Source: Minisyncoccota bacterium
GTDB taxonomy: Bacteria > Patescibacteriota > Minisyncoccia > Phycocordibacterales > UBA2100
Reading direction: 5' to 3'
DNA: 64,000 bases
NCBI GenBank assembly: GCA_035708165.1
Contig: DASSSZ010000006.1
Span: 179-64,178 of the forward strand
In this document: piece by piece, positions 1 through 64,000 of the stretch
How positions within the stretch are numbered: the first letter of the stretch is position 1
Layout: every line of letters starts with the position of its first letter
The notes under the pieces: generated by a model
What the model saw: only the letters and a program-made list of their open reading frames with translations
Database searches by the model: none
What the model was told of the DNA's origin: nothing
Program-made: the position numbers and the translations under genes

Positions 1-301
1 GGAGAACGAGCCTGACCGGTACCGCATCGGAGCGATGCTCCTCGATCTCGATGATCCCACGAAGGTCATCGCGCGCAGCGCCGGCCCGCTGCTCTCCCCG
101 GATATGCCGTATGAGAACCACTGGAAGCCGGGCATCGTCTATACATGCGGTGCAGTGGTGAAGGACGGCACCTTTTTCCTGTATTACGGCGGCGGCGACC
201 GTCACGTGTGCGTTGCGCACGCGCCGATCTCCCAGATACTCTATGATTTGAAGCATGATCGGGCGCCTGCGCTCTCCCCGGCCGAAGCGGTGATGGCCTA
301 G
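1..301 (+). CDS. GH130/DUF377-family glycosidase/phosphorylase-like protein, C-terminal fragment (gene starts upstream of the window)
   Basis: ORF 35..301 (..VVKDGTFFLYYGGGDRHVCVAHA..) is paralogous to the C-terminus of the next gene (..VVRRDTIFLYYGGADKVLGVATL..). The frame stays open to the window edge. Confidence 0.55.
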   Translation, partial: ENEPDRYRIGAMLLDLDDPTKVIARSAGPLLSPDMPYENHWKPGIVYTCGAVVKDGTFFLYYGGGDRHVCVAHAPISQILYDLKHDRAPALSPAEAVMA

Positions 302-326
302 CGCATGCTACGCTACTAGAGCAGGT

Positions 327-2261
327 ATGTACGTCGTCCGCCGTTCTCCCAACAACCCGATCCTCTCTCCTGATCCCGGCCGGACATTCGAGTCCGCAGC
401 CGCGTTCAACGGCTGCGCCGTCAAGAAAGGTAGGGACACCTACCTGATCTACCGCGCGATGGCGCGCCCCGACCCGCTCGTGGCTCCGGGTACCTATCGC
501 TCCACAATCGGGATCGCGAAGCTCGCGGGCGGTGAGCGCGCAACGCGGCAGCGCGAGTTTATCGTGCCCTCGGAGGCATGGGATGCATACGGCTGCGAGG
601 ACCCGCGGACGACCCTCTTCGAGGGTCGGTACTACACCTTCTACACCGCGCTCGGCGGCGTACCATTCGGGCCGGATAATATCAAAGTGGCGTGCGCGGT
701 CTCGGATGACCTGTTCTCCATCGCCGAAAAGCATCTCGTCACGCCGTTCAATGCGAAAGCCATGGCGCTCTTCCCTGAGCGCATCGGCGGCAAGGTCGCG
801 GTCATCCTGCTCGCGCACCAGGACGAGGGCGACAGCAAGGCGACGATCGCGATCGCCTATGCCGATCACGTCGAGGAATTCTTCGAGGAGGCGTACTGGC
901 GCGCATGGGATGCGACGATCGGGCAGCATGCGCTGCCGCTCGTGCGCAGCGCGGAGGATTTCGCCGAGATCGGCGCGGCGCCGGTGAAGACGAACGAGGG
1001 CTGGCTGCTCATCTATTCATATATCCAGAACTACTTCCGCGGGGATGAGCGCGTCTTCGGGATCGAAGGGGTGCTCCTCGATCGCGGGGAACCGCAGCGC
1101 GTCATCGGCCGCACCGAAAGCCCGATCCTCGTGCCGGAAGCGCCGTACGAGATCTACGGGCACGTGGGCCGCGTCGCATTCCCTGCTGGCGCTCTGATCG
1201 AAGGGAAGCGCCTCGATATCTACTACGGAGGCGCCGACACCGTCTGCGCCAAGGCAAGCCTCTACCTGCCGCACCTCCTCGATGCGATGCTGCCCGGACG
1301 GCGCGAGGCGCTCGTCGCGCGCGCTCCTGAGAACCCCATCATCGTGCCCGACGCGGCGCACCCATGGCGCGCACGCGACGTGATGAATGCCGCCGCGTTC
1401 GACCTCGATGGGGAAGTACAGATCCTCTTCCGCGCGATGTCGCCGGATAACACCTCAACGGTCGGGCTCGCCACCTCGAAGGACGGCATCCATATCGATA
1501 CCGTGAGCGACGAGCCGATCTACGTCCCGCGGGCGGATTTCGAGCAGAAGCGCGGCGGCGCCGGCGGCAATTCTGGCTGCGAGGACCCGCGCGCGATCCC
1601 GATCGGCCGCACGCTCTACATGCTCTACACCAGCTACGACGGCGCGTCGGTGCCGCGGGTAGCGCTCACTTCGATCCCGCTTGCGGCATTCCGTGCGCGC
1701 GATTTCAGCCAATGGTCCATGCCGGTGCGCATCTCGCCCTCCGGGATCGACGACAAGGATGCGGCCATCATCCCGAAACCCATCGACGGCAAGTACCTCG
1801 TGCTGCACCGCATCAACTCGATGATCTGCATGGATTGTTTCAACGATCTCTCGCTCTCCGAGCACGCGATCACGCGTGCGATAGAGATCCTGCGTCCGCG
1901 CGACGGCACATGGGAAGCACTGAAGGTCGGGATCGCCGGCCCGCCGGTCGCTACGCGCCGCGGCTGGCTCCTCTTCTACCATGCGGTCGGCGACGACCGC
2001 ACCTACCGCATCAGCGCTGCGCTCCTCGATGCGAACGACCCGACGCGCGTCATCGCGCGCCTCGCGGAGCCCCTGCTCGTGCCGGAAAAGCAGTGGGAGA
2101 AGGAGGGGGAAGTGCCGAATGTCGTCTTCTCCTGCGGGCAGGTGGTGCGCCGCGATACCATCTTTCTCTACTATGGCGGCGCAGATAAGGTGCTCGGCGT
2201 CGCGACGCTCTCGCTCAAGGACCTCCTCGATCGGCTGGACCCTAAGGCGCTGCGCGCGTGA
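327..2261 (+). CDS. Tandem double GH130/DUF377 domain protein (putative beta-mannoside phosphorylase/glycosidase family)
   Basis: 644 aa. It carries two repeats of the GH130-like motifs (NPIL/NPII..SPD.., GCEDPR.., YY.FYTA / LYMLYTSYDG, LYYGGAD), so it is an internal duplication of one fold. Confidence 0.65.
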   Translation: MYVVRRSPNNPILSPDPGRTFESAAAFNGCAVKKGRDTYLIYRAMARPDPLVAPGTYRSTIGIAKLAGGERATRQREFIVPSEAWDAYGCEDPRTTLFEGRYYTFYTALGGVPFGPDNIKVACAVSDDLFSIAEKHLVTPFNAKAMALFPERIGGKVAVILLAHQDEGDSKATIAIAYADHVEEFFEEAYWRAWDATIGQHALPLVRSAEDFAEIGAAPVKTNEGWLLIYSYIQNYFRGDERVFGIEGVLLDRGEPQRVIGRTESPILVPEAPYEIYGHVGRVAFPAGALIEGKRLDIYYGGADTVCAKASLYLPHLLDAMLPGRREALVARAPENPIIVPDAAHPWRARDVMNAAAFDLDGEVQILFRAMSPDNTSTVGLATSKDGIHIDTVSDEPIYVPRADFEQKRGGAGGNSGCEDPRAIPIGRTLYMLYTSYDGASVPRVALTSIPLAAFRARDFSQWSMPVRISPSGIDDKDAAIIPKPIDGKYLVLHRINSMICMDCFNDLSLSEHAITRAIEILRPRDGTWEALKVGIAGPPVATRRGWLLFYHAVGDDRTYRISAALLDANDPTRVIARLAEPLLVPEKQWEKEGEVPNVVFSCGQVVRRDTIFLYYGGADKVLGVATLSLKDLLDRLDPKALRA

Positions 2262-2711
2262 TCACTCCGCCACGTAGCGGATGACGACGCGACGCTCCTT
2301 TCCTTCGCCCTGCGACTCCGTCTTCACGTGCGGCTCGTCGGCGAGCGTCGAGTGGACGATCAGCCGCTCGTACGGCCGCATGGGCGGGAGCTCGACGTCA
2401 TACGCGAACGAGCGTGCGCGTTCCGCCATCATCTTGGCGCGCATCTCGATCTCCCTGATCCGGCTCGCTTGGTACTCGTTCACATCGAGGATGAAGCGCT
2501 CCGTGCGGATATCCCGCTGCTCCACCAGACGCTTCAGCAGGTGATCGAGCGCCAGGAGCGTCTCGCCGCGCGTGCCGATGAGCGCCGAGGGGTCGCTGGT
2601 CTCGATCCGCAGCAGCGGCTGCCCCGCGATCGAGCCTTCTGTCACGCGCTCATACGAAGCGCCCATCGAATCGAGGAGGCCAGTCAGTACGGCAATGATC
2701 GATTCGTTCAT
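2262..2711 (-). CDS. jag: Jag/SpoIIIJ-associated protein (KH + R3H RNA-binding domains)
   Basis: The ORF track gives 2262..3182. The conserved part starts at the ATG at 2711 (MNESIIAVLTGLLD..GTRGETLLALDHLL..). It sits directly downstream of yidC, as in the canonical operon. Confidence 0.75.
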   Translation of the reverse strand: MNESIIAVLTGLLDSMGASYERVTEGSIAGQPLLRIETSDPSALIGTRGETLLALDHLLKRLVEQRDIRTERFILDVNEYQASRIREIEMRAKMMAERARSFAYDVELPPMRPYERLIVHSTLADEPHVKTESQGEGKERRVVIRYVAE

Positions 2712-2788
2712 ACGTACTGTGTACCACGGATGGCAGGAGCAGTCCAAAAAAGGCCCATTCAGGCCATGAAACAGAGCCTCTGTCGCGC

Positions 2789-3517
2789 TTAGTTCGCGTT
2801 CGCAGCCTCGCGTTCGAGACGACGCCGGACGAACAGTTCCTGCGCGATGTTGAAGAGATTGCTCGTGGTCCAGTAGAGCGCCACTGCAGCGGCGAGCGAG
2901 TAGGCGATGAAGCACATGACGAACGGCAGGACATAGCGCATCTGCAGGTGCATGCTGCGCGCAAGGTCGTGCGAGAACCCGCTCCCGTCCGCCGCCGGCG
3001 GCTGCATCGAGAGCTTCGCGAAGACGAACTGGGTGATGCCGGTCGTGAGCGCGAGGATGACGCTGCGCGTGCTCATGTCGATAAGCCCGAGGAATTGCAT
3101 CGAAATGGCTGCTGGTGCATGCACGAACGCGTAGAGTTGCGTCATATCTATCGCCGGAAGATTGCCGTAGCGGAAGACCCAATAGAGGCCGATGATGAGC
3201 GGCAGCTGCACCAAGATGAGCAGGAACGGGGCAGACATATGGATATCGTTCTCCTTGTAGAGCGCCATCGTCTCGCGCGCTTTCGCGTCCGTATCGTTCT
3301 GATGCTTCTTCTTCAGCGCCTCGATCTGCGGCTGCAATTTCTTGAGCGCGATGTTCGTCTTGATCCCGTTCTGGGCGAGCGGGAAGATGATGATGCGCAC
3401 GAGCACCGTAAGCACGATGACCGCGATGCCTACCTCGTGCCCCGGTACGAGCCCGAGGAGGAATACGAGGGCGTTATAGAGCGGCTGATAGAGGACCGCG
3501 TGGAAGAAAGCGCCCAT
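2789..3517 (-). CDS. yidC: YidC/Oxa1-family membrane protein insertase (short form)
   Basis: 242 aa multi-TM protein with the YidC core motifs (PLAQNGIKTN.., LYKENDIHM, LPLIIGLYWVF). It lies downstream of rnpA. Confidence 0.85.
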   Translation of the reverse strand: MGAFFHAVLYQPLYNALVFLLGLVPGHEVGIAVIVLTVLVRIIIFPLAQNGIKTNIALKKLQPQIEALKKKHQNDTDAKARETMALYKENDIHMSAPFLLILVQLPLIIGLYWVFRYGNLPAIDMTQLYAFVHAPAAISMQFLGLIDMSTRSVILALTTGITQFVFAKLSMQPPAADGSGFSHDLARSMHLQMRYVLPFVMCFIAYSLAAAVALYWTTSNLFNIAQELFVRRRLEREAANAN

Positions 3518-3557
3518 GACGGTGCCATTCTACCGCACAATCGCGCATGGAGCGACG

Positions 3558-3875
3558 CTACGAAGCCTTCGCGAAGGCTTCGGGGAGCTCGGCGAGGAAG
3601 TCGTCCCAGGAAGCATCCTTGCTGAGAATCCTGATAAGGACTGTGCTCGGGTGTGCAAGGGAAGAGAGGGATGCGCGGGCTGCGGCACGGCACTGGCGCT
3701 TCAGGCGATTGCGGTCGACAGCTTGTCTTGCGACTTTTTTGGCTACACTGCAGGCTATTTTCGTAGTTCCATCATCCGATCGCCGTGCCGTAACGAGAAA
3801 ATGCCGCGTGCGCACGGCACGGGCACCTCGGATCGTCGTGATGTCCTCTGCAGAAGCCCGGTTCTGGCGGGGCAT
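3558..3875 (-). CDS. rnpA: Ribonuclease P protein component
   Basis: 105 aa basic protein (RLKRQ..) located between rpmH and yidC. Confidence 0.8.
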   Translation of the reverse strand: MPRQNRASAEDITTIRGARAVRTRHFLVTARRSDDGTTKIACSVAKKVARQAVDRNRLKRQCRAAARASLSSLAHPSTVLIRILSKDASWDDFLAELPEAFAKAS

Positions 3876-3884
3876 GGCAGGGAG

Positions 3885-4028
3885 TTAGACGGTGGTCAGC
3901 TTAGCGCGACCCTTGCGGCGCCGGCGGGCGAGCACCTGCTTGCCTGCCGTCGTCGAGGAGCGCTTGAGGAAGCCGTGTGTCCGGTTCCGCTTACGGACCT
4001 TCGGCTGGTACGTTCGTTTCGTAGCCAT
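3885..4028 (-). CDS. rpmH: 50S ribosomal protein L34
   Basis: Hand translation of the minus strand gives [47 protein letters not shown]. It is under 60 aa, so it is absent from the ORF track. Confidence 0.9.
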
Positions 4029-4235
4029 ATGCGCGCATCATACCGTATTATTCAAGTATTTCAAGCTGTTTCGAAGTCTTGGGAAAGGGGGATACCGAGG
4101 GTGGGGATAATGGTACACTTATCAACATGTTATCCACAGGAGTGTTTATTTTCAGCCATGCTGGATTGAAAAATAAGCCTCATTCCTCAGTGGGCTATAA
4201 TTCTGTGCATATCCGATTCATCCTATGTTGTGCGC
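4029..4235. promoter_or_regulatory. rpmH/dnaA divergent intergenic region with DnaA boxes (oriC-associated, dnaA promoter region)
   Basis: Perfect TTATCCACA at 4130..4138, plus near-matches cTTATCAACa at 4119..4128 and GGGGATAAT at 4103..4111. The region is AT-rich relative to the flanks. Confidence 0.5.
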
Positions 4236-5597
4236 ATGACTGAACGGGAACTCTGGCAGAACGCCTTGGTGCAGATCGAGCTCGGCACCTCAGAAGCGAG
4301 CTTCCAGACGTGGTTCCGCGGGACTGATATCGCGCGCCGGGAGGGGGGTTCGGTATTCGTTGCCGTCCCGTCAAAGATCGTAAAGGAGTGGCTTCGTGAG
4401 AAGCACCATAAGCTCATCCTGAAGACGCTGCGCGATCTTGATGAGACGATCCGATCAGTCGAATACGTCGTGCAGAAGAACGCTCGGGTCGCCGCGACGA
4501 CCGGCAAGCAGGCGCCGATCACGGATACCGGCGCAAGCACGATGGCGACCCTCGGGCTCAACGAGTACTACATCGATAAGCGGGATAACCTCAATCCGCG
4601 CTATACATTCGAGTCATTCATCGTCGGCCCCTTCAATCAGATGGCGCATGCAGCCGCGCAAGCGGTCATTCAGAAGCCTGGATTGTCATATAATCCCTTG
4701 TTTTTCTACGGATCGACCGGCCACGGAAAGACGCACCTGATCCAGGCGATCGGAAATTACTTCAAGAAGACGAATTCGAACCGGAAGGTCTTCTACGCGA
4801 CAGCCGAACGGTTCACGATCGATTACTTCAACGCATTGCGCGACGGGCGCGCGAATTCCTTCAAGGACCAGTACCGCCAGTACGACGTCCTCATCATGGA
4901 TGATATCCAGTTCATCGCGAACAAGGAGAAGACGCAGGAGGAGCTCTTCCACCTTTTCAATGCCTTCCATGACAATAACAAGCAGATCATCTTCTCATCG
5001 GATAAGCATCCGAATTTCGTGCCGGATTTCGAGGATCGCCTGAAGAGCCGCTTCAATGCAGGGCTCATCATCGAGATCCCACAGCCAGACCTCGAATCGC
5101 GCATCTCGATCATCACCGCGAAGGCGAACCAGTACGGCTACGCCATGCCGCACGAGACGATCGAATACATCGCGCAGCATGTGAACGGCAACATCCGCGA
5201 GCTCGAAGGGGTACTCAACGCGATCATCGTCAAGGCGCAGCTCAAAGGAAAATCGCTCAACCAAGCCGAATTGCATGGTATCCTGAAGAATACGGCACGG
5301 CCGGCGAAAGGCTTCTCTGTCGAGGATGTCGTCAAGAAAGTCGCGCAATACTACAAGATCGATGAGAAGAGCATCTACGAAAAGACGCGCAAGAAGGAGG
5401 TGGTGAAGCCGCGGCAGATCATCATGTACGTGCTGCGGGAGGAATTCAATGTCTCCTACCCTTCGATCGGGGAGAAGCTCGGCGGTCGCGACCACACGAC
5501 CGTGATCCACTCCTGTGAGAAGATAAAGGAAGACCTGAAGGGGAATAGTGCGCTCGAATCTGAGATCGATCAGATCAAGATGCTCATACACGGGTGA
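4236..5597 (+). CDS. dnaA: Chromosomal replication initiator protein DnaA
   Basis: AAA+ Walker A GSTGHGKTHL, the DnaA signature IGNY.., and a C-terminal DNA-binding helix (GGRDHTTVIHSCEKI). The ORF track starts at GTG 4230; the first ATG is 4236. Confidence 0.95.
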   Translation: MTERELWQNALVQIELGTSEASFQTWFRGTDIARREGGSVFVAVPSKIVKEWLREKHHKLILKTLRDLDETIRSVEYVVQKNARVAATTGKQAPITDTGASTMATLGLNEYYIDKRDNLNPRYTFESFIVGPFNQMAHAAAQAVIQKPGLSYNPLFFYGSTGHGKTHLIQAIGNYFKKTNSNRKVFYATAERFTIDYFNALRDGRANSFKDQYRQYDVLIMDDIQFIANKEKTQEELFHLFNAFHDNNKQIIFSSDKHPNFVPDFEDRLKSRFNAGLIIEIPQPDLESRISIITAKANQYGYAMPHETIEYIAQHVNGNIRELEGVLNAIIVKAQLKGKSLNQAELHGILKNTARPAKGFSVEDVVKKVAQYYKIDEKSIYEKTRKKEVVKPRQIIMYVLREEFNVSYPSIGEKLGGRDHTTVIHSCEKIKEDLKGNSALESEIDQIKMLIHG

Positions 5598-5849
5598 ATT
5601 TGCTGTGGATAGCGCGAGGGAAAACCTATGGGAAAGCATGCGGAAAACCACTCGAATAACAGCTCGCGAACGGGGATAACCAGAACGGCAGTTCGCTTAT
5701 CCCCAGCCCTATCCCCGCTTTCCACTCGGTAATCCCCAGCTCCATAAACAAATCATGAAGCGAGAATCCGAGATATCAAGCCGAGTTTGCTGTTTTTCCC
5801 CGTATCCACACCCCTAATAGTAGTTATAGTAGTTTTTAATAAAACCTTT
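5598..5849. promoter_or_regulatory. Candidate oriC core: dnaA-dnaN intergenic region with DnaA boxes and an AT-rich unwinding element
   Basis: gTATCCACA at 5802..5810 and TGTGGATAg at 5604..5612 (reverse-orientation box). Further matches are cTTATCCCC near 5697 and GGGGATAAC near 5670. An AT-rich stretch (taatagtagttatagtagtttttaataaaacc) lies at 5815..5846. Confidence 0.6.
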
Positions 5850-6947
5850 ATGAAAACCAGCTGCACACAGGAACGATTGAGAGCCGCGGTGGATATCGCT
5901 GAACGTGTCGTCGGCAAGAAGGAGTCGCTGCCGGTACTCTCATGCATCCTGCTCGAAGCGAAAGGAAAGGCTCTCTATGTGCGTGCGACGAATCTCGAGA
6001 CCGGCATCGAGATCGCTGTGCCGGCTGAGGTCATGCAGGAGGGGGTCGTGGCGGTCCCTGTCGGCGTGTTCTCGCATACGGTACGTACTAGCCGTGCTGA
6101 GAAGATCGAACTCTCACTCGATGGGCAGAATCTCTCCATCCGTTCGCCGCATGGCGAGACGACCTTGCGGACCATCGCTCATGACGAATTCCCCTCGATC
6201 CCGAAGGAGACCGAGGGAGATGCCTACCAACTTTCGCCGAAAGCTCTTCTCGACGGCATCAGTGCCGTCGCTTACGCGGCTTCGCAATCGATGATCCGCC
6301 CTGAGCTCGCGAGCATCCTCATAACAGCGCAGGATGGTACGCTCACGTTCGCCGCGACGGATTCCTTCCGTCTGGCGGAGAAGCGCATTCCGGCGCGCGC
6401 CGCTTCCATCCCTGACACGCTCTTGCCAGTGAAGAATGCGCTTGAGCTCACGCATGTGCTCAGTGCGCTCCCGGATGAGCCGATCGAGTGCCGATTCAGC
6501 GACTCCCAACTATCCGTCACGGCCGGCACTATCTATTTCATGTCCCGTATCGTGGATGCGACCTTCCCGCAGTACCAGGCCATCATCCCGAAGGAATTCA
6601 TGACCGAAGCGGTCCTCCTCAAGGAGGATCTCAACACCACCATGAAGAAGGCGCGCATCTTCTCTGCCGGAACGCAGCAGATCGGCTTCCATGTATACCC
6701 ATCGAAGAAATCATTCACAGCGACCGCCCGGACTGCGGATATCGGCGAGACGAGCGATAGCATCGATGCAGCGCTCGAAGGGAGCGATCTCGATATCAAC
6801 TTCAACCTGCAGTATCTCTCGGACTGTTTCAGCTCGATACGCGCGGACAGCGTCTCGCTCCAGTTCGGCGGGCTCGGCAAGGCGTTGGTGATCAAAGGCG
6901 TCTCCGACCCCACATTCCTCTATCTAGTGATGCCGCTCAACCGATAA
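5850..6947 (+). CDS. dnaN: DNA polymerase III beta sliding clamp
   Basis: 365 aa from the ATG at 5850. The ORF track starts at TTG 5787 with a hydrophobic non-native leader. It has the three-domain clamp architecture and the canonical position after dnaA. Confidence 0.93.
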   Translation: MKTSCTQERLRAAVDIAERVVGKKESLPVLSCILLEAKGKALYVRATNLETGIEIAVPAEVMQEGVVAVPVGVFSHTVRTSRAEKIELSLDGQNLSIRSPHGETTLRTIAHDEFPSIPKETEGDAYQLSPKALLDGISAVAYAASQSMIRPELASILITAQDGTLTFAATDSFRLAEKRIPARAASIPDTLLPVKNALELTHVLSALPDEPIECRFSDSQLSVTAGTIYFMSRIVDATFPQYQAIIPKEFMTEAVLLKEDLNTTMKKARIFSAGTQQIGFHVYPSKKSFTATARTADIGETSDSIDAALEGSDLDINFNLQYLSDCFSSIRADSVSLQFGGLGKALVIKGVSDPTFLYLVMPLNR

Positions 6948-7019
6948 GGCAAACCACTCTCATCGTGAGCGTAACGGCGGCCTATGGGCCGCCTAGCGCG
7001 TTCTAGAGGGGTGGCCGCT

Positions 7020-9449
7020 CTATGGATGCGTCGAGAAATTGACGGTCTGCGAGCTGACGCCGAATGAGCCGTTCGCGACGATCTCCAAGGATTGCGGGCC
7101 GAGCGTCGTCGGAGTGATTGACATCTCGAGCTGTCCGCCAGCTGCCGTACTGACGAGCGCACCATTGAGATAGGACGAGAACGAGGTGATCGTGACGCCA
7201 TTCGCCGGCTGGATCCGTATCGAGACCGCCTGATTGACCGGAACGGCGCTTCCAGGGCCCGGCGAGACGATTCTGAATGGCCCGTTTAGCGTGACCGCGG
7301 CTGAGGAGGACGCATACCCCTGCGCGGCTGCCCAGATGCGGATCGGGTACTCCCAGTTCGCATACTGCGGATCGGTGACCGAGGTGCCCGGCGCGCTGCC
7401 TGCGAGCGGCGTGTTCGGGTTGAGCCAATAGAGGATCGAGTGGAGCTGGCCGTCAGGGCCGGGGATGTCCCACTGCCCGCGGATGATCGGCGGAGCGTTC
7501 GCGGGTGTCGGATCGGGCTTGATGAACTGCCCTGCCGGGTACTTCTCGATAGCGTACTGCATGATGTCATGCCACATCGGTGCCACGATGAATCCGGCGA
7601 TCTTCTTGGCCATCGGGGTATTGTCGTTATTGCCCGCCCATGAGCCGACGACGATCGAAGGCGTGTAGCCGATGATCCAGGCATCCCGCGAGTCGTTCGT
7701 GGTGCCGGTCTTATCAGCGACATCGAAGCCGGGGAAGTTGAGCGGCGAATCCGTGCCGAATTCCGGCGTACGCGCGACGTTATCAGAGAGGACGTCGCTG
7801 ATCTGCCGCGCTACCTGCTCATCGAGCACGCGCGTGGACTGGTCCTGGTATTTCTCGAGGACGTTCCCGTTCGCATCATCCACCTCGAGGATCGCCGTCG
7901 CCTGGTGATGGATGCCATCCGTCGCGAAGCCGCCGTATGCGCTCACCATGTCGAGCAAAGTCACTTCGCCGCCGCCCAGCGTGAGCGTGAGCCCGTAGCG
8001 CGCCGCATCGCCGAGGGTCGTGATCCCCATCCGCTGCGCGGTCGCGAGCGCGTCATTGATGCCGACGAGGTACAGGAGCTTCACGGCGACGACGTTCACG
8101 GATTGCGCGAGCGCATCGCGCAGGCTCATCGGGCCGCTGAAGAGGCTGTCGTAGTTGTCAGGCGAGTAGCATGTATCCGTGGTCTCGAGGTCGTCCGGCG
8201 CGCAATTCGCCGCGAACTGGGTCTTGAGGTTGAAGAGGACGGTATCCGGCGAGTAACCCTTCGCGAACGCTGTCGCGTATACGAACGGCTTGAATGTCGA
8301 GCCTGGCTGGCGGTGCGCCAAGGCATCGTTGTACTTGCCGTCGATCGTATCGCTGAAGTAGTCGCTCGATCCGACCATGGCGAGGATCTGCCCGGTATTC
8401 GGATCGATCGCGACCGTCGCGGCATTGCTCGCATTGAATTCCTTGAGGTTGCTCGCGGCATACTGCTTCTCGACATCCTCCGCCTTCTTCTCGAGGTCGT
8501 AGTCGAGCGTGGTGATGACCCTGAGGCCGTTCTGATCCACCGCATCGGCACCATACTTCTGCTCGAGGTATTGCAGGACGTACATCACGAAGTGCGGCGC
8601 CTTGATGCCGGAATCGCTCTCCTGGATGAAGGTGACGTTCTCGTTCTGCGCCTGATCGCGCTCAGCCGCGGTGATGTATCCCTGCTCATACATGCGCTCG
8701 AGGACAGTGTTCTTCCGAGCATCCAAGGCGTCCTTATTGTTGCCGTACGGAGAGTAGTAGGTCGGCGCCTGCGGGAGGGCAGCGAGGTACGCGGCTTGCG
8801 CGAGGTCGAGATCCTTGGCGTGGACGCCGAAGAAGTATTCGCTGGCTTCCTCGATGCCGTAGATAGTGCCGCCGTACGGCGTCTCGTTGAAGTAGACGTC
8901 GAGGATCTGGTTCTTGCTGTAGGTCTGGTCGAGCTTGATGGCGAGCACCCACTCCTTCAGCTTGCGCGGGATCGTCTTCGAGCTCGTGAGGATAGTGTTC
9001 TTCACCACCTGCTGCGTGATCGTGGAACCGCCCTGGCTGAAGGAAAGCGTCGTGACGTCCACCCAGATGGCGCGCAGGATCGCCTTCAGCTCGATGCCGT
9101 TATCGGTATAGAAATTCGGGTCCTCGATCGCGATCGCGGCATGCTGCACGTACGGGGAGATCTGGTCGAGCGTGACGTCGGTGCGGCGGATGCTGCCGTG
9201 CACGTCATAGAGGAGGACCTTGCCGGTTCGGTCGTAGATCTTCGTGGATTGCGGGACGCGGCGTGTCTCGAAATCGTTGATATCAGGGATGGGCGTGGTG
9301 ACGAACCAGAAGAGCAGCACGCCCGCAAGGAAGAACCCGAGAATGAGAATCCCCAGGATGATCTCATAGAGGAGGGGAATCCTGTGGAAAAACCCCTTCT
9401 GAGAACGATTTCGCGGCCTATTCCTGAGCTTTCTGAAGAACGAGGGCAT
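7020..9449 (-). CDS. Class A penicillin-binding protein (PBP1A-type, bifunctional glycosyltransferase/transpeptidase) with a C-terminal beta-rich extension
   Basis: N-terminal TM, then GT51 motifs (EDPNFYTDNGIE, GGSTITQQV.KN), then the transpeptidase SxxK/SxN/KTG region (..STFKPF.., KTGTTND). About 200 aa of extra C-terminal Ser/Thr-rich repeats follow. Confidence 0.9.
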   Translation of the reverse strand: MPSFFRKLRNRPRNRSQKGFFHRIPLLYEIILGILILGFFLAGVLLFWFVTTPIPDINDFETRRVPQSTKIYDRTGKVLLYDVHGSIRRTDVTLDQISPYVQHAAIAIEDPNFYTDNGIELKAILRAIWVDVTTLSFSQGGSTITQQVVKNTILTSSKTIPRKLKEWVLAIKLDQTYSKNQILDVYFNETPYGGTIYGIEEASEYFFGVHAKDLDLAQAAYLAALPQAPTYYSPYGNNKDALDARKNTVLERMYEQGYITAAERDQAQNENVTFIQESDSGIKAPHFVMYVLQYLEQKYGADAVDQNGLRVITTLDYDLEKKAEDVEKQYAASNLKEFNASNAATVAIDPNTGQILAMVGSSDYFSDTIDGKYNDALAHRQPGSTFKPFVYATAFAKGYSPDTVLFNLKTQFAANCAPDDLETTDTCYSPDNYDSLFSGPMSLRDALAQSVNVVAVKLLYLVGINDALATAQRMGITTLGDAARYGLTLTLGGGEVTLLDMVSAYGGFATDGIHHQATAILEVDDANGNVLEKYQDQSTRVLDEQVARQISDVLSDNVARTPEFGTDSPLNFPGFDVADKTGTTNDSRDAWIIGYTPSIVVGSWAGNNDNTPMAKKIAGFIVAPMWHDIMQYAIEKYPAGQFIKPDPTPANAPPIIRGQWDIPGPDGQLHSILYWLNPNTPLAGSAPGTSVTDPQYANWEYPIRIWAAAQGYASSSAAVTLNGPFRIVSPGPGSAVPVNQAVSIRIQPANGVTITSFSSYLNGALVSTAAGGQLEMSITPTTLGPQSLEIVANGSFGVSSQTVNFSTHP

Positions 9450-9553
9450 GTGGAAAACGCTGGGGATTACGTGGGGTTAATACTAGCATATCCGGTGCGT
9501 ACCTGGCGCATGAATGTGCCACGGAATCGGCGTTTCAGGTGATATCTCTTCCG

Positions 9554-10024
9554 TTAGCGCGTGTGCGCGAGGTGCGTGATGCCGATCGCTATCGCATCGT
9601 ACTCGTCATCGAGCATCGAGCGCGAGGGAAGGCTGATCAGCCGCGGCACCATCGCCATGACCTGCCGCTTATCAGCTTTCCCGGCGCTCGTGACGGCGAT
9701 CTTCACGGCAGCAGGAGAATACTCGATGAGGGGCAGTCCCCGCGCAGCAGCGGCGAAGGTGATGACACCGCGTGCCTCAGCGACCTGCATGGCTGTCTTC
9801 GTGTTCTTGCTGAAGTAGAGGGTCTCCATGGCGAGCGCGCGCGGCGCATGCGTATCTATCGCGCGCCCTACGGCTTCGCCGATCTGGCGCAGACGCTCAT
9901 GAAACGGAAGGGATTTCTCGGTCCGCGCGCATTCGGAGTAGATCAGGACATCGCGGCCATCCTGCCGCTCGAGGATGGCGATACCGCAGCGCTCGTACCC
10001 GGGGTCGATCGCAAGGATGCGCAT
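9554..10024 (-). CDS. ruvC: Holliday junction resolvase RuvC
   Basis: MRILAIDPGYERCGIAIL.. The RuvC fold catalytic acidic residues are present; 156 aa. Confidence 0.9.
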   Translation of the reverse strand: MRILAIDPGYERCGIAILERQDGRDVLIYSECARTEKSLPFHERLRQIGEAVGRAIDTHAPRALAMETLYFSKNTKTAMQVAEARGVITFAAAARGLPLIEYSPAAVKIAVTSAGKADKRQVMAMVPRLISLPSRSMLDDEYDAIAIGITHLAHTR

Positions 10025-10114
10025 GACGGAAGTATAGCGCGGCGCGGATATGCCTGCTTTTCACTCAAATAGAGCAGAAGCACGTCTTCTGCCGCCCAGC
10101 GCGCGCTTCTACGG

Positions 10115-10645
10115 CTATTCCGCGTTCGTATAGACGTTCTGCACGTCGTCGTTCTCGTCGAGAACCTCGATCAAGAGGGAAAGCTTCTCGCCGTCTGCTT
10201 CGCTGATGGGGACGGTGCTCGTCGGCTCATAGCCGTCGGCGGTCTTGGTGAACGCCCATGCGGCGGAGCCGGGCGCCGCGAGCTCGCAGCCATTCTTCGA
10301 GAGGAGGTGCTTGATCTCCTGGGCCGTGCGGTTGCGATTGTCGGTCACGGCATCGATGATGATCGCGACGCCGCCCGGGCCGTACGTCTCGTAGACGACC
10401 GATTCGAGCGCGACCGAATCGGCGGCAGTGCCTTTGGCGACCGCACGCTCGATATTGTCCTTCGGCATGTTCTCCGCCTTGGCGCGCTCGATGACGGCGC
10501 GCAGTGCCGAATCGTTCACGTTCCCGTTCGCCCGCTTCGATTCGATCGCGATAAGGCGCGCATACTTCCCGAATACCTTGCTCTTCGCCGCATCCGTCAC
10601 CCCCTTCTGCCGCTTGATCTGCGACCATTTGTTATGTCCTGACAT
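10115..10645 (-). CDS. yebC: YebC/PmpR-family regulatory protein (short variant, 176 aa)
   Basis: MSGHNKWSQIKRQK..GPGGVAIIIDAVTDNRNRT..DDVQNVYTNAE. The middle segment found in about 240 aa YebC proteins appears to be absent. Confidence 0.75.
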   Translation of the reverse strand: MSGHNKWSQIKRQKGVTDAAKSKVFGKYARLIAIESKRANGNVNDSALRAVIERAKAENMPKDNIERAVAKGTAADSVALESVVYETYGPGGVAIIIDAVTDNRNRTAQEIKHLLSKNGCELAAPGSAAWAFTKTADGYEPTSTVPISEADGEKLSLLIEVLDENDDVQNVYTNAE

Positions 10646-10730
10646 ACGGCGGCAGTATAGCGCGTCCGCCCCGGCTGTTCAAAACCGCTGGGTATGAGAC
10701 ACTGGCGGTATTAGCCTAGCCGAAACTCCT

Positions 10731-11003
10731 ATGGAATTCGATTTCAATGCCGTCCCCGAGAAGGTTTTCGTCGACACCGTGCACCTGCGCGTCATCAACG
10801 GTCTCCTGCATGTCGTGCTGCGCTCGGGCGACGCGATGGACTGCTATCTCCTGCCGCTGCCGTTGGCGAAGCTCATGGGCAAAGGCATCATGGCGCAGGT
10901 CGAGGAGATCGAGAAGAAGCACAATATCTCGTTCGACGAGCAGATCCCTGAAGGCGCCCAGATCTCGCCGTGGACGATCGATTCGGAAGAAGGAGGCAAG
11001 TAG
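10731..11003 (+). CDS. Small acidic hypothetical protein (about 90 aa), possibly DUF3467-like; likely co-transcribed with the downstream RM gene
   Basis: The ORF ends 20 nt before the RM gene start on the same strand. No recognisable catalytic motif. The family assignment is from memory only. Confidence 0.3.
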   Translation: MEFDFNAVPEKVFVDTVHLRVINGLLHVVLRSGDAMDCYLLPLPLAKLMGKGIMAQVEEIEKKHNISFDEQIPEGAQISPWTIDSEEGGK

Positions 11004-11023
11004 AGTGAAGGCCGCATGGAACT

Positions 11024-14000
11024 GTGGCACTATGGGCCCATATGGCCACTCTCGAGGACGCGATCGCGCGGTATGTCGCCGCGCTCGATGAGCAATACCA
11101 GACCGGGATCGCCATCGAGCATGCGTACCGCCCGGCGCTCAAGGCGCTCCTCGGCGAGATCATCCCCGGAACCACGCCGGTCAACGATCCGAAGCACTCC
11201 GAGCATGGCGCGCCGGACTTCGCCATCGTCCGCGGCAAGATCCCGCTCGGCTACGCGGAGGCCAAGGACATCGGCATCGATCTTGATGCGGTGGTGAAGT
11301 CCGACCAGATGCGCCGCTACTTCGGCTATAAGAACCTAATTCTCACGGACTATCTCGAGTTCCGCTTCTATCGCGATGGCGCGCAATACGAGGAATCGAT
11401 CACCGTGGCGAAGGTTTCGGATGGCAGGATCGTGCCGGTCGACACGACGGCGAAGCTCGCGCACGTCACGCTCGAGCTCATGGAAGGCGCACCGGAGCCG
11501 ATCCGGAGCGCGAACCGGCTGGCGGAGATCATGGGCGGCAAGGCACGACGCATCCGCGACAATGTCATCCGGTATCTCGAGGGCGATAGTGAGCGCAACC
11601 GGGAGTTCCGCCAGATGCTCGAGGTGTTCCGCGATCGGCTCGTGCACACGATCACGCCTGCGCAATTCGCGGACATGTATGCGCAGACCTTGGTGTATGG
11701 GCTCTTCGCGGCGCGCTACGCCGACCGGACGCCAGACAATTTCTCGCGACAGGAGGCGCGCGATCTCGTGCCGCACAGCAATCCGCTCCTGCGCGAGTTC
11801 TTCGATCATATCGCCGGCGCGGGCTTCGACGAGCGTCTCACTATCATCGTGGATGAGCTTTGTGAGGTCTTCACGCATGCCGCCGTGCATGAGCTCATCG
11901 AGCGCGCGTACCGGCAGGACGCGAAGATCGGCGAGACGAAGGAATCGCGCGACCCGATCATCCACTTCTACGAGGACTTCCTCAAGGAGTACGACCCGGC
12001 GCAGCGCGTCCAGCTCGGCGTCTTCTACACGCCGCCCGCGGTGGTCTCATTCATCGTGCGCAGCATCGATCGCATCCTGCAGGAGCGCTTCGCGCTTCCG
12101 CGCGGGCTCGCGGACGAGAGCATGATCGAGGCGAAGCTCCCGACGCAAGGGATCGACAAGCGCACGAAAGGCGAGGTCAAATACGAGACGCGGCAGGTGC
12201 ACCGCGTGGAGATCCTCGACCCGGCGACCGGCACCGGTACCTTCCTCAATCAGGTCATCCGGCACATCCACGCCGCGTACTTCGAAGGCAATGAAGGCGC
12301 ATGGCAGCCGTACGTCTCGGCGCACCTCCTGCCGCGGCTCTTCGGCTTCGAGCTCCTGATGGCCAGCTACACCATCGCGCACCTCAAACTCGCGATGACG
12401 CTCGCGGAGACCGGCTATACGGACGAGCGCACGCGCCTCGGCATCTATCTCACGAACACGCTCGATGAGCCGATCGACACGATTCCGCGGCTCGCCTTCG
12501 GGCTCGATCAGGCGATCACCGACGAGGCGTACCAGGCTTCGCGCATCAAGAAGGACCTGCCGATCATGGTCGTCTTAGGGAATCCGCCATATAGCGGCAT
12601 CTCATCCAACCCGCAGTACAGGGGCAATGCCGACTATAAGAAGGAGCCAGGCACGAATGAGAAGCTGAACGAGCGCAAGAACTGGCTCGACGACGATTAC
12701 GTGAAGTTCATCCACTTCGCCGAATCGCTCATCCGCAAGAACGGCGAGGGCATTGTCGGGATGATCACGGCGCATGGCTATCTCGACAACCCGACCTTCC
12801 GCGGCATGCGCTACCGCCTGCTCGAGACCTTCGACGAGATCTACGTGCTTGACCTGCACGGCAATGCCAATAAGAAGGAGAAGGCAGCGGATGGGACCAA
12901 GGATGAGAACGTCTTCGATATCAAGACCGGCACGGCGATCCTGCTCGGCATAAGAGGAAAGAAGGAGGGGAAGGGAGAAAGGAAGGAGCTCGCTGATGTC
13001 TACCATGCGGAGATGCTCGGCACGCGCCTCTCCAAATACGAGCGGCTGAATCAGAGCGACTGGGCAAGTGTGAGCTGGCAGAAGCTCGAGCCCGCGCACG
13101 ACAGGTACTACTTCGTGCCGGTCGCAGAGGGCGACGACGAGTACGAGCAGGGCATTGCAGTGAACGATATCTTCGATGTAGGCGTGACCGGGATCGTGAC
13201 AGCGCGCGATAGCGTCGTGATCGATACTGACAAGGATGTGCTCCGGGCGCGCATCGATATGTTCTGCGACCCCGAGCTTTCGGATGATGAGGTGCGCCGG
13301 AAGCTCTTCCCGGGGAAGAAGGACGGTAAGTATAAGGCAGGCGATACGCGCGGCTGGAAGCTCGATGCGGCTCGCAAGAAGATCCGCGACAAGGACCATG
13401 ATGCCGCGATCAAGCCGATCGCATACCGGCCATTCGATACGCGGTGGGTGTACTACGATCCGGACATGGTCGATTGGGGGAGGGAGAAAATAATGAACAG
13501 GATTCTTAAGGGTAAGAATTTGTATCTTGTCGTACATAAGCGAGAGGAATTGAAGATTCCTTTCGCCCATGCGCTTGTTACCGACCTAATGACAGAGCAC
13601 GGTGTTACTTCCGGGAAAACGACCAATTATCAATTTCCTCTCTATCTTTATCCTGAGCAGCAAACGACCGACGACACCCGGCGCACGCCGAACCTGAAGA
13701 CGGATGCAATCAAACAGTTCGAAGACGCGACAGATCTCGCATTCGAACCAGAAAACTGCGGGGGGGGGGCGACTATATGTCCATACGACATTCTCGATTA
13801 CATCTACGCCGTCCTCTACTCGCCCAGCTACCGGGCCAAATACGGCGAGTTCCTCAAGCGCGACTTCCCGCGCGTGCCGCTCCCCTCGAGCGCCGAGCAG
13901 TTCCGCGCGCTTGCTGGGAAGGGAAGCGAGCTGCGGCAGCTGCATCTCCTCACGCATCCGGTGCTCGCGAGGCCGGTCGCGACATTCCCTGTCCTGGGCG

Positions 14001-14266
14001 ACAGTGTCGTGGGCGCGAAGTTCCCGACCTTCGAGAATGGTCGCGTGCGCATCAATGACACGCAGTACTTCGACGGCATCCCGAAGGAAGTCTGGGAGTT
14101 CTATATCGGCGGCTATCAGCCCGCGCAGAAATGGCTCAAGGACCGCCGCGGCCGCACCCTCACCTACGATGACATCGAGCACTACCGCCGCTTCACCACC
14201 GCGCTCCAGGAGACAATCCGGGTGATGGGCGATGTGGATAGCATCCTAGCTTCATCTGGGAACTGA
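11024..14266 (+). CDS. Single-polypeptide Type IIL/IIG restriction-modification enzyme (MmeI-family-like: N-terminal PD-(D/E)xK nuclease + gamma-class N6-adenine MTase + C-terminal specificity domain)
   Basis: N-terminal ..PDFAIVRGKIPLGYAEAKDIGIDLD.. and ..LILTDYLEFRFY.. align to the MmeI D..EXK nuclease and its following strand. MTase motif I is DPATGTGTFL and motif IV is VLGNPPYSG. The C-terminal ..YIGGYQPAQKWLKDRRGRTLTYDDI.. is typical of type IIG/ISP/PglX TRD-coupler regions. Confidence 0.8.
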   Translation: MALWAHMATLEDAIARYVAALDEQYQTGIAIEHAYRPALKALLGEIIPGTTPVNDPKHSEHGAPDFAIVRGKIPLGYAEAKDIGIDLDAVVKSDQMRRYFGYKNLILTDYLEFRFYRDGAQYEESITVAKVSDGRIVPVDTTAKLAHVTLELMEGAPEPIRSANRLAEIMGGKARRIRDNVIRYLEGDSERNREFRQMLEVFRDRLVHTITPAQFADMYAQTLVYGLFAARYADRTPDNFSRQEARDLVPHSNPLLREFFDHIAGAGFDERLTIIVDELCEVFTHAAVHELIERAYRQDAKIGETKESRDPIIHFYEDFLKEYDPAQRVQLGVFYTPPAVVSFIVRSIDRILQERFALPRGLADESMIEAKLPTQGIDKRTKGEVKYETRQVHRVEILDPATGTGTFLNQVIRHIHAAYFEGNEGAWQPYVSAHLLPRLFGFELLMASYTIAHLKLAMTLAETGYTDERTRLGIYLTNTLDEPIDTIPRLAFGLDQAITDEAYQASRIKKDLPIMVVLGNPPYSGISSNPQYRGNADYKKEPGTNEKLNERKNWLDDDYVKFIHFAESLIRKNGEGIVGMITAHGYLDNPTFRGMRYRLLETFDEIYVLDLHGNANKKEKAADGTKDENVFDIKTGTAILLGIRGKKEGKGERKELADVYHAEMLGTRLSKYERLNQSDWASVSWQKLEPAHDRYYFVPVAEGDDEYEQGIAVNDIFDVGVTGIVTARDSVVIDTDKDVLRARIDMFCDPELSDDEVRRKLFPGKKDGKYKAGDTRGWKLDAARKKIRDKDHDAAIKPIAYRPFDTRWVYYDPDMVDWGREKIMNRILKGKNLYLVVHKREELKIPFAHALVTDLMTEHGVTSGKTTNYQFPLYLYPEQQTTDDTRRTPNLKTDAIKQFEDATDLAFEPENCGGGATICPYDILDYIYAVLYSPSYRAKYGEFLKRDFPRVPLPSSAEQFRALAGKGSELRQLHLLTHPVLARPVATFPVLGDSVVGAKFPTFENGRVRINDTQYFDGIPKEVWEFYIGGYQPAQKWLKDRRGRTLTYDDIEHYRRFTTALQETIRVMGDVDSILASSGN

Positions 14267-14277
14267 TGTGAAAATGC

Positions 14278-14340
14278 GGATGTCCCGCGGAGCGGGACAT
14301 CCAAATGGGGAACTGGCCGAAAGGTCAGTTTCTGTTTTTG
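14278..14340 (+). terminator. Hairpins plus a U-tract downstream of the RM gene (candidate rho-independent terminator)
   Basis: A 25-nt perfect palindrome ggatgtcccgcggagcgggacatcc lies at 14278..14302. A second hairpin ctggccgaaaggtcag at 14313..14328 is followed by tttctgtttttg. Confidence 0.45.
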
Positions 14341-14493
14341 CGCTTTGGGGCGCGTTGTGAGAGGGCACTACCAGCCGCTTTCTTCGAATCCCGGCCTGTA
14401 CGTCCATCTCGAAGAACTCGGCTCGCTGCCTTGCCAGCACTTCTCCCGGTGTGTCGCTGTTGTGCCATGCGAACTCAGATTATTCCAATAATC

Positions 14494-14559
14494 CTCGGGT
14501 TACCCGAGTTACGAGTATTCTCTCATGCGTACATCACGTGTCAAATGTAAATACATTTG
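14494..14559. promoter_or_regulatory. Palindromic operator candidates in the AT-rich promoter region of the TA operon
   Basis: Perfect 7-1-7 inverted repeat ctcgggt-t-acccgag at 14494..14508. Perfect 8-2-8 inverted repeat caaatgta-aa-tacatttg at 14542..14559, abutting the antitoxin start region. Confidence 0.45.
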
Positions 14560-14592
14560 CACAGGAGTGGACTTCCTGTGGATAAGTATGCT

Positions 14593-15318
14593 ATGAATAT
14601 ACCTATGGATATACAGAAACTTCGGAAAGAGCATGGTATGACCCAGGCGGATCTTGCAAACCGCCTCGGGATGTCACGGCCGACGCTGATCCGTATCGAG
14701 AAGGGTGAACGGCCGTTGACTGCACGCGAGGGGCACGAACTCCGCATGCTTTTCGGTATGCTCGATTCGGATGCTGCCGAGCGCGAGCAGTTCGACGATG
14801 TGCGCATCAGCATCCCCCAGAAGAATCTCGAGAAATTCAAGCAGGTACTGCTCTATGTCTTGAAGCAGGCCGGTGCCAAGCCGAATATCGGCATGACCGC
14901 ACTCTACAAACTGCTCTACTTCATCGATTTCGACTATTACGAGAAGTACGGGACGCAGCTGATGGGCCTGACCTATTTCAAGAACACGCATGGGCCAGCG
15001 CCGCGCGAGTTCATCAAGGTGGTGAATGAGATGAAGGAAAAGAAGGAGGTGGATGAAGTGAAAAGTAAGTACTTCACATATGAGCAACGCAAGTTCTTGC
15101 CGCTCATCGAGCCAGACCTGGCTATCCTGAGTGCGCGCGAGAAGGAGATGATCGACAATGTGCTGCTGCGGTACTCGGATAAGTCCGCATCAGAACTCTC
15201 ACGCCTTTCGCATATTGATACGCCATGGGATGTCGCGAAGGATGGCGAAGACCTTGATTATGAGCATGTGTTCTATCGGCCGGCCGAGCTCTCGGTGCGC
15301 GAGTACGATGAGCTCTAA
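14593..15318 (+). CDS. Antitoxin candidate: N-terminal XRE-type HTH fused to a Panacea (DUF4065, SocA/GepA-like) domain
   Basis: HTH region ..MTQADLANRLGMSRPTLIRIEKGERPLT..; Panacea-like core ..ALYKLLYFIDFDYYEKYGTQLMGLTYFKNTHGPAP... The ORF track starts at TTG 14557; in-frame ATGs are at 14593 and 14605. The stop overlaps the next start (TAATG). Confidence 0.6.
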   Translation: MNIPMDIQKLRKEHGMTQADLANRLGMSRPTLIRIEKGERPLTAREGHELRMLFGMLDSDAAEREQFDDVRISIPQKNLEKFKQVLLYVLKQAGAKPNIGMTALYKLLYFIDFDYYEKYGTQLMGLTYFKNTHGPAPREFIKVVNEMKEKKEVDEVKSKYFTYEQRKFLPLIEPDLAILSAREKEMIDNVLLRYSDKSASELSRLSHIDTPWDVAKDGEDLDYEHVFYRPAELSVREYDEL

Positions 15319-15686
15319 TGCGGCCGTGTATGGAATTCGCCGAACTGCCGGAATTTTCCCGAGAACTGAAATCCCTGAAGAAGAAATATAAGTCGCTCGA
15401 GGGCGACTTGGAAACGCAGCGGGACGTGTTGCAGACCAGGCCGGAAGGAACTGGTGGTAAACACTGGATTTGCCTGCACCAGAACGACGAATTCTCGATA
15501 TGGAAGACGAGGCTCGCATGCAAGACGCTTAAGGGGGACAAGATGCGCGTGATCTATGCATTCATTTTCAGTAGTGCACGGATCGAGTACGTAGAGATTT
15601 ATTTCAAGGGAGACAAACCCAACGAGGACCGCGAGCGCGTAGCGGCCTATATAAAAGAAACGAAGAAGCGGCTAGGGCTAGACTAG
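15318..15686 (+). CDS. Toxin candidate, RelE/ParE-superfamily (HigB/Gp49-like) mRNA-interferase-type protein
   Basis: 122 aa; the alternative ATG at 15330 gives MEFAELPEF... The C-terminus ..RVIYAFIFSSARIEYVEIYFKGDKPNEDRERVAAYIKETKKRL resembles the Gp49/HigB family tail. The gene is translationally coupled to the upstream HTH-Panacea gene. Confidence 0.45.
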   Translation: MRPCMEFAELPEFSRELKSLKKKYKSLEGDLETQRDVLQTRPEGTGGKHWICLHQNDEFSIWKTRLACKTLKGDKMRVIYAFIFSSARIEYVEIYFKGDKPNEDRERVAAYIKETKKRLGLD

Positions 15687-16694
15687 CTTCGTCTGGAGGT
15701 CCTCCGGCATGTCGAAGCCGAGGTGGGCGTAGGCGGCGGGGGTGGCGATGCGGCCGCGCGGCGTCCGTTCGAGGAAACCGATCTGCATGAGGTACGGCTC
15801 ATGCACCTCTTCGATCGTGCTCTGCTCCTCCGAGAGCGCGGCACCGAGGGTCCCGAGGCCGACCGGCCCGCCGCGGTATTTCCCGATGATCGCGGAGAGG
15901 ATATCGCGGTCGCTCTGCGTGAGGCCTTGCTCGTCGATCTCAAGCAGCGCGAGGGCTTTTGAAGCCATCTGCGCGTCCATCGCGCCGCCATGCACCTGCG
16001 CGTAATCGCGGCAGCGCTTGAGGAGGTAGTTCGCCGTGCGCGGCGTGAAGCGGCTGCGCTTCGCGATCTCCGCGCGGGCGTCGGCAGGCAGGGAGAGCCC
16101 GAGGATGGCCGCCGAGCGCTCGAGGATCCGCTCGATCTCGGCGGGCGTGTAATAGATGAGGCGGAACGTGCCGCCAGAGAAGCGGGAGCGCAAGGGCGCC
16201 GAGAGGAGCGAGATGCGCGTCGTCGCCGCGATCAGGGTGAACGCCGGCAGCTCGAGCTGCACCGTGCGGGCCGACGGGCCCTTGCCGATCACGATATCGA
16301 GGACGCCCGATTCCATCGCGGGGTAGAGGACTTCCTCGATCGTCTTATTGAGGCGGTGGATCTCGTCGATGAAGAGGATATCGCCCGGCGAGAGGTTCGT
16401 GAGGATGCTCGCGAGGTCGCCCACGCGCTCGATCGCGGGACCGGAGGTCGCGCGCAGCTGCGAGCCCATCTCGCGGGTGATGAGGTGCGCGAGCGTCGTC
16501 TTGCCGAGCCCCGGCGGCCCGTAGAGGAGCACGTGCTCCGGCTGCTGGCCGCGCTCCTTCGCCGCCGTGAGCAGGATCGCGAGATTCTTCTTGATGGATT
16601 CCTGGCCGATATACTCGTCCCACTGCGCCGGGCGCAGCGCTTGGTCCAGCGATTTCGCGTTCTCCGGGGGGATCGTGGGTTCGGTATCGGTCAT
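15678..16694 (-). CDS. ruvB: Holliday junction branch-migration ATPase RuvB
   Basis: LLYGPPGLGKTTLA Walker A, sensor motifs and the winged-helix C-terminus. The ATG at 16694 (MTDTEPT..) is the likely start. The ORF track extends to 16760 by in-frame read-through. Confidence 0.93.
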   Translation of the reverse strand: MTDTEPTIPPENAKSLDQALRPAQWDEYIGQESIKKNLAILLTAAKERGQQPEHVLLYGPPGLGKTTLAHLITREMGSQLRATSGPAIERVGDLASILTNLSPGDILFIDEIHRLNKTIEEVLYPAMESGVLDIVIGKGPSARTVQLELPAFTLIAATTRISLLSAPLRSRFSGGTFRLIYYTPAEIERILERSAAILGLSLPADARAEIAKRSRFTPRTANYLLKRCRDYAQVHGGAMDAQMASKALALLEIDEQGLTQSDRDILSAIIGKYRGGPVGLGTLGAALSEEQSTIEEVHEPYLMQIGFLERTPRGRIATPAAYAHLGFDMPEDLQTKLV

Positions 16695-16946
16695 GGGCGA
16701 TAGTTGACAGATTATGGCGGGTGTGCTACACTGCCGCCCAGTGATGCAGCGATGCATCATCTTCCATTTTCAGAGGCACGAATCTCTCAGCAATGGGTGA
16801 GTGCTACGAGGACGGGCCAGTTCCGCATTCGTGCGGCTCGCTTGCCCTATCCTTAGCCGGCGCTCCTCTTTCGCATACCATTGAAAGCATTGCTGAGAGG
16901 TTCGTGTTCCCGAACGGGCCATCGCTGCATACATTATATAAGAGGA

Positions 16947-16988
16947 ACCCCCGGTCGCCACTGTCGGCGCCGGGGTTCTTCTTGTCTG
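16947..16988 (+). terminator. Plus-strand hairpin plus U-tract (candidate terminator of an unannotated plus-strand transcript)
   Basis: Hairpin cccccggtcgcc-actgtc-ggcgccgggg followed by ttcttcttgtct. Confidence 0.35.
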
Positions 16989-17000
16989 GTATGCCAGAGA

Positions 17001-17030
17001 ATAAAAAAGCTGGCAGGAATTCCTGCCGGC
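17001..17030 (-). terminator. Rho-independent terminator of pilB (minus strand)
   Basis: Perfect hairpin gccggcaggaattcctgccagc followed on the minus strand by TTTTTTATT (plus-strand aataaaaaa at 17001..17009). Confidence 0.6.
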
Positions 17031-17107
17031 AGTCCGCTCCATAGGTGCCAGACGAACCCATGTGCACGTGTAAGCATACCGTGCGATCCTGAGGAACGAA
17101 TGAAGGC

Positions 17108-18775
17108 TCAGGCGTTGAGGTCGATGACGCGGCCGAGCTCGTCGAGGGAGGTGATGCCGCGCAGGACCTTCACCATGCCGTCCTGCGCCATCGAGCGGAT
17201 CTCCTGGTGCTTCGCGCCTTCCCAGATCTCGCGCTCGGTCGGGTTCTTGCGGAGGAGCTCTTCGATAGTGCGATCCATGACGATCGCCTCGACGATGGCG
17301 ATGCGTCCCTTATAGCCGATCCCCCCGCATTCTTCGCAGCCGGTCGCGGTCCACATGATGTCGCGGTTCCTGGGCGTGTCTTCCGGGTGGGGGATGTCAG
17401 CCATCAGGCGCTCCACGATATCCCGGTCCGTGCCGGCGATCGGCGTCGCGGCACGGCAGTGCGTGCACAGCTTGCGCACGAGGCGCTGCGCCATGGCGAT
17501 GTTGATCGAGGAGCCGAGGACTTCCGCCTCGATGCCGAAGTCGATGAGGCGCGGGAACGTGCCGGCGGCATCGTTCGTGTGCAGCGTGGAGAAGACGAGG
17601 TGGCCGGTGAGCGCGGCCTGCACGGCGGTCGTCGCCACTTCAGCGTCACGGATCTCGCCGACCATGATCACGTCCGGGTCCTGGCGCAGCGTCGAGCGCA
17701 ATCCCTGCGCGAACGAATAGTCCTTCGAGACCTGCGTCTGCACGATGCCTTCGAGGTGGTACTCGACCGGGTCTTCGATCGTGACGACCTTGTTCTCGGA
17801 CGAGTGCACCGCCGTCAGGAACGCGTAGAGCGTGGTCGTCTTGCCGGAGCCGGTCGGGCCGGTGTTGAGGATCATGCCGTTCGGCTTCTGGATCTCATGA
17901 GTGATGATGTCCATGAAGTAGGAATCGAAGCCGAGCTCCGGCATCGAGAGCGCGATCGTGGTCGGGTCGAGGATGCGCATCACGATGGTCTCCGCGTAGT
18001 TGCCCGGCAGGACCGAGGTGCGGATCTCGATCTCCTTATCGTTCACGATGATCGAGAGCCGCCCGTCCTGCGCGATGTCCTTGAGGTTGAGCTTGAGGCC
18101 GGAGAGCAGCTTGATGCGCGCGGCGACGAGCTCGTACGTCGCGTGGTCGAACTGCAGCACCTCATGGAGCACGCCGTCGAGACGGTAGCGCATGCGCACG
18201 AACGATTCCTCAGGCTCGAGATGCACGTCGGATGCGCCGAGCGAGAGCGCGCCTGCCATGATGACTTCGAGCACGTGCGAGATGCGGTGCGAATCCGTGC
18301 CCGCGATGTAGCGCTCCGCCTGCTCCTTCACGGAGTCGATCGAGTTGATCTCGTTGATCAGCTTCTGGATGGTCTCCTGCGAGATCGTAAGCACGCCCGC
18401 CTCGCTCTCGGTCGAGTAGGAGATGTCCTTATAGCGGTCCCACGCGCGCTCGAGAGATGCGCGTGAGACGATGAATCGGACGATGGAGTAGCCGAGCCGC
18501 TCGATCGACTGCAGCACGGCGAGCGAGTCCTGCCGCTCAGGCGCGCGCATCGCGACGAACACCTTCTTGCCGATCTTGCGGAAGAATGCGAGCTCGGCTT
18601 TCCGCGCGACATCCTCCGGCACGAGCGAGAGCGCATCAGCGTCGATCGAAGTGCGGGTGAGGTCGGTGTAGTCGATGCCGTATTTCTGCGAGAGCATCTG
18701 CGCGAGCTCCTCCTCCTCCTGGCCGCGGAGGTCATCGAGGCGGTCTTCCTGCTTCTTCTCGTCGAACTCGATCAT
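17108..18775 (-). CDS. pilB: Type IV pilus assembly ATPase PilB (GspE-family secretion ATPase)
   Basis: N1/N2 GSPII domains, Walker A GPTGSGKTTT, Asp/His boxes and the tetracysteine CTHC..CEEC zinc motif. The ATG at 18775 (MIEFDEKKQ..) is the start. The ORF-track extension to 19438 overlaps tsaE on the other strand and is not coding. Confidence 0.9.
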   Translation of the reverse strand: MIEFDEKKQEDRLDDLRGQEEEELAQMLSQKYGIDYTDLTRTSIDADALSLVPEDVARKAELAFFRKIGKKVFVAMRAPERQDSLAVLQSIERLGYSIVRFIVSRASLERAWDRYKDISYSTESEAGVLTISQETIQKLINEINSIDSVKEQAERYIAGTDSHRISHVLEVIMAGALSLGASDVHLEPEESFVRMRYRLDGVLHEVLQFDHATYELVAARIKLLSGLKLNLKDIAQDGRLSIIVNDKEIEIRTSVLPGNYAETIVMRILDPTTIALSMPELGFDSYFMDIITHEIQKPNGMILNTGPTGSGKTTTLYAFLTAVHSSENKVVTIEDPVEYHLEGIVQTQVSKDYSFAQGLRSTLRQDPDVIMVGEIRDAEVATTAVQAALTGHLVFSTLHTNDAAGTFPRLIDFGIEAEVLGSSINIAMAQRLVRKLCTHCRAATPIAGTDRDIVERLMADIPHPEDTPRNRDIMWTATGCEECGGIGYKGRIAIVEAIVMDRTIEELLRKNPTEREIWEGAKHQEIRSMAQDGMVKVLRGITSLDELGRVIDLNA

Positions 18776-18841
18776 GTTCCTATTGTATACGACCAGCGCT
18801 CGAAGGCCGCGGCCGGATGGGCAAAATGCTACAATTCCCCC

Positions 18842-19309
18842 ATGGCTGCAGGCGATGCGGACAGCGACGTGGTCACGAAGGACGAGCTCGAGGCGGAAGC
18901 CGCGCGGCTTGCCGATGAGGTGCGCAGAGCGGCTCCCGCAGGGCACGCGGCAGTGATCGCGCTTTCGGGCGATCTCGGCAGCGGCAAGACGACCTTCGCA
19001 CAGGCGTTCGCGCGAGCGCTCGGCATCGAGGCGCATGTGACCAGCCCGACGTTCGTCATCGAGAAGCGCTACCCCGTGCCGCAGGCGGGCAAGCACGCGT
19101 TCCGCACGTTCGTGCATGTCGATGCGTACCGCCTCGATGACCCGAAGGAGCTCGCGCAGCTCGGCTGGCACGGCACGATCGACGACCCGTCGAACATCGT
19201 CCTCATCGAGTGGGCGGACAAGGTGGCTTCCCTCCTGCCGGACGATGCGTATCGCATCGCGCTCGCGTTCCGCGACGAGCGCACGCGCACTCTCACCTAT
19301 GGCGACTAA
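18842..19309 (+). CDS. tsaE: tRNA threonylcarbamoyladenosine biosynthesis protein TsaE (YjeE)
   Basis: P-loop GDLGSGKTTFAQAFARALG and the SPTF.. motif; 155 aa. Confidence 0.85.
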   Translation: MAAGDADSDVVTKDELEAEAARLADEVRRAAPAGHAAVIALSGDLGSGKTTFAQAFARALGIEAHVTSPTFVIEKRYPVPQAGKHAFRTFVHVDAYRLDDPKELAQLGWHGTIDDPSNIVLIEWADKVASLLPDDAYRIALAFRDERTRTLTYGD

Positions 19310-21812
19310 GAAGACGGCACCGAAGGCGGCGAAGAACGCAGCGGCGAAACGCGCGCCGAAGCGCGTACCAACGACGAAGGATGCGTCCGCGAAGAAGCCT
19401 GCGCATGCGCTCGCGGGCGCGAAGCGCCCGCGGGTCATCCTCCTCGATTCTCACGCGATCATGCATCGCGCGTACCACGCGCTGCCGGAGTTCACTTCCG
19501 ACTCCGGCGAGCCGACGGGCGCCCTCTACGGGCTCGTCTCGATGCTGGTGAAGATGGTGCACGACCTCTCGCCCGAGTACATCATCGCGGCATACGACCT
19601 GCCGGGCGGCACCCACCGCCATGAGGTGTACGAGGAGTACAAGGGTACGCGCGGCCCGCTCGATGACGCGCTCGCGCGACAGCTCAACCGCGCACCCGAG
19701 GTGTACGAGGCATTCGGCATCCCGGCGATCGGCGTCAAAGGGTTCGAGGCGGATGACATCCTCGGCACGCTCGCGCACCGCCTGCGCGATACGACCGAAG
19801 CCGACGTCATCATCGCGACCGGCGATCACGACACGCTGCAGCTCGTAGATGATTCGCGCGTGCGCGTGTACACCTTGCGCAAGGGCCTTGCGGACACCGT
19901 GCTCTACGACGCGGATGCCGTGCGCGAACGCTACGGGTTCGGGCCGGAGCACATCGCCGATTACAAGGGGCTCGCCGGGGACCCGTCCGATAACATCAAG
20001 GGCGTGAAGGGGATCGGGCAGAAGAGCGCGACCGAGCTCATCGCCGCATTCGGGGGGATCGAGGATATCTACCGCGTGCTCGAGGCGCATCCCGAGCGGT
20101 TCGCCGAGGCGGGCATCAAGCCGCGCGTGCAGTCGCTCCTCATCGAAGGGAAGGACGATGCGATCTTCAGCAAGATGCTCGCGACCATCCGGACCGATGC
20201 GCCGGTCGTCTACGAACTGCCGAAGGAGACATGGCGCGAGAGTTTCGACGTATCCCGCGCGCTCACGCTCTGCGATGATCTCGGATTCCGCTCGCTCGGC
20301 GGCCGGGTGCGCTCGCTCACGCCCGGGATCGCATTCGACCGCGAGCAGGATGCCGCGGACGCGGACGCGGCCAGCGCGGATGATCCGCGCGAGCTCGCCG
20401 AGGCGAAGGTGATGCTCTGGCTCCTGCACTCCGATATGACGAACCCCGATCGCGAGGATGTCCTGCGCGCGACCAAGACGAAGACGCTCGGCGAGGCGCA
20501 CGCCGCGCTCCTGCAAAGCCTGCGCGCGACCGGCCGCCTCGCGCGCGTCTACGAAGAGATCGAGAAGCCGCTCATCCCGATCGTCCTCTCCATGCACGAG
20601 CTCGGGATCGTCGTCGACAGCGCGTATCTCGGCAGGCTCTCCTCGCGCTACCACGCCGAGCTCGAGACGATCGTTTCGCGCATCTATGAGCTCGCCGGCC
20701 ACGAGTTCAATCTCAACTCGCCGCGCCAGCTCGGCACGGTCCTCTTCGATGAGCTCGGGCTGGGGCAGGGGGGTGCCAAGAAGAAGACGGCGACCGGCCA
20801 GCGCTCGACGCGCGAGGACGAGCTCGCGAAGCTCGCCGGCGAGCACGAGATCATCGGCAAGATCCTCGAATACCGCGAGCTGCAGAAGCTGCTCTCGACC
20901 TACATCGACAACCTGCCCTCCATGGTCGCGGCGGACGGCCGGCTCCATGCGCGGTTCCTGCAGGAGGGCACGACGACCGGCCGCATGGCGAGCGCTGATC
21001 CCAACCTGCAGAACATCCCCACGAAGCCCGGCTACGGCAAGCCGATCCGCGATGCGTTCCGCGCGAGCGAAGGCTACCAGCTCGTCGCGATCGACTACTC
21101 GCAGATCGAGCTTCGGATCGCAGCAGGACTCTCCGGCGACGAACGGCTCATCGAGGTGTTCCGCGAGGGCGGCGATATCCATCGATCCGTCGCGTCGCGC
21201 GTGTTCGGCGTGCCGCCGGAGAATGTGGACGCTGAGATGCGCCGGCGTGCGAAGGTCATCAACTTCGGGATCCTCTACGGCATGGGCGTGAACGCCTTGC
21301 GCGCGAATCTCGGAGACGCGGTCTCGCGCGCGGACGCGGCAGCGTACCTCGCCGGCTACTTCGCGAACTACGCGGGCCTCGCGGCGTACATCGAGCGCGT
21401 GAAGGCCGACGCGGCCCGCCTCGGCTACACCGAGACGCTCTTCGGCAGGCGACGCAGCTTCGCCGGCTTCGACTCGCCGCTGCCGTACGTGCGTGCGGCA
21501 GCCGAGCGCATGGCGGTGAACGCGCCCATCCAGGGTACGCAGGCCGATATCATCAAGCTCGCGATGGTCCGTGCCGACCGGGCGCTCGCCGAGGAAGGCG
21601 CGTCCCTCGATGCGCGGCTCCTCTTGCAGGTGCACGACGAGCTCGTCTACGAGATCATGGACGCGCGCGTGCACGAGCTCGCGAAGCTGATCCGCGGCAT
21701 CATGGAGTCGGTCGCTCCCGAAGACGGCCTCTCAGGCGTTCCGATCATCGCCGAGGTCTCGGCCGGGAAGACCTGGGGATCGCTCTCGCGCATCGAGCGG
21801 AAGGATCTCTGA
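19299..21812 (+). CDS. polA: DNA polymerase I (5'-3' exonuclease + polymerase domains; no obvious intact 3'-5' proofreading motifs noted)
   Basis: ATG at 19299 (MATKKTAPK..), overlapping the tsaE stop by 11 nt. FEN-like N-terminus (LLDSHAIMHRAYHA..), polymerase motifs (..DYSQIELRI.., ..QVHDELV..). The ORF track start at 19116 is an over-extension. Confidence 0.95.
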   Translation: MATKKTAPKAAKNAAAKRAPKRVPTTKDASAKKPAHALAGAKRPRVILLDSHAIMHRAYHALPEFTSDSGEPTGALYGLVSMLVKMVHDLSPEYIIAAYDLPGGTHRHEVYEEYKGTRGPLDDALARQLNRAPEVYEAFGIPAIGVKGFEADDILGTLAHRLRDTTEADVIIATGDHDTLQLVDDSRVRVYTLRKGLADTVLYDADAVRERYGFGPEHIADYKGLAGDPSDNIKGVKGIGQKSATELIAAFGGIEDIYRVLEAHPERFAEAGIKPRVQSLLIEGKDDAIFSKMLATIRTDAPVVYELPKETWRESFDVSRALTLCDDLGFRSLGGRVRSLTPGIAFDREQDAADADAASADDPRELAEAKVMLWLLHSDMTNPDREDVLRATKTKTLGEAHAALLQSLRATGRLARVYEEIEKPLIPIVLSMHELGIVVDSAYLGRLSSRYHAELETIVSRIYELAGHEFNLNSPRQLGTVLFDELGLGQGGAKKKTATGQRSTREDELAKLAGEHEIIGKILEYRELQKLLSTYIDNLPSMVAADGRLHARFLQEGTTTGRMASADPNLQNIPTKPGYGKPIRDAFRASEGYQLVAIDYSQIELRIAAGLSGDERLIEVFREGGDIHRSVASRVFGVPPENVDAEMRRRAKVINFGILYGMGVNALRANLGDAVSRADAAAYLAGYFANYAGLAAYIERVKADAARLGYTETLFGRRRSFAGFDSPLPYVRAAAERMAVNAPIQGTQADIIKLAMVRADRALAEEGASLDARLLLQVHDELVYEIMDARVHELAKLIRGIMESVAPEDGLSGVPIIAEVSAGKTWGSLSRIERKDL

Positions 21813-21830
21813 TCGGCCGCATCCATTTGC

Positions 21831-22544
21831 ATGCTTTACGTCTACTACGGCACTGATACGGGCAAGACGCTCGACGCGATGATGGCAGCGGCGAAGAAGC
21901 TGCACGACCGCGCGCCGGAGGCGGCGATCGAGCGCATCACGCAGGAGGATGAGACGCTCGACCTCGAGACGCTCCTCGCGAGCCAAGGGCTCTTCCATGC
22001 GGCACGCGTCGTGATGCTCGACGCGCTCTTCGCCGATGCGGCACGCAAGCAGGCGATCCTCGATGCGCTCCCGGCGCTCGCGTCGAGCGAGCACATCTTC
22101 TTCATCCGCGAGGGGAAGCTGCTCGCGCCGGAGAAGAAGAAGCTCGAGAAGCATGCCGCGAAGGTGACCGTCTATGACGTTCCGGAAGCGAAGAAGGCCG
22201 ATGCGTTCAATCGCTTCGCGCTCGCCGACGCGCTGATGGCAGGCGACAAGAAGCAGCTCTGGCTCGCGTACCAGGAAGCGCTCGCTGCGGGCGCGGCGCC
22301 CGAAGAGCTGCACGGCATCCTCTTCATGGGTGCGAAGAACCTCGTGCTCGCTGCCGGTGCGGCCTCTGCCGAAGCGGCAGGCATGCATCCGTTCGCGTTC
22401 GGCAAGGCGAAGCGCGCGGCTGCTGCGCGGGCGCCGGGCGCATCGCGCGCGCTCCTCGCCGCGCTCGCCGCGCTCCCGCACGAAGCGCGCCGCCGCGGCG
22501 TCGAGCTCGAGTATGCGCTCGAGCTTTTCATCCTCGCGCGCTGA
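21831..22544 (+). CDS. DNA polymerase III delta subunit (HolA)-like protein
   Basis: 237 aa, N-terminus MLYVYYGTD.. resembling the HolA start (..LY..YGED..). It lacks a Walker A motif. It follows polA and precedes the secreted-protein gene. Confidence 0.4.
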   Translation: MLYVYYGTDTGKTLDAMMAAAKKLHDRAPEAAIERITQEDETLDLETLLASQGLFHAARVVMLDALFADAARKQAILDALPALASSEHIFFIREGKLLAPEKKKLEKHAAKVTVYDVPEAKKADAFNRFALADALMAGDKKQLWLAYQEALAAGAAPEELHGILFMGAKNLVLAAGAASAEAAGMHPFAFGKAKRAAAARAPGASRALLAALAALPHEARRRGVELEYALELFILAR

Positions 22545-22575
22545 TGCGCGTGCAGCTGCGTGCTAGAGTAATGGC

Positions 22576-24276
22576 ATGGAACGGGAACCGATCGCGAGCG
22601 CGGGAGCGCGCGGAATCCTCCTCGTCGCAGCGCTCTTCGCGCTTTCGCTCCCCGCCAGCGCGCACGCGCAGGCGAACACGGCGAACTACTGCATCACGAG
22701 CACGAGCCCGGTCCGCGCGGAGACTATTCCCTGGACGCCCACGCAGTGCTGCAACACGGGCCCTGACGGCGAGGCGAGCGCGATCCAGTTCAGCGCGCAG
22801 TGCAGCTTCGGCGGCACGATCAGCGAATCGAACGGCACATCGGGCGCGAGCGGCGGCGGCGGGGGCGGCGGAGGGTCTTCGCAGATCCAGCAGGTCTTAG
22901 GACAGGTCATCCAGCAGCTGATGAAGCAGACGCCTTCGCAGATGGGGACGGCGGGGCAGTGCGGCTCGTCGCTCTCCGGCGTGACCAGCGCGACCGAAGG
23001 CGATCCCCGCTACTGCTCGATCGTCGTGCTCACGCCATGCCCCATCATCATAAAGGTGAGCAAGAACGAATTCAGCGGCAACTGCCCCGATCAGGCCATG
23101 GCGCTCGGCGGCCAGGTCTCCGGCATCGGCTCCCAGCTCTCGGGACTCATCCAGAACGTGATGAAGGGCGTCGTGACGAACCTCGTCGGCTCGATCATCG
23201 GCGGCTTGGGCGGCGGTGGCGGGAGCGGCGGCGCGGCATACCCGACCGGGAGCACGGTGGTCGGCACCGGGACCGGCGACTCGAATCTCTACACCGACAC
23301 GAGCGGCTACAGCACCGGCGCGAACAGCTCGGCGGACATCAGCCAGCTCCTGCAGGACATCCTCAATGGCTCGGCCGGGAGTGGCACGGATACGGGAGTA
23401 TCCGGAACCTCAGGGACGAGCGGCGGCACGGATACGGGCACGTCGGGTTCTGACACGGGAACGTCCGGCACCTCCGGCATATCGGGAACGTCCGGCATAT
23501 CCGGCATATCCGGCACGAGCGGCACAAGCGCGGGTACGCAAGGCAACAGCTCGAGCGGCGTCGTAATCCCGCCGCCGCCATCGTACTTCACGGGCGAGGC
23601 GGGGCAGTCATCGTCCGCCCCGGCCGCGTCGAGCGCGGGCACGGCGCAGAGCGGCGTCGTCGGGAATGTCTGCGCATCGCGGCCGTGGGCGAGCGGCATC
23701 ATCTCGTCGGTCATTCCGACTTCCTTCTTCGACAGCCTCTGCTCGCTCTGGAACGGCGCAGGAAGCGATACGGGCGCAGGGGCGCCGCAATCGCAGACGT
23801 TCGCACCCGATGTCGTCGTACGCGGCATCTCCTGCCCGGCTGTCGCCCGGCCCGGGGTGCCCGTGCGGATCAGCTGGACGTGCGGGCCGCGCGCGACGCT
23901 CTCCGCCGTAGCCGGCTTCACGCTCGCGAACAAGAATCTGACATCCATAATGGTGACGCCGGCCCAGGCGAGCCAGGTCTACGGCATCCAGTGCTCCGAC
24001 GGCTTCGAGAGCGTGTGCACCGTGAACACGATCGATCCGAAGGTACAGCTCGTCGCGACGCCGGCGCATGTGCGCGTCGGATCGCGCACGAGCCTCGCGT
24101 GGGTCTCGCAGGACGTGCAATCGTGCGAAGTCACGGGCCCCTCGATGGATCAGACCGACCTCTACGGCAACGCACAGACGGGTCCCATCACGCAGCCGAC
24201 GACCTTCACCGCGACGTGCAAGACGGCGGCCGGCGAGACCGTCTCGGATTCGGTGACGGTGGATTTCGCGCAGTAA
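22576..24276 (+). CDS. Secreted cysteine-containing Gly/Ser/Thr-rich low-complexity protein with C-terminal tandem beta-domains (paralogous module to the C-terminus of the 29020..33297 protein)
   Basis: Signal peptide ..LLVAALFALSLPASAHAQA. Poly-Gly (GGGGGGGG) and TSGTSGISGTSGISG repeats. C-terminus ..IQCSDGFESVCTVNTIDPKVQLVATPAHVRVGSRTSLAWVSQDVQSCEV.. matches ..VGCSDGTSNSCQVRVLHPLVTLVAFPEAVARGASAQIGWSGADVVACAL.. of the giant protein. Confidence 0.5.
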   Translation: MEREPIASAGARGILLVAALFALSLPASAHAQANTANYCITSTSPVRAETIPWTPTQCCNTGPDGEASAIQFSAQCSFGGTISESNGTSGASGGGGGGGGSSQIQQVLGQVIQQLMKQTPSQMGTAGQCGSSLSGVTSATEGDPRYCSIVVLTPCPIIIKVSKNEFSGNCPDQAMALGGQVSGIGSQLSGLIQNVMKGVVTNLVGSIIGGLGGGGGSGGAAYPTGSTVVGTGTGDSNLYTDTSGYSTGANSSADISQLLQDILNGSAGSGTDTGVSGTSGTSGGTDTGTSGSDTGTSGTSGISGTSGISGISGTSGTSAGTQGNSSSGVVIPPPPSYFTGEAGQSSSAPAASSAGTAQSGVVGNVCASRPWASGIISSVIPTSFFDSLCSLWNGAGSDTGAGAPQSQTFAPDVVVRGISCPAVARPGVPVRISWTCGPRATLSAVAGFTLANKNLTSIMVTPAQASQVYGIQCSDGFESVCTVNTIDPKVQLVATPAHVRVGSRTSLAWVSQDVQSCEVTGPSMDQTDLYGNAQTGPITQPTTFTATCKTAAGETVSDSVTVDFAQ

Positions 24277-24353
24277 GCGGACGCGGCGCGGGCCGTCCCG
24301 GACATCGCTCGAAAGAATGCCGGATACGATGTATCCTTACTCCGTCCTCACTC

Positions 24354-24426
24354 CCGCCCGTAGCTCAGTCGGTAGAGCAGTGGCCTTTTAAGCCAACGGT
24401 CGATGGTTCGAGTCCATCCGGGCGGA
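24354..24426 (+). tRNA. tRNA-Lys (anticodon UUU)
   Basis: Manual cloverleaf: acceptor ccgcccg/cgggcgg, D-arm gctc-agtcggta-gagc, anticodon stem gtggc/gccaa with loop cttttaa, T-arm gatgg-ttcgagt-ccatc. CCA is not encoded. Confidence 0.85.
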
Positions 24427-24435
24427 CAGCAATGG

Positions 24436-24465
24436 CAAGACGGCGCTCCAAGGAGCGCCGTCTTG
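24436..24465 (+). terminator. 14-bp stem hairpin 3' of tRNA-Lys (processing or terminator element; no U-tract)
   Basis: caagacggcgctcc-aa-ggagcgccgtcttg. The same AGACGGCGC...GCGCCGTCT core recurs in the rpsT terminator. Confidence 0.35.
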
Positions 24466-24484
24466 CGTGGGAGCCGTGCGCGCA

Positions 24485-24832
24485 TCAGAGCGGCAGGTCG
24501 AATGCGAAGAATCCGGCGCCGCCGACGAGGACGGTGAGCGCGATCGCGCCGGCAAGCAGGATCGTGGAGAGCGGGTACGGGCGCGCCTTCGGCAGCGCGA
24601 GCCAGAGCGCGAACAGGAGGAGCGCCGCGATCGCGGCGGCTTGGGTCCAGATCCCGAACGCAAGCCCGATCACGATCACTCCCTCGATCCCGATGAGGAG
24701 GCGCGAAAGGACGCCGCGGGAGTCCGGCCATGACTCGATGATGCCGACGGCGATAAGCGCTGCGAGCACGCCGCGCAGGAGCGTGAAGCACAGCGGAGTG
24801 AGGAAGAAGAGCTGGGGCAAGAGGGAGAGCAT
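24485..24832 (-). CDS. Small integral membrane protein (DoxX-like topology), hypothetical
   Basis: 115 aa with 3-4 predicted TM helices; no catalytic motifs. Confidence 0.35.
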   Translation of the reverse strand: MLSLLPQLFFLTPLCFTLLRGVLAALIAVGIIESWPDSRGVLSRLLIGIEGVIVIGLAFGIWTQAAAIAALLLFALWLALPKARPYPLSTILLAGAIALTVLVGGAGFFAFDLPL

Positions 24833-24862
24833 GAAGAGTACACTATAGCGCCTTGGGGCCGA

Positions 24863-24892
24863 GCATGCTACTGAGCATGCTCAGTAGCATGC
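24863..24892. repeat. Perfect 30-bp palindrome built from GCATGC units in the intergenic region
   Basis: gcatgctactgagcatgctcagtagcatgc equals its own reverse complement. It lies between the stop of the LTD-protein gene and the start of the small membrane protein gene. Confidence 0.6.
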
Positions 24893-24924
24893 GCATATGG
24901 ATACGGGGCATGCTACGTAACACG

Positions 24925-25908
24925 CTAATACGAGAGCACGTCGACGGTGCGGCCGGACGGGTCGAGGAGCCGGATCACATCGTGCGACGGGTTCCAGAGC
25001 GGTTGCGCGCTGCCGAGGTAGACGCGCCAGGCTGTCCCGGCGAAGCCGCTGTCCCATTGGTGCCTGTCGATGCAGCCATTATATGAGAGCGCGCCCGTGA
25101 CGAAGCTGCGGCACGCATCCGAGAGGCCTGCCGGGAACGAATCGAGGTGGTACGAGCACGACGGCAGGGTCGCGACGTAGTCCACGCATGATGCGCCGTA
25201 CATCTGCAGGTTATCGAGCGTGTCCGGCAGCTCGGACTGCGGCGTCGGGCAGCGGTTCGAAAGGGAGGGAACGAAGTCGCGGAACTGAGCGAGGTACCCT
25301 GAGCACTCATTCTCCTGGAACGAGATGCCGACAGGCGAGACGCCGGAGGCGATGATCGCGGAGCCCCCGGGCGCGAGCGTGATATCCGAGAGCGCCGGGA
25401 CCGCGCCGAGGCGCAGCACGGCAGTGCCGGACGGGAGCGGGATGACGCGGCCGGTGACCGCGCTCTCGAGCGACCAGCCGGCGAGGTCGACGGGCGCCGT
25501 CGCGGTGGCGGAAGCCGTAATCGTCACGTACTCGCTGTCAGGGTCCGCGCTGCCGGCGCCATGGGGCGCGCCTGCAGCCGCGAAGGATACCTCACCGCGC
25601 AGAGGCGATTGCTGCCCGAATTCCTTGGCGCGCTCGATCCGCTTCGCGTCCGCATCCGATCCGGCCGTCCCCGAGCCGCCCTCGACCCATACCGTCGTCC
25701 CGTCGGCGTTCACCTGGGGGACTGCCGGGGCCATGGCCGCCGGCGTGAATGAGACGGGCTTGCCTTTCTGCGATTCGAGATAGCCGGCCACCGGATTCTG
25801 GTACCCGGCAGCAGCATCCTTGATGCGCGCCCACGCGCCGCCGGCGAGCCAGAGATAGGCGCCGATCGCGATCGCGAGCAGGAAGAGGATGGCGAGGAAA
25901 CGGCCCAT
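24925..25908 (-). CDS. Membrane-anchored secreted protein with a lamin-tail-like (LTD) beta-sandwich domain, Cys-rich C-terminus
   Basis: N-terminal TM/signal (MGRFLAILFLLAIAIGAYLWLAG). LTD-like ..DPDSEYVTITASATATAPVDLAGWSLES..GRVIPLP... Eight or more Cys in the C-terminal 120 aa. Confidence 0.45.
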   Translation of the reverse strand: MGRFLAILFLLAIAIGAYLWLAGGAWARIKDAAAGYQNPVAGYLESQKGKPVSFTPAAMAPAVPQVNADGTTVWVEGGSGTAGSDADAKRIERAKEFGQQSPLRGEVSFAAAGAPHGAGSADPDSEYVTITASATATAPVDLAGWSLESAVTGRVIPLPSGTAVLRLGAVPALSDITLAPGGSAIIASGVSPVGISFQENECSGYLAQFRDFVPSLSNRCPTPQSELPDTLDNLQMYGASCVDYVATLPSCSYHLDSFPAGLSDACRSFVTGALSYNGCIDRHQWDSGFAGTAWRVYLGSAQPLWNPSHDVIRLLDPSGRTVDVLSY

Positions 25909-25937
25909 GCGCGGTCAGTATAGCAGAGGCGGAAGTG

Positions 25938-27206
25938 CTACCGGTCCTTCCCGGCGAGCTCTTCGCGCGCGACGTCGGCATCGCTCCAGGGCGTCAGGGT
26001 GCCGTTCGGGCCGCAGATGGCCGAGTTGCTCCCCTTGCCGGTGATGAGGATCGCGTCGCCCGGCGCGGCGAGCGAGAGCGCGCGGCGGATCGCGAGGCGC
26101 CGGTCTAGGATGATCTCGGGCTGCTTCTTCGTGACGCCGGCGGCGACCTCGGCGACGATCTTCTCCGGATCCTCGTCGTACGGATCCTCGTCAGTGAGGA
26201 TGACGTGCGCGCAGTATTCATCCGCGACGGCGCCCATGGCAGGGCGCTTCCAAGCGTCGCGGCCGCCGCCCGTGCCGCCCAGGACGCAGATGCGGCGCCT
26301 GCCATCGTATGCCTCATAGAGCGCTTTCAGCGACTCGGCGGTGTGCGCGTAATCGATGATGACGGCGAAGTCCCGCCCTTCCGCGATGTTCTGCGCGCGG
26401 CCGGGGATGAGCGCGAGACCCTCGAGGCCGCGCACGATATCGGGCAGAGAGATGCCGAGCGCGGCGGCGGCATCGCCTGCCGCGAGCGCGTTCATGATCG
26501 AGAACTCGCCCGGGAACCGCAGATGCACCTGCTCGCCGGCGAAACTGAACGTCGCACGCGCGTTCGTGGTCACGTACGGCTCCGCATCAGCGAGCCGGAA
26601 AGGGATCGCATGCTCGACCGGCGTCTCGAGGAAGCGCGCGCCGTACGCATCATCCGCATTCGCGACGATGATCCTGGGCCGCTTGCCTGATTTCGCGAGC
26701 TCCCCGGCGATCCCGAGCTTCGCCGCCGCGTATGCCTCGAAGGAACCATGCGCCTCGATGTGCTCGGGCGCGAGATTCGTGAAGATGAGGCAATCGAGCT
26801 CGAGGAAACGGTCGCGGGACTGGACGTGGCCCTCGCTGCTGATCTCGATGATCGCGTGCGTGCAGCCGGCGCGCAGCGCCCGCGCGAGCGTGCGCTGGAT
26901 GACAAAACGGCCCGGCATGGTCATATGCCGGCGCTCCTCATGCGACTCGTCGCCGACCTTGATGCGGATCGTGCTGATGAGCACGGTCTTCTTGCCGGCG
27001 GCCTCGAGAATGGCGTTCAAATACTCGCATGTGCTCGACTTTCCCTTCGTGCCCGTGACGCCGATCACCGTCATCGAGCGGGCGGGAAAGCGATAGAGGA
27101 TCGCGCCGAGCACGGCGAGCGCGCGATGGTAGGAGGGCTGCGCGAGACGGAAGAGGCGCCGGGGGATCAGTCGCTTGATGAGGCGGAGTACCCTATCGAT
27201 CTGCAT
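25938..27206 (-). CDS. Mur ligase family protein (MurE-like UDP-MurNAc-tripeptide synthetase lacking the usual N-terminal domain)
   Basis: P-loop VIGVTGTKGKSST, central domain, and C-terminal ..DYAHTAESL..GGTGGGRDAWKRPAMG..VILTDEDP.. typical of MurE/MurF. It has only about 45 aa before the P-loop. Confidence 0.6.
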   Translation of the reverse strand: MQIDRVLRLIKRLIPRRLFRLAQPSYHRALAVLGAILYRFPARSMTVIGVTGTKGKSSTCEYLNAILEAAGKKTVLISTIRIKVGDESHEERRHMTMPGRFVIQRTLARALRAGCTHAIIEISSEGHVQSRDRFLELDCLIFTNLAPEHIEAHGSFEAYAAAKLGIAGELAKSGKRPRIIVANADDAYGARFLETPVEHAIPFRLADAEPYVTTNARATFSFAGEQVHLRFPGEFSIMNALAAGDAAAALGISLPDIVRGLEGLALIPGRAQNIAEGRDFAVIIDYAHTAESLKALYEAYDGRRRICVLGGTGGGRDAWKRPAMGAVADEYCAHVILTDEDPYDEDPEKIVAEVAAGVTKKQPEIILDRRLAIRRALSLAAPGDAILITGKGSNSAICGPNGTLTPWSDADVAREELAGKDR

Positions 27207-27210
27207 ACGG

Positions 27211-27774
27211 TTATGAGCCTAAGCCCCGGAGCGCCTCGCGCAGGCGCTCGTTGCTGCCGGTAATGTCGCGCGGCACCCGCTTCAGCGCCTCGCGGGCGTC
27301 GCCCGCCGAGTACCCCATCGCGACAAGCGCTTCCATCGCGTCGAGGTCGGCGCGATCGGCGTCGCTCGCGGCGGCGGGCCCGACCTTGTCGCGCAGCTCG
27401 AGCACGATCTTCTCGGCCGTCTTCTTCCCGATGCCCCCGACTTTCGTGAGGTGCGTCGCGTCGCCGCTCGCGATCGCGCTGCGCAAAGTCTCGAGCGTCG
27501 CGACCGACATCACGCCGAGGGCCGACTTAGGGCCGATCCCTGAGACGCCAAGCAGGAGCTCGAAGAACCTGAGCTCGTCTTTGGCCGCGAATCCGTAGAG
27601 ATCGAGCGCATTCTCGCGCACGGCGAGGTGCGTCCAGAAGGCCGCCGCCGACCCCTCTTCGGCGCGGGCGAGCGCATCGGGGGTGACGAAGATCCGGTAG
27701 CCCACCCCGCCCGCGGAGAGGATGACGCTCTCGGTTCCGGTCGCGATGATGGTTCCCTCGAGGTGCCCGATCAT
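27211..27774 (-). CDS. ruvA: Holliday junction DNA helicase subunit RuvA
   Basis: ATG at 27774 (MIGHLEGTII..), OB domain, two HhH motifs (GIGPKSAL, GGIGKKTAEKI) and C-terminal domain III. The ORF track starts at GTG 27849. Confidence 0.9.
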   Translation of the reverse strand: MIGHLEGTIIATGTESVILSAGGVGYRIFVTPDALARAEEGSAAAFWTHLAVRENALDLYGFAAKDELRFFELLLGVSGIGPKSALGVMSVATLETLRSAIASGDATHLTKVGGIGKKTAEKIVLELRDKVGPAAASDADRADLDAMEALVAMGYSAGDAREALKRVPRDITGSNERLREALRGLGS

Positions 27775-27849
27775 ACGGTCCATCATACCGCACGGGGTAA
27801 CGGCCCCGGGCTTGCGGAGCATGGGGAATTCCGGTACTATGCGGCCCAC

Positions 27850-28113
27850 ATGGCAAACACCAGTTCAGCACGCAAGGCGATCCAGGTCTCGCAGAAGAAG
27901 CGCGTCTTCAACCTGCGCCGCGCCCGCACGATGAAGGAGGCGGTCAAGGGCATCGAGAGCGCGATCGCGGGCAAGCAGAAGGATATGGCGGCGAAGCTCA
28001 TGCCGGCTGCGCAGAAGGCGCTCGACAAGGCGGTGAAGCGCGGCATCATCAAGCCGAACACGGCTTCGCGCAAGAAGTCGCGTCTCGCAGCAGCGATCAA
28101 GGCGCTCGCATAG
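27850..28113 (+). CDS. rpsT: 30S ribosomal protein S20
   Basis: MANTSSARKAIQVSQKKRVFNLRRA..; 87 aa, basic. Confidence 0.9.
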   Translation: MANTSSARKAIQVSQKKRVFNLRRARTMKEAVKGIESAIAGKQKDMAAKLMPAAQKALDKAVKRGIIKPNTASRKKSRLAAAIKALA

Positions 28114-28136
28114 CCGGCCTCTCTATAGATGAAGCA

Positions 28137-28166
28137 GACGGCGCCTCGAGGCGCCGTCTTCTTTGT
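28137..28166 (+). terminator. Rho-independent terminator of rpsT
   Basis: gacggcgcc-tcga-ggcgccgtc followed by ttctttgt. Confidence 0.6.
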
Positions 28167-28172
28167 ACATAG

Positions 28173-28760
28173 CTAGTGCGGGAAGAGCTCGCGCTCGCGC
28201 GCGGCGAGCCGCTCCCAGAGCGGGCGGTAGAGCAGCTCGAACACGCCCCCGTGCGTGCGCACCCGCGCTTCCTTGTACTCAGTGGCCATCGCGAGCGTGA
28301 CGCCGTGCTCCTTCCACAGGAGTCCGTCCTCCATGTAGATATTGAGGGGGTCCATCATCTTATCGAGCGCGTACACGAAGCGGCTTTCTTCATCATCGCG
28401 TCGCTCGTATGCCGCCATGGTCTCGATGAGGCTGCTGAATTCAGGGTGGTCGGCCGCGATCCGCTCCCGCGCCGCGCGCTCGCGCTCCTCTTTCGTCTCC
28501 CGGCAGGCTTCGTCATAGATGTACGTATCCCCGGCGTATGCCTCGACGATGTCATGGCAGAGCGCGTACGCCAGCACACGCTCGCGGTCGAGCGCGAGGT
28601 GCTGCGTATCCATGACGTACCACGCGGCCATCGCGACCTGCCAGCTATGCTCGACCATGTTCGCGCGACGCGTCTCTCCGGGGATCCGCGCCACCCGCTC
28701 GACGCGGTGGGCCGCATGCGTGAGCGAAAGGAAGGAGAGCAGGCGGTCGAGGAAGGGCAT
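28173..28760 (-). CDS. HD-domain phosphohydrolase (YfbR-like 5'-deoxynucleotidase family)
   Basis: ATG at 28760 (MPFLDRLLS..). Metal-binding H..HD..D motifs (..EHSWQVAMAAWY.., ..LCHDIVEAYAGD..). The ORF track extends to 28916 across the tRNA. Confidence 0.7.
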   Translation of the reverse strand: MPFLDRLLSFLSLTHAAHRVERVARIPGETRRANMVEHSWQVAMAAWYVMDTQHLALDRERVLAYALCHDIVEAYAGDTYIYDEACRETKEERERAARERIAADHPEFSSLIETMAAYERRDDEESRFVYALDKMMDPLNIYMEDGLLWKEHGVTLAMATEYKEARVRTHGGVFELLYRPLWERLAARERELFPH

Positions 28761-28837
28761 GCGGCCAGTATACCGGCTCCGGCGGCTCGCTAAAACGCGC
28801 GATAAATGGTACAGTACGGCGGCGAAGCGATTGAACT

Positions 28838-28909
28838 GCTCCCGTAGTTCAATGGATAGAACGCGGGCTTGCGGAGCCCGTAATGTAGGTTCGATTCCTA
28901 CCGGGAGCA
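28838..28909 (+). tRNA. tRNA-Arg (anticodon GCG)
   Basis: Acceptor gctcccg/cgggagc, D-arm gttc-aatggata-gaac, anticodon stem cgggc/gcccg with loop ttGCGga, T-arm gtagg-ttcgatt-cctac. Confidence 0.8.
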
Positions 28910-29019
28910 CTTGCATGGACGAGAGGCGGCCGCACTGCGGCCACCTCTCGTCCGGTATCCGATCCCGCTATGCACGGCAGCGCGTAGCTGCCTGCGCACG
29001 CACCCGGTATCATGAGTGC

Positions 29020-32000
29020 ATGACCACCTGGCGCATCGCCATGCCGATCGTGCTTGCTGCAGCCGTGCTGTGCCTGCCGATCGCCGCGGCAGCCACGACG
29101 GGCACCGATGCGCAGGGGAGCGGAGGCACGGCAGGTTCGCCGCAGGCGACGACAGTGAGCAATACCGACGAGAGCACCGACTCGGCCGGCGTCTCCACGA
29201 GCGGCGGCAACACGACCATTACGGGGACGGCGCACAAGCCGACGTGCGACTGCGAGGATATGAGCACGTGCACGCCGGACCAGAAGCAGCAGCTGATGAA
29301 TTCCTGCAACCGGACATGCGGGACGATCTCGTGGACGGACGAGACCGGCTCATCGCATGCATGCGTGAAGACGGGCGGCGGCTGCACAGGGGGCGGCGGG
29401 GGCGCGTCCTGCAGCGCGACGGACCTCAAGACCGTGGCGTCGCGCCTCAATGCCGGCCTGCCAGTCACGCTCAATGAGGACGGAAAGTTCTATTCGAACG
29501 TATCGATCGGCAGCGCCTCGGGCGGCGGCCTCTCGCTCGAGAAGATCTTCGGCGACGATGCGCCCGCCGCACCGGCTTCTGAGAGCGGCGTGACGGATCC
29601 CGGCCTCCTCACGCCGACCCCGGAGAGCGAGATCTCGCCCCCGAACCTCGCTGGCGTGACGGGAAGCAAGGATCCCGCCCAGGCCCCCATCACGACGGCG
29701 CCGACAGCTGCGAGCACGCCGGGCTTCCTGGTGGACAGTTCATCGTATATGGCGGACATGGGCGACGCGCCGCTCTCCGGCGGCAATGCCTTCGTCCCGC
29801 AGGATCGCTCGCCCGTGCAGACGAGCAGCTTCACCGGCTTCTTCCCGACGCTGCCAGTCTCCGGGTCATCGCCGGAGCAGGCATACCTCTCGAGCGGCGG
29901 CCTGCTCAGCAGCCATGCCTCGGCGAATGCGGGCACGTTCTCGCTGTACGCCCGCGATTACGGCGCGCTCTATGGCGGCACGGGAAATTCGGAGAATGTC
30001 GCGAGCCTCGTGACGGCGCAGACCGCGTATGAGAACCCGAGCTATGACAGCACATGCTCCGGCGTCGGCGCGTGCGGCATCGGCCAGTACATCCCGTCCA
30101 CGTGGAATGCCGATTACGGCAAGATGCTCTCGGCGACGCAGAACCTTGCCGCGAACGGCACGCCTTCCGAGCAGCAGGCGGCGAACGAGCTGCTCACGCA
30201 CATCGGCTCGCTCTCCGGGACCGACCTGCGCAGCGATCCGCAGACCGTGGCGGCGGTGATGGCATACCACGACGCGGGTCTCTACCCGAGCTTCACACAG
30301 ACGGCGCAGAACCTCAATGCGAACTACGGCACGAACCTTTCCGTGAGCGATGTCGCGCAGATCGAGCATTTCGGGACCGGCTACTACAACACGCTCAAGA
30401 ACTCGCCGACCACGCCGATCACCAGCGTGCAGAGCAGCTTCCTCGCGCAGAACCCGGCTGTCGCGCGCTACTGCTCATCGCCGTGCACCATGATCCAGGC
30501 AGCGCAGGCGGTCGGCGCGGGCTACAGCGGCCGGCCGATCAGCGTCGCCAATAACCTCATCGGATCGACCGACTCGTTCGTCCTTCCCGGGAAGGGGTCG
30601 AGCGCAGGGCAGGCGTTCCAGGTCGCCTCGAATGAGTCGAGCGCGCCGTTCCCGGCAACCTATTCGGGCCCGCCGCGCGGGAACCCCCTCGACGACGTCT
30701 TCGCCTACCTCGGGCAGAACGCGCAAATGGGCGATACGGGCGTCGTCACGACCGGCAACGGCGCACTCGTCGCGATCAATCAGGCGCTCGGCAACCCGAT
30801 CCAGACAGTCACGGAATCCGTCGCGCAGAAGGTACAGGACGGCCTTTCGCAGGTCGGCGCGTGGGCGCTCGGCGGCTATACGGGCGCAGGGAATGCGGGA
30901 AGCAGCGTACCGGATGGAGGCCCGGCGGCAGGTGGCACGGCGGTCGCGGCCGGTCCTGCGCCCGCGGAAGGCACGAGCGTATCGGCTGCGCCCGCAGGTG
31001 AGGATGCGAACCCGATCGTCACTGTGACGGCAGGAACGCCGAGCGTGGCCGACGGCCTGCGCGCAATCGGCACCTGGGCCGTGGACGCCAACGAAAGCGG
31101 GACGATCTCCGCTGACATGTCCGCGATCGGGACGGCCGGACAGGGGTCGCTCGCCGGCACGGACCTCTCCGCATACGCGCAGACCCATGGCCTTACCTCG
31201 ATGGGCCAGGTCGTGAACGGGGATTTCAATGCGCTCGGCATGACGGGCGATGGGTCGGCTGAAGAGGGCCTGCGCGCCATCGGCAGCTGGGCCGTCCCGC
31301 AGGGGAGCGGCTCCGCGATGATCGGCGGCGCGCTCGATTCGGAAGGAGGCGCAGGCTCCGAATACGCGCCGACCCTGACCACTGCTCCTGGCACGGGCGA
31401 ATACGTCGTCGGCACGTCGCCCGACGTGCCGACGGATTTCGATACTTCCGGCGTCTCGCAGGCCTCAGGGCTCGCGACGGGGCAACCCGGCATCGCGCTT
31501 CCGGTCGGGCCCTCCGGCGCGGCGATCCCTGCGGGCGGCGAAGGCTCGGCTGATGGCGCGGATATGCCAGGAATCATCGGCGGCACGCCCCTCCCTCCCT
31601 CGGGCTCGGCAATGATCCAGCCGGGCAACATTACGGTCGTGAAGGGCAGCATCTTCGGGACGATCGGCACCATTGCGCATGCGGCGACGGCGAATATCTC
31701 GAACTATTTCCAATCGCTCGCGAACGCGCAGAAGGGAGTGGGTACGGGAGGCGACACCGCCGAAGCGGTGCACGACGGACTCATGAACGTAGGCACATGG
31801 GCAGTCCCCGGCGCGCCTTCGGAAGCGCCGGACGCATCGCCCTCGGGGACGGCGCCTGCAAGCGGCATGGATGACCTCTTCACGGCGCTCGGCGGGACGG
31901 ACGCTGCGGGCGTCACGCCCACCCTCATGGAGACCACGCAGACGATCCCGGGCACGGTCCTCGCGCCATCGCGATCCACGGTCGCGCAGAGCCAGGAATA

Positions 32001-33297
32001 CCAGCAGGGCATGACGGATCTGCTCAACGGGAGCGCCGTGCGGTTCGGCTCGCTCTCACCCGGCGACCAGAAGAAGCTCATCGGCTACATCCCGCAGATC
32101 ACGGCAATCGCGGGCGACAGCAGCCTCACGGAGGCGCAGAAGAAGGCGCAGATCACGACAGTGCTCATGAGCGACCCGGGCGGGAAGTACGCCGGGCATG
32201 ACGCCGGCTTCGCGATCGAGGTGAGCACCATCCTGCCGGAATCCTTCAAGGAGACAGGAGACCTCTCGAAGCTCGGACTCGGTACCGCCGATCAGGCCAT
32301 GACGAAGATCAGCAGCGTTTATACCAATGCGGCGCAGGCGCTGACCACGACGGCGCCCAGCACGCAGACGACGAGCTACCAGGTGACGCCGGGCACTGCC
32401 GTATCGCAGGCGCTCGGGGAGACGCCGATGGAAACCGATATCGGCATCGACCAGGCCATGACACCATCGGGCGCGGCGGTAGGCGCACCCGCTGTTCCGG
32501 CGAATCCGGCCGCAGGAGGCTCGTCCGCCGGCACGGGTGCATCCGCTCCCGCGGGTGCGGGCGCGAGCGCCGGTACGGGCGCGAGCGCGCCATCGTCCGC
32601 CTCGCCGCTCGGGGGCATCCTCGATCTCATCGGCAGGTCCGGCTCGTCGATCAGCAACGCATTGAGCGGGCTGCTCTCGGGGCTCTTCGGCGGCGGCTCG
32701 AGCCAGGGCGGTTCCTCACAGGGCGGAGCACCGCAGGGCAGCGCGTCGCGCCCCGCGTTCACGTGCGATCCTGCAGCGGTCGTCAGCAGCGCTGAGGCGA
32801 CCGTGACGATCGCCTGGCAATGCGACAGCGGATCGTCATCCGCGCGCGGCACGGGCTTCGGGCAGGGCACGCTCGCGCCGGCCGGGCGCGCCACAGTCAT
32901 GATCGGGACGACGACAGACGAGTGGCTGTCGTACGGAGTCGGCTGCAGCGACGGCACGAGCAACTCCTGCCAGGTGCGCGTGCTGCATCCGTTGGTGACC
33001 CTCGTCGCCTTCCCGGAGGCGGTCGCGCGAGGCGCTTCGGCGCAGATCGGCTGGTCGGGCGCTGACGTGGTGGCGTGCGCGCTCTATGATGCAGACGGCA
33101 CGCTGCGTGCGCATGGCGGTGCCAACGGGTCGTACGCGACCGTGCCGCTTTCGCGCTCGGTCGTGTTCCGCATGGCGTGCCGCAGCAGCCTCGGCACCAT
33201 CATCGTCGCGAGCACGACGATCCCGGTCATCGGCGATGCCAGCGCGCCGCTCGATACGCCGCTGCCGGCGGCGGTGGCGATCCCGGACGCGCAGTAG
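29020..33297 (+). CDS. Giant secreted/surface protein (about 1425 aa): signal peptide, Cys-rich N-terminal module, poly-Gly, lytic-transglycosylase (SLT/lysozyme-like) candidate domain, long Ser/Thr/Gly/Ala low-complexity region, C-terminal tandem beta-domains
   Basis: Start at the ATG at 29020 (MTTWRIAMPIVLAAAVLCLPIAAAATTG). The upstream ORF-track portion overlaps the HD gene and tRNA-Arg. SLT-like ..AYENPSYDSTCSGVGACGIGQYIPSTWNADYG.. (compare ES..A.S.AGA.GLMQF.PSTW) near nt 29990..30400. The C-terminal module is paralogous to the 22576..24276 protein. Confidence 0.6.
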   Translation: MTTWRIAMPIVLAAAVLCLPIAAAATTGTDAQGSGGTAGSPQATTVSNTDESTDSAGVSTSGGNTTITGTAHKPTCDCEDMSTCTPDQKQQLMNSCNRTCGTISWTDETGSSHACVKTGGGCTGGGGGASCSATDLKTVASRLNAGLPVTLNEDGKFYSNVSIGSASGGGLSLEKIFGDDAPAAPASESGVTDPGLLTPTPESEISPPNLAGVTGSKDPAQAPITTAPTAASTPGFLVDSSSYMADMGDAPLSGGNAFVPQDRSPVQTSSFTGFFPTLPVSGSSPEQAYLSSGGLLSSHASANAGTFSLYARDYGALYGGTGNSENVASLVTAQTAYENPSYDSTCSGVGACGIGQYIPSTWNADYGKMLSATQNLAANGTPSEQQAANELLTHIGSLSGTDLRSDPQTVAAVMAYHDAGLYPSFTQTAQNLNANYGTNLSVSDVAQIEHFGTGYYNTLKNSPTTPITSVQSSFLAQNPAVARYCSSPCTMIQAAQAVGAGYSGRPISVANNLIGSTDSFVLPGKGSSAGQAFQVASNESSAPFPATYSGPPRGNPLDDVFAYLGQNAQMGDTGVVTTGNGALVAINQALGNPIQTVTESVAQKVQDGLSQVGAWALGGYTGAGNAGSSVPDGGPAAGGTAVAAGPAPAEGTSVSAAPAGEDANPIVTVTAGTPSVADGLRAIGTWAVDANESGTISADMSAIGTAGQGSLAGTDLSAYAQTHGLTSMGQVVNGDFNALGMTGDGSAEEGLRAIGSWAVPQGSGSAMIGGALDSEGGAGSEYAPTLTTAPGTGEYVVGTSPDVPTDFDTSGVSQASGLATGQPGIALPVGPSGAAIPAGGEGSADGADMPGIIGGTPLPPSGSAMIQPGNITVVKGSIFGTIGTIAHAATANISNYFQSLANAQKGVGTGGDTAEAVHDGLMNVGTWAVPGAPSEAPDASPSGTAPASGMDDLFTALGGTDAAGVTPTLMETTQTIPGTVLAPSRSTVAQSQEYQQGMTDLLNGSAVRFGSLSPGDQKKLIGYIPQITAIAGDSSLTEAQKKAQITTVLMSDPGGKYAGHDAGFAIEVSTILPESFKETGDLSKLGLGTADQAMTKISSVYTNAAQALTTTAPSTQTTSYQVTPGTAVSQALGETPMETDIGIDQAMTPSGAAVGAPAVPANPAAGGSSAGTGASAPAGAGASAGTGASAPSSASPLGGILDLIGRSGSSISNALSGLLSGLFGGGSSQGGSSQGGAPQGSASRPAFTCDPAAVVSSAEATVTIAWQCDSGSSSARGTGFGQGTLAPAGRATVMIGTTTDEWLSYGVGCSDGTSNSCQVRVLHPLVTLVAFPEAVARGASAQIGWSGADVVACALYDADGTLRAHGGANGSYATVPLSRSVVFRMACRSSLGTIIVASTTIPVIGDASAPLDTPLPAAVAIPDAQ

Positions 33298-33311
33298 CCC
33301 TGCGGCAGCGC

Positions 33312-33791
33312 TCAGAACCCGAAGAATTCGAGCACCGCGAGCGCGAGCGATTCCGTGAGCGGCTTCTCGGGGATCTCGTGCGCGACGAACCACGCGTGCA
33401 CGTCGCGCGGATCGACGCCGACGAGCGGGATCACGAGGTCCGGCGTCATGAAGCGCGGCGTATCGACGAGGAGCAGCGGCGCCTCGTCCGCGTCCTCGGC
33501 CGGTTCGCTGATCCAGAACGCGTGGAGGTGATCGGGCGGATAGTGTACGCCGTCGATCGAGAGCCCGCGGCGCGTCAGGGCGAACACGACAGTCTTCTGC
33601 TCGCGCTTGGCGAGAATCGCCATAGTGAAGGCGGCGGCGATGATCAGGATGCCGAAGAGCGTGTCGCCGAGGATGACGGCGGTCGCCGCAGCCGCAGCCG
33701 CGATGATGCCGAGCGCCCAGAACCAATCCGCCGATTTATCGAGCGGCTGGTGCTCGATGGCTTCCCACCGGATGGTCGTCTCGTCATGCAT
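33312..33791 (-). CDS. Hypothetical membrane protein (two TM helices plus a cytoplasmic beta-rich domain)
   Basis: 159 aa; hydrophobic ..WFWALGIIAAAAAATAVILGDTLFGILIIAAAFTMAIL... Confidence 0.3.
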   Translation of the reverse strand: MHDETTIRWEAIEHQPLDKSADWFWALGIIAAAAAATAVILGDTLFGILIIAAAFTMAILAKREQKTVVFALTRRGLSIDGVHYPPDHLHAFWISEPAEDADEAPLLLVDTPRFMTPDLVIPLVGVDPRDVHAWFVAHEIPEKPLTESLALAVLEFFGF

Positions 33792-34033
33792 ACGGATACG
33801 GAGCGGTTATGCACCGTATAGTACCACGCGGCGTGCGCACGCAGTCGGGGATTTGACAGGCGCGCATCCCTATCGCGCAGCGTGCGTCATGTATCAAACG
33901 GCCGTGGATCGGTGTAGTAGGGGCACGCGCAGCGGCTGCATGCGGCCGCTGCCGGGACGCAGGCTGCTGCTCCCGGCATCCACGGCGCCGCGCGCGCCGC
34001 TTATTCTCATAGCGATTCCGCACGCACCACATA

Positions 34034-35869
34034 ATGGCTTCCGCACCTCTTGAGCTCGGCTCGATCAGCGCCAGCATCCGCGCGCTCGGCCGCTGGACCC
34101 GCACGCACATGATCCGCACTGCGATCGCGGTGCTCGTCATCGCCGCCCTTGCCTGGTGGGGATGGGGCGCGCTGCACCCGAGCGTCGCAGAGGCTGAGTA
34201 CGTCCTCGGCACGGTCGCCAAGGGGACGGTCGTCGCGACCGTCTCGGCTTCGGGGCAGGTGGCGAGCGTGGATTCGGTCAATATCACCCCGAAAGCGTCG
34301 GGCGAGCTCACCTGGGTCGGCGTGCAGGAGGGCGACACGGTCCGCGCCGGACAGGCGATCGCGTCAATCGACGACGCGGACGCGAAGAAGCAGATCGCCG
34401 ATGCCGAGCAGTCGCTCGCGCAGGCGAAGCTCGCGTATGAGAAAGACCAGGCGCAGGCCCCGCTCGACTACCAAGGGGCGCAGCAGTCGGTCAGCAACGC
34501 GCAGTCGAGCCTCGCCTCCACGTACACCGATACGCTGAACGCGCTCGCGAGCGCCTACCTCTCGCTGCCGGCAGTGGTGTCGGATGCGCACGATGCGCTT
34601 TACGGATACAGCCTCTCGCCGAAGAAGACGCAGTGGAACGTGGACACCCTCAAGGCATACTTCATCCCGTTCGCTGCCGATTCCCGGGACATCGGCTCAT
34701 TCGCGGAGAAGGCCGAGCAGGAGTATGCGGCAGCGAAGCCGAAGTATGATGCGAGCCTCGCGGCATACAAGCAGCTGACGTACTACTCCGCGACGAGCTC
34801 GATCGAGCAGAATCTCGATGCGTCCATCGACATGGCGACGGCCGTCGCCCAGTCGCTGAGCAGCACGGTCAATTTCATAGACGAAGCAGAGCAGGATGCG
34901 GATACGGAGGGCGTCACGCTCGACTCGGCCGTCGCGACGCTCCGCACGACGGCGCAGGGCGATCTCACGACCGCGAACTCGGTCCTCGGCTCGCTCGAGA
35001 AGGAGCGCTCGGCCATCACGGCCGCGAAGCAGGCGCTCGCGTCGGCACAGAACAGCTTCGCGATCGCACAGATCGGGAACAATGCCTCGGGCACGAACCC
35101 GATCAGCCTGCAGTCCGAGGCGTACTCGATCGCAGGCCAGGAGCAGGACCTCGCGACGCTCAAGGATGACCTTGCCGATTACACCGTCACGGCGCCCTTC
35201 GCGGGGACGATCGCGTCGCTCGATTCGCACGCGGGAGATACGGTCTCGACCGGCACGACTATCGCGACCTTGATCTCGCGGCAGCAGGTCGCGCAGCTCT
35301 CGCTCAACGAGGTGGACGCGGCGAAGGTGAAGGCGGGGGACAAGGCGACGCTCACGTTCGATGCGCTGCCGGATACGACGATGACCGGCACGGTCGCTTC
35401 GATCGACCCGGTGGGCACCGTGACGCAAGGCGTCGTCTCGTACGACATCACGATCACGTTCGATACGCAGAACGACGCGGTGAAGCCCGGCATGACCGTG
35501 AATGCCGATATCGAGACGGCCGTGGCACAGGATGCGCTCATCGTGCCGAGCGCTGCGGTAACGACCGCAGGCGGCACGAGCTACGTCATGGTCGTGAACG
35601 GCGCGGATGGAGCCGCGGATGGAAGCACGATCCCGGCTGCAGGCGCGCAGATCGAGCGCGTGCCGGTCACGACGGGCATCTCGGATGCTACCGAAGTGGC
35701 GATCACGGACGGCCTCACGGACGGCCAGCGCATCGTCGCGGGCACTCGCGGCGCGAGCGCGAGCCCTAGTAGCGGCGCTGCCGTGCGCGCCGGCGGGGCA
35801 GGCGGCGGCGCGAACCGCGCATTCGGCGGCGGCTTCGGCGGCGCAGGCACGATCCGCATCGGCGGCTGA
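34034..35869 (+). CDS. Efflux membrane-fusion protein (HlyD/MacA-family periplasmic adaptor) with a Gly-rich C-terminal tail
   Basis: N-terminal TM, biotinyl/lipoyl-like half-motifs (..VASVDSVNITPKASGELTWVGVQEGDTVRAGQAIASID.., ..VTAPFAGTIASLD..), and a long coiled-coil. It precedes the MacB-type ABC genes. Confidence 0.75.
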   Translation: MASAPLELGSISASIRALGRWTRTHMIRTAIAVLVIAALAWWGWGALHPSVAEAEYVLGTVAKGTVVATVSASGQVASVDSVNITPKASGELTWVGVQEGDTVRAGQAIASIDDADAKKQIADAEQSLAQAKLAYEKDQAQAPLDYQGAQQSVSNAQSSLASTYTDTLNALASAYLSLPAVVSDAHDALYGYSLSPKKTQWNVDTLKAYFIPFAADSRDIGSFAEKAEQEYAAAKPKYDASLAAYKQLTYYSATSSIEQNLDASIDMATAVAQSLSSTVNFIDEAEQDADTEGVTLDSAVATLRTTAQGDLTTANSVLGSLEKERSAITAAKQALASAQNSFAIAQIGNNASGTNPISLQSEAYSIAGQEQDLATLKDDLADYTVTAPFAGTIASLDSHAGDTVSTGTTIATLISRQQVAQLSLNEVDAAKVKAGDKATLTFDALPDTTMTGTVASIDPVGTVTQGVVSYDITITFDTQNDAVKPGMTVNADIETAVAQDALIVPSAAVTTAGGTSYVMVVNGADGAADGSTIPAAGAQIERVPVTTGISDATEVAITDGLTDGQRIVAGTRGASASPSSGAAVRAGGAGGGANRAFGGGFGGAGTIRIGG

Positions 35870-35873
35870 TCCC

Positions 35874-36596
35874 ATGCTCGAGCTCGCAGGAATCACGAAG
35901 ACGTACGGGGAGGGGGATGCCGCCTTCGAGGCCTTGAAGGGCGTCAGCTTCACAGTCTCCGATGGGGAATTCGTCGCGATCATGGGACCGTCCGGTTCCG
36001 GCAAATCGACGACGATGCATATCCTCGGGTGCCTCGATACGCCGAGCAGCGGGTCGTACCGCCTCAACGGGACCGATGTCTCGACCATGAGCGACGACCA
36101 GCTCGCGGATGTGCGCAGGGAGAAGATCGGCTTCGTCTTCCAATCCTTCAACCTGCTTCCGCGAACGACGGTGCTTCGGAATGTCATGCTGCCGCTTATC
36201 TATACTGGTGTCCCGCCCGAGGAGCGCGCGCTCCGCGCGCGTTCGGCGCTCCTCGCTGCGGGCCTCAAGGAGTCGCATTTCCTGCATAGGAGCAACGAGC
36301 TTTCCGGCGGCCAGGTGCAGCGCGTGGCGATCGCCCGTGCGCTCGTGAACGACCCGGTCCTGATCCTCGCCGACGAGCCGACCGGCAACCTGGATACGCG
36401 GACGGGCGAGCTCGTCCTCCATACGTTCCAGCGGCTCAATGAGGAGCGCGGCACGACCGTGGTGCTCATCACGCACGAGCCGTATATCGCGGAGCATGCG
36501 ACGCGCATCATCACCATCCGCGACGGGCGGATCATCGCTGATCAGCCGAACCGGTCGCGCCGCACGGCGCGCCCTGACGACTATGACGATCAATGA
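35874..36596 (+). CDS. ABC transporter ATP-binding protein (MacB/LolD-type)
   Basis: Walker A GPSGSGKST, signature LSGGQVQRVAIARAL, Walker B ILADEPTGNLD, H-loop. ATG at 35874 (MLELAGITK..). Confidence 0.9.
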   Translation: MLELAGITKTYGEGDAAFEALKGVSFTVSDGEFVAIMGPSGSGKSTTMHILGCLDTPSSGSYRLNGTDVSTMSDDQLADVRREKIGFVFQSFNLLPRTTVLRNVMLPLIYTGVPPEERALRARSALLAAGLKESHFLHRSNELSGGQVQRVAIARALVNDPVLILADEPTGNLDTRTGELVLHTFQRLNEERGTTVVLITHEPYIAEHATRIITIRDGRIIADQPNRSRRTARPDDYDDQ

Positions 36597-37818
36597 CATC
36601 CTGCAGGAGACCTATATCGCGCTGTCGGCGAACAAGGCGCGCTCGGGGCTCACGATCCTCGGCATCGTGATCGGCATCGCCTCGGTGATCGCGCTCGTCG
36701 CGATCGGACAGGGCTCGACAGCGGCCATCCAGTCGAGCATCGCATCGCTCGGGAGCAATCTCATCGAGATCTCCCCGGGGGCGCAGCGCACGCCGGGTTC
36801 GCCCGTGCGGCAGGCAGCCGGCAGCGCGGCATCGCTCAGCGCCGACGATGCGGACGCGATCCTCTCCGGGGTCGCGGACGTCGCGAATGTCGCGCCGTCC
36901 ATCAGCGCGCGCGAGCAGGTGGCAGCCAAAGGCACGAACACGAACACGTCCGTCATGGGGGTGACGCCGAGCTATGCTTCCGTGCGGGACGTCGCCGTCT
37001 CGGATGGCACGTTCATCACGGACAGCCAGGAGGCCTCTGCCGCTAAGGTGGCGGTGCTCGGCCCTGCAGCGAGCGCGAACCTCTTCGGGTACAGCGGCGC
37101 GACGACGAGCGATATCGTGGGGCAGCGCATCCGCATCAATAATCTCGATTTCACGGTGATCGGCGTGAGCGCCCCTAAGGGCGGCAGCGGCTTCAGCAAC
37201 GAGGATGATGTCATCTATGTGCCGATGCTCTCTGCGCAGCGCTACCTCACCGGGTCCCGGTCCGTGAACTCGATCAGCGTCGAAGCGGCGAGCCAGGATG
37301 CGATGACGCAGGTCCAGGCGGACATCACCAGCCTCCTGCTCGCGCGGCATGGCATCAGCGACCCTGCACGTGCGGACTTCAGCGTGCTCAATCAGAACGA
37401 CCTCATCTCCGCCGTCTCATCGGTCAGCCAGACCCTGACGCTGCTCCTCGGCGCGATCGCCGGCATCTCGCTCCTCGTAGGCGGCATCGGCATCATGAAC
37501 ATGATGCTCACGACGGTGACCGAGCGCACGCGCGAGATCGGCCTGCGCAAAGCAATCGGCGCGACGCGGACGGACATCACTACGCAGTTCCTCGCCGAGG
37601 CGATCGCGCTCACGGTGGTGGGCGGAGTGATCGGGATCGCTTTGGGGTGGGGGATCTCCGCCATCGTGGATGCGACGGGCGCGGTCACGACGGTGGTCAG
37701 TCTCGGCTCGGTGGGGCTCGCGTTCGGCGTCTCGGCCCTGATCGGCATCGTCTTCGGCTACTACCCGGCTCGGCGCGCCTCGCGCCTCAACCCGATCGAG
37801 GCGCTGCGGTACGAGTAG
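36583..37818 (+). CDS. ABC transporter permease (MacB-like periplasmic domain + FtsX 4-TM domain)
   Basis: ATG at 36583 (MTINDILQETYIALSANKARSGLTILGIVIGIASVIA..), overlapping the ATPase stop by 14 nt. C-terminal FtsX-like TMs (..LGAIAGISLLVGGIGIMNMMLTTVTERTREIGLRKAIGA..). Confidence 0.8.
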   Translation: MTINDILQETYIALSANKARSGLTILGIVIGIASVIALVAIGQGSTAAIQSSIASLGSNLIEISPGAQRTPGSPVRQAAGSAASLSADDADAILSGVADVANVAPSISAREQVAAKGTNTNTSVMGVTPSYASVRDVAVSDGTFITDSQEASAAKVAVLGPAASANLFGYSGATTSDIVGQRIRINNLDFTVIGVSAPKGGSGFSNEDDVIYVPMLSAQRYLTGSRSVNSISVEAASQDAMTQVQADITSLLLARHGISDPARADFSVLNQNDLISAVSSVSQTLTLLLGAIAGISLLVGGIGIMNMMLTTVTERTREIGLRKAIGATRTDITTQFLAEAIALTVVGGVIGIALGWGISAIVDATGAVTTVVSLGSVGLAFGVSALIGIVFGYYPARRASRLNPIEALRYE

Positions 37819-37844
37819 CATCTATCAGCTAGCAGATTGCACCT

Positions 37845-38273
37845 ATGGATAAGAGATTGATTACCTTCGCAGTGATCGCGTTTCTCATCGGTGCGGCAGC
37901 AGGCTTCGGCGGCAGCCGCATCTTCGCGATGCGTCAGGTCTCTGCCGCCCGCTTCGCGGCAGGACGCGCGTTCGGCGGCGCGGATGCCACTGGCACGGCG
38001 TCCATGCGCGGCAGCTTCGGCGCGCGCGGCGGCATCGTGACGGGCACGGTCCTCTCCAAGGACAGCTCGAGCATCACAGTCGCGACGCAGAACGGCTCGT
38101 CGCTCGTGCTCTACGGCGCATCCACCGGGGTCTCGAAGAGCGTCTCCGTCCCGATCGCCGATGTGGCGATCGGCGCGCGCGTGAGCGTAACGGGCCCCGA
38201 GAACAGCGACGGGAGCGTCACCGCCGCGCAGATACAGCTCCTGCCGGCGACCACGACGTCGCGCACGCCTTAG
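37845..38273 (+). CDS. Small secreted hypothetical protein (signal/TM plus Ser/Gly-rich beta region)
   Basis: 142 aa; MDKRLITFAVIAFLIGAAAG..; downstream of the exporter genes. Confidence 0.35.
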   Translation: MDKRLITFAVIAFLIGAAAGFGGSRIFAMRQVSAARFAAGRAFGGADATGTASMRGSFGARGGIVTGTVLSKDSSSITVATQNGSSLVLYGASTGVSKSVSVPIADVAIGARVSVTGPENSDGSVTAAQIQLLPATTTSRTP

Positions 38274-38422
38274 AAAGGGGCGATGGGACCGGTCAGGTAG
38301 ATGTAGATAGTGCCTGCGAACAGGAATGCGAGAAGCGCGATCACGATCGCGATCTCGAACCGTTCCCGAGGCGACATATGCCGCGAGCGTATCGCGGCGC
38401 GTGCGCGCTTGCAACTGAGCCG

Positions 38423-38815
38423 CTAGGCGCCGGCTGCTGCCGAGCGGACGAGGTCCACGACCTCATCGAGCGAGAGGGACACCTTCACGACGAACTTGTC
38501 GGCGCCGAGCTCCTTCGCCTTCGCGATATCCGCATCCTCGCCGAAATTCGAGAAGATGATGACCCGGACGCCCTTCGTCGCAGGGTCGCTGCGGATATGG
38601 CGCAGGACCTCGAAGCCATCGATGCCCGGGAGCCGGATATCAAGCAGCACCAGGTCCGGCTTGCGCTCCTTCCCGAGAAGCTCAAGCGCGATCTCGCCGG
38701 TAGGCGCGTACTCCATCTCGATCTTCTCATCGGAGAATTTCCGCGCGATGAGGTCGGAGAGCAGGGGATCATCCTCGACGACGAGGATGAACGGGCTTTC
38801 GGCAGTGTCTGCCAT
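38423..38815 (-). CDS. Single-domain response regulator (CheY-like receiver, no output domain)
   Basis: ILVVEDDPLL.., phospho-acceptor D in LVLLDIRLPGIDG, conserved K in KFVVK; 130 aa. Confidence 0.85.
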   Translation of the reverse strand: MADTAESPFILVVEDDPLLSDLIARKFSDEKIEMEYAPTGEIALELLGKERKPDLVLLDIRLPGIDGFEVLRHIRSDPATKGVRVIIFSNFGEDADIAKAKELGADKFVVKVSLSLDEVVDLVRSAAAGA

Positions 38816-38851
38816 ATGCGCCTAGTATAGCACCCGCGGGAGAGGCGTCCG

Positions 38852-40831
38852 CTAGCTATCCCCGCGGGAGAGCGGGAAGGAGAGCGTGATCGTGCTGCCG
38901 CTGCCTTGCGCGGAGTCGATCGTGATCGAGCCGCCGTGCGCTTCCGCGATCGATTTCACGATGGCGAGCCCGAGCCCGGTGCCGTCGGCGGCCATGTCGA
39001 CGGCGCGCGGCGATCGGTAGAACTTCTCGAAGAGATGGGTACGGTCCTCTTCGGAGAAGCCGATGCCGGTATCCGTGACCGCGATCACGAGCGCATCATT
39101 CTCCGTGCGCGCGCGGACCGTGACGTGCCCGCCTTCCGGCGTGTACTTGATGGCGTTGTCGACCAGGTTCTGGATCGCGAACCGGAAGCGCTCCGCGTCG
39201 GCGGAAAGGTGCGGGAGCTCGGGGTCGACCTCATCCGTGAGCGTGATGGATTTCTTGGCGGCAAGCGGCGCGAGGAGCGCGATGCTCGCCTTGGCGAGCG
39301 CGGCGATGTCCGTGTCCGCGAAGACGTAGCGGATCACGCCGCGGTCCGTCCGGGCGCTCATGAGGAGGCCCTCGGCGATGCGCTGCATGTTCGAGACGCC
39401 TGCCTCGCCGCGCGCGACCACCTCGCGCTGCTTTTCCGTGAGCCGCGCATCGCTGAGGAGCTCGAACGTCCACCGGATGGCAGCGAGCGGCGTGCGCAGC
39501 TGGTGTGCCGCCGTGGCGACGAAATCGTTCTTGGCACGCTCGAGCGCCGCGTGCTCGGTGATATCGCTCGCGATCACGATCCAGCTCGCATCCTGCCCGT
39601 CGTTGATGGGGGCGATGGTGATGCGCAGGTCGCGCAGCTGCGGCGAGGTGATCTCGGTATCGAACGTACGCGCCGCGAGCGCATCGCCGAAGAGCGATGC
39701 GAGCGCGCCGACTGCCGATGGGCGTTTCCCGACCGCGTCGGCGCGCGCGGCACCGAAGAGCTGCTGCGCCGCTTCATTGATGCGCGCGATGCGCCCGTCG
39801 GCCCCGATCTCGATGAGGCCTGCCGGCAGCTGCTCGAGCAGGAGTTCGGTATGGCGCTCTTCGCGCGCGAGCTCTTTCGTGCGCTCCGTGACCGTCTCCT
39901 CGAGGGAGCCGTTGAGGGTGGCGAGCTTGCGCGAGACAGCCTCGAGCTCGATGCGCATCTCGACTTCCTTCATCACGCTCCTGATCATGAGGGCGCCGAG
40001 CACGATGACCGCGCCGAAGATGAACAGGTTCGGCACGAGGTCGGCCGCCGTGCGCTCGAGGAGGATGCGGAAGAAGAGCACGCCCCAGATAGCGAAGATG
40101 AATGCCTCTGCCTTGGCGACGCGGAGGCTGAACAGCCGGTACTCTATGATGAGATAGAAGGCGACGGTCGCGAACATCGGGACCGCGAGCGCGCGCGGCA
40201 GCGCGAGCACCGCGCTCTCGATGCCGTACCATGGCATGATCCCGCTCGCGCCCATGAGATACGCGCCGGAGATGCCGAGCGCGAGGAGAAGGCTCCGGCG
40301 CCGCATCGCGCCTGTCTCCGCCGCGCCGCGTCGGCAGAAGAAGACGGCCATCGAGATGAATGCAGCGAAATAGTACGCGACGTACCAGCTGAACCAGGCG
40401 CCGCGCACGAGCGTCAGCGCGCCGGGCTCGGCTGCTCCCGCGAAGTATGATGTCGAGCCGAGGTCCGACGCGAAGATCACGAGGACGACCGCGCCGAGGA
40501 TCTGCATGATCCAGTAGAGGTCGCGCTCCCACTGGCGCGCCGGGCGCTGCTCGCTGAGATAGATGAAGGCGAAGCGGAGATTGAGGATCATCGAGACCGA
40601 TTCGCCGATCAGGGAGAAGAGCCGCGCATCGCGCGCGAGCGACAAATCCGCGATGAGCGGGAAAGCGAAGCCGAACCAGCCCCACACCGTGAGCGCTGCG
40701 AGCCCGTAGCCGAGCGCCCGCGCGGTCCTGTTGTGCCATGCCGACACGAAGAGGAAGATCGTGGTCAGCGTCATCACGAAGGCCGCTACGCCGATACCGA
40801 CCTCCTGCACGTTGCTCGGATCGAATCCCAT
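38852..40831 (-). CDS. Sensor histidine kinase (multi-TM sensor domain + PAS + HisKA + HATPase_c)
   Basis: ATG at 40831 (MGFDPSNVQEV..). Eight or more TM helices, a PAS-like region, H-box ..FVATAAHQLRTPLAAI.., N/G boxes ..LVDNAIKYT.., ..DTGIGF.., ..GTGLGLAIVK... The ORF track extension to 41293 is not coding. Confidence 0.85.
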   Translation of the reverse strand: MGFDPSNVQEVGIGVAAFVMTLTTIFLFVSAWHNRTARALGYGLAALTVWGWFGFAFPLIADLSLARDARLFSLIGESVSMILNLRFAFIYLSEQRPARQWERDLYWIMQILGAVVLVIFASDLGSTSYFAGAAEPGALTLVRGAWFSWYVAYYFAAFISMAVFFCRRGAAETGAMRRRSLLLALGISGAYLMGASGIMPWYGIESAVLALPRALAVPMFATVAFYLIIEYRLFSLRVAKAEAFIFAIWGVLFFRILLERTAADLVPNLFIFGAVIVLGALMIRSVMKEVEMRIELEAVSRKLATLNGSLEETVTERTKELAREERHTELLLEQLPAGLIEIGADGRIARINEAAQQLFGAARADAVGKRPSAVGALASLFGDALAARTFDTEITSPQLRDLRITIAPINDGQDASWIVIASDITEHAALERAKNDFVATAAHQLRTPLAAIRWTFELLSDARLTEKQREVVARGEAGVSNMQRIAEGLLMSARTDRGVIRYVFADTDIAALAKASIALLAPLAAKKSITLTDEVDPELPHLSADAERFRFAIQNLVDNAIKYTPEGGHVTVRARTENDALVIAVTDTGIGFSEEDRTHLFEKFYRSPRAVDMAADGTGLGLAIVKSIAEAHGGSITIDSAQGSGSTITLSFPLSRGDS

Positions 40832-40891
40832 ATCCACTATGATAGTGCATCCGTACGCAACGGACGTGCATGCATGTATACTGCATGCGTT

Positions 40892-41722
40892 ATGCGCGTA
40901 CGCACGATCGGCATCGGGATGGTGGTCGTCGCAGGCCTGCTCGCCTGCACGTATGCGGGGCTCGCGGCATATGAGCGGCAGGATGCTGCGGACGCATCCG
41001 CGCTCGCCGCGTGCGGCGCGTACCCGAACGGCGCGACGGAGCGCGTCACGCCGACGTCGCGGCTCACGATCATGCTTCCCAAGGACCGCTATCCGAACCA
41101 AGGCGGCATGCTCGCGTTCCGCACGGCGAGCGGCACCGCGAGCGCGGGCTGGATCTCGAACGCAGGGCCGGCTGCGGGCGCATACGGCGCTTCCACCTCC
41201 TGCTGGGCGTACTACTACGAGTTCGACGGGAACGGCACAGTGGACCTCATCGCGACGAGCTCGCTTCCGAACGTGCCGCCCTATGTCGTGCATTTCTCAG
41301 TCGCGCCGCTGGTCGCGTCCGGGACGATCGAGTATCGCAACGACGCGTACGGGTTCTCGTTCGCGCTGCCGGATGATTGGCGGGGCTACTCGATCGTGAC
41401 GGATGATTGGAACGGCGGCATGCACGCGGGCGATGCGGGCGAGGCGGAGGCGACGAGCGGCCCCGAGCTCCTCATCCGCAATCCGCGCTACACGGCCGCG
41501 GACCCGTACCAGGACATCCCGATCATGATCTTCACGCATGCGCAGTGGGATGCAGTCGCGGCAGGAAGCCTCGTGGTCTCGGCGGCGCCGATCGGCCCAT
41601 CGAAGCTCGGCGAGAATGCGCGCTACGTCTTCGCGCTGCCGCCGCGCTACGATTTCGCGTACCCGGATGGCTACCAGGAAGTGGAAGCGATCATGCAGGG
41701 GAAGCCGCTTGAGGCATTCTAG
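40892..41722 (+). CDS. Secreted/lipoprotein-like hypothetical protein
   Basis: MRVRTIGIGMVVVAGLLACTYAG.. signal with Cys. No known catalytic motifs. The alternative start at 40874 is possible. Confidence 0.35.
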   Translation: MRVRTIGIGMVVVAGLLACTYAGLAAYERQDAADASALAACGAYPNGATERVTPTSRLTIMLPKDRYPNQGGMLAFRTASGTASAGWISNAGPAAGAYGASTSCWAYYYEFDGNGTVDLIATSSLPNVPPYVVHFSVAPLVASGTIEYRNDAYGFSFALPDDWRGYSIVTDDWNGGMHAGDAGEAEATSGPELLIRNPRYTAADPYQDIPIMIFTHAQWDAVAAGSLVVSAAPIGPSKLGENARYVFALPPRYDFAYPDGYQEVEAIMQGKPLEAF

Positions 41723-41791
41723 GCAAGAACCGGCGTACAGTGCGCCCGATAGAGCGGCGGCTGAGGGGCTCGACCGCGGCATCGGCATCTG

Positions 41792-41876
41792 CGGAGGGAG
41801 TGAGATTCGAACTCACGGTGCCGTGCGGCACTCCTGTTTTCAAGACAGGTGCATTAGACCGCTCTGCCATCCCTCC
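41792..41876 (-). tRNA. tRNA-Ser (anticodon UGA), type II with a long variable arm
   Basis: The reverse complement reads ggaggga-tg-gcag..cctgt-cttgaaa-acagg-agtgccgcacggcacc-gtgag-ttcgaat-ctcac-tccctcc-g. Confidence 0.85.
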
Positions 41877-41959
41877 GTACGGCTACTATAAACTGCCCGC
41901 TGGCACGCGCACAATCTCCCGGCGAGGCGTACGCCTGCCATCCGCGGTACACTCAGCGC

Positions 41960-42514
41960 ATGGCACCTCGTACGAGCGCACGCCCTGAGATCTATACCAT
42001 CGGCCACTCCAACCGCACGTTCGAGGATTTCCTCGCGCTCCTCGAAGCGCACGGCATCGAGCAGGTCGCGGATGTCCGGACGGTCCCGAAGTCGCGATAT
42101 AACCCGCAGTTCGAGGAAGAACGGCTCGCCGCTTCGCTGAGCGAGCACGGCATACGCTACGAGCGCATCGAAACGCTCGGCGGGTTCCGGCGCGCCCGGA
42201 AGGATTCCGTGAACACCGGGTGGCGGAACGCCTCCTTCCGCGGATACGCGGATTACATGGGGACGGACGGGTTCGCGGCAGGGATCGCGGAGCTCGAAGC
42301 GCTCGGCACGGCGCGCCGGAGCGCGTTCATGTGCGCCGAAGCGCTGCCCTGGCGCTGCCACCGCTCGCTCATCGCGGACGCGCTCACGATGCGCGGCTGG
42401 CGGGTGCTCGATATCATGAGCCTGTCGAGCGCGACGCCGCACCGCCTCACGCCGTTCCTGAGGGTGGAGAAGGGCGTACTCATCTATCCTGCGCCCGAGG
42501 AGCCCCGCGCATGA
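41960..42514 (+). CDS. DUF488-family protein (long form)
   Basis: ..IYTIGHSNRTFEDFLALLEAHGIEQVADVRTVPKSRYNPQF.. matches the DUF488 N-terminal signature. Confidence 0.55.
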   Translation: MAPRTSARPEIYTIGHSNRTFEDFLALLEAHGIEQVADVRTVPKSRYNPQFEEERLAASLSEHGIRYERIETLGGFRRARKDSVNTGWRNASFRGYADYMGTDGFAAGIAELEALGTARRSAFMCAEALPWRCHRSLIADALTMRGWRVLDIMSLSSATPHRLTPFLRVEKGVLIYPAPEEPRA

Positions 42515-43029
42515 TCCGCTACCGCTACAAGGGCGCGCGGCTCCTGTTCGTGGGTATCAACCCGCACCACGGATCGTTCGCGCGCGGCATCCCGTTCTCG
42601 AACAGCAAGCTCTTCTGGTACCTGCTCTCGGATGCCGGGATCCTGCCGGAGCCGCGCAGCGAGCTGCGCTCCGATGAGGGGCTGCGCACAGCGTACCGCA
42701 CGCGCTTCGGCGCGGGGGCAGGGCTCGGGTTCGTGAACATGATCGACCGCCCGACGCGCGGCATCGCCGAGCTTGCCCGCGGCGAAGAGGCGCGTGGGCG
42801 CGCCCGTCTGCGCCGGATCGTGAGACAGGAGGAGCCGCTGGTGGTGTGCTTCGTCGGGAAAGCGCCATACCAGCGCTTCATCGGCGCGACTGCGGCCGAG
42901 TACGGATGGCAGCCCTTGCTGCGCGGCTCGCGGGTGTTCGTGATGCACGTCCCCCAGCACGGCCTGGCGGCTGTGCGCGTCCGCGAGCTGCGCGTCGTCG
43001 CGCGTGCAGCCGGCATCCCGTTAGCGTAG
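42511..43029 (+). CDS. Uracil-DNA glycosylase superfamily protein, Mug/TDG-like (family 2) G:U/T mismatch glycosylase
   Basis: ATG at 42511 overlaps the upstream stop (ATGA). ..LLFVGINPHHGSFARGIPFSNSKLFWYLLSDAGIL.. follows the Mug pattern G(I/V)NPG..S...G..F....N.FW.LL. Confidence 0.65.
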   Translation: MIRYRYKGARLLFVGINPHHGSFARGIPFSNSKLFWYLLSDAGILPEPRSELRSDEGLRTAYRTRFGAGAGLGFVNMIDRPTRGIAELARGEEARGRARLRRIVRQEEPLVVCFVGKAPYQRFIGATAAEYGWQPLLRGSRVFVMHVPQHGLAAVRVRELRVVARAAGIPLA

Positions 43030-43359
43030 GAATTCCTTGAGCGCGACCGCCTGGTTGTGCTCTTCGTCCTTGGCGCCGTAGACGAGCGTTACCGTGCGTG
43101 CGCGGGAAAGCGCACGCAGCTCGGCAAGGACGGGCGAGCCTTTGAGTTCGGCGCGGTACTTGCGCTTGAATGCCGCCCACTTCGCCGGGTCATGCGCGAA
43201 CCACTTCCGCAGCGCCGTGCTCGGCGCGATCTCCTTCTCCCAGCGGTCGAGCCTGAGCTCCTCCTTGCTCCTGCCGCGCGGCCACACCCGGTCGACCAGG
43301 ATCCGCACGCCATCGCTCTTCGCGGGCCTCTCGTACGCGCGCTTGATGCGGATGGCCAT
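43021..43359 (-). CDS. DUF488-family protein, YeaO-like short form
   Basis: ATG at 43359: MAIRIKRAYERPAKSDGVRILVDRVWPRGRSKEELRLDRWEKEIAPSTALRKWFAHDPAKWAAFKRKYRAEL.. (YeaO signature). It is convergent with the Mug gene and overlaps it by 9 nt at the 3' ends. Confidence 0.65.
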   Translation of the reverse strand: MAIRIKRAYERPAKSDGVRILVDRVWPRGRSKEELRLDRWEKEIAPSTALRKWFAHDPAKWAAFKRKYRAELKGSPVLAELRALSRARTVTLVYGAKDEEHNQAVALKEFLR

Positions 43360-43412
43360 GAAGGAAGCATAGCACGCTAGGGAGCGCGCCGGCGCGAGGG
43401 TACAATGCGCGC

Positions 43413-43802
43413 ATGAAGTATCTCGGCATCGATTACGGAGAGAAGCGCATCGGGCTCGCAGCATCCGATGATGGCGGGCAGTTCGCGTTCGCGCGCGAGG
43501 TCATCCCTAATGACGAGAAAGCGATCGGCATGATCGCCGCGCGCTTCATCGAGGAGGATGCGGATCGCGTGGTGATCGGCATTCCGGCGATCGCGTCCGG
43601 CGGTGCGAATCCTGTCGAATCTCGGATCCGCGCGTTCGCGGAAGCGCTCGAGGCGCACATCAATGCGCCGGTCATCTTCGAGAACGAGCAGTGGAGCAGC
43701 CGGGAGGCGACGCGCTTCGCGCCGGGTGGGGTGAAGAGCGACGCCGTCTCGGCAGCCATCATCCTGCAGCGCTACCTGGACGCGCATCCGCCGAGCGCGT
43801 AG
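43413..43802 (+). CDS. ruvX: Putative pre-16S rRNA nuclease / Holliday-junction-resolvase-like protein YqgF (RuvX)
   Basis: MKYLGIDYGEKRIGLAASDDGGQFAFA..; 129 aa RNase H-like fold. Confidence 0.85.
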   Translation: MKYLGIDYGEKRIGLAASDDGGQFAFAREVIPNDEKAIGMIAARFIEEDADRVVIGIPAIASGGANPVESRIRAFAEALEAHINAPVIFENEQWSSREATRFAPGGVKSDAVSAAIILQRYLDAHPPSA

Positions 43803-43813
43803 AGTAGCACCAT

Positions 43814-44188
43814 ATGGATACCGAACAGACGAACGGGATGCCGACGCAGGAGCCGGCGGGCGCCGCGATCACGTACGATGATTTCGCGAAGGTGGAGATC
43901 CGCATCGGCACGATCAAGGCGGCTGAGCGCATCGAGGGTGCGGACAAGCTGCTGAAGTGCACCGTGGATTTCGGCGAGCTCGGCGAGCGCACGATCGTCT
44001 CCGGTATCGCGAGCTGGTACGCGCCCGAGGACCTGGTGGGGAAGCAGTGCCCGTACGTGGTGAACCTGGCGCCGCGCGTGCTCTTCGGCGTCGAGAGCCA
44101 GGGCATGCTCTTCGCGAGTTCGCCTGATGGCGGCTGCGCGCTTCTGCATCCGGATCGCCCGGTGCCGCCCGGCACGAAGACGAAGTAG
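43814..44188 (+). CDS. tRNA-binding protein (CsaA/Trbp111-like EMAP/OB domain)
   Basis: ..FAKVEIRIGTIKAAERIEGADKLLKCTVDFGELGERTIVSGIASWY..VVNLAPRVL.GVESQGML.. Confidence 0.75.
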   Translation: MDTEQTNGMPTQEPAGAAITYDDFAKVEIRIGTIKAAERIEGADKLLKCTVDFGELGERTIVSGIASWYAPEDLVGKQCPYVVNLAPRVLFGVESQGMLFASSPDGGCALLHPDRPVPPGTKTK

Positions 44189-44287
44189 GCGCGCTACTCG
44201 CGCACCTGCATGCGATATACTGTACGCATGCAAGGCATCGAGACACCGCGCGTCCGGCACGCGCGCGCCGAGGGAGAGCCGCATGGG

Positions 44288-45352
44288 ATGCTCGCGCAGT
44301 GGTTCCCGACGCCATCCATCCTCGTGCGCGTGGGTGCCGGCGTGGACATCTCGGACAGCTCGATCAAGTGGATCGAGCTCGTACCTGCGGTACATGGATG
44401 GGAGGTGGGCGTGCATGGCCACCTGCCGCTGCCGGAGGGGGTGGTCGTGGAGGGTTCCGTACGCGATGCGGCGCAGCTCGGCGCGGCGATCGCTGAGTTG
44501 CGCGAGCAGGTCGGCGGTTCCTCAGTCGTGCATGCTGCGCTTCCCGAGGAGGCAGGCTACGTCTTCAGCATGACCGTGCCGGAAGCGGGGAACCGCGAGG
44601 AGGTGCTCCACATGGTCGAGTTCGAGCTCGAAGGGCGCGTTCCGCTCAAGGTCAATCAGGCGATCTACGACTACGACATCGTCGGCCCCACGGAAGAAGG
44701 GATCGAGCTCGCGGTGTCGGTCTTCCCGTCTGCCCTCGTGGACGGGTACCTGCAGGCATTCGCCGCCGCCGGGATCGAGCTGCGCTCGCTCGAGGTGGAG
44801 GCGCGCGCCATCGCTCGCGCAGTCGTCCCCGCCGATGCGGCGGACGTCTCCCTGCTCGTGGATTTCGGCCGCGCGCGCACGGGCTTCGCCATCCTCAAGC
44901 GCGGGATGCCGATCTTCACGGATACGGTCGCTGTGGGAGGCGCGAAGCTGACCGAGACGGTCATGGGGGCGCTCGGCGTCGGCGAGGCCGATGCGAACGA
45001 ATTCAAGGACACGATCGGGCTCCTCTCGACCGATGATGCGCGCGTGCATGAGGTGGTCGCCGCGACGGCGGCAACGCTCGCCGACGAGGTCCTGCGCCAC
45101 TACCGCTACTGGGATACGCGCCGCAATGAGGAAGGCAAGCGGGTGACGCCGGTCGCCCGCGTGCTCCTCGCCGGCGGCAGCGCGACCCTCAAGGGGCTCC
45201 CGGAGTACCTCGCATCACGCGTGCAGGCGCCCGCCGCCCTGGTCGACGTGTGGCGCAATGTCTGCTCGTTCGATGAATACATCCCGCCGATCGAGCGCAA
45301 GGCATCGCTCGGGTATGCGACGGCGATCGGGCTGGCCCTGCGGGGCGCATAA
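44288..45352 (+). CDS. pilM: Type IV pilus assembly protein PilM (actin-like ATPase fold)
   Basis: ATG at 44288 (MLAQWFPTPSILVRVGAGVDISDSSIKWIEL..). Two-domain actin-like fold with the ..LVDFGRARTGFAIL.. and ..VLLAGGSATLKGL.. motifs. The ORF track starts at 44210. Confidence 0.8.
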   Translation: MLAQWFPTPSILVRVGAGVDISDSSIKWIELVPAVHGWEVGVHGHLPLPEGVVVEGSVRDAAQLGAAIAELREQVGGSSVVHAALPEEAGYVFSMTVPEAGNREEVLHMVEFELEGRVPLKVNQAIYDYDIVGPTEEGIELAVSVFPSALVDGYLQAFAAAGIELRSLEVEARAIARAVVPADAADVSLLVDFGRARTGFAILKRGMPIFTDTVAVGGAKLTETVMGALGVGEADANEFKDTIGLLSTDDARVHEVVAATAATLADEVLRHYRYWDTRRNEEGKRVTPVARVLLAGGSATLKGLPEYLASRVQAPAALVDVWRNVCSFDEYIPPIERKASLGYATAIGLALRGA

Positions 45353-45355
45353 GCT

Positions 45356-45904
45356 ATGGCGAACCTCCTGTCGGTGCCGGTCCAGAAGACGATCTTCATG
45401 CGCGCGATCGCGCGCATCCTGATCGCGGTCGCGCTCCTCTTCGCGGGATTGGGGCTGGTCGGCATTTTCGCCCTGATGCCCGCGTATCTCACCTTGCAGA
45501 CGCGCCAGGCGGCCATCGCCTACGAGCTGACTGCCCTCAACGGGTCGCAGGCAGCGCAGCAGCAGGATGACCGCGATGCGATCATCACCGCGAACCGGCA
45601 GCTTGCGGTCGCCGGCGGCATGGCTGCGCCTGGGCATGATCCTGCCCGCGCCATCCGCACCGTCATCGAGAGCCGGCCTGCCGGCATGACGCTCGCGCGC
45701 CTCGACTATGCGGCAGGGAAGGCGGGATCGAGCACCGAAGCCACGCTCAGCATCTCGGGCATCACGGCGCATGCGGCCGATCAGACGGCCTACCTCTCCG
45801 CGCTGCGGGCAATCCCGGGATTCGCTTCGGTCGAGATCCCTATCTCGGCGCTCGCGCATGCCGATACGAACGCGGTCACCTACGAGGTACGCGGCACATT
45901 CTGA
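45356..45904 (+). CDS. pilN: PilN-like pilus assembly protein (single TM plus periplasmic domain)
   Basis: 182 aa, N-terminal TM (RILIAVALLFAGLGLVGIFALMPAYL). It immediately follows pilM with a 3-nt gap. Confidence 0.55.
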   Translation: MANLLSVPVQKTIFMRAIARILIAVALLFAGLGLVGIFALMPAYLTLQTRQAAIAYELTALNGSQAAQQQDDRDAIITANRQLAVAGGMAAPGHDPARAIRTVIESRPAGMTLARLDYAAGKAGSSTEATLSISGITAHAADQTAYLSALRAIPGFASVEIPISALAHADTNAVTYEVRGTF

Positions 45905-45906
45905 CC

Positions 45907-46461
45907 ATGCAACGCACGCGCACGACACGGCTCTGGATCTTCGCGGCCATCTCGCTCGCGGCGCTCGCGGCATCATGGGCGGCCTTCGGGTGGATGGTGC
46001 TCTCGGTCGGCGGGCTGCGCGCACAGCTCGCAACGACCACGGACGAGCGCGATCTCGCGCGCGCGAAGGCCGCGTACGCGCAGACGCTCAAGGAGATCCT
46101 CTCCGACACGGCTTCGGACCGCGCGCAGCTCTCGGAGCTCGCCGATGCGTCCGCTGTCTCGATCGTCTCGCTCATCCGCGGCGCTGCGACGGATGCGGGC
46201 GCGGACGCAAGCATCACCTCGATCGCGCCCGGCACCCTCACGGTCGGCGGGCGATCGGTAGAGACGCTCACGGTCGACCTCACGGCGCAAGGCTCCTTCG
46301 CGGAGGATTACCGTCTCCTCACGCTCCTCGAGGCGCTTCCCGTACCGCTCGCGATCGACTCCGTCTCGCTCGATCAGCGCGGCGCGACGAAGGGCGCGCC
46401 GTGGACGATGACGGTCGAGCTCGCGGTGTACACTGAGACCGCGGATGCCACAGGGCAGTAG
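45907..46461 (+). CDS. pilO: PilO-like pilus assembly protein
   Basis: 184 aa, N-terminal TM (LWIFAAISLAALAASWAAFGWMVL), then coiled-coil, then a periplasmic domain. Third gene of the pilMNO unit. Confidence 0.5.
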   Translation: MQRTRTTRLWIFAAISLAALAASWAAFGWMVLSVGGLRAQLATTTDERDLARAKAAYAQTLKEILSDTASDRAQLSELADASAVSIVSLIRGAATDAGADASITSIAPGTLTVGGRSVETLTVDLTAQGSFAEDYRLLTLLEALPVPLAIDSVSLDQRGATKGAPWTMTVELAVYTETADATGQ

Positions 46462-46462
46462 T

Positions 46463-46777
46463 ATGCGATTCTTCTCTTCACTCACCCTCCTGCGCGAGAA
46501 CCGGTTCGACCCGCTCGTCATCCGGCATGTCACCGATGCGCTCTGGTACGGCACCGTGCGCGCAAGCTTCGTCCTCGTGGGATGCATGCTGGCCTACGGC
46601 GGCTGGCAGCTCTGGCTCGCGCAGCACGAGGAGCATGATGCGGCCGATGCAGCAGCGGCGCCGCTCTCGATCGACCGCGACCAGCTGAGAAGCGTGCTCG
46701 AGACGTATCAGCAGCGGCACGTGCAGTACGATGGCTTAGTCGCGCACCCTGCCGCTATCGTTGACCCCGCGAAGTAG
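46463..46777 (+). CDS. Small membrane hypothetical protein following pilO (possible PilP-position gene)
   Basis: MRFFSSLTLLRENRFD.. with one TM (..SFVLVGCMLAYGGWQLWL..). It abuts pilO. Confidence 0.3.
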   Translation: MRFFSSLTLLRENRFDPLVIRHVTDALWYGTVRASFVLVGCMLAYGGWQLWLAQHEEHDAADAAAAPLSIDRDQLRSVLETYQQRHVQYDGLVAHPAAIVDPAK

Positions 46778-46817
46778 GACAGGTACGCTCATGACGCTGG
46801 CGGGCACCGGCCCGTCT

Positions 46818-46889
46818 GCCCCTGTAGCTCAATGGATAGAGCAGGAGACTTCTAAGCTCTTGATGGGGGTTCGATTCCCTCCGGGGGCA
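46818..46889 (+). tRNA. tRNA-Arg (anticodon UCU)
   Basis: Acceptor gcccctg/cgggggc (one G:U), D-arm gctc-aatggata-gagc, anticodon loop cTTCTaa, T-arm ggggg-ttcgatt-ccctc. Confidence 0.8.
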
Positions 46890-46948
46890 CCGATGCCCGC
46901 TTCCGGTTCCGCTTGACCCGCACCCGCCGCCATGTAGGCTGATGGGAC

Positions 46949-47021
46949 GGGCGATTAGCTCAGTTGGTAGAGCAATTCGTTTACACCGAAAAGGTCGCAG
47001 GTTCGAGTCCTGCATCGCCCA
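46949..47021 (+). tRNA. tRNA-Val (anticodon UAC)
   Basis: Acceptor gggcgat/atcgccc, D-arm gctc-agttggta-gagc, anticodon loop ttTACac, T-arm gcagg-ttcgagt-cctgc. The coordinate is anchored by the overlapping ORF start at 46942. Confidence 0.85.
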
Positions 47022-47190
47022 CAAAGGCAGCGCGCCGGAAGCGAACGCGCGGAGCTTCCGGCGCGCATGTTTCTGCGGTGAGCAGGACACGAAAGCCGCA
47101 CGTCGCCCCCGCCGAAGCGCCATGCTAGATGAAGCTCCCGCGGAATGCCTGCGGGTTGACCCTCGACCCGTTTTCGTCCATGCTCTGCAA

Positions 47191-47877
47191 ATGACTGACG
47201 AGGCATCGCTCCCGCTGTGCGTCGGCATCATCCCCGATGGGAACCGCCGCTGGGCGCTGCGTCATGACACGGCGGCGCTCGAAGGGCACCGCGCCGGCGC
47301 CGATACGCTCGCGCGCATCGTGCTGCATGCCCGCGATCGCGGGATCGCGCACATCGTCGCGTACGCATTCTCGAGCGAGAACTGGCAGCGCTCGGAAACC
47401 GAGGTCTCGTTCCTCATGAGCCTCATCGTCGAAGGCGCGCGCGGGGAGCTCTCGCGCCTGCGGAAAGAGGGCGTGCGGATCCGTTTCATCGGGGAGCGCG
47501 AGCGGCTCGCGATCGCCGTGCGCGACGCGATCGAATCGGTCGAGAAGGAGAGCGCGGGGAATACGGCGTGCACGCTCTGGATCGCATTCTCCTATGGCGG
47601 CCGCGCCGAAATCGCCGCGGCCGCCCGCTTGCTCGCCGAGGCAGGCGAGCCGATCACCGAAGATTCGCTTCCTGCGCGCTTCTGGAGCGCGGGCATGCCG
47701 GACCCGGATCTCATCGTGCGCACGAGCGGCGAGCAGCGTCTCTCGAATTTCCTGCTCTGGCAGGCGGCGTACAGCGAGCTCTTCTTTACCGATACGCTCT
47801 GGCCGGATTTCACTCCGGACGAGTTCGATCGCATACTAGATACGTATGCAGTCCGCGAGCGCCGGCATGGGAAATAG
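47191..47877 (+). CDS. uppS: Undecaprenyl-diphosphate synthase (cis-isoprenyl transferase)
   Basis: ATG at 47191 (MTDEASLPLCVGIIPDGNRRWA..), ..AYAFSSENWQRSETEV.., ..RLSNFLLWQAAYSELFF... The ORF track start at 46942 runs across tRNA-Val. Confidence 0.85.
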   Translation: MTDEASLPLCVGIIPDGNRRWALRHDTAALEGHRAGADTLARIVLHARDRGIAHIVAYAFSSENWQRSETEVSFLMSLIVEGARGELSRLRKEGVRIRFIGERERLAIAVRDAIESVEKESAGNTACTLWIAFSYGGRAEIAAAARLLAEAGEPITEDSLPARFWSAGMPDPDLIVRTSGEQRLSNFLLWQAAYSELFFTDTLWPDFTPDEFDRILDTYAVRERRHGK

Positions 47878-48610
47878 CGAGCCCCGCGTCCTCTATGAGG
47901 ATGCGGATGTCCTCGTCCTCGCGAAGCCGTCCGGGCTCATCGTGCATGGGGATGGGCGCAGCACGGAGCCGACGCTCGCCGACTGGCTCATCGCGCGCGA
48001 TCCATCCATCACCGAGGTGGGGGAGCCGTGGACGGCTCCGAGCGGCGCTGTCATCCCGCGGCCGGGGATCGTGCACCGGTTGGACCGTGAGACCTCCGGC
48101 GTCATGATCGTCGCGAAGAATGACCGCGCGTTCGCGCACCTCAAGCAGCAGTTCAAGGAGCGGCTCGCGAAGAAGACGTACGACGTGCTGGCATACGGGC
48201 ACCCGAAGGAGGACGGCGGGCTCATCGACAAGCCGATCGGGCGTTCGCCTCGCGACTTCCGGCGCTGGAGCGCGCAGCCAGGCGCACGCGGGGAGCTCCG
48301 GAACGCGCAGACGCGCTGGCGCGTGCTCGCGCGCGGACGTGACGAGAAAGGCGAGGCGATCGCGCATCTCGAGGCCGAGCCTCTGACCGGCCGGACGCAC
48401 CAGATCCGCGTGCACCTCAAGGCGATCCACCATCCGGTAGTCTGCGACGCGCTCTATGCGCCGAACCGGCCGTGCTGCTTCGGGATCGGGCGCGTCGCGC
48501 TGCACGCGCGCCGCCTCGCGATCACTCTCCCATCGGGGGAGGAGCGGGTGTTCGAGGCGCCTGTGCCGCAGGATCTCGAGGCCGCATTCGCGGCGCTTGG
48601 GGCGGCGTGA
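47867..48610 (+). CDS. RluA-family pseudouridine synthase
   Basis: ..ADVLVLAKPSGLIVHG.., catalytic ..HRLDRETSGVMIVAKN.., ..GRTHQIRVHL.. Starts at or near the ATG at 47867. Confidence 0.8.
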   Translation: MGNSEPRVLYEDADVLVLAKPSGLIVHGDGRSTEPTLADWLIARDPSITEVGEPWTAPSGAVIPRPGIVHRLDRETSGVMIVAKNDRAFAHLKQQFKERLAKKTYDVLAYGHPKEDGGLIDKPIGRSPRDFRRWSAQPGARGELRNAQTRWRVLARGRDEKGEAIAHLEAEPLTGRTHQIRVHLKAIHHPVVCDALYAPNRPCCFGIGRVALHARRLAITLPSGEERVFEAPVPQDLEAAFAALGAA

Positions 48611-48653
48611 CATTCTTGCCTTGGGGTACGCTGCATGCTACAGTACCGCCGTT

Positions 48654-49232
48654 ATGACCAACGGCATCGCCATTTCGCCCGTCAACATGGACGAGCGCAA
48701 GAACCTCGGCATCAGCACAGGCGACACGGTCCGCGTCTGGCAGAAGATCGAGGAGAAGGGCAAGACCCGCCTGCAGGCCTTCGAGGGCCTGGTCCTCGCG
48801 GTGAAGCATGGCGGCGAGCCGGGCGGCACGTTCACCGTGCGCCGCGTCGCTTCCGGCATCGGCGTCGAGAAGGTGTTCCCGCTCTACTCGCCCCTGATCG
48901 ATCGCATCGAGATCGTGAAGCAAGTGAAGGTCCGCCGCGCGAAGCTCTACCATATCCGCGACAAGGTCGCCCGCGAGGCGCGCCGCACCCTGCGCCGCAT
49001 GCAGATGGTGAACATCTCGACCAAGAGCGAGGCGGAAGCTGCTGCGGAAGCAGAGGCTGCCGCGAAGGCCGAAGCCGCCGCCGCTGCAGAAGCCGCCGCT
49101 GCCGAGGAGGCGAAGCAGGCCGCTGAGGCTGCCGCTGCCGCAGAAGCTGCGGCTCAGCCGGAGGCACCGGCGGAAGCTCCTGCCGAAGATGCTCCTGCCG
49201 CAGAAGCGAGCACCGAGGAGAAGGCCGCGTAG
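48654..49232 (+). CDS. rplS: 50S ribosomal protein L19 with about 75 aa Ala/Glu-rich C-terminal extension
   Basis: ATG at 48654 (MTNGIAISPVNMDERKNLGISTGDTVRVWQKIEEKGKTRLQAFEGLVLAVKHGG..). The C-terminus is EAEAAAEAEAAAKAEAAAAAEAAAAEEAKQAAEAAAAAEAAAQPEAPAEAPAEDAPAAEASTEEKAA. Confidence 0.85.
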   Translation: MTNGIAISPVNMDERKNLGISTGDTVRVWQKIEEKGKTRLQAFEGLVLAVKHGGEPGGTFTVRRVASGIGVEKVFPLYSPLIDRIEIVKQVKVRRAKLYHIRDKVAREARRTLRRMQMVNISTKSEAEAAAEAEAAAKAEAAAAAEAAAAEEAKQAAEAAAAAEAAAQPEAPAEAPAEDAPAAEASTEEKAA

Positions 49233-49290
49233 GCCTTCTTCATATATTGAAAACGCACCTGCGACCGCGTATACTAGCGGTCGTACGAAT

Positions 49291-49372
49291 GCCCAGGTGT
49301 TGAAATTGGTAGACAAGCTACCTTGAGGTGGTAGTGCCGAAAGGCGTGCTGGTTCAAGTCCAGTCCTGGGCA
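49291..49372 (+). tRNA. tRNA-Leu (anticodon GAG), type II
   Basis: Acceptor gcccagg/cctgggc, anticodon stem ctacc/ggtag with loop ttGAGgt, variable arm agtgccgaaaggcgt, T-loop ttcaagt. Coordinates are anchored to the ORF start at 49328. Confidence 0.85.
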
Positions 49373-49375
49373 CAG

Positions 49376-49423
49376 CGGCAAACAGAATGCCCCGGCATGC
49401 ATGCCGGGGCATTCTGTTTGCCG
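49376..49423. repeat. Perfect 48-bp palindrome centred on GCATGCATGC immediately 3' of tRNA-Leu
   Basis: cggcaaacagaatgccccggcatgc|atgccggggcattctgtttgccg, with arms of 24 nt and a centre between 49399 and 49400. No U-tract on either side. Confidence 0.6.
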
Positions 49424-49465
49424 GCGGGTGACCGCAGGGAGCTGTTCGTTTGCTATCATGCCTCC

Positions 49466-50020
49466 ATGGCGTTCTATACCGGCAAGGGAGACGGCGGCAC
49501 GAGCAAGCTGTTCGATACCACGTCAGGCGTACGCGTGCCGAAGTCCTCGCCGATCTTCGAGGCGCTCGGGACATTCGATGAGCTCACGACCATAGTGGGC
49601 TTCGCCAAGGTCGCTGCCCGTGAGCTTCCCGTGGAGGAGAAGAGCGCAGCGGCCATCCTGCACGAGGTGCAGGATCATCTCTTCACCATCCAGGCGGAGC
49701 TCGCGGGAGCCGGCAAGACCATTCCCGAGGCGAGCGTGGCGGCAATCGAGGGTATCATCAATGGCATCGAATCATCACTGCCGCCAGTCACGACCTTTCT
49801 CGTGCCGGGCGCGACGGAGCTCTCCGCGCGGCTCGACATGGCGCGCGCGATGAGCCGCCGCGCGGAGCGGCGGCTGGTCATCCTCAACGAGCGCGGCGAG
49901 CGGCCGATCGGGGAGCACACGCTCCGGTACGCGAACCGGCTCTCCTCGCTCCTCTATGCGCTCGCGCGGCTCGCGAACCATGCCGCAGGCGCTGATGAGG
50001 CAGCGCCGTCGTACCGGTAG
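49466..50020 (+). CDS. PduO-type ATP:cob(I)alamin adenosyltransferase family protein (Cob_adeno_trans)
   Basis: ATG at 49466 (MAFYTGKGDGGTSKLFDTTSGVRVPKSSPIFEALGTFDEL..), matching the family N-terminal motif T.(T/K)GD.G.T.L. Confidence 0.75.
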   Translation: MAFYTGKGDGGTSKLFDTTSGVRVPKSSPIFEALGTFDELTTIVGFAKVAARELPVEEKSAAAILHEVQDHLFTIQAELAGAGKTIPEASVAAIEGIINGIESSLPPVTTFLVPGATELSARLDMARAMSRRAERRLVILNERGERPIGEHTLRYANRLSSLLYALARLANHAAGADEAAPSYR

Positions 50021-50121
50021 GTCGGGAAGTACGATGCGGTTCGCTCTGCCGTGCTTCCCGCGATCATTCGCCGAGGATGGCGAAATCTGCTATAACAGGT
50101 GCGCGAACATGCTTCGCAGAT

Positions 50122-50195
50122 GGCGGCGTTAGCTCAGTTGGTAGAGCTCTCGGTTGTGGTCCGAGCGGTCGAGGGTTCGAGTCCCTCACGTCGCC
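50122..50195 (+). tRNA. tRNA-His (anticodon GUG) with genomically encoded G-1
   Basis: G-1 at 50122 pairs with discriminator C73 at 50195. Acceptor gcggcgt/acgtcgc, anticodon loop ttGTGgt, T-arm gaggg-ttcgagt-ccctc. Confidence 0.85.
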
Positions 50196-50317
50196 CCTGT
50201 CGGTACGAGCCGGATGCCTAGGCATCCGGCTCGTTTGCCGCAGGAGCGCGAGGGACTCGAGCGCCGCAGCCCCGTAAAGCGGGACGAGGCAGACGGCGAC
50301 GAACATCCGCGAGCGCA

Positions 50318-50749
50318 TCAGCGCGCCACTCCCTGCGCGAGAAGGACGCGCCCGATCCCGCGCCAGAGGCTGAGCAGCCGCCCGATGAGGACCCCATCGA
50401 TGACCGCGAAAGAGATCGCCGAAAGAGCGGCGCCATCGAAGTACTCGCCGAGGAGCTGGCCGCTCACGATGCGGAATACGATGTAGGCCGCGATCAGGAT
50501 GAAGCCGGTGCGGTCCATGCGCAGGATGACCTTCCGCGTGTCTTCGTGCCATCGCAGGATGAACATGCGGCCGGCGGCGTAGCCGACCGCGATGCCGGCA
50601 AGGGCGGCGAGGATGACCGGGATGATCCCGATCGCGCCTTCAGCGGCATCGTACGCGACTGCAATGAAGAGGCCGATCGCGACGATAAGCAGGATCGCGA
50701 CCTGGACGATGATCCGGCGATGGAGATAGCGCAGTATGCGGAATCGCAT
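50318..50749 (-). CDS. Hypothetical 4-TM membrane protein
   Basis: ATG at 50749 (MRFRILRYLHRRIIVQVAILLIVAIGLFIAV..). The ORF track extension to 50872 is non-native. Confidence 0.35.
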   Translation of the reverse strand: MRFRILRYLHRRIIVQVAILLIVAIGLFIAVAYDAAEGAIGIIPVILAALAGIAVGYAAGRMFILRWHEDTRKVILRMDRTGFILIAAYIVFRIVSGQLLGEYFDGAALSAISFAVIDGVLIGRLLSLWRGIGRVLLAQGVAR

Positions 50750-51030
50750 GCGAGGACAGTATAGCAGCGCCCCTCCGCGCGCCGTACAGGAAAGCGTCCG
50801 CTCTCGCGCATGGAGGCCGGATGAACGCCAGCGGATGGGCAGGCCTTCTCGTGGCGATAGGCGCAGTGCCACCCTGCGTTCATCTCGGGAGGCTACGATG
50901 TGACCGTAATGCGATTACGTACGTATGCAGGCATCATCATGCTAATACTCGGACTTGCCGCGCTCGCGCTCGCGATCAGCTACGGGGCATCGGGGAACCA
51001 GCCGGTGCCGCCCGCCGCGACGAGCACGCC

Positions 51031-51690
51031 TTATGAGCTGCCAGGCGCAGCATCATCATCTTTGTGATGTGCGCTCTCGGCGCCTTCCGTGCTGTCCTTG
51101 CGCACGCGCATGCGGTAGAGATGCCAGAGCGCCGGGATGAATGAGATGAAGACGATGAGGAGGACGAGCGGCAGGAGATAGCGCTGGGCATCGGGGATGA
51201 CGCGTCCGAGCCAGTACCCGAGCTCGAGCAGGCCCGCGATCCAGAGCAGCGCGCCGAGCGCGTTGTAGCGCATGAATCCTCCGAGCGGCATCCGTGCGGC
51301 GCCTGCGACGATCGGCACGAAGCAGCGCACGATCGGCACGAAGCGCGAGAGCAGGATCGCGCGGGCGCCGTAGCGGACGAAGAATCGGTTCGCTTCGGCG
51401 ACATACTCGGGCTTGAAGTAGGGCGACTCGGGGCGGGAGAAGAGCCGCGGGCCGAGCTGCTTGCCGATCAGGTATCCCGCGATATCGCCGAGGATCGCGG
51501 CAGGGATGAGCAGGAGGAGCAGCCACCAGATCCCGAAGACGCCTTGGCTCGCGAGCAGCCCTGCCGTGAAGAGCAGGCTATCGCCGGGAAGCACGAGCCC
51601 GATCGGCGTGCCGGATTCGAGGAAGACCGCTGCCGCGATCCCGGCGTAGCCGGTCGCGATGATGGTGGCGGCGAGATCGAAGCCGAACAT
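51031..51690 (-). CDS. DedA/VTT (SNARE-associated) family membrane protein
   Basis: ATG at 51690 (MFGFDLAATIIATGYAGIAAAVFLESGTPIGLVLPGDSLLFTAG..), the DedA signature ..F.E...P.G..LPGD.LL..AG... The 620-aa ORF-track entry is an antisense/read-through artefact. Confidence 0.85.
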   Translation of the reverse strand: MFGFDLAATIIATGYAGIAAAVFLESGTPIGLVLPGDSLLFTAGLLASQGVFGIWWLLLLLIPAAILGDIAGYLIGKQLGPRLFSRPESPYFKPEYVAEANRFFVRYGARAILLSRFVPIVRCFVPIVAGAARMPLGGFMRYNALGALLWIAGLLELGYWLGRVIPDAQRYLLPLVLLIVFISFIPALWHLYRMRVRKDSTEGAESAHHKDDDAAPGSS

Positions 51691-51714
51691 GCAGCGAAGG
51701 ATACCACGCGGGGC

Positions 51715-52854
51715 ATGACGGGTGCGCGGCGGTATACTTTGCGCATGAGCACGCTTTCGAGGATGAGGCATGCCGCCGCCCGCCTGCGCGAATGGATGAA
51801 GCGCTATGAGCGCTTCATCGTGCCGGCAGCGCTCATCTGCGGCTTCCTGGTGGATACGCAGATCTTCACCCGCGTCGATCTCCTCTGGAACGACCTCCTG
51901 CTCATCGCGTACTTGCTGCTCGCGGCCGCCGGCATCGTCCTCGTGCATCTCGCGGATGAGCGGCAGCTCCACGGCTGGGTCACGCGGACCATCGCGGCGG
52001 TGATGCCGCTCGTGATCCAATTCTCCTTCGGGTCGCTCTTCAAGGGGCTCATCATCTTCTACGGCGAGAGCGCATCGCTCGCAGTGAACTGGATCTTCGT
52101 CGTCGTGCTCGCGTTCCTCCTCATCGTGAGCGAGGTCTTCATCCACAACTATCGCCGCTTCCCGTACCAGATGGGGCTCTGGTTCTTCCTCCTGCTCTCG
52201 TACAACGCGTTCTACCTCCCGGTCCTCCTCGGGCGCATCGGCCCGTGGATCTTCCTTGCGAGCATCGTCGAGAGCGCGGCCATCCTCGTCGCCTTCATCT
52301 GGCTGCTCAGCCGCCTCGTGCCGAAGCGCGCCGCTGCTTCGCGCGAGTTCGTCCTCATCCTCGCGGGCGGCATCGCGGCGGCATTCGCGGGACTCTACTT
52401 CCTCGGCGCGATCCCGCCCCTGCCGCTCTCGCTCATGGACGCGGGCGTCGCCCATGCGGTCACGAAGGAAGGCGACGCCTATGTCGCCTTCGTGGAGCCG
52501 CGCCCGTGGTACGACTGGTACGAGAGCTACAACACGCAGCTGCACCTCTCGGATGGCAACCCGGCGTACGTCTACACGTCGGTGTTCGCGCCCTCCCGGC
52601 TCTCGCTCACCATCACGCATGAGTGGCAGCGGTACGACGAGGCGAGCGGGCAGTGGGTGACCGAAGCGACGGTCTCGTTCCCGGTCAATGGCGGGCGCGA
52701 TGGCGGCTACCGCGGCTACTCGATGAAGAACGATCCCCGGCCGGGGAAGTGGCGCGTGAACGTGCTGACCGGCTACGGCGCGATCATCGGCAGGGTCTCG
52801 TTCAGCGTGGACGCGGCGAGCGGGACGCCGGCGCTCGAAAAGACGGCGATCTGA
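51715..52854 (+). CDS. Hypothetical polytopic membrane protein with a C-terminal extracytoplasmic beta-rich domain
   Basis: About 8 TM helices, then ..YDWYESYNTQLHLSDGNPAYVYTSVFAPSRLSLTITHEWQRYDEASGQWV..GKWRVNVLTGYGAIIGRVSFSV... Start at ATG 51715 or 51745. Confidence 0.4.
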   Translation: MTGARRYTLRMSTLSRMRHAAARLREWMKRYERFIVPAALICGFLVDTQIFTRVDLLWNDLLLIAYLLLAAAGIVLVHLADERQLHGWVTRTIAAVMPLVIQFSFGSLFKGLIIFYGESASLAVNWIFVVVLAFLLIVSEVFIHNYRRFPYQMGLWFFLLLSYNAFYLPVLLGRIGPWIFLASIVESAAILVAFIWLLSRLVPKRAAASREFVLILAGGIAAAFAGLYFLGAIPPLPLSLMDAGVAHAVTKEGDAYVAFVEPRPWYDWYESYNTQLHLSDGNPAYVYTSVFAPSRLSLTITHEWQRYDEASGQWVTEATVSFPVNGGRDGGYRGYSMKNDPRPGKWRVNVLTGYGAIIGRVSFSVDAASGTPALEKTAI

Positions 52855-52953
52855 TGCGCGCAGAATGAGCGCTTCATTCTTGTGTATAGCCACGAAATGC
52901 GATGAAGGCCGATGCTATACTGCGGCCATAACATAAGACGAACATTCGAATGT

Positions 52954-53844
52954 ATGACCGATGATACGCAACGAAAGACATGCGAGGCCTGCGGCGGCGC
53001 GATCTGCGCCGAGCACGGGATCTGCCATGAGTGCCATGGCGGCCACCACGGCGGCGCGCTCGCGTTCGCGCGCGGCCGCAACGTGCGCGCGCTCCTCATG
53101 CTCGCGCTCCTCGCGCTCGCGCTGTGGGGATTCGCCGAGACCGCTTCGGTGATCAAGGGGTACCGCTATATCGGCTCAGGGGTCGCTCCGGCGAATACGA
53201 TCAACGTGACCGGCATGGGCAAGGTGTTCGCCGTGCCGGATGTCGCGCAGTTCAGCTTCTCGGTCATGGATACCGAGAAGGATGTCGCGAGCGCGCAGGC
53301 GAAGGTGACGGACCAGATGAATAGCATCACCGATTACCTCAAGCAGACCGCCGGCATCGCCGATACGGATATCCAGACGAGCGATTACAGCGTTGCCCCG
53401 AAGTACCAGCAGACGAGCTGTGCGGCCGGCGTCTACTGCCCGCAGAATACGGGGACGATCATCGGCTACACCGTCTCGGAGACGGTGACCGTCAAGGTGA
53501 AGGACACGAGCAAGGCCGGCGACGTGCTCTCGAATGTCGGCAGCAAGGGTGCCACGAACGTCAGCGGCCTCACCTTCACCGTGGATAACGAGGACCAGCT
53601 GAAGCAGCAGGCGCGTGACAAGGCGATCGAGGATGCGCAGGCGAAGGCGAAGGTCCTCGCGAGTCAGCTCGGCGTCTCGCTCGTGCGCGTGACGAGCTTC
53701 TACGAGAACGGCGGCCCCGTCATCTACGAGAAGGCCATGAGCATGGGCGCGGCGGATGCAGCGTACGCGCCGGCGCCGGCGAACATCCAGACGGGGCAGA
53801 ACGAGATCGATTCGAACGTGACGATCACGTACGAGATCCAATAG
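52954..53844 (+). CDS. SIMPL-domain (DUF541) protein with an N-terminal Cys/His-rich zinc-ribbon-like motif and a TM anchor
   Basis: ..CEACGGAICAEHGICHECHGGHHGG.., then TM ..LLMLALLALALWGF.., then SIMPL core (..INVTGMGKVFAVPDVAQFSFSV.., ..ARDKAIEDAQAKAKVLASQLGVSL.., ..IDSNVTITYEI). Confidence 0.6.
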   Translation: MTDDTQRKTCEACGGAICAEHGICHECHGGHHGGALAFARGRNVRALLMLALLALALWGFAETASVIKGYRYIGSGVAPANTINVTGMGKVFAVPDVAQFSFSVMDTEKDVASAQAKVTDQMNSITDYLKQTAGIADTDIQTSDYSVAPKYQQTSCAAGVYCPQNTGTIIGYTVSETVTVKVKDTSKAGDVLSNVGSKGATNVSGLTFTVDNEDQLKQQARDKAIEDAQAKAKVLASQLGVSLVRVTSFYENGGPVIYEKAMSMGAADAAYAPAPANIQTGQNEIDSNVTITYEIQ

Positions 53845-53975
53845 CGGATACGCATCTGGGCTGATCGCTGCTTACGCAGCTGCCGTCCCCGATGCTCTGA
53901 CACGCAGCGCCGAGGCTTTGCCTCGGCGCTGCGTGCATGCATAGGGACGGCCAGGCTGATGCTATACTTCCGGCC

Positions 53976-54854
53976 ATGACAGTAGGACAGGCGATCGTCA
54001 TGGGCCTCCTGCAAGGCATCACCGAGCTCTTCCCGATCTCAAGCCTCGGGCATAGCGTGATCCTGCCGACGCTCCTCGGCTGGCAGATCGACCAATCCGA
54101 CCCGGCATTCCTCGATTTCGTCATCCTCACGCACTTCGCGACTGCGCTCGTGCTCTTCCTCTTCTTCTGGAAGGACTGGGTGCGCATCCTGCGCGGCATC
54201 GCGCGGACGCTGATCGGGCGCGGCGCCCGCGGCGTGGACGCGCAGCTCGGCTGGCGTCTGGTCGCAGCGACGATCCCTGCCGGGCTGATCGGCCTCCTGC
54301 TGCAGAAGCGGATCGAAGCGCTCTTCGCGGACCCGGCGCTCATCGCCCTCGTGCTGATCGGCAATGGCGTGCTCCTGCTCATCGCCGAGCGGCTGCGCCG
54401 CATCCGGGCGCGGCAGGAAGGGGAGCTGCCCGCCGGCCGGGCCGCGATCACGGGCGACGCCCGGCTCGCGATGATGCGCTGGCGCGATGCGATCCTCGTC
54501 GGGCTCTCGCAGTGCCTCGCGCTCATTCCAGGCTTCTCCCGCACGGGCGCGACGCTGGGCGGTGGCCTCCTCGCCGGGCTCTCGCATGAGGATGCCGCGC
54601 GCTTCTCGTTCCTGCTGGCGACGCCGATCATCGGGGCCGCCGCGCTCCTCAAGCTGCCGGGGCTCGCGCTCTCGGGGCGCCAGGAGCTCGCAGCTCCGAT
54701 GATCGCGGGCGCGCTCGCCGCCGCGCTCGCTGCATACCTCTCGGTCCGCTTCCTCACGCGCTACTTCAAGACGAAGACGCTCGTCCCGTTCGGCGTCTAC
54801 TGCATCGTCACGGGTATCGTCGCGGCGCTCGCATTCATGGCATATGGCGCGTAG
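53976..54854 (+). CDS. uppP: Undecaprenyl-diphosphate phosphatase (BacA/UppP)
   Basis: ATG at 53976 (MTVGQAIVMGLLQGITELFPISSLGHSVIL..) and a second half with ..SRTGATLGGGL.. (the PGxSRSGxT motif). Confidence 0.85.
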   Translation: MTVGQAIVMGLLQGITELFPISSLGHSVILPTLLGWQIDQSDPAFLDFVILTHFATALVLFLFFWKDWVRILRGIARTLIGRGARGVDAQLGWRLVAATIPAGLIGLLLQKRIEALFADPALIALVLIGNGVLLLIAERLRRIRARQEGELPAGRAAITGDARLAMMRWRDAILVGLSQCLALIPGFSRTGATLGGGLLAGLSHEDAARFSFLLATPIIGAAALLKLPGLALSGRQELAAPMIAGALAAALAAYLSVRFLTRYFKTKTLVPFGVYCIVTGIVAALAFMAYGA

Positions 54855-55149
54855 CGCGAAGGCCGGCGGGGCAGGAAAGGCGGCCGCCATGCTGCGGTTC
54901 CTCGGCGATCCGTCGCGCGCGGCGCTCCTTCTCCTCCTCGCCGAGCGCCCGAGCGGCTTCACGGTAGGCGAGATCGCCGACGCGCTCGCCATCACGCACT
55001 CGGCGACGAGCCACCAGCTCGCGGGCCTCGAGGAACGCGGGATCATCGAAGGATTCCGGGAAGGCCAGGCAGTGCGCTACCGGCTCGCGAAGAGCAGCGT
55101 CGCGCGCGGCGCGCTCGCGCTGCTGCGCGCTGCCGCGCGCCTCAAGTGA
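54844..55149 (+). CDS. ArsR/SmtB-family winged-HTH transcriptional regulator
   Basis: ..LGDPSRAALLLLLAERPSGFTVGEIADALAITHSATSHQLAGLEERGII..; 101 aa. Confidence 0.7.
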   Translation: MARSAKAGGAGKAAAMLRFLGDPSRAALLLLLAERPSGFTVGEIADALAITHSATSHQLAGLEERGIIEGFREGQAVRYRLAKSSVARGALALLRAAARLK

Positions 55150-55196
55150 CCGGCTTGACGGCCCGCGCCATGCGAGGTACCATCTCTCCATACGAA

Positions 55197-55219
55197 GCCC
55201 CGCGAGGGGTTTTAAAATT
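55197..55219 (+). terminator. Short GC hairpin plus T-tract after the ArsR-like gene
   Basis: ccccgcgagggg followed by ttttaaaatt. Confidence 0.35.
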
Positions 55220-55244
55220 GGCTCGATTAGCTTCTTCTTAGCCT

Positions 55245-55562
55245 ATGGCATCACGCTTCGTCCGCTACATCCAGGATACTCGCCGCGAGATGGCACACGT
55301 CTCGTGGCCGACCCGCGCGCAGACGGTCGCCTTCACGCTGATCGTGGTCGCGATCTCGCTCTTCGTCGCGATCTACCTCAGCGTCTTCGATGCAGCGTTC
55401 TCGAGCGGCGTGCGCGCCGCGCTCGACCATGCGCCGCGCTTCGGGAATTCCCCGGCTGCCGCGGTCGGCACGACCCCGAGCACGGCAACGACGAGCGCGA
55501 CCGGCACGGTCCCGGCGTTCAATGCGGCGCCCGATGTTACCCCGTCTAACTCTCAGCAGTAA
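55245..55562 (+). CDS. secE: Preprotein translocase subunit SecE (with a Thr/Ala-rich C-terminal tail)
   Basis: ..WPTRAQTVAFTLIVVAISLFVAIYLSVFDAAF.. single TM. Canonical position upstream of nusG. Confidence 0.8.
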   Translation: MASRFVRYIQDTRREMAHVSWPTRAQTVAFTLIVVAISLFVAIYLSVFDAAFSSGVRAALDHAPRFGNSPAAAVGTTPSTATTSATGTVPAFNAAPDVTPSNSQQ

Positions 55563-55566
55563 TCGT

Positions 55567-56112
55567 ATGGCAAAGCAAGTTCATGGCGCGCAGCGCGGCT
55601 GGTACGTGGTCCACACCTACAGCGGCTACGAGGATGCGGTGGCGCGCAATCTCACGCAGCGCATCGAATCCTTCGGCATGCAGGACAAGATCTTCGAGGT
55701 CGTCGTCCCGAGCGAGAAGAAAGTGAAGGTGAAGGGCGGCCGCAAGACGCACGTCCGCGAGAAGATCCTGCAGGGGTACGTCCTCGTGGACATGATCCCG
55801 TCGGACGACGCATGGAGCGTCGTGCGCAATACGCCGCAGGTGACCGGCTTCGTGGGCACTGCCAATCAGGCGGTCCCGCTTTCCCAGGCGGAAGTGGACG
55901 CGCTCTTCGCGCGCATGCAGGAGACGGCGGTGAAGCACACCATCGACCTCTCGGTCGACGATGCGGTGCGCATCATCGACGGGCCGTTCAAGGATCTCGA
56001 GGGCAAGGTCGGCGAGGTGGACGAGGCGCGCGGGAAGGTCCGCGTCATGGTCCCGATGTTCGGCCGCGAGACGCCGGTCGAGCTTGAGGCGGATCAGGTG
56101 CAGCGCATCTAA
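55567..56112 (+). CDS. nusG: Transcription termination/antitermination factor NusG
   Basis: ATG at 55567 (MAKQVHGAQRGWYVVHTYSGYEDAV..). NGN domain plus KOW (..IIDGPFKDLEGKVGEVDEARGKVRVMV..). Confidence 0.9.
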   Translation: MAKQVHGAQRGWYVVHTYSGYEDAVARNLTQRIESFGMQDKIFEVVVPSEKKVKVKGGRKTHVREKILQGYVLVDMIPSDDAWSVVRNTPQVTGFVGTANQAVPLSQAEVDALFARMQETAVKHTIDLSVDDAVRIIDGPFKDLEGKVGEVDEARGKVRVMVPMFGRETPVELEADQVQRI

Positions 56113-56135
56113 TTTTAGTGTATAACTTCTGAACC

Positions 56136-56555
56136 ATGGCTAAGAAAGTAACCAAGATCATCAAGCTCCAGATCCCCGCAGGCGCCGCGACGGCTGCGCC
56201 GCCGGTGGGTACGGTGCTCGGCCCCGCCGGCGTCAACATCGGCGAGTTCGTGAACCAGTTCAATTCCGCGACCAAGGAGAAGGCCGGCAACATCATCCCG
56301 GTGGTGATGACCGTCTTCGATGACCGCAGCTTCGAGCTCGCGTACAAGCAGCCGCCCGCATCGCGCCTCATTCTCAAAGCGCTCGGCAAGGACAAAGGCT
56401 CGACCAAGCCGCAGAACAAGATCGGTTCGATCTCGGATGCGCAGCTGACCGAGCTCGCGCAGCAGAAGATGGAGGACATGAATACGACCGATCTCGAGGA
56501 GGCCAAGCGCACGCTCGCAGGCACCGCGAAGAGCATGGGCATCGACATCAAGTAA
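56136..56555 (+). CDS. rplK: 50S ribosomal protein L11
   Basis: MAKKVTKIIKLQIPAGAATAAPPVGTVLGPAGVNIGEF.. Confidence 0.93.
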   Translation: MAKKVTKIIKLQIPAGAATAAPPVGTVLGPAGVNIGEFVNQFNSATKEKAGNIIPVVMTVFDDRSFELAYKQPPASRLILKALGKDKGSTKPQNKIGSISDAQLTELAQQKMEDMNTTDLEEAKRTLAGTAKSMGIDIK

Positions 56556-56576
56556 TCGCAGCCCTTCTGGGGGACG

Positions 56577-56610
56577 AAAAAAGGCCCGCGCCATTGGCGC
56601 GGGCCTGTTC
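56577..56610. terminator. Bidirectional terminator hairpin between rplK (+) and the ThyX-like gene (-)
   Basis: aaaaaa-ggcccgcgcc-attg-gcgcgggcc-tgttcgt. The A-run gives a U-tract for the minus-strand transcript. Confidence 0.55.
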
Positions 56611-56613
56611 GTA

Positions 56614-57984
56614 TCAGGAAGCGAGGCGGATATCCTGGTCGGCGCGCTTCCTGCTGAAGCGTCCCGGCTCGTCGCTCGTGTAGATCGGCATGCCGAAGCG
56701 CTTCCGCAGCTCGTTCGCGAGATCATGCGCCTTGAACTCGAGCGTCGGGTGCACGTCGTTCTGCGCCCGCCTCTCGGCGAGATAGGCGAGCGCGTGCAGC
56801 CCGCCCGTGATGCGGTTCGGCAGCACGAATCCCATCGGGATGTGGTACTGCTGCTCAGCCGGCGGGAGCTCCCCGAGCCGGCCGTAGCGGATCGCTTCCG
56901 TGACGGTCTCGAGCGCGCAGCGCACGCCATGCGCCATGGATTCAGGCATCTGCGCGAGGTACCACGGCTCGAAGCCGTGCCGGGTCGTCAGGAGCGGCAT
57001 GCGCTGCACGACGCCCCGGTGCCGCTGGATATCGCGGAACGATGCGAAGTCGAGCCCGAACTCGCACTGGAGCGTGCCGCACTCCTCGATGGCGCGCGGC
57101 AGCTCGGTGTGCGGCGGGCGCTTCAGGATCGCCGGGCGGTACGTCGCGAGCAGCGCCCGGTCGACATGGTCGGCTGTCACCCGGAATGCGCGCGGATAAT
57201 AGTCATCCGGCTGCTCGTAGTAGTAGAGCGTGCGCATGTACCGGCGGTTGTACGCTTCGGTCTCGGGATAGCGCTTGGCCGGGAACGAGCTCGGCCAGGC
57301 ATCCGCGAGCGCGTCCTCGATCTTCCGCGCGATCATGCGGACCTCCGCGAGCGGATGGTGCCGCAGGTAGGCGAGGTGATCGTTCGCTTGCCGGATGCTG
57401 CTGTGCCAGGCGAGGTTCGTCACGGCGCCGGCAGGCAGGAGGCAGCGGGCGATATCGAACGTCCGCTTCTCGATGTTCTTCGCGAACTTCTGGTCGCTCT
57501 CGTCCGGCGCCGGCGCGTACTGCCGGATCAGGTGCTCTGGCAGCGCGCTCCTCACGGAGAGATACGTCTCGCGCAGCAGCTCCACGAGCGACGAGTCGCC
57601 GTTCGTCACCATGAACGGCTGCGTCGAGAAGTCGATGTAGCGCGTCGAAGCTTCCTGCCCGCTGTAAAGCCGGGAGTCCTGGATGGCTTTCGCGGCAAGC
57701 ATGGAGACGCCTTCGATGAAGACGGTCACGCTGCCGCAGTCGCCGATCGACTGGTGGCCGTAGCCGATGTACGCCGATCGGATGAACTTCTCGGCGCCGC
57801 GCTTCAGGAACTCGGCGAAGTGGTGGTCGAAGCCGCCGATCGAGCGCGAGTGGAGCGCCTGGAGCATGGCTTCGCCGTCCGGCCCCACGAGGGCGCCGGT
57901 ATTGAGCACGATGACCTGCGCGGGCAGGCCGAAGAGCCTGAAGCGCCGGCGGATATGCCGGAGATCTTCGAGCACCCGTTCCAT
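56614..57984 (-). CDS. Tandem-duplicated ThyX-like (Thy1-fold, flavin-dependent thymidylate synthase family) protein
   Basis: N-half ..VTVFIEGVSMLAAKAIQDSRLYSGQEASTRYIDF.. and ..ARCLLPAGAVTNLAWHSSIRQANDHLAYLR.. align to ThyX motifs (FTFhV..RQ.FRHRIASYNE.SGRY; ARIVLP...T.F.W..NARSLMNFL.LR). C-half ..CEFGLDFASFRDIQRHRGVVQRMP.. and ..YHIPMGFVLPNRITGGLHALAYLAERR.. repeat the fold with an intact RHR. Likely ATG at 57984 (MERVLEDL..). Confidence 0.5.
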   Translation of the reverse strand: MERVLEDLRHIRRRFRLFGLPAQVIVLNTGALVGPDGEAMLQALHSRSIGGFDHHFAEFLKRGAEKFIRSAYIGYGHQSIGDCGSVTVFIEGVSMLAAKAIQDSRLYSGQEASTRYIDFSTQPFMVTNGDSSLVELLRETYLSVRSALPEHLIRQYAPAPDESDQKFAKNIEKRTFDIARCLLPAGAVTNLAWHSSIRQANDHLAYLRHHPLAEVRMIARKIEDALADAWPSSFPAKRYPETEAYNRRYMRTLYYYEQPDDYYPRAFRVTADHVDRALLATYRPAILKRPPHTELPRAIEECGTLQCEFGLDFASFRDIQRHRGVVQRMPLLTTRHGFEPWYLAQMPESMAHGVRCALETVTEAIRYGRLGELPPAEQQYHIPMGFVLPNRITGGLHALAYLAERRAQNDVHPTLEFKAHDLANELRKRFGMPIYTSDEPGRFSRKRADQDIRLAS

Positions 57985-58136
57985 AGCCGTCCTTCCTTTC
58001 AGTGTACTGTGGACTGCCGGCAGCCTACCGCTCGTCCTCGGTGCGCACAATGTCAAATCGTGTTGTGGTGTGTGGAGAAAAGACTCGTTCTATAGTACAA
58101 CCAGTGCCAGCAATCAGTTCTCGAAAGGAGAGAGCC

Positions 58137-59234
58137 ATGGGCGTATTGCCGTCGCAGGACCTGCGCGCGCTGCTGAGGCAGGGACTGTTCCCGGCCATCG
58201 AGGAGCAGTGGGTCAATCCCGCGTCGATCGACGTGCCGGTAACGGATGAGATCTACCGCATGCGCTACGTGATGAAGCCGGGGGAGCACGATGACGTGCT
58301 CTCGCTCGTGCATCAGTACGGCGAGCGGATCTACTCGCGCAAGCACGAGTACCTGCTCGATGTGGGCGTCCCGTACCTCGTGCGCGTCGGGCGGTGCGTG
58401 CTGCCCGAGGGCGTGTACGCGTATGCGAATCCGAAGTCGACGACCGGCCGCCTCAACGTGCTCGTGCGCGTGGTCGCAGACCGCGTTCCCAAGTTCGATG
58501 CCCTCGAGCCGGCCGGCTGGCAGGGCGACGTGTGGATGTACGTGCAGCCGCAGAGCTTCCCGATCCGGGTCAGGCCCGGCGTGACGCTCACGCAGCTGCG
58601 CCTCATCGACGGCCAGTCGTTCGTGAGCGAGACGCTGATGGGCCGCATGCATGCGCGTGCGGACGGCGGATTGTTCTTCGATGCGGACGGCGGCCGATTG
58701 CCGTATCCGTACGGGCTCGTGCGGTCGCATGCCGACAAGCTGCACATGACGCTCTTCGCGCAGACCGGCCACGTGGGCTGGGTGTGCGACGGCGGGTTGC
58801 AGCCGCTCGACCTCTCGTGCGCGCAGGGATCGGTGGATGCACGATCGTACTTCCGCCCGCTCTACGCGCGCGGCGGTACGATCGAGCTCGTCCCCGGGAG
58901 GTTCTATATCCTCACTACCAACGAGTACCTCCGGGTGCCGTCCGCATACGCGGCCGAGCTCCGGCCGGTCGACCCGCGCATCGGCGAGTTCCGCGTGCAT
59001 GCGGCAGGGTTCGTCGATCCGGGGTGGGGCGGCGCGCGAGGCGCGCCCATCACGCTCGAGGTGACGCTGCCGGATCGTTCGCCGCTCTTGGTGCGGCACG
59101 GCGAGATCATCGCGCGCGTGCGCTTCGAGCGGATGAAGCGCGTGCCGGATATGCGCTACGGCGCATCCATCGGCTCGCACTACGGCGAGCAGCGTACCGC
59201 GCGGCTCGCGAAGTACTTCCGCGAAGCCGCATGA
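58137..59234 (+). CDS. dCTP deaminase, long DCD-family (PF06559-like 2'-deoxycytidine 5'-triphosphate deaminase)
   Basis: ATG at 58137, preceded by aaaggagag. ..YAYANPKSTTGRLNVLVRVVADRVPKFD.. matches the DCD family ANPKSSTGRLD core; 365 aa. Confidence 0.65.
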   Translation: MGVLPSQDLRALLRQGLFPAIEEQWVNPASIDVPVTDEIYRMRYVMKPGEHDDVLSLVHQYGERIYSRKHEYLLDVGVPYLVRVGRCVLPEGVYAYANPKSTTGRLNVLVRVVADRVPKFDALEPAGWQGDVWMYVQPQSFPIRVRPGVTLTQLRLIDGQSFVSETLMGRMHARADGGLFFDADGGRLPYPYGLVRSHADKLHMTLFAQTGHVGWVCDGGLQPLDLSCAQGSVDARSYFRPLYARGGTIELVPGRFYILTTNEYLRVPSAYAAELRPVDPRIGEFRVHAAGFVDPGWGGARGAPITLEVTLPDRSPLLVRHGEIIARVRFERMKRVPDMRYGASIGSHYGEQRTARLAKYFREAA

Positions 59235-59269
59235 TCATGCCGCCGCGACCCTAGGGTTGCGGCGGTTTC

Positions 59270-59950
59270 TCATGCGTCGTGCGCGAAGGCGAACGCGAGC
59301 TCCTCGAACGCGAGTCCGCGGGCGCGGGAGGTCGCGATGCGCAGGACGTCAAAGACGCCCGGCATGCATGCCGCCTCGGCGAGCGCTTGCCGCGTCATCC
59401 AGTGCGTCGTGCCGAAGCCGGCGGGCGCGGGCGCGCCTTCCTGGCGCGGCGCCGTGCCGAGGAAGATGTGCGCGAGCATGTGCGCGATGATCTCGCCGGC
59501 CGCGTCCGTCACCAGGAGGTAGATGATCCCTTTGTGCGCGAGCGTCGCGTGCGTGCCGCACTTCTCCGCGAGCTCGCGTGCTGCCGCTTTCGCAACCGTT
59601 TCGCCGAGGTGCACCTTGCCGTACGGGAAGCCGATCATCCCGAGGAACGGCTGCTTCGCGCGCCGGTACATGAGGAAGCGCCCGGCTGCGTCGCGGCAGG
59701 CGATGAGCGTGACGATCTTCGGCTGGATGCGCACGGAGTAGTCCTCGAAGTGCACCGTCGTGCTGAGGTGCACGCCCTTGCTCGTGAGCGCATAGCCGTC
59801 CCGCACCTTCTTCACGAAGCCACCCGCGATGAGCTTGCGCAGGTGGTAGGAGAATGTATTGCTGGGGATGCGCTGCGGCTGCAGCTCCCCGTAGCGCCGG
59901 GACGCGTGCTGCGCGAGCTCGCGCAGGATGTGCTTCTGGATGAAGTGCAT
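59270..59950 (-). CDS. Winged-HTH + Nudix hydrolase fusion protein
   Basis: N-terminal wHTH (..HILRELAQHASRRYGELQ..NTFSYHLRKLIAGGFVKKVRDGYALTSKG..). C-terminal Nudix box GMIGFPYGKVHLGETVAKAAARELAEKCG (GX5EX7REUXEEXGU satisfied). Confidence 0.6.
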   Translation of the reverse strand: MHFIQKHILRELAQHASRRYGELQPQRIPSNTFSYHLRKLIAGGFVKKVRDGYALTSKGVHLSTTVHFEDYSVRIQPKIVTLIACRDAAGRFLMYRRAKQPFLGMIGFPYGKVHLGETVAKAAARELAEKCGTHATLAHKGIIYLLVTDAAGEIIAHMLAHIFLGTAPRQEGAPAPAGFGTTHWMTRQALAEAACMPGVFDVLRIATSRARGLAFEELAFAFAHDA

Positions 59951-60078
59951 GACAGGGGAATCGTACGGCGAGGAGCAGCTGGTTGCAGGTCAACAGTAAT
60001 TGACTCAAATCCAGCTGTCTAGCGGCGTGCCCGCGCCTCTGCGATACTGCGCGCAGGTCAGTACGAACGGAGGTCCTG

Positions 60079-60576
60079 ATGGATCGTTTCGCATACGATA
60101 GCAGCCGTTCTCGCAGGGCGGCACGCACGCAGCTGCGGAGCCTGGCTGCGCACCTGCTCCCGCGCGCGGCGCATGATCGCGTGCGGCAGGTGGCCGTACT
60201 CCTGGTCGAGAAGGATGACCGGGTGCTGCTCGGATTCCGCGACGGGTCCTGGTCCTTCCCGGGCGGGGAACGTGCCGGCGACGAGCCGCTCGATCGGACG
60301 CTGCGGCGCGCGATCATGAACGGGCCCGCATTCGGGATCTGCTGGACGCTGCGGCCCATCCATGCCGGCATCTTCGAGGCGCCCCCTCTCGGCGAGACGT
60401 TCCGCTTCCATGCGTTCGCGTGCCAGCATTGGCAGCTGATCGGCATGCCCTCGCCCGGCGCGAAGGAGAGCGCGGAGGAGTTCGCATGGGTCGACCGGCC
60501 GCTCGAGCTCAATCTCACCGAGCAGACGCGCGCCGTCCTCGCGCTTCAGGAGCGCTGGCGCACGGAGCGGGCCTAA
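60079..60576 (+). CDS. Nudix-fold protein with a degenerate Nudix box (likely non-canonical or inactive)
   Basis: ..VAVLLVEKDDRVLLGFRDGSWSFPGGERAGDEPLDRTLRRAIMNGPAF.. The REUXEE glutamates are replaced (RRAIMN). Confidence 0.5.
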   Translation: MDRFAYDSSRSRRAARTQLRSLAAHLLPRAAHDRVRQVAVLLVEKDDRVLLGFRDGSWSFPGGERAGDEPLDRTLRRAIMNGPAFGICWTLRPIHAGIFEAPPLGETFRFHAFACQHWQLIGMPSPGAKESAEEFAWVDRPLELNLTEQTRAVLALQERWRTERA

Positions 60577-60634
60577 GGCCCGCTCCTTTACTTATCGGAT
60601 AGCAGTACGTACTATCGCTCCAGGTAATGGAGGG

Positions 60635-61273
60635 TTGATCATGACTGGCAAGAAAGGATCGTTCGTCGTCTTCGACGGCGGCGAAGGATCGGGAAAATCA
60701 TCGACGCTGCGGCGCCTCAAGGACGAGCTCGGCGAGAGGATCATGGTCTCGCGCGAGCCTGGCGGCTGCCCGCGGGCGGAGAAGATCAGGACGTTCCTGC
60801 TCTCGGCGGAAGGGGGCGCGCTCCCGCCGGAAGAGCAGTTCGGCATGTTCTGGAGGGCGCGCCGCTACCATCTCGAGGATGTCATCATCCCGGCGATCGA
60901 ATCCGGCGTGACGCTCATCTGCGACCGGTTCGATACCTCGACATGGAGCTATCAGGTGCGTGCCGCGAACCGGCCGGACCTCATCCCCGCGTTCTGGCAG
61001 CAGCGCGCGCTCGCGCTCGATGGGATCGAGCCGTTCTACCTTATCTTCGACGTGTCGCCCGACGTGGGGCTTGCGCGGGCAGGGAAGCGCGGCGATACCA
61101 ACCGTTTCGAGGAGCTGACGGTCGCGTATCATAGGGCGGTCCGGAACGCGATGCTCGAGTTCATCGAGCTGCCTTCGATCGACGGCGTCCTCATCAATGC
61201 TGACCGTCCGGCGGATGACGTCTACCGGCAGGTGCATTCCATCGTCAGTCCGCTCCTGCTCGAGCAGACGTGA
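60635..61273 (+). CDS. tmk: Thymidylate kinase
   Basis: P-loop FVVFDGGEGSGKSS, DRF/DRY motif (..LICDRFDTSTWSYQ..), LID region. Confidence 0.85.
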   Translation: MIMTGKKGSFVVFDGGEGSGKSSTLRRLKDELGERIMVSREPGGCPRAEKIRTFLLSAEGGALPPEEQFGMFWRARRYHLEDVIIPAIESGVTLICDRFDTSTWSYQVRAANRPDLIPAFWQQRALALDGIEPFYLIFDVSPDVGLARAGKRGDTNRFEELTVAYHRAVRNAMLEFIELPSIDGVLINADRPADDVYRQVHSIVSPLLLEQT

Positions 61274-61330
61274 TGCGCATTGCCGCAGGCCCATGGGCCT
61301 GCGGCATTCCTTTTTGCTACAATCGATCGC

Positions 61331-61753
61331 ATGGAGCTCTCCGTGAAGAAGCTCGTGCCGGATGCGAAGCTGCCGCACTACGCGCATGCGGATGATGCAG
61401 GGATGGATATCCACGCGTGCGAGGACGTGACGATCGCGCCCGGCGCGCGCGCGACGATCCGCACCGGGATCGCGGTCGCGATCCCGGACGGCCATGTCGG
61501 CCTCTATTGGGACAAGAGCGGGCTCGCGAATAATCACGGGCTCACGATCATCGCCGGCTGCATCGATGCGGGGTATCGCGGCGAGCTCATGGTCACCGTC
61601 CTCAATACGGGCAGCGAGGCGTACGCGTTCGCGAAGGGCGAGAAGGTCACGCAGCTGCTCATCGTCCCGGTCATGCACCCGGCGATCATCGAGGCCGAGT
61701 CGCTGCCGGCGAGCGAGCGCGGCGAAGGCCGCTTCGGCAGCACGGGGAAGTAG
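61331..61753 (+). CDS. dut: dUTP diphosphatase (trimeric dUTPase)
   Basis: ATG at 61331 (MELSVKKLVPDAKLPHYAHADDAGMDI..). Motifs ..DAGYRGEL.. and C-terminal ..ERGEGRFGSTG (motif V). Confidence 0.9.
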   Translation: MELSVKKLVPDAKLPHYAHADDAGMDIHACEDVTIAPGARATIRTGIAVAIPDGHVGLYWDKSGLANNHGLTIIAGCIDAGYRGELMVTVLNTGSEAYAFAKGEKVTQLLIVPVMHPAIIEAESLPASERGEGRFGSTGK

Positions 61754-61785
61754 CGCGCAGGCGCCCTGCAGGTATACTGCGCGGC

Positions 61786-63051
61786 ATGGACTACGAGCGC
61801 ATCAAGGCCGAGGACCCGGACGCGTATGCGGCCATCAAGGGCGAGGCGGAACGCGAAGCCGATGGCCTCGAGCTCATCCCGTCGGAGAATTACGTCTCGC
61901 GCGCGGTGCGCGAAGCGCAGGGTTCGGTCTTCACCAACAAGTATTCGGAAGGCTATCCGGGCAGGCGCTACTACGGCGGCCAGGAGTTCACGGATGCGAT
62001 CGAGACCTTGGCGATCGAGCGCGCGAAGGCGCTCTTCGGCGCAGCGTTCGCGAACGTGCAGCCGCACTCCGGCAGCAATGCGAACCTTGCCGCGTACCTC
62101 GCGCTCCTCGCTCCGGGCGATACCGTGCTCGGCATGGATCTCAGCCATGGCGGCCACCTCACGCACGGGGCGCCGGTCACTGCTGCCGCGTCGTTCTACC
62201 GGTTCGTGCGCTACCGCATGCAGGATCCGGACACGGGCGCGATCGACTACGATGCGCTGCGGCAGCTCGCGCTCGCCGAGCGTCCGAAGATCCTGCTCGC
62301 CGGCTTCTCGGCGTATCCGCGCGCGCTCGACTATGAGCGGCTCGCGACGATCGCGCATGAGGCAGGGGCGCTCGCAGTGATGGATGCCGCGCACATCGCA
62401 GGGCTCATCGCCGGCCATGCGCTGCCGAACCCTCTCGATGCCGGTTTCGACGTGATGACCGCGACGACGCACAAGACGCTGCGCGGCCCGCGCGGCGGAT
62501 TGATCCTCACGCGCGATGACGCGCAGATCGCGAAGAGGATCGACAAAGCTCTCTTCCCCGGCCTCCAGGGCGGCCCGCTCATGCATGCGATCGCGGGCAA
62601 GGCGGTCGCGTTCCGCGAGGCGGCAGAGCCTTCCTTCCGCGCGTATGCGGCGCAGGTGCTCGCGAATGCGAAAGCGATGGAGCGCGTGTTCCGCGCGCGC
62701 GGCGTGCGCCTGATCGGCGGCGGGACCGACAATCATCTCCTGCTTGCCGATGTGATGGGCAGCCTCGGCGTGAGCGGCAAGGAAGCCGAAGCGCTGCTCG
62801 ACGCGGCGGGCCTCACGGTCAACAAGAACGTCATCGCCGACGATCCGCGGCCGCCGCTGGATCCGTCGGGCATCCGCTTCGGCACGCCGGCGATCTCCAC
62901 GCGCGGCTTCGACGAGGAGGGGAGCGCGCGCGTCGCCGAGCTCATGCTCGACGCGCTCGCGGCGAAGGACGACCCTGCCGCGCAGGCGGCGGTCCGCGAC
63001 GAGGTGCGCGCGCTCGCGAACGCGCATCCGATCCCGGACTCGTTCTTCTAG
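61786..63051 (+). CDS. glyA: Serine hydroxymethyltransferase
   Basis: ..LELIPSENYVSRAV.., PLP-lysine region ..VMTATTHKTLRGPRGG... Confidence 0.95.
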   Translation: MDYERIKAEDPDAYAAIKGEAEREADGLELIPSENYVSRAVREAQGSVFTNKYSEGYPGRRYYGGQEFTDAIETLAIERAKALFGAAFANVQPHSGSNANLAAYLALLAPGDTVLGMDLSHGGHLTHGAPVTAAASFYRFVRYRMQDPDTGAIDYDALRQLALAERPKILLAGFSAYPRALDYERLATIAHEAGALAVMDAAHIAGLIAGHALPNPLDAGFDVMTATTHKTLRGPRGGLILTRDDAQIAKRIDKALFPGLQGGPLMHAIAGKAVAFREAAEPSFRAYAAQVLANAKAMERVFRARGVRLIGGGTDNHLLLADVMGSLGVSGKEAEALLDAAGLTVNKNVIADDPRPPLDPSGIRFGTPAISTRGFDEEGSARVAELMLDALAAKDDPAAQAAVRDEVRALANAHPIPDSFF

Positions 63052-63083
63052 CAGCGCTCGGGTTCGTAGTGCATACTGCAGCC

Positions 63084-64000
63084 ATGATCGATACGATTCG
63101 GCAGCGCGTGCTCGGCGCGCTCGGCGAGAAGGGGCTCCCGGCGGACGGCGTCACGGTCGAGTTCATCGAGGGTGCCGCGCACGGCGATATCACGACCAAC
63201 GCGGCGATGGTCGCGGCCAAGGCGGCGGGCATGCCGCCGCATGAGCTCGCCCGCGTGCTCATGAGCATGCTCATGAGCATCGAGGGCATCGAGCGCATCG
63301 AGGCCGCCGGTCCCGGCTTCATCAATTTCACGCTGACGGATGCTGCGCTCGGGGATGCTGTCGCCGCGATCGGGGAGCGGTACGGCACCAGCGGCTCGCA
63401 GGCAGGGACGCGCGTGATGATCGAGTACACCGACCCGAACCCGTTCAAGGAATTCCATATCGGCCACCTCATGAGCAATGCGATCGGCGAGTCGATCGCC
63501 CGCCTGACGGAAGCCGCCGGCGCGAGCGTCTTCCGCGCGAACTACGAAGGCGATGTCGGCCCGCATGTCGCGCGCGCCCTCTGGGGCAAGCTGCAGGAGC
63601 CGGAGCTCGCATGGGGCGAAGCGTACGCGCTGGGCGCCAGGGAGTACGAGGCGCACAAGGAGGAGATCGATGTGATCAATCGGAAGGTCTACGACCAATC
63701 CGACCCCGCGATCGACGCGCTGTACCGGCAGGGGAGGGAGGAGTCGCTCGCGCACTTCGAGGCGCTCTACGCGCTTCTCGGCACGCGGTTCGATCACTAC
63801 TTCTTCGAGAGCGAGACCGCGCCGATCGGCGTCGCGCTCGTGGAAGGGCATCCTGAGGTCTTCGAGGAGAGCGATGGCGCGACCGTTTACAGGGGCGAGC
63901 AGGACGGGCTCCACACCCGCGTCTTCATCACGCGCGACGGCTTGCCGACCTACGAAGCGAAGGACCTCGGCCTCATCAGGCTCAAGGCGGATACGTGGCC
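63084..64000 (+). CDS. argS: Arginyl-tRNA synthetase, N-terminal part (3'-truncated by window end)
   Basis: Open frame from the ATG at 63084 to the window edge, so it is not in the ORF track. N-terminal add-1 domain, then a class-I HIGH-type motif ..YTDPNPFKEFHIGHLMSNAIGESIARL.. in the ArgS pattern. Confidence 0.65.
   Translation, partial: MIDTIRQRVLGALGEKGLPADGVTVEFIEGAAHGDITTNAAMVAAKAAGMPPHELARVLMSMLMSIEGIERIEAAGPGFINFTLTDAALGDAVAAIGERYGTSGSQAGTRVMIEYTDPNPFKEFHIGHLMSNAIGESIARLTEAAGASVFRANYEGDVGPHVARALWGKLQEPELAWGEAYALGAREYEAHKEEIDVINRKVYDQSDPAIDALYRQGREESLAHFEALYALLGTRFDHYFFESETAPIGVALVEGHPEVFEESDGATVYRGEQDGLHTRVFITRDGLPTYEAKDLGLIRLKADTW

Follow-up and report, generated by a model that had tools for sequence, protein, structure and literature searches.

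A predicted DrdV-like restriction-modification enzyme and its small upstream neighbour in a lineage-specific insertion

The MmeI family of restriction-modification (RM) enzymes was defined by Morgan et al. 2009 (PMC2731913), and enzymes of the MmeI and DrdV types act alone (PMC2731913; 10.1101/2021.01.06.425610). [quoted passage not shown] The Type ISP enzymes LlaBIII and LlaGI (PDB 4XQK, 5FFJ) have an SF2/RecA-like ATPase motor. A further system that invites comparison is that of the C-proteins of Type II RM loci, which are Xre-type HTH dimers co-occurring with RM genes and encoded by a small ORF directly upstream of the restriction gene, on the same strand.

In the window (the whole 64,000-nucleotide stretch of DNA analysed here), the gene for a large RM protein (11024..14266, + strand) is likewise preceded on the same strand by a small ORF (10731..11003) that starts with ATG and encodes 90 aa. 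Read from its GTG codon, the RM ORF encodes 1080 aa and begins 20 nt after the small ORF, the spacing given in the first-pass annotation. The ATG at 11042, which is the start of the NCBI protein (P0006) and yields 1074 aa, is supported by the N-termini of homologues and is therefore the more likely start codon, so that the gap is 38 nt.

Relationship of the enzyme to DrdV, Type ISP and MmeI enzymes

The RM protein comprises an N-terminal PD-(D/E)XK nuclease domain (11024..11440), recognised by residues conserved in 120 homologues, a gamma-class N6-adenine MTase domain (12179..13123; Pfam N6_Mtase and Eco57I) and a TRD of the Type_ISP_C kind (13166..14227; Pfam PF18135, 3e-84, residues 715-1068), all on the + strand. 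The motifs previously quoted for the 1080-aa protein were all found where they had been placed. PDF occupies aa 64-66 and EAK aa 79-81; motif I, DPATGTGTF, lies at aa 399-407 (12218-12244), motif IV, NPPY, at aa 520-523 (12581-12592) and the YIGGYQPAQKWLKDRR segment at aa 1027-1042 (14102-14149). The residues of DPATGTGTF and NPPY are invariant across the alignment of RM homologues (A3), as are the G, Y, K, L, K, D and R of the YIGGYQPAQKWLKDRR motif in 49 homologues; this family-wide conservation indicates that the latter segment is structural and not a specificity determinant. A search for helicase or ATPase domains of Pfam in the RM protein found none, and no MTase domain was found in the neighbouring products (YebC, the small ORF, the HTH-Panacea protein, orf122 and RuvB). 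The PADLOC model REase_MTase_IIG (PDLC03610) matched the RM protein at 2e-275.

The best PDB match of the RM protein was DrdV (7lo5), at 3.6e-46 by sequence and at 1.4e-83 with a profile built from 49 sequences, and LlaBIII and LlaGI were the next matches in these searches. When the structure model was compared by Foldseek, DrdV was found at 1e-40 over ~1180 alignment columns, whereas MmeI was found at 1e-11 with 11% identity. The domain order of DrdV is that of the window enzyme, the lengths are 1029 aa and 1074-1080 aa, respectively, and neither protein has an ATPase; however, their identity in the structural alignment is only ~20%, and the sequence matches to DrdV begin at query residue 184, so that the nuclease and the rest of the N-terminal ~180 residues stay unaligned.

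The NCBI name of the protein is 'type ISP restriction/modification enzyme', and its MTase and TRD are indeed homologous to those of LlaBIII and LlaGI (profile 1.8e-66 and 1.7e-64, respectively). However, the alignment begins only at LlaBIII residue ~750-900 and covers just the MTase and TRD parts, and the Type ISP enzymes are 1406-1578 aa long, compared with 1080 aa here. Because the window enzyme lacks the ATPase motor, the translocation-collision mechanism of Type ISP enzymes would not be usable by it.

The first-pass annotation had assigned the protein to the MmeI family, and this claim stands for the architecture but not for the protein as a whole. Shared with MmeI (Type IIL, PDB 5HR4) are an N-terminal PD-ExK nuclease, in which D65/E79/K81 occupy positions nearly identical to those of D70/E80/K82 in MmeI, a gamma-class MTase, a C-terminal TRD and the lack of a second MTase nearby. 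By contrast, the TRD of MmeI belongs to a Pfam family other than Type_ISP_C. The Pfam models MmeI_N, MmeI_hel, MmeI_TRD and MmeI_C did not match the RM protein, MmeI_Mtase reached 23.9 bits, below its cut-off of 27, and the N-terminal 380 aa gave nothing against the MmeI domains at E<=10; nor was MmeI (5HR4) retrieved from the PDB by either the sequence or the 49-sequence profile. Judged by these comparisons, MmeI is only a remote relative, and the window enzyme is not a strict member of the MmeI family. The description of the 1080-aa protein as a solitary single chain of nuclease, MTase and TRD, with intact D/E/K residues and gamma-class MTase motifs, was upheld, and its sequence identifies it as an intact Type IIL/IIG RM enzyme of the DrdV-like kind.

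The insertion between yebC and ruvB

Between yebC and ruvB, the RM gene and its small neighbour lie in a block of ~5 kb, which also contains a Panacea pair; all four genes of the block are encoded on the + strand, and the core genes on either side on the minus strand. The first gene of the pair (14557..15318, + strand) encodes a 253-aa protein with HTH and Panacea domains (SocA_Panacea 3.1e-19, HTH_3 4.8e-11), a putative PanA-type antitoxin. It overlaps by 1 nt (TAATG) with orf122 (15318..15686, + strand), which encodes 122 aa and is the putative cognate toxin, although a search for a family match to the latter returned none. The Panacea-domain protein and the small downstream ORF thus form a two-gene unit (14557-15686), and the Panacea (PanA) toxin-antitoxin (TA) family has been described (PMC8832971). 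The Panacea protein shares the inserted block with the RM gene and is no part of the RM enzyme. The core-gene cluster that holds the insert also contains dnaA and dnaN.

In three related loci (L026-L028), whose YebC proteins are 74-82% identical to that of the window, RuvB-(MazG)-YebC-RuvC are contiguous and the wider synteny is as in the window, and the block is missing. The ~5-kb block is a lineage-specific insertion. We consider it highly probable that a DrdV-like RM enzyme without a partner and an unrelated small gene were juxtaposed by the insertion, their adjacency having arisen inside it. The two genes may possibly have been acquired together, given that one inserted block carries both, in the same orientation and separated by 20-38 nt.

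A broader form of joint acquisition would have the small ORF, the RM gene and the TA pair arriving as one mobile island, with the small ORF as relocated or xenologous cargo rather than a resident gene. The absence of the entire block between ruvB and yebC from relatives is in keeping with such an event, as is the common + strand orientation of its four genes amid minus-strand core genes. We nevertheless regard a single island as unlikely. GC3 is host-like (0.84-0.85) in the small ORF and over the leading two thirds of the RM gene, falls to 0.73 in the TRD and is 0.68-0.69 in the Panacea TA genes, and this unevenness within the block suggests more than one origin. Moreover, nothing convincing was found in the way of direct or inverted repeats bounding the insert, no integrase was found at it, and the homologues of the small ORF elsewhere reside in core-gene neighbourhoods.

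Integrity and predicted action of the enzyme

The key residues of the nuclease, E32 (11117-11119), P64-D65 (11213-11218), E79-A-K81 (11258-11266) and Q95/R98/Y99, are 98-100% conserved in the 120 homologues, confirming the conservation of D/E/K on which the earlier identification of a nuclease had been made to depend. The window protein itself reached none of the Pfam nuclease models; three of its homologues (P0014, P0026 and P0047) matched HSDR_N above the cut-off over the nuclease stretch. The lack of a Pfam nuclease match to the window protein would agree with an inactive product, either decayed or a methyltransferase-only relic comparable to some YeeA-type MmeI homologues, but this is very unlikely, as the RM reading frame is of full length, the family-invariant residues of the nuclease (E, PD, ExK, Q, RY) and of the MTase (motif I, NPPY) are kept, and the nuclease domain is predicted with confidence in the structure model, where it displays an alpha/beta core.

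We infer that the RM protein is enzymatically active and, by analogy, that it cleaves DNA in the manner of DrdV. Within a single polypeptide, the Type_ISP_C-type TRD would recognise an asymmetric site, the gamma-class MTase would methylate one adenine with SAM, and the N-terminal PD-(D/E)XK nuclease would cut at a fixed distance without ATP. If the likeness to DrdV extends to this step, cleavage would occur only on assembly of several site-bound molecules. The enzyme would require no partner protein.

The small protein and its linkage to RM genes

The small ORF had been read as an accessory factor of the enzyme (a regulator, anti-restriction protein or chaperone) in an unusual pairing, for which recurrence upstream of IIL/IIG genes was the proposed check. 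No RM homologue was found near the small-ORF homologue in any of 17 other loci, which represent 15-16 distinct places (L023 is a duplicate of L007, and an overlap of L025 with L005 is probable), and YebC and RuvB homologues were likewise found in none of the 17. Conversely, a small-ORF homologue was present in none of six independent contexts of RM homologues (L010, L011, L013, L015, L029 and L030), and both samples are small relative to an RM family of more than 7998 homologues. Among the loci compared, the small ORF stands beside an RM gene in this genome only. Because its homologues occur without RM genes in other genomes, the idea of an accessory factor fails the refuting check proposed with it (no linkage to RM genes), and because the two genes are not partners there, they most likely came to be neighbours here by chance; what had seemed unusual about the pairing vanishes on comparison.

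The six RM contexts share no neighbour, and we rejected a conserved partner family flanking the RM homologues, as the flanking genes differ among contexts. Panacea was the only recurring RM neighbour (in the window and in L010), and the toxins of the two loci are not homologous. The usual surroundings of the small-ORF homologues are housekeeping genes (nrdAB, RNase P RNA, tmRNA and MurJ): nrdAB and/or an 800-aa membrane protein and MurJ are common to 11 of the 17 loci (9 distinct places), and RNase P RNA adjoins the small gene in six (L004, L005, L007, L008, L009 and L024).

A word index returned 5 homologues of the small ORF and full HMMER 20 representatives; the 5-sequence alignment was used for the metagenome scan, the 23-sequence one being too divergent. 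The family occurs only in Patescibacteria, with G24, K47, E61 and P80 invariant. The label 'conserved acidic protein' proved right as to conservation and as to this copy (pI 4.73); acidity is no trait of the family, since its pI spans 4.7 to 9.0. Searches of Pfam, NCBIfam and PADLOC with the small ORF gave no match, and neither an HTH (Pfam) nor a PADLOC Control_protein was detected; the small protein thus differs from the C-proteins, whose gene position it shares, both in lacking their fold and in not co-occurring with RM genes. DUF3467 (PF11950), a family of ~100 aa and hence of similar size, did not match the window protein at E<=10, and it matched one of the 23 family members weakly (E=0.0047), the other 22 giving none at E<=10; at best, these sequences suggest a faint remote relation. 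The predicted fold, three beta-strands and a long helix, resembled COMM or PUR domains when compared with PDB chains and is likely a dimerising one. The family probably has a housekeeping role; as a weaker alternative, it could supply a factor, specific to Patescibacteria, that associates with stable RNAs.

No terminator-like site was found between the two ORFs, as had been claimed; the sole strong terminator on the + strand is a hairpin with a T-run just 3' of the RM stop codon (14308..14333; 11 pairs, tail GTTTTTGCGC). A scan of the junction recognised no promoter between the small ORF and the RM gene, and the folding of the junction RNA showed no extra stability over shuffled sequence (z = +0.30). 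A 26-nt near-palindrome at 11024-11049 extends across the RM start codons and could be an operator, but we give this reading little weight, because 18 palindromes of comparable quality, mostly terminators, occur in the window and there was no sign of conservation. Co-transcription of the two genes is possible, and transcripts begun at the small gene may perhaps read through into the RM gene; the transcript structure that we infer would then follow from the order of the genes rather than from any partnership in function.

A housekeeping-type small protein might also have been captured into a DrdV-like operon in this Paceibacterota lineage and have become its modulator, for instance one that keeps the nuclease switched off until methylation is in place, which we consider highly improbable. 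Very unlikely too, and largely refuted by the lack of co-occurrence, is a dedicated, co-transcribed accessory (an expression controller, a nuclease inhibitor or chaperone, or an anti-restriction-like factor), to which the shared block and strand, the spacing of 20-38 nt with no terminator or promoter between and the possible operator could point, but against which stand the missing linkage in both sets of loci, the lack of an HTH or control-protein match, the commonness of such palindromes, the unremarkable RNA fold and the solitary action of enzymes of the MmeI and DrdV types (PMC2731913; 10.1101/2021.01.06.425610).

On the preferred reading, that of a partnerless enzyme beside an unrelated gene, the RM protein adds a further member to the single-chain RM enzymes, a very large and already annotated family whose enzymes are common among Patescibacteria, and its family assignment is corrected to DrdV-like, rather than to the MmeI family or to the Type ISP of its NCBI name. 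The analysis also yields a clear case of a conserved cluster of core genes that has received a 5-kb defence insert (RM and Panacea TA), as well as a Patescibacteria-specific small family without a Pfam model that recurs beside RNase P RNA and tmRNA genes. If this family were indeed a stable-RNA-associated factor specific to Patescibacteria, it would be of interest in itself.

Two adjacent genes and the sequence between them

Both open reading frames reported by the first-pass annotation are present, namely a 90-aa ORF with an ATG start (10731-11003, + strand; hereafter the small ORF) and a 1080-aa ORF with a GTG start (11024-14266, + strand; the RM gene). Proteins identical to both are deposited in NCBI from a 103-kb contig of a 'Candidatus Paceibacterota bacterium' MAG, in which the small ORF product (protein P0001) is labelled 'hypothetical protein' and the RM enzyme (protein P0006, 1074 aa) 'type ISP restriction/modification enzyme', with its start placed at the ATG at 11042. 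In at least 90% of 120 homologues, nothing aligned to the leading residues of the GTG-started version. Because the NCBI start and the homologue N-termini agree, the spacer between the two genes is probably 38 nt rather than 20 nt. As the annotation had stated, a consensus scan detected no terminator-like site between the two ORFs; the same scan placed a strong hairpin with a T-run directly after the RM stop (14308-14333). RNA at the junction folded no better than shuffled sequence (z = +0.30), and no + strand promoter could be recognised either upstream of the small ORF or inside it before the RM start. Transcription may continue past the small ORF into the RM gene, which would be an incidental effect.

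A 26-nt near-palindrome, GTGGCACTATGGGCCCATATGGCCAC (11024-11049), spans both candidate RM starts (GTG 11024 and ATG 11042). The motif is unique within the window and folds unexceptionally as RNA; it may serve as an operator or have arisen by chance. Across the window, 18 zero-spacer palindromes with at least 11/13 arm matches were found, where Markov simulations would lead one to expect about 3, and four are perfect 26-mers; those at 24865-24890, 49387-49412, 50207-50232 and 61281-61306 are among the 18. Several are GC-rich hairpins with a T-run behind them, and such terminators probably make up the majority.

The small ORF family and its genomic contexts

The small ORF product matched nothing in Pfam, NCBIfam or PADLOC, even at E<=10. 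A word-index search returned four homologues besides itself (48-63% identity), and an exhaustive HMMER search returned 20 cluster representatives, including two long multi-domain proteins that match only in part. Since homologues were found among proteins and in both genome and metagenome loci (seven and nine, respectively), the small ORF is, on comparative grounds, a real gene. Every named source belongs to the Patescibacteria; they comprise Kaiserbacteria, Paceibacterota and a single bin annotated as Saccharibacteria. Alignment of the family revealed a conserved core, VFVD..R(I/V)(I/L)NGL....QSG....F.LPLPLAK.......QVEEIEKK.G..F, followed by EP..SP, and AlphaFold2 confidently predicts three antiparallel strands and then a long helix (mean pLDDT 83, 62 residues at >=90).

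The annotation had proposed that this protein is an accessory factor of the RM enzyme. When the window RM enzyme, YebC, RuvB, RuvC and other window proteins were used as tblastn queries against 17 other small-ORF loci with flanks of up to 5-6 kb (15-16 distinct places, as L023 and L007 share a contig and L025 probably overlaps with L005), no RM homologue was found in any of them. Conversely, no member of the small family was found near the RM homologues in six independent contexts (L010, L011, L013, L015, L029 and L030; enzymes 48-53% identical to that of the window), and these contexts had no neighbouring gene in common with one another. With co-occurrence at 0/17 and 0/6, the small family was never linked to RM genes in these loci, the outcome that the annotation had itself named as refuting its proposal, and the accessory role is unsupported. 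The small ORF does lie within the inserted block that holds the RM gene; a functional partnership specific to this lineage nevertheless seems very improbable to us.

A different neighbourhood recurs around the small gene. In 11 of the 17 loci (nine distinct places) it lies in all or part of the order nrdA-nrdB-...-small ORF-...-800-aa membrane protein-MurJ. The RNase P RNA gene adjoins it in six loci (L004, L005, L007, L008, L009 and L024), at 48-680 nt and in both orientations, within the shared order nrdA-nrdB-...-small-rnpB-800-aa membrane protein-MurJ; tmRNA lies near it in three others (L003, L006 and L018), in L003 together with smpB. No RNase P RNA was found within the 64 kb of the window. 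Our best guess is that the small protein works in a housekeeping context specific to Patescibacteria and plays no part in restriction.

At five of the six RM-homologue loci, an uncharacterised same-strand gene begins about 15 nt or less from the RM stop or overlaps it (L011 8157-8885, L013 8110-9294, L015 8130-8777, L029 7135-7857 and L030 7132-7299); BLASTP detected no homology among these five genes. Other defence-type genes near the RM homologues encode a Zeta toxin, a HEPN protein, a serine recombinase and an SNF2 helicase with DUF2779.

An insert between yebC and ruvB

Three related loci (L026, L027 and L028), whose YebC is 74-82% identical to that of the window, share the order PolA-TsaE-GspE-RuvB-(MazG)-YebC-RuvC-PBP1A, with DnaN and DnaA beyond PBP1A in L026 and L028, the two loci that extend that far. 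Each of the three has ruvB directly next to yebC or parted from it only by a small mazG. The window keeps this backbone but carries about 5 kb of + strand genes between yebC and ruvB (10646-15690), comprising the small ORF, the RM gene, an HTH-Panacea gene and a 122-aa ORF (orf122). Judged from this gene order, the block is a lineage-specific insertion; neither bounding repeats nor an integrase was found. GC3 is host-like (0.84-0.85) in the small ORF and the first two thirds of the RM gene, 0.73 in the TRD part of the RM gene and 0.68-0.69, lower than in neighbouring genes, in the Panacea pair. Because GC3 differs along the insert, more than one acquisition event is suggested.

The HTH-Panacea protein (253 aa, SocA_Panacea 3.1e-19) and orf122 (14557-15686, + strand) overlap by 1 nt (TAATG) and form a putative PanA-type toxin-antitoxin pair, with no family match for orf122. 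At L010, where the closest RM homologue is encoded, a Panacea gene and a 124-aa ORF (6732-7646) likewise lie beside the RM gene, and the putative toxin there is not homologous to orf122. Such recurrence is consistent with clustering in defence islands and with Panacea antitoxins being known to be promiscuous (PMC8832971).

Two further features were observed outside the insert. The mechanically called 776-aa ORF of the GspE/T2SSE-like ATPase (17108-19438, - strand) has an implausible N-terminal extension of about 200 aa that overlaps the opposite-strand tsaE; as relatives encode 557-564 aa, the real start lies further downstream. Just upstream of dnaN, 4001-6000 has a GC content of only 0.53, compared with a mean of 0.65 for the window as a whole; relatives carry dnaA-dnaN at the matching position, and this may be an AT-richer replication-origin region.

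A DrdV-like restriction-modification enzyme

The assignment of a single-chain RM enzyme was right in kind, and all the motifs quoted for it were found at the expected residues. 'MmeI-family' held for the architecture and failed for the family: Pfam MmeI_Mtase scored under its gathering threshold, Pfam found neither a helicase nor any further MmeI domain, and the best solved-structure match was the Type IIL enzyme DrdV (7LO5), with the Type ISP enzymes LlaBIII and LlaGI next. DrdV led in a sequence search of solved structures (3.6e-46; LlaBIII 5e-35, LlaGI 6.5e-30) and in a 49-sequence profile search (1.4e-83; 1.8e-66 and 1.7e-64), neither of which retrieved MmeI. With the AlphaFold2 model (pLDDT 83, pTM 0.73), Foldseek gave DrdV 1e-40, LlaBIII and LlaGI about 1e-36 to 1e-32, and MmeI 1e-11, with PglX/BrxX scoring similarly to MmeI. 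Pfam detected Type_ISP_C (3e-84, residues 715-1068), N6_Mtase and Eco57I, and the PADLOC Type IIG model PDLC03610 matched at 2e-275. The MTase/TRD modules of DrdV and Type ISP enzymes have a common origin and differing cleavage mechanisms (10.1101/2021.01.06.425610). Unlike Type ISP enzymes, the RM enzyme lacks the ATPase motor, and the NCBI name is therefore wrong.

The predicted nuclease D/E/K residues were upheld by alignment: E32, P64-D65, E79-x-K81, Q95 and R98-Y99 of the N-terminal domain are 98-100% conserved across 120 homologues, and three homologues match HSDR_N (PD-(D/E)XK family) above cut-off over the same N-terminal stretch. Motif I and NPPY of the MTase are invariant, as is the C-terminal YIGGYQPAQKWLKDRR segment; given this invariance, the segment belongs to the structure of the TRD fold and does not determine specificity. 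On the basis of the domain and structure matches and the conserved nuclease and MTase residues, the enzyme is apparently an intact DrdV-like Type IIL/IIG enzyme.

By analogy with DrdV and MmeI (10.1101/2021.01.06.425610; PMC2731913), we infer that it would bind an asymmetric site, use SAM to methylate a single adenine on one strand and cleave at a fixed distance only once several target-bound molecules meet, working without ATP and without a partner protein. Its family, with more than 7998 matches at E<=1e-20, is common in Patescibacteria, and the enzyme is a further member of this very large known family.

Follow-up and report, generated by a model that had tools for sequence, protein, structure and literature searches.

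Gene A, its neighbours and its relatives

The DNA analysed here is a stretch of 64 kb (the window) with a GC content of about 66%. At positions 22576..24276 on the plus strand it carries a gene, here called A, which encodes an exported protein of 566 aa and which was recognized from its open reading frame, third-position GC content, orthologues and synteny as the long form of a protein family linked to polA and holA and ending in two domains, D1 and D2 (together the module or cassette). DNA with a GC content of about 66% gives rise to spurious long ORFs in every frame. In the frame of A, the third-position GC was 0.80-0.91 from start to stop, and two orthologues, P0106 (570 aa) and P0156 (490 aa), both of which come from other metagenomes, had an A-like architecture from end to end. 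On the basis of this frame-specific GC3 and these two orthologues the whole ORF is a real gene, and because both orthologues share its architecture, A is not a fusion artefact. No identical copy of protein A was found in the protein collection by exact look-up.

Protein A starts with a Sec-type signal peptide (aa 1-31; 22576..22668, plus strand as for all features of A), its sole hydrophobic segment, for which the n-h-c layout and the AXA site (...SLPASAHA, followed by Q) were read by eye from the sequence. Next comes a region (22684..23223) with eight Cys, two Q/L-rich amphipathic stretches and poly-Gly runs, which according to the alignment is limited to long-form orthologues: it aligns with P0106 (28% identity) and P0156, is missing from the orthologues of about 230 aa and has no match in Pfam or NCBIfam. 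A Gly/Ser/Thr-rich low-complexity linker (23224..23661; fraction of G+S+T+A+P 0.68-0.76 per 50 aa) follows, inside which a TRF array of a 27-nt tandem repeat is located (23456..23526). Just ahead of D1-D2 lies a Cys-bounded loop, C366...C389 (23665..23751; NVCASRPWASGIISSVIPTSFFDSLCSLW), which the alignment shows to be kept in all full-length orthologues; the pattern C-x-x-RPW...FFD-x-LC is common to the loops of P0006, P0007, P0106 and P0156. The protein ends with D1 (aa 416-486; 23821..24033), a predicted Ig-like beta-sandwich with conserved C420, C436, C473 and C481, and D2 (aa 487-566; 24034..24273), a second one with conserved C517 and C548, assigned by AF2, profile search and per-domain scores.

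Further members of the family, which the initial annotation had thought worth seeking, were found in other metagenomes. Word-indexed searches gave nine relatives, and the orthologues of A comprise P0001-P0007, P0106 and P0156; the relatives are from short metagenome contigs. The GTDB representative genomes, scanned with the module profile and with the LTD-like neighbour described below, gave no relative. The seven full-length ones have 224-252 aa. In this short form (about 230 aa) a signal peptide or, alternatively, a hydrophobic anchor at the N-terminus is followed by a Cys-bounded loop of about 25 aa, a short linker and D1-D2. In the long forms (A of the window, P0106 and P0156) an insert consisting of the Cys region (Q/L-rich, poly-Gly) and the Gly/Ser/Thr linker is placed between signal peptide and loop, and in A it measures about 330 aa. 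Since most A orthologues are devoid of any low-complexity part, this region is an accessory extension. The earlier description as a low-complexity protein thus fits A of the window, about half of which is of low complexity, and not the family as a defining feature. The short orthologues hold the loop and D1-D2 only, and judged from these sequences the cassette appears to be the functional core of the A family.

A is always immediately preceded by polA and a holA-like gene, and the order polA-holA-A is fixed in seven loci. In the window these two genes lie between A and the PilB gene (17108..19438), which is on the minus strand, opposite to A. Where the contig continues downstream of A, genes for a small membrane protein, an LTD-like protein and a Mur ligase are found. 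The LTD-like gene of the window (24925..25908, minus strand) encodes a protein of 327 aa with an N-terminal hydrophobic segment and without the D1-D2 module. Its match to the Pfam LTD profile PF00932 (E=1.2e-7) covers profile positions 22-71 of 109 and reaches 32.5 bits against a cut-off of 34.3 bits. The gene adjoins A in the loci L001, L002 and L007, and its orthologues also show faint LTD matches. Comparison of the window with L002 gave identities of 53% for the module, 55% for holA, 54% for the LTD protein, 68% for PolA and 70% for RuvA; a module identity near that of holA and the LTD protein indicates purifying selection. The cassette is a conserved single-copy core feature of the lineage.

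Homology between the C-termini of A and the giant protein B

Gene B (29020..33297, plus strand) is an ORF for an exported low-complexity protein of 1425 aa that is identical, with the same start, to NCBI entry HET8581532.1 of a Candidatus Paceibacterota bacterium MAG (CPR/Patescibacteria). It lies about 5 kb from A with housekeeping genes in between, and the two genes do not form one operon. A and B each have a single hydrophobic segment, which is N-terminal and organised like a cleavable Sec signal peptide. The 4-Cys Ig-like D1 of B (32752..32985, plus strand), paralogous to D1 of A, was located by BLASTP, alignment and a signature regular expression, and the 2-Cys Ig-like D2 (32986..33231, plus strand), which precedes a Pro/Ala-rich tail of 21 aa, by BLASTP and alignment. 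Besides A and B, no further ORF of the 64-kb window contains the D1-D2 module, and both families were found together in two genomes only, that of the window and L002.

The initial annotation had regarded the C-termini of A and B as recognizably homologous and had named, as the alternative, a similarity of composition only, without conserved Cys spacing. The C-termini of A and B are homologous. The homologous stretch comprises the last 150 aa or so of A: residues 430-562 were aligned with residues 1262-1401 of B by BLASTP with composition-based statistics (29% identity, 45% positives, E=7e-12). The Smith-Waterman score of A versus B was 158, while 1000 shuffles gave 33.6 +/- 5.8 with a maximum of 72 (z=21), and the B module reached 62 bits against a profile made from A-family proteins only, with B left out. 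All six module Cys of A (C420, C436, C473, C481, C517 and C548) align with Cys of B, so that the spacing expected of a Cys-paired module is conserved, and these residues may well pair as disulfides. Composition-corrected BLASTP, the shuffle test and the conserved Cys rule out a compositional artefact. The relation could also be traced across genomes by reciprocal tblastn, in which the B module of the window matched the short A orthologue of L002 (E=4.6e-11) and the A module of the window matched the C-terminus of the giant protein of L002.

The homology does not extend further. No BLASTP match between A and B was obtained outside the C-terminus, and in hhalign the N-terminal alignment of the long A forms paired with the N-terminus of B in the signal peptides alone (E=0.085, probability 0.7%), which rules out homology of the N-terminal Cys modules and poly-Gly runs. 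The common N-terminal layout noted before (Cys module, poly-Gly, Ser/Thr/Gly repeats) is consequently one of composition and architecture. Sortase- or pilin-type motifs, also considered at that stage, are absent from both proteins: there is no LPXTG-type motif near either C-terminus, no hydrophobic window other than that of the N-terminal signal peptide and no class III prepilin motif (G/[FM]-T-L-x-E with a hydrophobic helix). Neither C-terminus matched Por_Secre_tail (TIGR04183) in NCBIfam at E<=0.1. Sortase, pilin and T9SS-type signals on A and B are ruled out by this lack of motif or profile matches.

The giant orthologue of B in L002 has 1467 aa, and the only region that it shares with B besides the C-terminal cassette is a domain of about 220 aa (29932..30579, plus strand), kept at 50% identity by MAFFT and 43% by tblastn. 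SLT (PF01464) was the top Pfam match of this domain in B (12.8 bits) and in L002 (16.6 bits), both below the cut-off of 21.3 bits. The SLT motif looked for was the catalytic Glu followed by S-x-x-G-A-x-G-[LI]-x-Q-x-x-P-x-T. In hhalign the sequence YENPSYDSTCSGVGACGIGQYIPSTW of B was in register with QESAWNPKVKSPVGASGLMQIMPGT of E. coli Slt70, including the catalytic Glu, at E=0.0058 and a probability of only 6%; B has Asn in place of the Ser after this Glu. The proteins of L002 and L005 have kept a motif of the YENPSYDSTCSGVGACGIGQYIPSTW type, L005 being the one short motif match from a metagenome scan with the central domain of B. PHROGs gave weak matches of endolysin type, and no match was found among PDB sequences. 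A word-indexed protein search with the alignment of the domain, of low sensitivity, was also without match, though B itself is in the collection. The domain is probably a divergent GH23-like lytic transglycosylase. In B of the window it is positioned near the N-terminus; the L002 protein, which ends after D1 and has no D2, carries it close to its C-terminus. The shifted position of the domain and the missing D2 suggest that the giant protein evolves quickly around two conserved pieces.

Predicted fold and relation to generic Ig-like repeats

An AF2 model of D1-D2 made with an alignment of 10 sequences had a pLDDT of 92, superseding a run with 3 sequences (pLDDT 66), and consisted of two all-beta domains, each with the two sheets and approximately seven strands of an Ig-like beta-sandwich. 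Foldseek matched the model to tandem modules of the Ig/FnIII type, among them the GhpA grappling hook, large adhesion proteins, ICAM and PECAM. The beta-domain pair of the initial annotation, for which an Ig-like fold had been raised as a question, is thus predicted to be two tandem Ig-like domains, and the model shows the cassette as a folded unit of these two domains, in which the Cys pairs are conserved. An alignment of D1 with D2 by hhalign was weak and in register (E=0.0056); together with generic repeats that match across both domains, this suggests that D1 and D2 are probably old duplicates of one repeat.

None of the known families fits the module. Pfam gave no family at E<=1 for A or B, including Big_1-13, PKD, fn3 and DUF5979, and NCBIfam gave none at E<=0.1; the only match in PHROG was a weak one (E=0.004) to a family of unknown function. 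An exhaustive HMMER search of 1.84 billion representatives of clusters at 50% identity with the module profile revealed 7,268 proteins with E<=1e-3, of which 278 reached E<=1e-30. Nearly all of the best matches were large proteins with 5-38 tandem units, aligned mostly to the D2 half of the profile (positions 75-152). The generic unit follows the pattern P-T-V-x-L-x-A-x-P...G...L-x-W-x-S-x-N-A-x-S-C...Y-T-L-T-C...V-x-V, with the family signature L-x-W-x(4-8)-C ... Y-x-L-x-C, and no model in Pfam or NCBIfam recognizes it, the Pfam matches being sub-threshold only. Generic repeats reached 40-58 bits against a D2 profile made from A proteins only, which shows their similarity to D2 at the profile level. 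The long head-to-tail arrays of 5-38 units have no counterpart in A and B, each of which has one D1 and one D2. Because most of the 7,268 clusters are unrelated giant tandem-repeat proteins, D2 is not lineage-specific.

D1 is different. Its signature, C...W-x-C...YG-[IV]-x-C-[SA]-[DN]-G-x4-C-x-V, has W-x-C in place of the W-x(4-8)-C of the generic repeat and an additional pair of Cys located in the first and last strands. In a regular-expression search of 162 proteins this 4-Cys D1 was present only in the A orthologues, B of the window, the L002 giant protein and the fragment P0009 (151 aa). None of the 131 generic repeat proteins had it; they carry W-x(4-8)-C instead. This shared derived D1 speaks most strongly for a specific relation between A and B, as opposed to two independent uses of a common repeat. 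The lineage specificity claimed for the module therefore applies only to the 4-Cys D1 and to D1-D2 taken together, and was abandoned for D2, which occurs in at least 7,268 clusters. The margin of the A-family profile is small, with 62 bits for the B module against 54 bits or less for generic repeats, and for D2 taken separately B is farther from A than many generic repeats are. VTGPSFDETG, the most conserved loop of D2 in the A family, is not retained in B, so A and B need not bind the same ligand.

Possible functions of the cassette

The cassette is located at the extreme C-terminus of both families and, within the A family, is the part that does not vary. Of the functions considered, we slightly favour that of an extracellular or extracytoplasmic binding or targeting unit, probably stabilised by disulfides. 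According to this proposal, A and B would be exported by Sec and end in a common cassette of two tandem Ig-like domains, derived as a specialised form from a tandem Ig-like repeat that is very abundant in bacteria. In most genomes mature A would consist of the cassette and the short Cys-bounded loop, to which A of the window may have added its extension of about 330 aa, a Cys-containing region with a flexible Gly/Ser/Thr stalk. As for B, a giant low-complexity protein with a probable SLT-like domain, the cassette would form its tip. The Cys of D1 and D2 would form the disulfides, with C436-C473 and C420-C481 as the expected pairs in D1 and C517-C548 in D2, the Gly/Ser/Thr regions would serve as flexible stalks, and the cassette may bind a surface ligand, either of the cell's own envelope or of a host, and position A and B there. 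The module may serve in the envelope anchoring or adhesion first suggested. It would then act alone in A and as targeting domain for a putative wall-cutting enzyme in B.

Ig-like repeats in other proteins are often spacers only, and D1 and D2 could likewise be passive spacers without a ligand of their own, both drawn from the common repeat pool. D2 does match thousands of tandem-array proteins, generic repeats score nearly as high as B against the A-family profile, and stalk-forming arrays (GhpA, large adhesion proteins) are among the structural neighbours. We consider this role unlikely, however, given a cassette that is always at the extreme C-terminus in two copies at most, has a derived 4-Cys D1 limited to the A and B families and is conserved about as well as the neighbouring housekeeping genes; since nothing else in the mature protein is folded in most A orthologues, it cannot space other domains there. 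The restriction of the 4-Cys D1 to the two families, and their presence at the same locus in the window and L002, could also point to docking between proteins, with A as the surface partner that holds B and its SLT-like domain by Ig-Ig pairing, since Ig domains commonly pair homophilically (e.g. ICAM and PECAM). But A has no obvious anchor once its signal peptide is cleaved, the families co-occur in just two genomes, and the genes, separated by about 5 kb with housekeeping genes between them, are not in a single operon. Such docking seems quite improbable to us, and we give the same low rating to the broader notion of a lineage-specific envelope docking in Paceibacterota, in which A and B would pair via their cassettes or bind the same wall or host polymer.

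An analogy with the C-terminal domains (CTDs) of T9SS substrates, which are small Ig-like sandwiches, would make the C-terminal Ig-like domain a secretion or sorting signal, possibly removed later. Its place at the very C-terminal end of two exported proteins that are otherwise unrelated would suit such a signal. Yet no NCBIfam model matched, that of the T9SS tail included, no LPXTG, C-terminal TM segment or other known sorting motif was found, and the short A orthologues would be signals without cargo; CPR bacteria are generally regarded as monoderm and are not known to have a T9SS. This option is therefore judged very improbable. Least credible of all, and in practice to be set aside, is a similarity of composition only with an A frame that is no real gene. 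The many long spurious ORFs found in all frames of high-GC DNA and the low complexity of about half of A would speak for it; they are outweighed by the shuffle result (z=21), the composition-corrected E-value (7e-12) and the conserved Cys positions, as well as by the high-confidence fold, the orthologues in many metagenomes and the frame-specific GC3. Binding or targeting by the cassette stays our preferred reading.

In their fold and in D2, A and B resemble surface proteins with Ig-like or PKD-type repeats, such as giant adhesins, the Big domains of invasin and intimin, Aureispira GhpA and Lap. They differ from these in having two copies only, always at the extreme C-terminus, in the W-x-C and extra Cys pair of D1 and in giving no Pfam match to Big, PKD or FnIII; in contrast to stalk arrays, the cassette amounts to the whole protein in most A orthologues. 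The position of a small C-terminal Ig-like sandwich on otherwise unrelated exported proteins recalls Por_Secre_tail (TIGR04183), but A and B have no profile match to the T9SS CTD, and neither an outer membrane nor T9SS is known from their host lineage. The preferred reading agrees with a report on parasitic Paceibacterales, in which proteins of Ig-like fold are among the products of the most highly expressed genes and have been proposed to function in host adhesion (Kuroda et al., mBio 2024, PMC10936435); compared by description only, they are like A and B in belonging to the same phylum-level lineage, in being exported and in their Ig-like/PKD folds. For the SLT-like domain of B, a precedent that likewise agrees with this reading is given by the giant SLT-containing 'Archaeovorins' reported from Omnitrophota, which are host-dependent nanobacteria (bioRxiv 10.1101/2023.11.21.568195).

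Tandem Ig-like domains on exported bacterial proteins are commonplace, and the result is an incremental annotation. What is new here is modest: a syntenic uncharacterised family, a terminal cassette with a 4-Cys variant of the repeat and its link to an SLT-like giant protein. The search also flags an abundant Ig-like repeat family of at least 7,268 clusters at 50% identity for which Pfam and NCBIfam have no matching model. Little is understood of the way in which CPR/Patescibacteria episymbionts attach to and feed on their hosts, and the majority of the proteins that they export are without annotation. The polA-holA-linked D1-D2 family and the SLT-like giant protein are two candidates for functions at the envelope or host interface. 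If A and B did pair via their cassettes or bind the same wall or host polymer, a cell-wall-cutting enzyme would be held at the interface of symbiont and host independently of sortase.

SLT-like domain and domain order of the giant proteins

The conserved central domain of B, the giant exported low-complexity protein of 1425 aa, extends over window 29932..30579 (B aa 305-520) and has a counterpart at 17900..18660 of L002, the syntenic metagenome locus that encodes a giant orthologue of B. The best Pfam match to this domain was SLT, with a score under the cut-off. A motif resembling the catalytic motif of SLT (YENPxYDS..SG.GA.GI.Q[YF]IPSTW) is present in the domain, and the catalytic segment of E. 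coli Slt70 could be aligned with it in register. The order of the domains is not the same in the two giant orthologues (15282..19685 in L002, 29020..33297 in the window), the SLT-like domain being situated near the N-terminus in B while in the L002 giant it is found near the C-terminus. The L002 giant also stops after D1, the first of the two tandem Ig-like domains that form the C-terminal cassette of B and of the exported 566-aa protein A, and does not carry the second, D2.

D2 is related to a generic Ig-like tandem repeat of extreme abundance, which is represented by 7,268 clusters (50% identity) and reaches 38 copies in a single protein. It was observed in the set P0011-P0157 from the profile search of cluster representatives (e.g. 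in P0100 and P0084). No Pfam or NCBIfam model matched this repeat above threshold.

Repeated short motifs in A and B

In the low-complexity middle of B (window 30820..31824, B aa 601-935) the short motif [DE]GL-x2-[VI]G-[AST]-WA-[VL] occurs four times, at a spacing of approximately 70-170 aa: DGLSQVGAWAL, DGLRAIGTWAV, EGLRAIGSWAV and DGLMNVGTWAV. One site resembling this motif is present in the L002 giant.

A Gly/Leu/Ile-rich amphipathic stretch, closed in each case by a poly-Gly run, occurs in A (window 23119..23223, aa 182-216; GLIQNVMKGVVTNLVGSIIGGLGGGGG), in B (window 32599..32697, aa 1194-1226; GGILDLIGRSGSSISNALSGLLSGLFGGG) and in the L002 giant (aa 1296-1328). In both giants the stretch precedes the C-terminal cassette by 25-60 aa. 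The likeness among the three stretches was not detected by BLAST; they may represent a glycine-zipper-like element, or they may reflect composition alone. The linker of A additionally contains a 27-nt tandem repeat (window 23456..23526; 2.6 copies, 84% matches) coding for its GTSGISGTS units, and this could possibly be a site of variable length.

Annotation and surroundings of A and B

The exact 566-aa sequence of A had no match in a collection of 15 billion proteins; holA and B, its neighbours in the same MAG, are both present there. The spacing of the locus tags VFL98_03620 to VFL98_03670 has room for an annotated A. The tRNA-Arg gene (28838..28910, plus strand) is overlapped on the opposite strand by the longest ORF of an HD-domain (YfbR-like) gene (28173..28916, minus strand), the real start of which is probably an internal Met near 28760. 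No pilin genes were seen adjoining A or B. The gene for a type IV pilus assembly ATPase of PilB/GspE type (17108..19438, minus strand) is situated upstream of polA and runs in the opposite direction; it is kept at the same position in L002.

Probable origin region and probable defence island

The genes dnaA (4230..5597) and dnaN (5787..6947) are situated in an area where, at 4-6 kb, the GC content falls to 0.53, and the region of the replication origin is probably contained in the window. Across 11024..15318 the GC content amounts to 0.56-0.60, compared with about 0.66 elsewhere. Two genes occupy this stretch, one for a Type ISP restriction-modification enzyme (11024..14266), the other for an HTH-SocA/Panacea antitoxin-like protein (14557..15318). 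Because neither gene is found at the otherwise syntenic L002 locus, the stretch is probably an inserted defence island.

Follow-up and report, generated by a model that had tools for sequence, protein, structure and literature searches.

A gene at positions 29020..33297 on the forward strand of the 64,000-nucleotide stretch analyzed here (the window) encodes a protein of 1425 amino acids that is probably a Sec-exported extracellular muralytic enzyme, with one diverged GH23/SLT module on a long flexible tether. The reading frame is open without interruption to 33297, and the ATG at 29020 gives the 1425 residues. By our estimate, 1425 codons without a stop would occur by chance with a probability of about 1e-16 at this base composition. 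A longer frame begins at 28519; since it overruns a tRNA-Arg (28838-28910) and a divergent HD gene, the start at 29020 is the sensible one. The protein is 100% identical to a database entry, VFL98_03670, a "hypothetical protein" of a Candidatus Paceibacterota MAG (NCBI). Its GC3 of 0.83 is like that of the adjacent genes and typical of the window, and its overall GC is 0.686 versus 0.649 for the window. The uninterrupted frame, the identical deposited protein, and the GC3 confirm the ORF of about 1425 amino acids that had been proposed, and a spurious high-GC ORF is ruled out by GC3, two orthologues, and synteny.

The conserved family core comprises residues 250-525 (29767..30594, forward strand), in which a short conserved lead-in (residues 250-297, motif S[FY]xGF..T.P..GS) is followed by an all-alpha, lysozyme-like domain of the GH23/SLT type. 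SLT motifs I and II lie at residues 328-362 (30001..30105, forward strand) and read ASLVTAQTAYE338NPSYDSTCSGVGACGIGQYIPSTW. The candidate catalytic residue, Glu338 (nucleotides 30031-30033), aligns with the Glu of 'ES' in Slt70 and with the Glu of 'QES' in a Kocuria SLT protein. In the alignments, neither Glu338 nor motif II varies among the three members of the family; within motif II, the invariant positions S347-G348...G353-I354-x-Q356 align with SPVGA(S/Q)GL(M/A)Q. Motif I reads 'ENP', with the Ser of the canonical 'ES' replaced by Asn. Motif III (A-Y-N-x-G) is weakly recognizable as M-A-Y-H-D-A-G at residues 413-419, aligned to 'QYNRS' of a Streptomyces protein, while the orthologues carry ANRKSE and AAHYSA at this position, where 'AYNxG' is not conserved. 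The core also contains family-specific invariant motifs, identified from alignment columns (30154..30486, forward strand): NGTPSE (residues 379-384), RSDP (404-407), EHFGTGYY (449-456), and C485-x3-C489, for which no canonical SLT counterpart was identified.

Profile comparisons place this domain among the SLT proteins. With the domain sliced out, Pfam SLT (PF01464) was the top match, as the original prediction implied, but at 12.9 bits (E = 0.082) it fell under the gathering cut-off of 21.3. The orthologue P0003 independently gave the same top, sub-threshold match (13.7 bits, E = 0.047), whereas neither P0002 nor the full-length giant protein matched Pfam SLT; full-length Pfam and NCBIfam scans of the giant protein were empty. 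Comparison of the family alignment by hhalign with a Kocuria plasmid SLT+M23 protein, itself a Pfam SLT match at 2.5e-17, gave a probability of 93.9% (E = 1.6e-7) with Glu338 on the 'QES' Glu, and motifs I-II are 53% identical to this protein over 38 columns. A Streptomyces LT+NlpC/P60 protein was matched with a probability of 91.5% (E = 8.7e-7, 102 columns), and an alignment of five E. coli SLT domains with P = 3.8e-4, again Glu on Glu. Against an HMM of E. coli SLT domains, P0003 outscored all 900 shuffled sequences and the giant protein all but one. A tblastn search of plasmids returned 16 weak matches, nearly all of them in wall hydrolases annotated with an SLT domain. Nothing meaningful came back from PDB sequences, whether searched with the domain alone or with profiles of the core and of the C-terminal region, and the peptidoglycan-binding modules LysM, SH3b, and PG_binding were not recognized by Pfam in the giant protein.

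The AlphaFold model of the domain, built on three sequences, has a pTM of 0.65 and a mean pLDDT of 61.7. It adopts an all-alpha lysozyme-like fold in which Glu338 terminates helix 49-89 (model numbering), the position expected of a motif I glutamate; the motif II loop is modeled at pLDDT <50. Foldseek searches of the PDB and BFVD gave the expected top matches, a phage enzyme as the best structural match and jumbo-phage proteins as the best BFVD matches, but with non-significant E-values (best E = 0.65). The lytic-transglycosylase-like segment of the original prediction is thus upheld by the hhalign homology and the invariant Glu: residues ~300-525 are a strongly diverged GH23/SLT-type lysozyme-fold domain that is probably catalytic.

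The family is very small. When 1.84 billion representative proteins (cluster representatives) were searched exhaustively, only two relatives came up, P0002 and P0003, both syntenic orthologues, in line with the earlier comment that no homologue of such architecture came to mind. A fourth match (P0004) was a spurious repeat protein. A word-indexed homology search with the full-length query found the protein itself alone, neither the domain nor the family alignment retrieved any match, and a scan of GTDB species-representative genomes gave no relative. The three members share the ~275-residue core, at ~40-50% identity among orthologues, and one C-terminal beta-sandwich with four Cys; the remainder is unalignable. 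An apparent extra domain in P0002 (residues ~880-1040), guessed to be a peptidase, had no Pfam, PDB, or phage match. The giant gene is the fastest-diverging gene of an otherwise well-conserved syntenic housekeeping block.

The N-terminus carries a predicted Sec-type signal peptide (residues 1-26; 29020..29097, forward strand), read from the sequence as R5, a 19-residue hydrophobic stretch (Kyte-Doolittle 2.48), and an AAA|T cleavage site. This stretch is the sole membrane-grade hydrophobic segment and the only one above a Kyte-Doolittle value of 2. Equivalent signal-peptide-like N-termini, ending in VHA|G and THA|G, are present in the orthologues, in agreement with the signal peptide first proposed, and we infer that the protein is exported. 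Alternatively, the segment could be an uncleaved signal anchor. The sequence A-V-L-C18 does not fit the lipobox of a lipoprotein, as read by eye. Neither the LPXTG-like motif nor the hydrophobic tail of a sortase substrate occurs at the C-terminus (...AAVAIPDAQ), where a sorting signal had been considered, and both orthologues stop directly after the beta domain. Lacking any signal for covalent attachment to the wall, the protein would be released, held non-covalently, or retained by an uncleaved signal anchor. The predicted Cys-rich N-terminal module exists as eight Cys in residues 76-131 (29245..29412, forward strand), but it is specific to the giant protein, being missing from both orthologues, and has no Pfam match.

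Behind the core lies an acidic spacer rich in Ser, Thr, Gly, Ala, and Pro (residues 526-1240; 30595..32739, forward strand; STGAP fraction 0.59, net charge -38) that is predicted to be disordered and is not alignable to either orthologue. The long low-complexity region noted originally is borne out by composition, with A, G, S, T, and P making up 56.5% of the 1425-residue protein, and by the AlphaFold model of residues 526-1425, in which 763 of 900 residues have pLDDT <50. The spacer contains four copies of [DE]GLxx[VI]GxWA[VL] (residues 606-617, 677-688, 748-759, and 918-929) and a small helical island (residues ~1014-1057, pLDDT 58-70), and is elsewhere almost throughout below 50. A Gly-rich, moderately hydrophobic segment (residues 1195-1226; 32602..32697, forward strand) precedes the C-terminal domain and has counterparts in both orthologues by alignment, with hydropathy peaks at the equivalent positions (residue 1104 in P0002, 1307 in P0003). 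Its hydropathy is too low for a membrane helix, and it contains an Asp and an Arg.

Of the two Cys-containing C-terminal beta domains originally described, the first is well supported. This Ig-like beta-sandwich (residues 1243-1324; 32746..32991, forward strand) is shared by every member of the family (40-42% identity); its four Cys (1249, 1268, 1309, and 1317) are invariant, and its strands are modeled at pLDDT 51-80. It has no Pfam or PDB sequence match and is probably a binding or targeting module. The second region (residues 1325-1404; 32992..33231, forward strand), with two Cys and predicted strands at pLDDT <50, is missing from both orthologues and so is confined to the giant protein. 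The two are not duplicates, as no similarity is detectable between them.

The gene lies directly downstream of a tRNA-Arg(GCG) (28838..28910, forward strand; ARAGORN); behind this tRNA, at ~28919-28953, comes a GC-rich inverted repeat, read from the sequence. In the orthologues the same tRNA likewise lies upstream, there on the opposite strand. On the 3' side, a convergent gene (33312..33791, reverse strand) encodes a protein of 159 residues that is predicted to form two membrane helices and that matched nothing in Pfam, NCBIfam, or PHROG. It adjoins the giant gene at all three loci that reach past the 3' end of the giant gene (the window, L001, and L002/L003) and is 61-63% identical to its L001 and L002 counterparts. 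The position of the giant gene between rpsT/HD and this small membrane protein is likewise kept at L001 and L002.

Taken as a muralytic enzyme, the protein would use Glu338, at the C-terminal end of a long helix, as the general acid, and the core would cleave the MurNAc-beta-1,4-GlcNAc bond in peptidoglycan glycan strands, yielding 1,6-anhydro-MurNAc if it acts as a lytic transglycosylase or a reducing end if it acts as a muramidase. The flexible, acidic, largely disordered tether would place ~270 residues ahead of the core and ~700 behind it, with the terminal disulfide-bonded beta-sandwich as a probable binding or targeting module. A life on other cells is assumed for Patescibacteria, and the means by which they breach or remodel cell envelopes are poorly understood. 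The producer's own wall, in space-making or turnover, and the wall of a contacting cell are about equally plausible targets. More tentatively, and with the odds against it, the protein may be a host-directed "tethered drill", in which either the signal anchor or the terminal beta-sandwich modules would keep it where episymbiont and host meet, and the ~700-residue spacer would let the diverged transglycosylase reach the peptidoglycan of the partner bacterium and open it for nutrient or DNA uptake. If so, an arms race with the host would account for the fast divergence outside the active core, and this high-GC Paceibacterota clade would live on a bacterium with a murein wall, not on archaea.

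Other readings of the same data appear less probable. The lysozyme-like domain might be an inactive, glycan-binding (lectin-like) module of a long flexible surface adhesin: the change from ES to EN, the degenerate motif III, the sub-threshold Pfam score, an architecture dominated by the disordered spacer and terminal beta modules, and the fastest evolution in the syntenic block all fit such a role. We regard this as unlikely, as Glu338 and G-I-x-Q have stayed invariant despite the low overall identity of the core, as expected of an active site. A transglycosylase devoted to making space for the assembly of type IV pili is more doubtful still. The original prediction placed the gene amid type IV pilus genes, which overstates the case: pilB (17108-19438) ends 9.6 kb upstream and pilM (44210-45352) starts 10.9 kb downstream, and although both lie within the same 27-kb stretch, polA, holA, a Mur ligase, ruvA, rpsT, the tRNA, the HD hydrolase, a MacAB-like ABC system, a two-component system, UDG, and ruvX come between, on both strands. 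These are not the surroundings of a VirB1-like enzyme, whose gene lies within or beside the operon of the secretion or pilus machine for which it works, and the proposed functional tie to the pilus finds no support in them. The giant gene moreover has its own divergent upstream region behind the tRNA. The long-range gene order is the same at the orthologous locus L002, but this conservation covers the whole housekeeping block and is therefore uninformative on pili specifically.

We give the least credence to a mobile-element or phage remnant next to a tRNA, encoding a tape-measure or virion-associated lysin or a conjugation hydrolase. The adjacent tRNA-Arg, the phage enzyme and jumbo-phage proteins among the structural matches, and the actinobacterial plasmid hydrolases as nearest sequence relatives would suit it. 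Against it, the flanks are housekeeping genes free of integrase, phage, or T4SS genes (the Pfam scan of window ORFs turned up no T4SS gene), the locus position is kept at L001 and L002, and the GC and GC3 of the gene are close to those of the window. Neither the phage neighborhood nor the phage-family similarity of a phage lysin was found: the giant protein had no PHROG match, and tblastn against 50,697 phage records returned only matches with E of at least 0.2.

Compared with GH23/SLT family 1 (PF01464; E. coli Slt70, MltE, and MltC), the giant protein scores under the gathering threshold, has 'ENP' for 'ES', and keeps motif III poorly. Its core is about twice as large as the canonical SLT domain, has invariant motifs of its own, and is set in ~1100 residues of low-complexity sequence. 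The phiKZ endolysin/lytic transglycosylase gp144 is 13% identical, with no significant sequence or PHROG match; it is a 268-residue chain in PDB 3BKH, whereas the giant protein is chromosomal, bears a signal peptide, and has 1425 residues. Actinobacterial resuscitation-promoting factors (Rpfs) such as RpfA have a similar layout, in which a signal peptide and a small domain of the lysozyme/LT type are joined to a long stretch of low complexity, and they act on the producer's own wall. The giant protein differs in its size and its C-terminal beta modules, and it has no match to the Rpf domain (Pfam Transglycosylas, PF06737).

The nearest relatives over motifs I-II are the actinobacterial plasmid SLT+M23 and LT+NlpC/P60 proteins. 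They belong with the multidomain wall hydrolases of monoderm conjugation systems, among which PMC12102498 names PrgK of pCF10 and TraG of pIP501, and share with the giant protein an exported SLT domain in a monoderm-type envelope. The plasmid hydrolases have ~360 residues and pair SLT with a peptidase, whereas Pfam recognized no peptidase domain in the giant protein, which instead has a disordered tether of great length. Lytic transglycosylases secreted by Patescibacteria have been proposed, in a perspective, to compromise host envelopes (PMC11665869), and SLT domains occur in the giant "Archaeovorins" of Omnitrophota (bioRxiv 10.1101/2023.11.21.568195). In each of these, as here, an ultrasmall or predatory bacterium has a large protein, secreted or at the surface, that carries a muralytic domain, and the host-directed role is equally speculative; the likeness is one of description, not sequence, and the present family has three members and one recognizable enzymatic domain. 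The enzyme class and the idea of its role are already known, while the family is tiny and fast-evolving and its architecture is unusual. The gene, deposited as "hypothetical" and unassigned at Pfam and NCBIfam thresholds, represents a lineage-restricted form of putative lytic transglycosylase. Its SLT-like core is double the usual size, carries invariant motifs not seen in canonical SLT domains, and sits on a disordered tether of exceptional length; the 275-residue domain, with a single predicted catalytic residue, should be expressible and open to testing.

The giant gene lies at 29020..33297 on the plus strand, and in the ORF list and its translation the ATG at 29020 gives a protein of 1425 aa. 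A longer reading from 28519 was rejected; it would cross tRNA-Arg(GCG) at 28838-28910 and the divergent HD-hydrolase gene, so that 29020 is a plausible start. GC3 is 0.83, resembling neighbouring genes, and overall GC is 0.686 vs 0.649 for the window. Alanine, glycine, serine, threonine and proline together make up 56.5% of residues. The sole membrane-grade hydrophobic segment is N-terminal, with R5, a hydrophobic core and then AAA|T, and a C-terminal sorting signal is absent. The original prediction had described a giant secreted low-complexity protein, and this description is correct. An identical protein, from a 103-kb contig, is deposited at NCBI as 'MAG TPA: hypothetical protein VFL98_03670 [Candidatus Paceibacterota bacterium]'.

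In the region 28838-28953, the tRNA-Arg(GCG) gene, which shares its strand with the giant gene, stands directly 5' of it; a GC-rich inverted repeat (GACGAGAGG...CCTCTCGTC) without a T-run comes after the tRNA. At the orthologous loci L001-L003 this tRNA is also found upstream of the giant gene, but there the two lie on different strands, implying a small local inversion. The mechanically called HD-hydrolase ORF (28173-28916, minus strand) overruns the tRNA gene, and its N-terminal 'VGIEPT' is the tRNA T-arm read backwards. Its alignment to the L001 orthologue begins only at aa 48, which places the true start further downstream.

A word-indexed search returned no relative of the giant protein, only the self-match. 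An exhaustive phmmer search of 1.84 billion cluster representatives, with aa 291-524 as query, identified two real relatives, P0002 (1275 aa, E 5.5e-41) and P0003 (1467 aa, E 8e-37), both of them syntenic orthologues. P0002 is encoded in L001, in the order rpsT, HD hydrolase, giant gene and a convergent 158-aa membrane protein. P0003 is encoded in L002, in the order rpsT, giant gene and a 161-aa protein, with the HD gene missing. The wider order in L002 is that of the window, both upstream (pilB, polA, holA, Mur ligase, ruvA, rpsT) and downstream (response regulator and kinase, ruvX, tRNA-binding protein, pilM). All that the giant protein and its two orthologues have in common is a signal-peptide-like N-terminus, a core of ~275 aa (aa 250-525 of the giant protein; mean column identity 60%) and a single C-terminal beta domain in which four cysteines are invariant. 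Flanking orthologues show 53-80% identity along their entire length, while the giant protein is 39-41% identical to its orthologues across ~300 aa and unalignable in the remainder; judged by these alignments, its gene is the fastest-evolving of the syntenic block. GC is 65% in the window vs 50% in L001 and 56% in L002 even though gene order is conserved and the proteins are 53-80% identical, pointing to a strong base-composition shift within the clade.

Several comparisons connect the core to lytic transglycosylases. Pfam SLT is the top match of the giant protein, although sub-threshold (E 0.082, 12.9 bits, cut-off 21.3), and P0003 independently gives SLT as its top, likewise sub-threshold, match (E 0.047). 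A tblastn search against plasmids gave 16 weak matches, nearly all of which fall on wall hydrolases that actinobacterial plasmids encode and that are annotated as SLT, LT+NlpC/P60 or LT+M23. In profile comparisons, the family alignment matched a Kocuria plasmid protein that is itself a solid Pfam SLT member (2.5e-17), with a probability of 93.9%, E 1.6e-7 and 53% identity over 38 columns; here 'AQTAYE338NP...SGVGACGIGQYIPSTWN' of the giant protein is paired with 'AQLAQESGW...SPVGAQGLAQFMPSTWN'. A Streptomyces LT+NlpC/P60 protein was matched over 102 columns (probability 91.5%, E 8.7e-7). Compared with five E. coli SLT domains (P 3.8e-4), Glu338 again aligned to the catalytic-motif Glu. Against an HMM of these domains, P0003 outscored 900/900 shuffled controls and the giant protein all but one.

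An AlphaFold model of the core built from the three-sequence alignment (pTM 0.65, mean pLDDT 61.7) is all-alpha, with a long helix ending at Glu338. Its top Foldseek matches, none significant, were gp144, the phiKZ endolysin (PDB 3BKH), and jumbo-phage transglycosylase-like proteins. Glu338, S347-G348 and G353-I354-x-Q356 are invariant in the three-member family. With Glu338 invariant, the model all-alpha and the SLT alignments in place, the predicted lytic-transglycosylase-like domain stands, with the caveats that the model is shallow, the motif II loop is of low confidence, motif I 'ES' reads 'EN' in the giant protein and motif III is poorly kept.

Outside the core, an AlphaFold model of aa 526-1425 has pLDDT below 50 in 763 of its 900 residues. 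Moderate confidence is reached in two places only: at aa ~1014-1057, a helical island, and at aa ~1245-1324, the conserved beta-sandwich. In all three proteins this sandwich is preceded by a Gly-rich, moderately hydrophobic segment. Two parts of the giant protein have no counterpart in the orthologues, the Cys-rich stretch near its N-terminus (aa 76-131) and a second beta region (aa 1325-1404). The spacer is acidic (net charge -38) and predicted to be disordered; a short motif with a Trp, [DE]GLxx[VI]GxWA[VL], recurs four times in it across 30835-31806, the first copy drawn within a helix by AlphaFold, and P0003 has one similar copy at aa 516. The core lies ~300 residues from the N-terminus in the giant protein and P0002 and ~870 in P0003, so its distance to either end is not fixed. 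The P0002 spacer also carries an extra, apparently globular insert (aa ~880-1040; …GSIRHNVDGDGYGRTSDVRL…MVHVGTG…), whose resemblance by eye to a metallopeptidase was rejected, as it had no Pfam, PDB or phage match.

We favor the reading that the giant protein is a muralytic enzyme, which is probable. It would be exported via Sec and would cleave peptidoglycan glycan strands with a diverged GH23-type domain through Glu338. This domain would be borne on a long, acidic, flexible tether, and binding is likely the task of the disulfide-bonded beta-sandwich at the protein's end. The target may be the producer's own wall, the default for enzymes of this type; the gene belongs to a housekeeping block on the chromosome, and the window encodes a Mur ligase as well as a class A PBP, showing that this organism makes peptidoglycan. 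It may equally be another cell's wall, for which the extremely narrow, quickly diverging family, the absence of a generic peptidoglycan-binding module and the very long tether argue. An inactive lectin-like adhesin is unlikely.

Dedication to making space for a pilus has little probability. Both pilB (17108-19438, minus strand) and pilM (44210-45352) are about 10 kb from the giant gene, with housekeeping genes on both strands in between, and the order shared with L002 is uninformative on pili specifically because the whole block is conserved there. The lowest probability goes to a remnant of a mobile element or phage: none of the genes seen around it is a phage, integrase or T4SS gene, and no PHROG match to the protein was found. 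The giant gene's immediate neighbours are tRNA-Arg, the HD hydrolase, a MacAB-like ABC system and a small, conserved membrane protein with two predicted helices.

The membrane protein, an orphan of 159 aa (33312-33791, minus strand) with two predicted helices, matched no known family. It is 61-63% identical to its counterparts in L001 and L002, its C-terminus is highly conserved (...TPRFMTPDLVIPL...LEFFGF), and its gene is convergent to the giant gene at every locus reaching beyond the giant gene's 3' end. The MacAB-like system (HlyD-type adaptor, ABC ATPase and MacB/FtsX permease; 34034-37818, plus strand) is a lineage-specific difference adjoining the giant gene; at its position L002 lacks the ABC system and encodes small ORFs together with a PIF1-type helicase. 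Elsewhere in the window, a 566-aa ORF (22576-24276, plus strand) has no Pfam match, and its last ~150 residues alone match a 224-aa L002 counterpart; this could be a further gene that evolves fast, or one that is over-extended. A 327-aa protein (24925-25908, minus strand) has a sub-threshold lamin-tail-domain (LTD) match and a 54% identical L002 counterpart. A Type ISP restriction-modification enzyme (methylase and Type_ISP_C; 11024-14266, plus strand), possibly horizontally acquired, lies in a lower-GC stretch (0.56-0.60; 12001-16000). The dnaA-dnaN pair (4230-6947, plus strand), where local GC falls to 0.53, is probably the replication origin region.

The enzyme class is already known. Secreted transglycosylases of Patescibacteria were proposed earlier as attackers of host envelopes (PMC11665869), and a catalogue of the VirB1-like enzymes of the phylum exists (PMC12102498). 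The novelty is in the variant: a three-member family that the present Pfam and NCBIfam scans left unassigned, a core that is enlarged and bears invariant motifs of its own (NGTPSE, RSDP, EHFGTGYY and CxxxC), and the ~1100 residues of quickly changing low-complexity sequence that surround this core.

Follow-up and report, generated by a model that had tools for sequence, protein, structure and literature searches.

A tandem ThyX protein of Patescibacteria with active-site residues divided between two fused domains

Introduction

Can a thymidylate synthase work when its active-site residues are divided between two ThyX domains fused in one chain? The question is raised by a gene in the 64-kb stretch of DNA analysed here (called the window for simplicity), where a coding sequence of 456 aa plus stop codon lies on the minus strand at 56614..57984; the open reading frame list and its translation contain it as originally predicted.

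In its canonical form, ThyX assembles as a homotetramer, and three subunits contribute to each of its four active sites. It is an antibacterial drug target, and because its active site extends across three subunits, the contributions of the individual subunits are hard to dissect in the homotetramer. In the published assignment (PMC6514825, section 3.1), subunit A provides the RHR triad for the FAD phosphates, the ribityl, the isoalloxazine and dUMP, together with M. tuberculosis R199 (T. maritima R174); subunit B provides M. tuberculosis S71 and R190 (T. maritima T55 and R165) for the FAD phosphates; and subunit C provides M. tuberculosis Q103, S105, R107 and Y108 (T. maritima E86, S88, R90 and Y91) for dUMP and catalysis. 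The role of R174 is the activation of dUMP (PMC8316439). In the literature that we reached, no published characterisation or biochemistry of any tandem ThyX member was found, and the sole mention of a duplicated ThyX was one sentence of Valas & Bourne 2009 (Biol Direct 4:30, PMC3224940), in which the Chloroflexi ThyX 'contains a domain duplication', is 'not characterized' and is also found 'in a few other species'.

Throughout, reference positions are those of T. maritima ThyX, for which the query sequence was verified to be identical to PDB 1KQ4.

Results

Gene structure and transcription unit

The gene starts with an ATG at 57984 and ends with a stop codon at 56614-56616. A ribosome-binding site, AAGGAAGGA, was read from the sequence at 57990..57998 (minus strand), 5 nt 5' of this ATG. 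An in-frame TTG at 58056, which would add 24 aa, was considered as an alternative start and rejected, since the homologues begin at the ATG and the ribosome-binding site adjoins it. Directly 3' of the stop codon, the terminator scan placed an intrinsic terminator at 56582..56606 (minus strand) with an 11-bp stem containing 10 G-C pairs and followed by a T-run. With its own ribosome-binding site and its own terminator, thyX is a self-contained unit. No sigma-70 promoter was detected by a scan of the intergenic stretch from which thyX and dcd diverge. At NCBI the identical protein, on a 103-kb contig, is named 'FAD-dependent thymidylate synthase [Candidatus Paceibacterota bacterium]'.

Two ThyX folds in one chain

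The original prediction was of two consecutive ThyX folds, to be given up if an HMM detected only one Thy1 domain. Taken literally, one domain is what the profiles returned: Pfam PF02511 (Thy1) matched residues 62-231 only (E 3.4e-14; score 53.5 bits, gathering cut-off 24.8), and the C-half alone (the C-terminal 221 residues) gave no match to this profile. The TIGR02170 equivalog model scored 36.7 bits, far under its cut-off of 87.9. Unlike canonical ThyX, the tandem protein thus has a second domain that is invisible to Pfam as well as a TIGR02170 score below the cut-off, and by these scores it belongs to the ThyX superfamily without an equivalog-level match. Profile-profile comparison with hhalign aligned the N-half to the ThyX profile over 193 columns with a probability of 84% (E 7e-6); the family profile of the C-half reached only E 0.007 and a probability of 6%, and at this level of sequence similarity the register of the C-half is tentative. 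Between the N-half and C-half profiles the probability was 1-3%. The attempt to prove the duplication from sequence alone, by the comparison of the halves with each other and of the C-half with ThyX, therefore failed, and only the register was usable.

The full-length AlphaFold2 model had a pLDDT of 89.9 and a pTM of 0.89, with residues 72-83 as its sole low-confidence loop. When it was searched against the PDB with Foldseek, the half responsible for the match could not be told apart, and the C-half was for this reason modelled separately. The fold-comparison figures were 12.6 for T. maritima ThyX, 12.6 for M. tuberculosis ThyX, 11.4 for PolB, 11.3 for the ThyX of PDB 4FZB (the PBCV-1 enzyme) and 10.7 for H. 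pylori ThyX, and 4.2 for the best unrelated protein; the ThyX alpha/beta fold is present. At the level of predicted structure, the second ThyX domain is proven, beyond the reach of sequence profiles. The two folds proposed at the outset are thus borne out by structure and missed by sequence profiles, and the structural evidence overrides the single Thy1 hit. Annotation based on profiles overlooks half of the protein.

Accordingly, two halves can be outlined. The N-half (residues 1-235; 57280..57984, minus strand) is a ThyX domain by sequence, which keeps the dUMP-binding serine loop and the second-subunit FAD residues and is without RHR. The C-half (residues 236-456; 56617..57279, minus strand) is a divergent ThyX fold, which keeps RHR, R174 and H178 and has lost the serine loop. 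The fold common to both halves is that of canonical ThyX, or FDTS (T. maritima TM0449, PDB 1O26; M. tuberculosis Rv2754c, PDB 2AF6/3GWC), from which the tandem protein differs in having two domains per chain.

Active-site residues of the two halves

The N-half reads ...AKAIQ-D103-S104-R105-LYSGQEASTRY116 and aligns without gaps to ...LI-RHR-HFSYSQLSQRY of M. tuberculosis ThyX and, in hhalign, to T. maritima ThyX as well. D103-S104-R105 (57670..57678, minus strand) occupies the RHR position in both alignments, as had been read from the sequence initially, together with the other N-half motifs. Further along, E111-A-S113-T-R115-Y116 (57637..57654, minus strand) corresponds in the alignments to E86, S88, R90 and Y91 of the dUMP-binding and catalytic loop. 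G76-H77-Q78-S79 (57748..57759, minus strand) aligns with G52-H53-E54-T55 (H69 and S71 in M. tuberculosis) and is situated in the low-confidence loop of the model; the equivalent loop of canonical ThyX is the second subunit's contribution to the flavin site. Altogether, the N-half keeps H53 (H77), T55 (S79), E58 (D82), R74 (K99), E86 (E111), S88 (S113), R90 (R115), Y91 (Y116), R147 (R180) and R165 (R198), and it has lost R78-H79-R80 to D103-S104-R105.

The C-half reads FRDIQ-R321-H322-R323-GVVQRMPLL. R321-H322-R323 (57016..57024, minus strand) is the only RHR triad of the protein, with its register taken from hhalign and from the order of secondary structures, and its retention in the C-half agrees with the original prediction. 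In the segment from R406 to H412 (56749..56769, minus strand), R406 equals R174 in a gap-free part of the hhalign alignment, and H412 is probably H178. The C-half thus keeps R74 (R317), R78-H79-R80 (R321-H322-R323), R174 (R406) and H178 (H412), and it has lost H53 (P296), S88 (L331), R90 (T333) and R147 (Q379). A contiguous RHRxxSxxxxSxR motif is found in neither domain, the N-half having D-S-R...S...S-T-R-Y and the C-half R-H-R...V...L-L-T; in contrast to canonical ThyX, RHR occurs in the C-half only and SxxxxSxRY in the N-half only. Only the two halves together supply the complete motif. Pooling of both halves yields, as aligned, the full set of FAD and dUMP ligands (R78, R80 and R174; T55 and R165; S88, R90, Y91 and R147), and the FAD, dUMP and catalytic residues then form the same set as in canonical ThyX.

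The partition was followed in 120 close homologues and in 96 full-length proteins that represent clusters built at 50% identity; the most distant of these share about 30% identity with the query. Among the 120, the first position of the N-half triad was D in 117 and the second W in 101, while the third was variable (P in 53, R in 30). The family consensus of the aligned N-half triad is D-W-P, so that the 'DSR' noted originally describes the protein of the window and not the family, whose third position has no conserved arginine. In the 96 representatives, the R78 position was R in all C-halves; in the N-halves it was D in 77, followed by N (6), H (4) and S (3), with arginine outside the four commonest residues. 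At H79, the C-half had H in 82 and Q in 13 and the N-half was variable; at R80, the C-half had R in 95 and the N-half P in 60. R174 was present in every C-half and in only 34 N-halves, and the R74 position was R in all 96 C-halves. At the remaining positions the N-half was the conserved one: T55 was S in 96/96 (variable in the C-half), S88 was S in 96/96 (L in 67 C-halves), R90 was R in 96/96 (T in 64), Y91 was Y in 89 (variable), R147 was R in 90 (Q in 93), R165 was R in 77 (variable) and H53 was H in 92 (P in 84). In these alignments the split of catalytic residues is family-wide and no quirk of the window's sequence; the tandem pseudo-dimer with complementary active-site loss, suggested from a single protein, recurs in both samples. 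The histidine equivalent to H178 was conserved in both halves, in 87 N-halves and in 96 C-halves.

A proposed two-site pseudo-tetramer

A-type residues (R321, H322, R323 and R406) survive only in the C-half, and B- and C-type residues (H77, S79 and R198; E111, S113, R115, Y116 and R180) only in the N-half. Because this split matches the published three-subunit assignment, we infer that the protein forms a homodimer resembling the tetramer. In the proposed mechanism, two fused ThyX domains with divided active-site residues would catalyse the reaction dUMP + CH2-THF + reductant -> dTMP + THF. Two chains would form a pseudo-tetramer (N1, C1, N2, C2) arranged like the D2 tetramer. A live site would be centred on a C-half and completed by B and C contributions from both N-halves. 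A site centred on an N-half, with its D-W-P, would have to rely on two C-halves for the B and C residues and would be left with almost no ligand-binding residue. Of the four sites that are live in a canonical tetramer, the pseudo-tetramer is predicted to keep two live and to have two dead, with one FAD per 456-aa chain. The enzyme would thus probably work with half the normal number of active sites. The arrangement needs a true two-fold axis that relates the C-halves as subunit A relates to the non-contributing fourth subunit in canonical ThyX. Inactive ThyX mutants reportedly complement one another in mixed tetramers, which we count in favour of the model.

That the protein is a working thymidylate synthase we regard as very likely; the two-site pseudo-tetramer, drawn from residue bookkeeping, is favoured with rather less assurance. 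Taken together, we give the two a probability of about 0.68.

The competing explanation that keeps most weight, although an improbable one, is that the C-half is a mere structural or regulatory pseudo-domain in place of the partner subunits, with the N-halves alone performing catalysis and holding FAD in a non-canonical manner. It would fit the fact that sequence profiles recognise the N-half only and that the C-half is without the serine loop, R147, H53 and T55. A scaffold, however, hardly explains the strict retention of arginines for the FAD phosphates and for dUMP activation, given that the C-half equivalents of R78, R80 and R174 are invariant in 95-96 of the 96 representatives, even in clusters with as little as about 30% identity, and that aspartate, not arginine, prevails at the R78 position of the N-half.

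Within the two-site pseudo-tetramer, the supposedly dead site retains the invariant residues Q327, M329, P330, Q379 and Y380. Together with the histidine conserved in both halves, these suggest that the pseudo-site may be not merely dead. The elements that form the pseudo-sites, D-W-P in the N-half and Q-R-M-P-L with Q379-Y380 in the C-half, are themselves conserved, and re-use of these sites for binding the reductant (NADPH) or an allosteric nucleotide is a speculative possibility, to which we attach a low probability. If it were true, functions that canonical ThyX performs in one shared pocket would be separated.

Genomic neighbourhood and substrate

In the window, a long-form dCTP deaminase gene, dcd (DCD_N + DCD_C; Pfam PF06559, PF22569 and PF22769), at 58137..59234 on the plus strand is divergent from thyX and supplies dUTP and hence dUMP. 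On the same strand follow tmk (60635-61273; Pfam Thymidylate_kin) for dTMP consumption, dut (61280-61753; Pfam dUTPase) for dUMP supply and glyA (61786-63051; Pfam SHMT) for the supply of methylene-tetrahydrofolate. This context, which resembles the metabolic neighbourhood of canonical ThyX, argues for a dTMP role as was first proposed; dcd is divergent from thyX and not 'downstream' of it as the proposal had it, and thyX has its own terminator. Between dcd and the tmk-dut-glyA genes lie a HTH-NUDIX gene (minus strand) and a Nudix-like ORF. Neither thyA, folA nor a second thyX was detected in the 64-kb window with unverified E. coli ThyA and FolA query sequences.

The comparison was extended to 82 loci (81 fetched and the window). 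A gene of the dTMP pathway (tmk, dut, dCMP deaminase, dcd, glyA, thymidine kinase or DHFR) was located near the tandem thyX in 71/82 of them, with tmk at 36 loci, dut at 26, dCMP deaminase at 26, glyA at 24, long dcd at 11, thymidine kinase at 4 and DHFR at 3. On a Nomurabacteria contig the order is dCMP deaminase, NUDIX, kinase, ThyX, DHFR, dUTPase, TK and TMK. Save for one remnant, thyA was absent beside the tandem thyX across 83 loci. The remnant is found in a Dojkabacteria MAG (locus L070), where the tandem thyX is directly upstream of a 60-aa C-terminal piece of thyA; a DHFR-like gene follows about 1 kb beyond this piece. This looks like an in-place replacement of thyA by the tandem thyX, which implies functional replacement of ThyA. 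In addition, a Patescibacteria sister clade of about 430 aa includes fusions of dCMP deaminase and tandem ThyX (612-636 aa), and two of the three fusions checked carry both the HAE and the PCxxC motifs. The neighbourhood, the dCMP deaminase fusions and the thyA remnant point to a reaction from dUMP to dTMP, and the role of tandem ThyX as a dTMP synthase is supported.

These observations bear on two further explanations. The first, raised in the original prediction, is that the ThyX fold serves a different substrate or yields a different product here, as in a PolB-like UMP methylase or a pyrimidine hypermodification enzyme; the context, the fusions and the displaced thyA argue against it. PolB itself, a UMP/dUMP methylase of polyoxin biosynthesis (PDB 4P5A), is a single-domain protein from a secondary-metabolite cluster with a broadened substrate range. 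For tandem ThyX, neither such a biosynthetic-cluster context nor the PolB-specific substrate loops were seen, which leaves a UMP substrate unsupported; all canonical dUMP ligands (S88, R90, Y91, R147 and R174) are kept, and the neighbours are dUMP producers and a dTMP kinase. We consider another substrate even less probable than a scaffold C-half.

According to the second explanation, the protein is an inactive relic or a nucleotide-binding regulator, and thymidylate is obtained by salvage or from another synthase in the genome. CPR bacteria have a reduced metabolism, and thymidine kinase adjoins the tandem thyX at the four loci mentioned above, both of which count for this explanation. We nevertheless hold it to be very improbable, because the mean column identity is 61% among 53 homologous sequences with conservation in both halves, the catalytic residues are invariant and the family extends over at least 586 species-level genomes, and glyA and DHFR co-localise with the tandem thyX.

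Distribution in bacteria and phages

Homologues of the same tandem architecture number more than 3000 database proteins, with 45-60% identity over the full length. Relatives occur in the at least 586 species-level genomes, the best 80 of which are Patescibacteria; several among these 80 are filed under evidently wrong automatic labels. With the C-half as query, 497 clusters were obtained at E <= 0.001, nearly all of them made up of 430-520-aa proteins that match in their second half. Short C-half matches (<400 aa) were considered as stand-alone C-half proteins and rejected, as they come from truncated gene calls whose starts lie within the N-half.

Full-length homologues are not confined to bacteria. 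Jumbo Vibrio phages also carry them, with the residues partitioned alike: ORF269 of Vibrio phage BONAISHI is 31% identical over 452 aa (E 8e-50) and has D-F-V at the N-half triad, whereas its C-half retains RHR. Matches to BFVD models had TM values of 0.77 and 0.61 and included A0A6B7EUB9 and a protein of Microcystis phage LMM01, and a match was also located on a phage-like 130-kb contig. In 4/5 phage records the gene is annotated merely as hypothetical. A fusion of two adjacent thyX genes by misassembly or faulty gene calling is practically negligible as an explanation, as the ORF is single and uninterrupted, the short matches are fragments of the long form, and the architecture recurs in isolated phage genomes, on contigs of up to 842 kb and in the more than 3000 proteins, a number that rules out chance or misassembly. 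Within its large family, which is already annotated as ThyX, common in CPR bacteria and present in some large phages, the window's protein is a typical member.

Discussion

New here are the second domain shown structurally, the family-wide division of residues in agreement with the three-subunit site, the two-site model, and the evidence on function from the fusions and the thyA remnant. The natural fusion fixes each subunit role to one domain; the roles could thus be mutated independently, and the half-of-sites question would become directly addressable. If the evidence from neighbourhood, fusions and thyA remnant holds, tandem ThyX is likely the sole thymidylate synthase of a very large uncultured bacterial group and of some jumbo phages.

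A precedent for the evolutionary logic is provided by the dUTPase fold. The monomeric herpesvirus dUTPase and the long dCTP deaminase (DCD_N + DCD_C) are tandem duplications of the trimeric dUTPase fold, in which cross-subunit sites were fused in tandem, the copies lost complementary motifs and fewer sites remain. Fold and chemistry are unrelated to ThyX, and the likeness is an analogy of mechanism, not membership.

Among the phage 'thymidylate synthase-like' proteins of 460-490 aa (BONAISHI ORF269, A0A6B7EUB9, LMM01), ORF269 is a full-length homologue of the tandem protein and the BFVD models match it in structure; these proteins are viral, and their hosts are not CPR bacteria. The ThyX of Chlamydia has about 530 aa. 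The Chloroflexi ThyX (PMC3224940) is likewise described as internally duplicated; should it prove to be an orthologue, the fusion would be a synapomorphy of Patescibacteria and Chloroflexota.

Low-confidence loop of the tandem ThyX

In the full-length model of the 456-aa tandem ThyX, residues 72-83 (YIGYGHQSIGDC; window 57736-57771) form the sole segment with a pLDDT below 50. The loop is highly conserved and contains the equivalents (H77 and S79, in the N-half) of T. maritima ThyX H53 and T55, two residues that contact flavin/folate. It is probably a mobile loop that gates the substrate.

Gene fusions and neighbors of tandem ThyX homologues

A dCMP deaminase domain was found naturally fused to tandem ThyX in Patescibacteria (P0463, P0458, P0481 and other proteins, 612-636 aa); in P0463 it spans residues 17-136 and carries the HAE and PCxxC motifs. 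By the Rosetta-stone principle, these fusions link tandem ThyX to the production of dUMP. A DHFR gene immediately follows tandem thyX in locus L001 (11350-11832, with a thyX/DHFR overlap of 4 bp) as well as in L068 and L081, an order similar to that of thyA-folA operons. ThyX produces THF and has no need of DHFR; the DHFR gene beside tandem thyX may have been inherited from a displaced thyA.

In a Candidatus Dojkabacteria MAG (JAYRWD010000044.1, locus L070), the tandem thyX homologue (7947-9299) is immediately followed by a thyA remnant (9405-9584) comprising only the C-terminal ~60 aa, which is 43% identical to residues 205-264 of E. coli ThyA (E 1e-9), and further on by a RibD_C/DHFR-like gene (10531-11052). 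From this arrangement, it looks as if tandem thyX displaced thyA in place.

Tandem ThyX is also encoded by jumbo Vibrio phages (BONAISHI, ORF269, L083:2167-3609; MK308674-MK308677) with the same partition, i.e. the RHR triad only in the C-half and the SxxxxSxRY loop only in the N-half; four of these five phage records list the protein as hypothetical. A further homologue lies on a 130-kb phage-like metagenomic contig (L082:8001-9575), and the models in BFVD include one of 461 aa and one of 491 aa (Microcystis phage LMM01).

Other genes of the window

The neighbor of tandem thyX, on the opposite strand, encodes a long-form dCTP deaminase (DCD_N + DCD_C; 58137-59234, +), in which the dUTPase-like fold is itself duplicated in tandem; thyX and dcd, adjacent and divergent, therefore both encode fused versions of homo-oligomeric nucleotide enzymes. 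Between dcd and tmk lie a gene for an HTH-NUDIX fusion protein (59270-59950, -) and a second Nudix-like ORF (60079-60576, +), the latter without a Pfam match. NUDIX genes also occur near the thyX cluster in a few further loci.

Both dnaA (4230-5597) and dnaN (5787-6947) lie within the GC minimum of the window (52.6% versus ~65%), and 4230-6947 is probably the chromosomal replication origin region. Within a second stretch of lower GC, 11024-15318 holds the gene for a Type ISP restriction-modification enzyme of 1080 aa (N6_Mtase + Type_ISP_C) and, after it, an antitoxin-like gene of the HTH + SocA/Panacea type. Besides tRNA, the Rfam search of the window returned no RNA family at gathering score; the six tRNA genes are located within 24354-50195 (at 24354, 28838, 41792 (-), 46818, 46949 and 50123).
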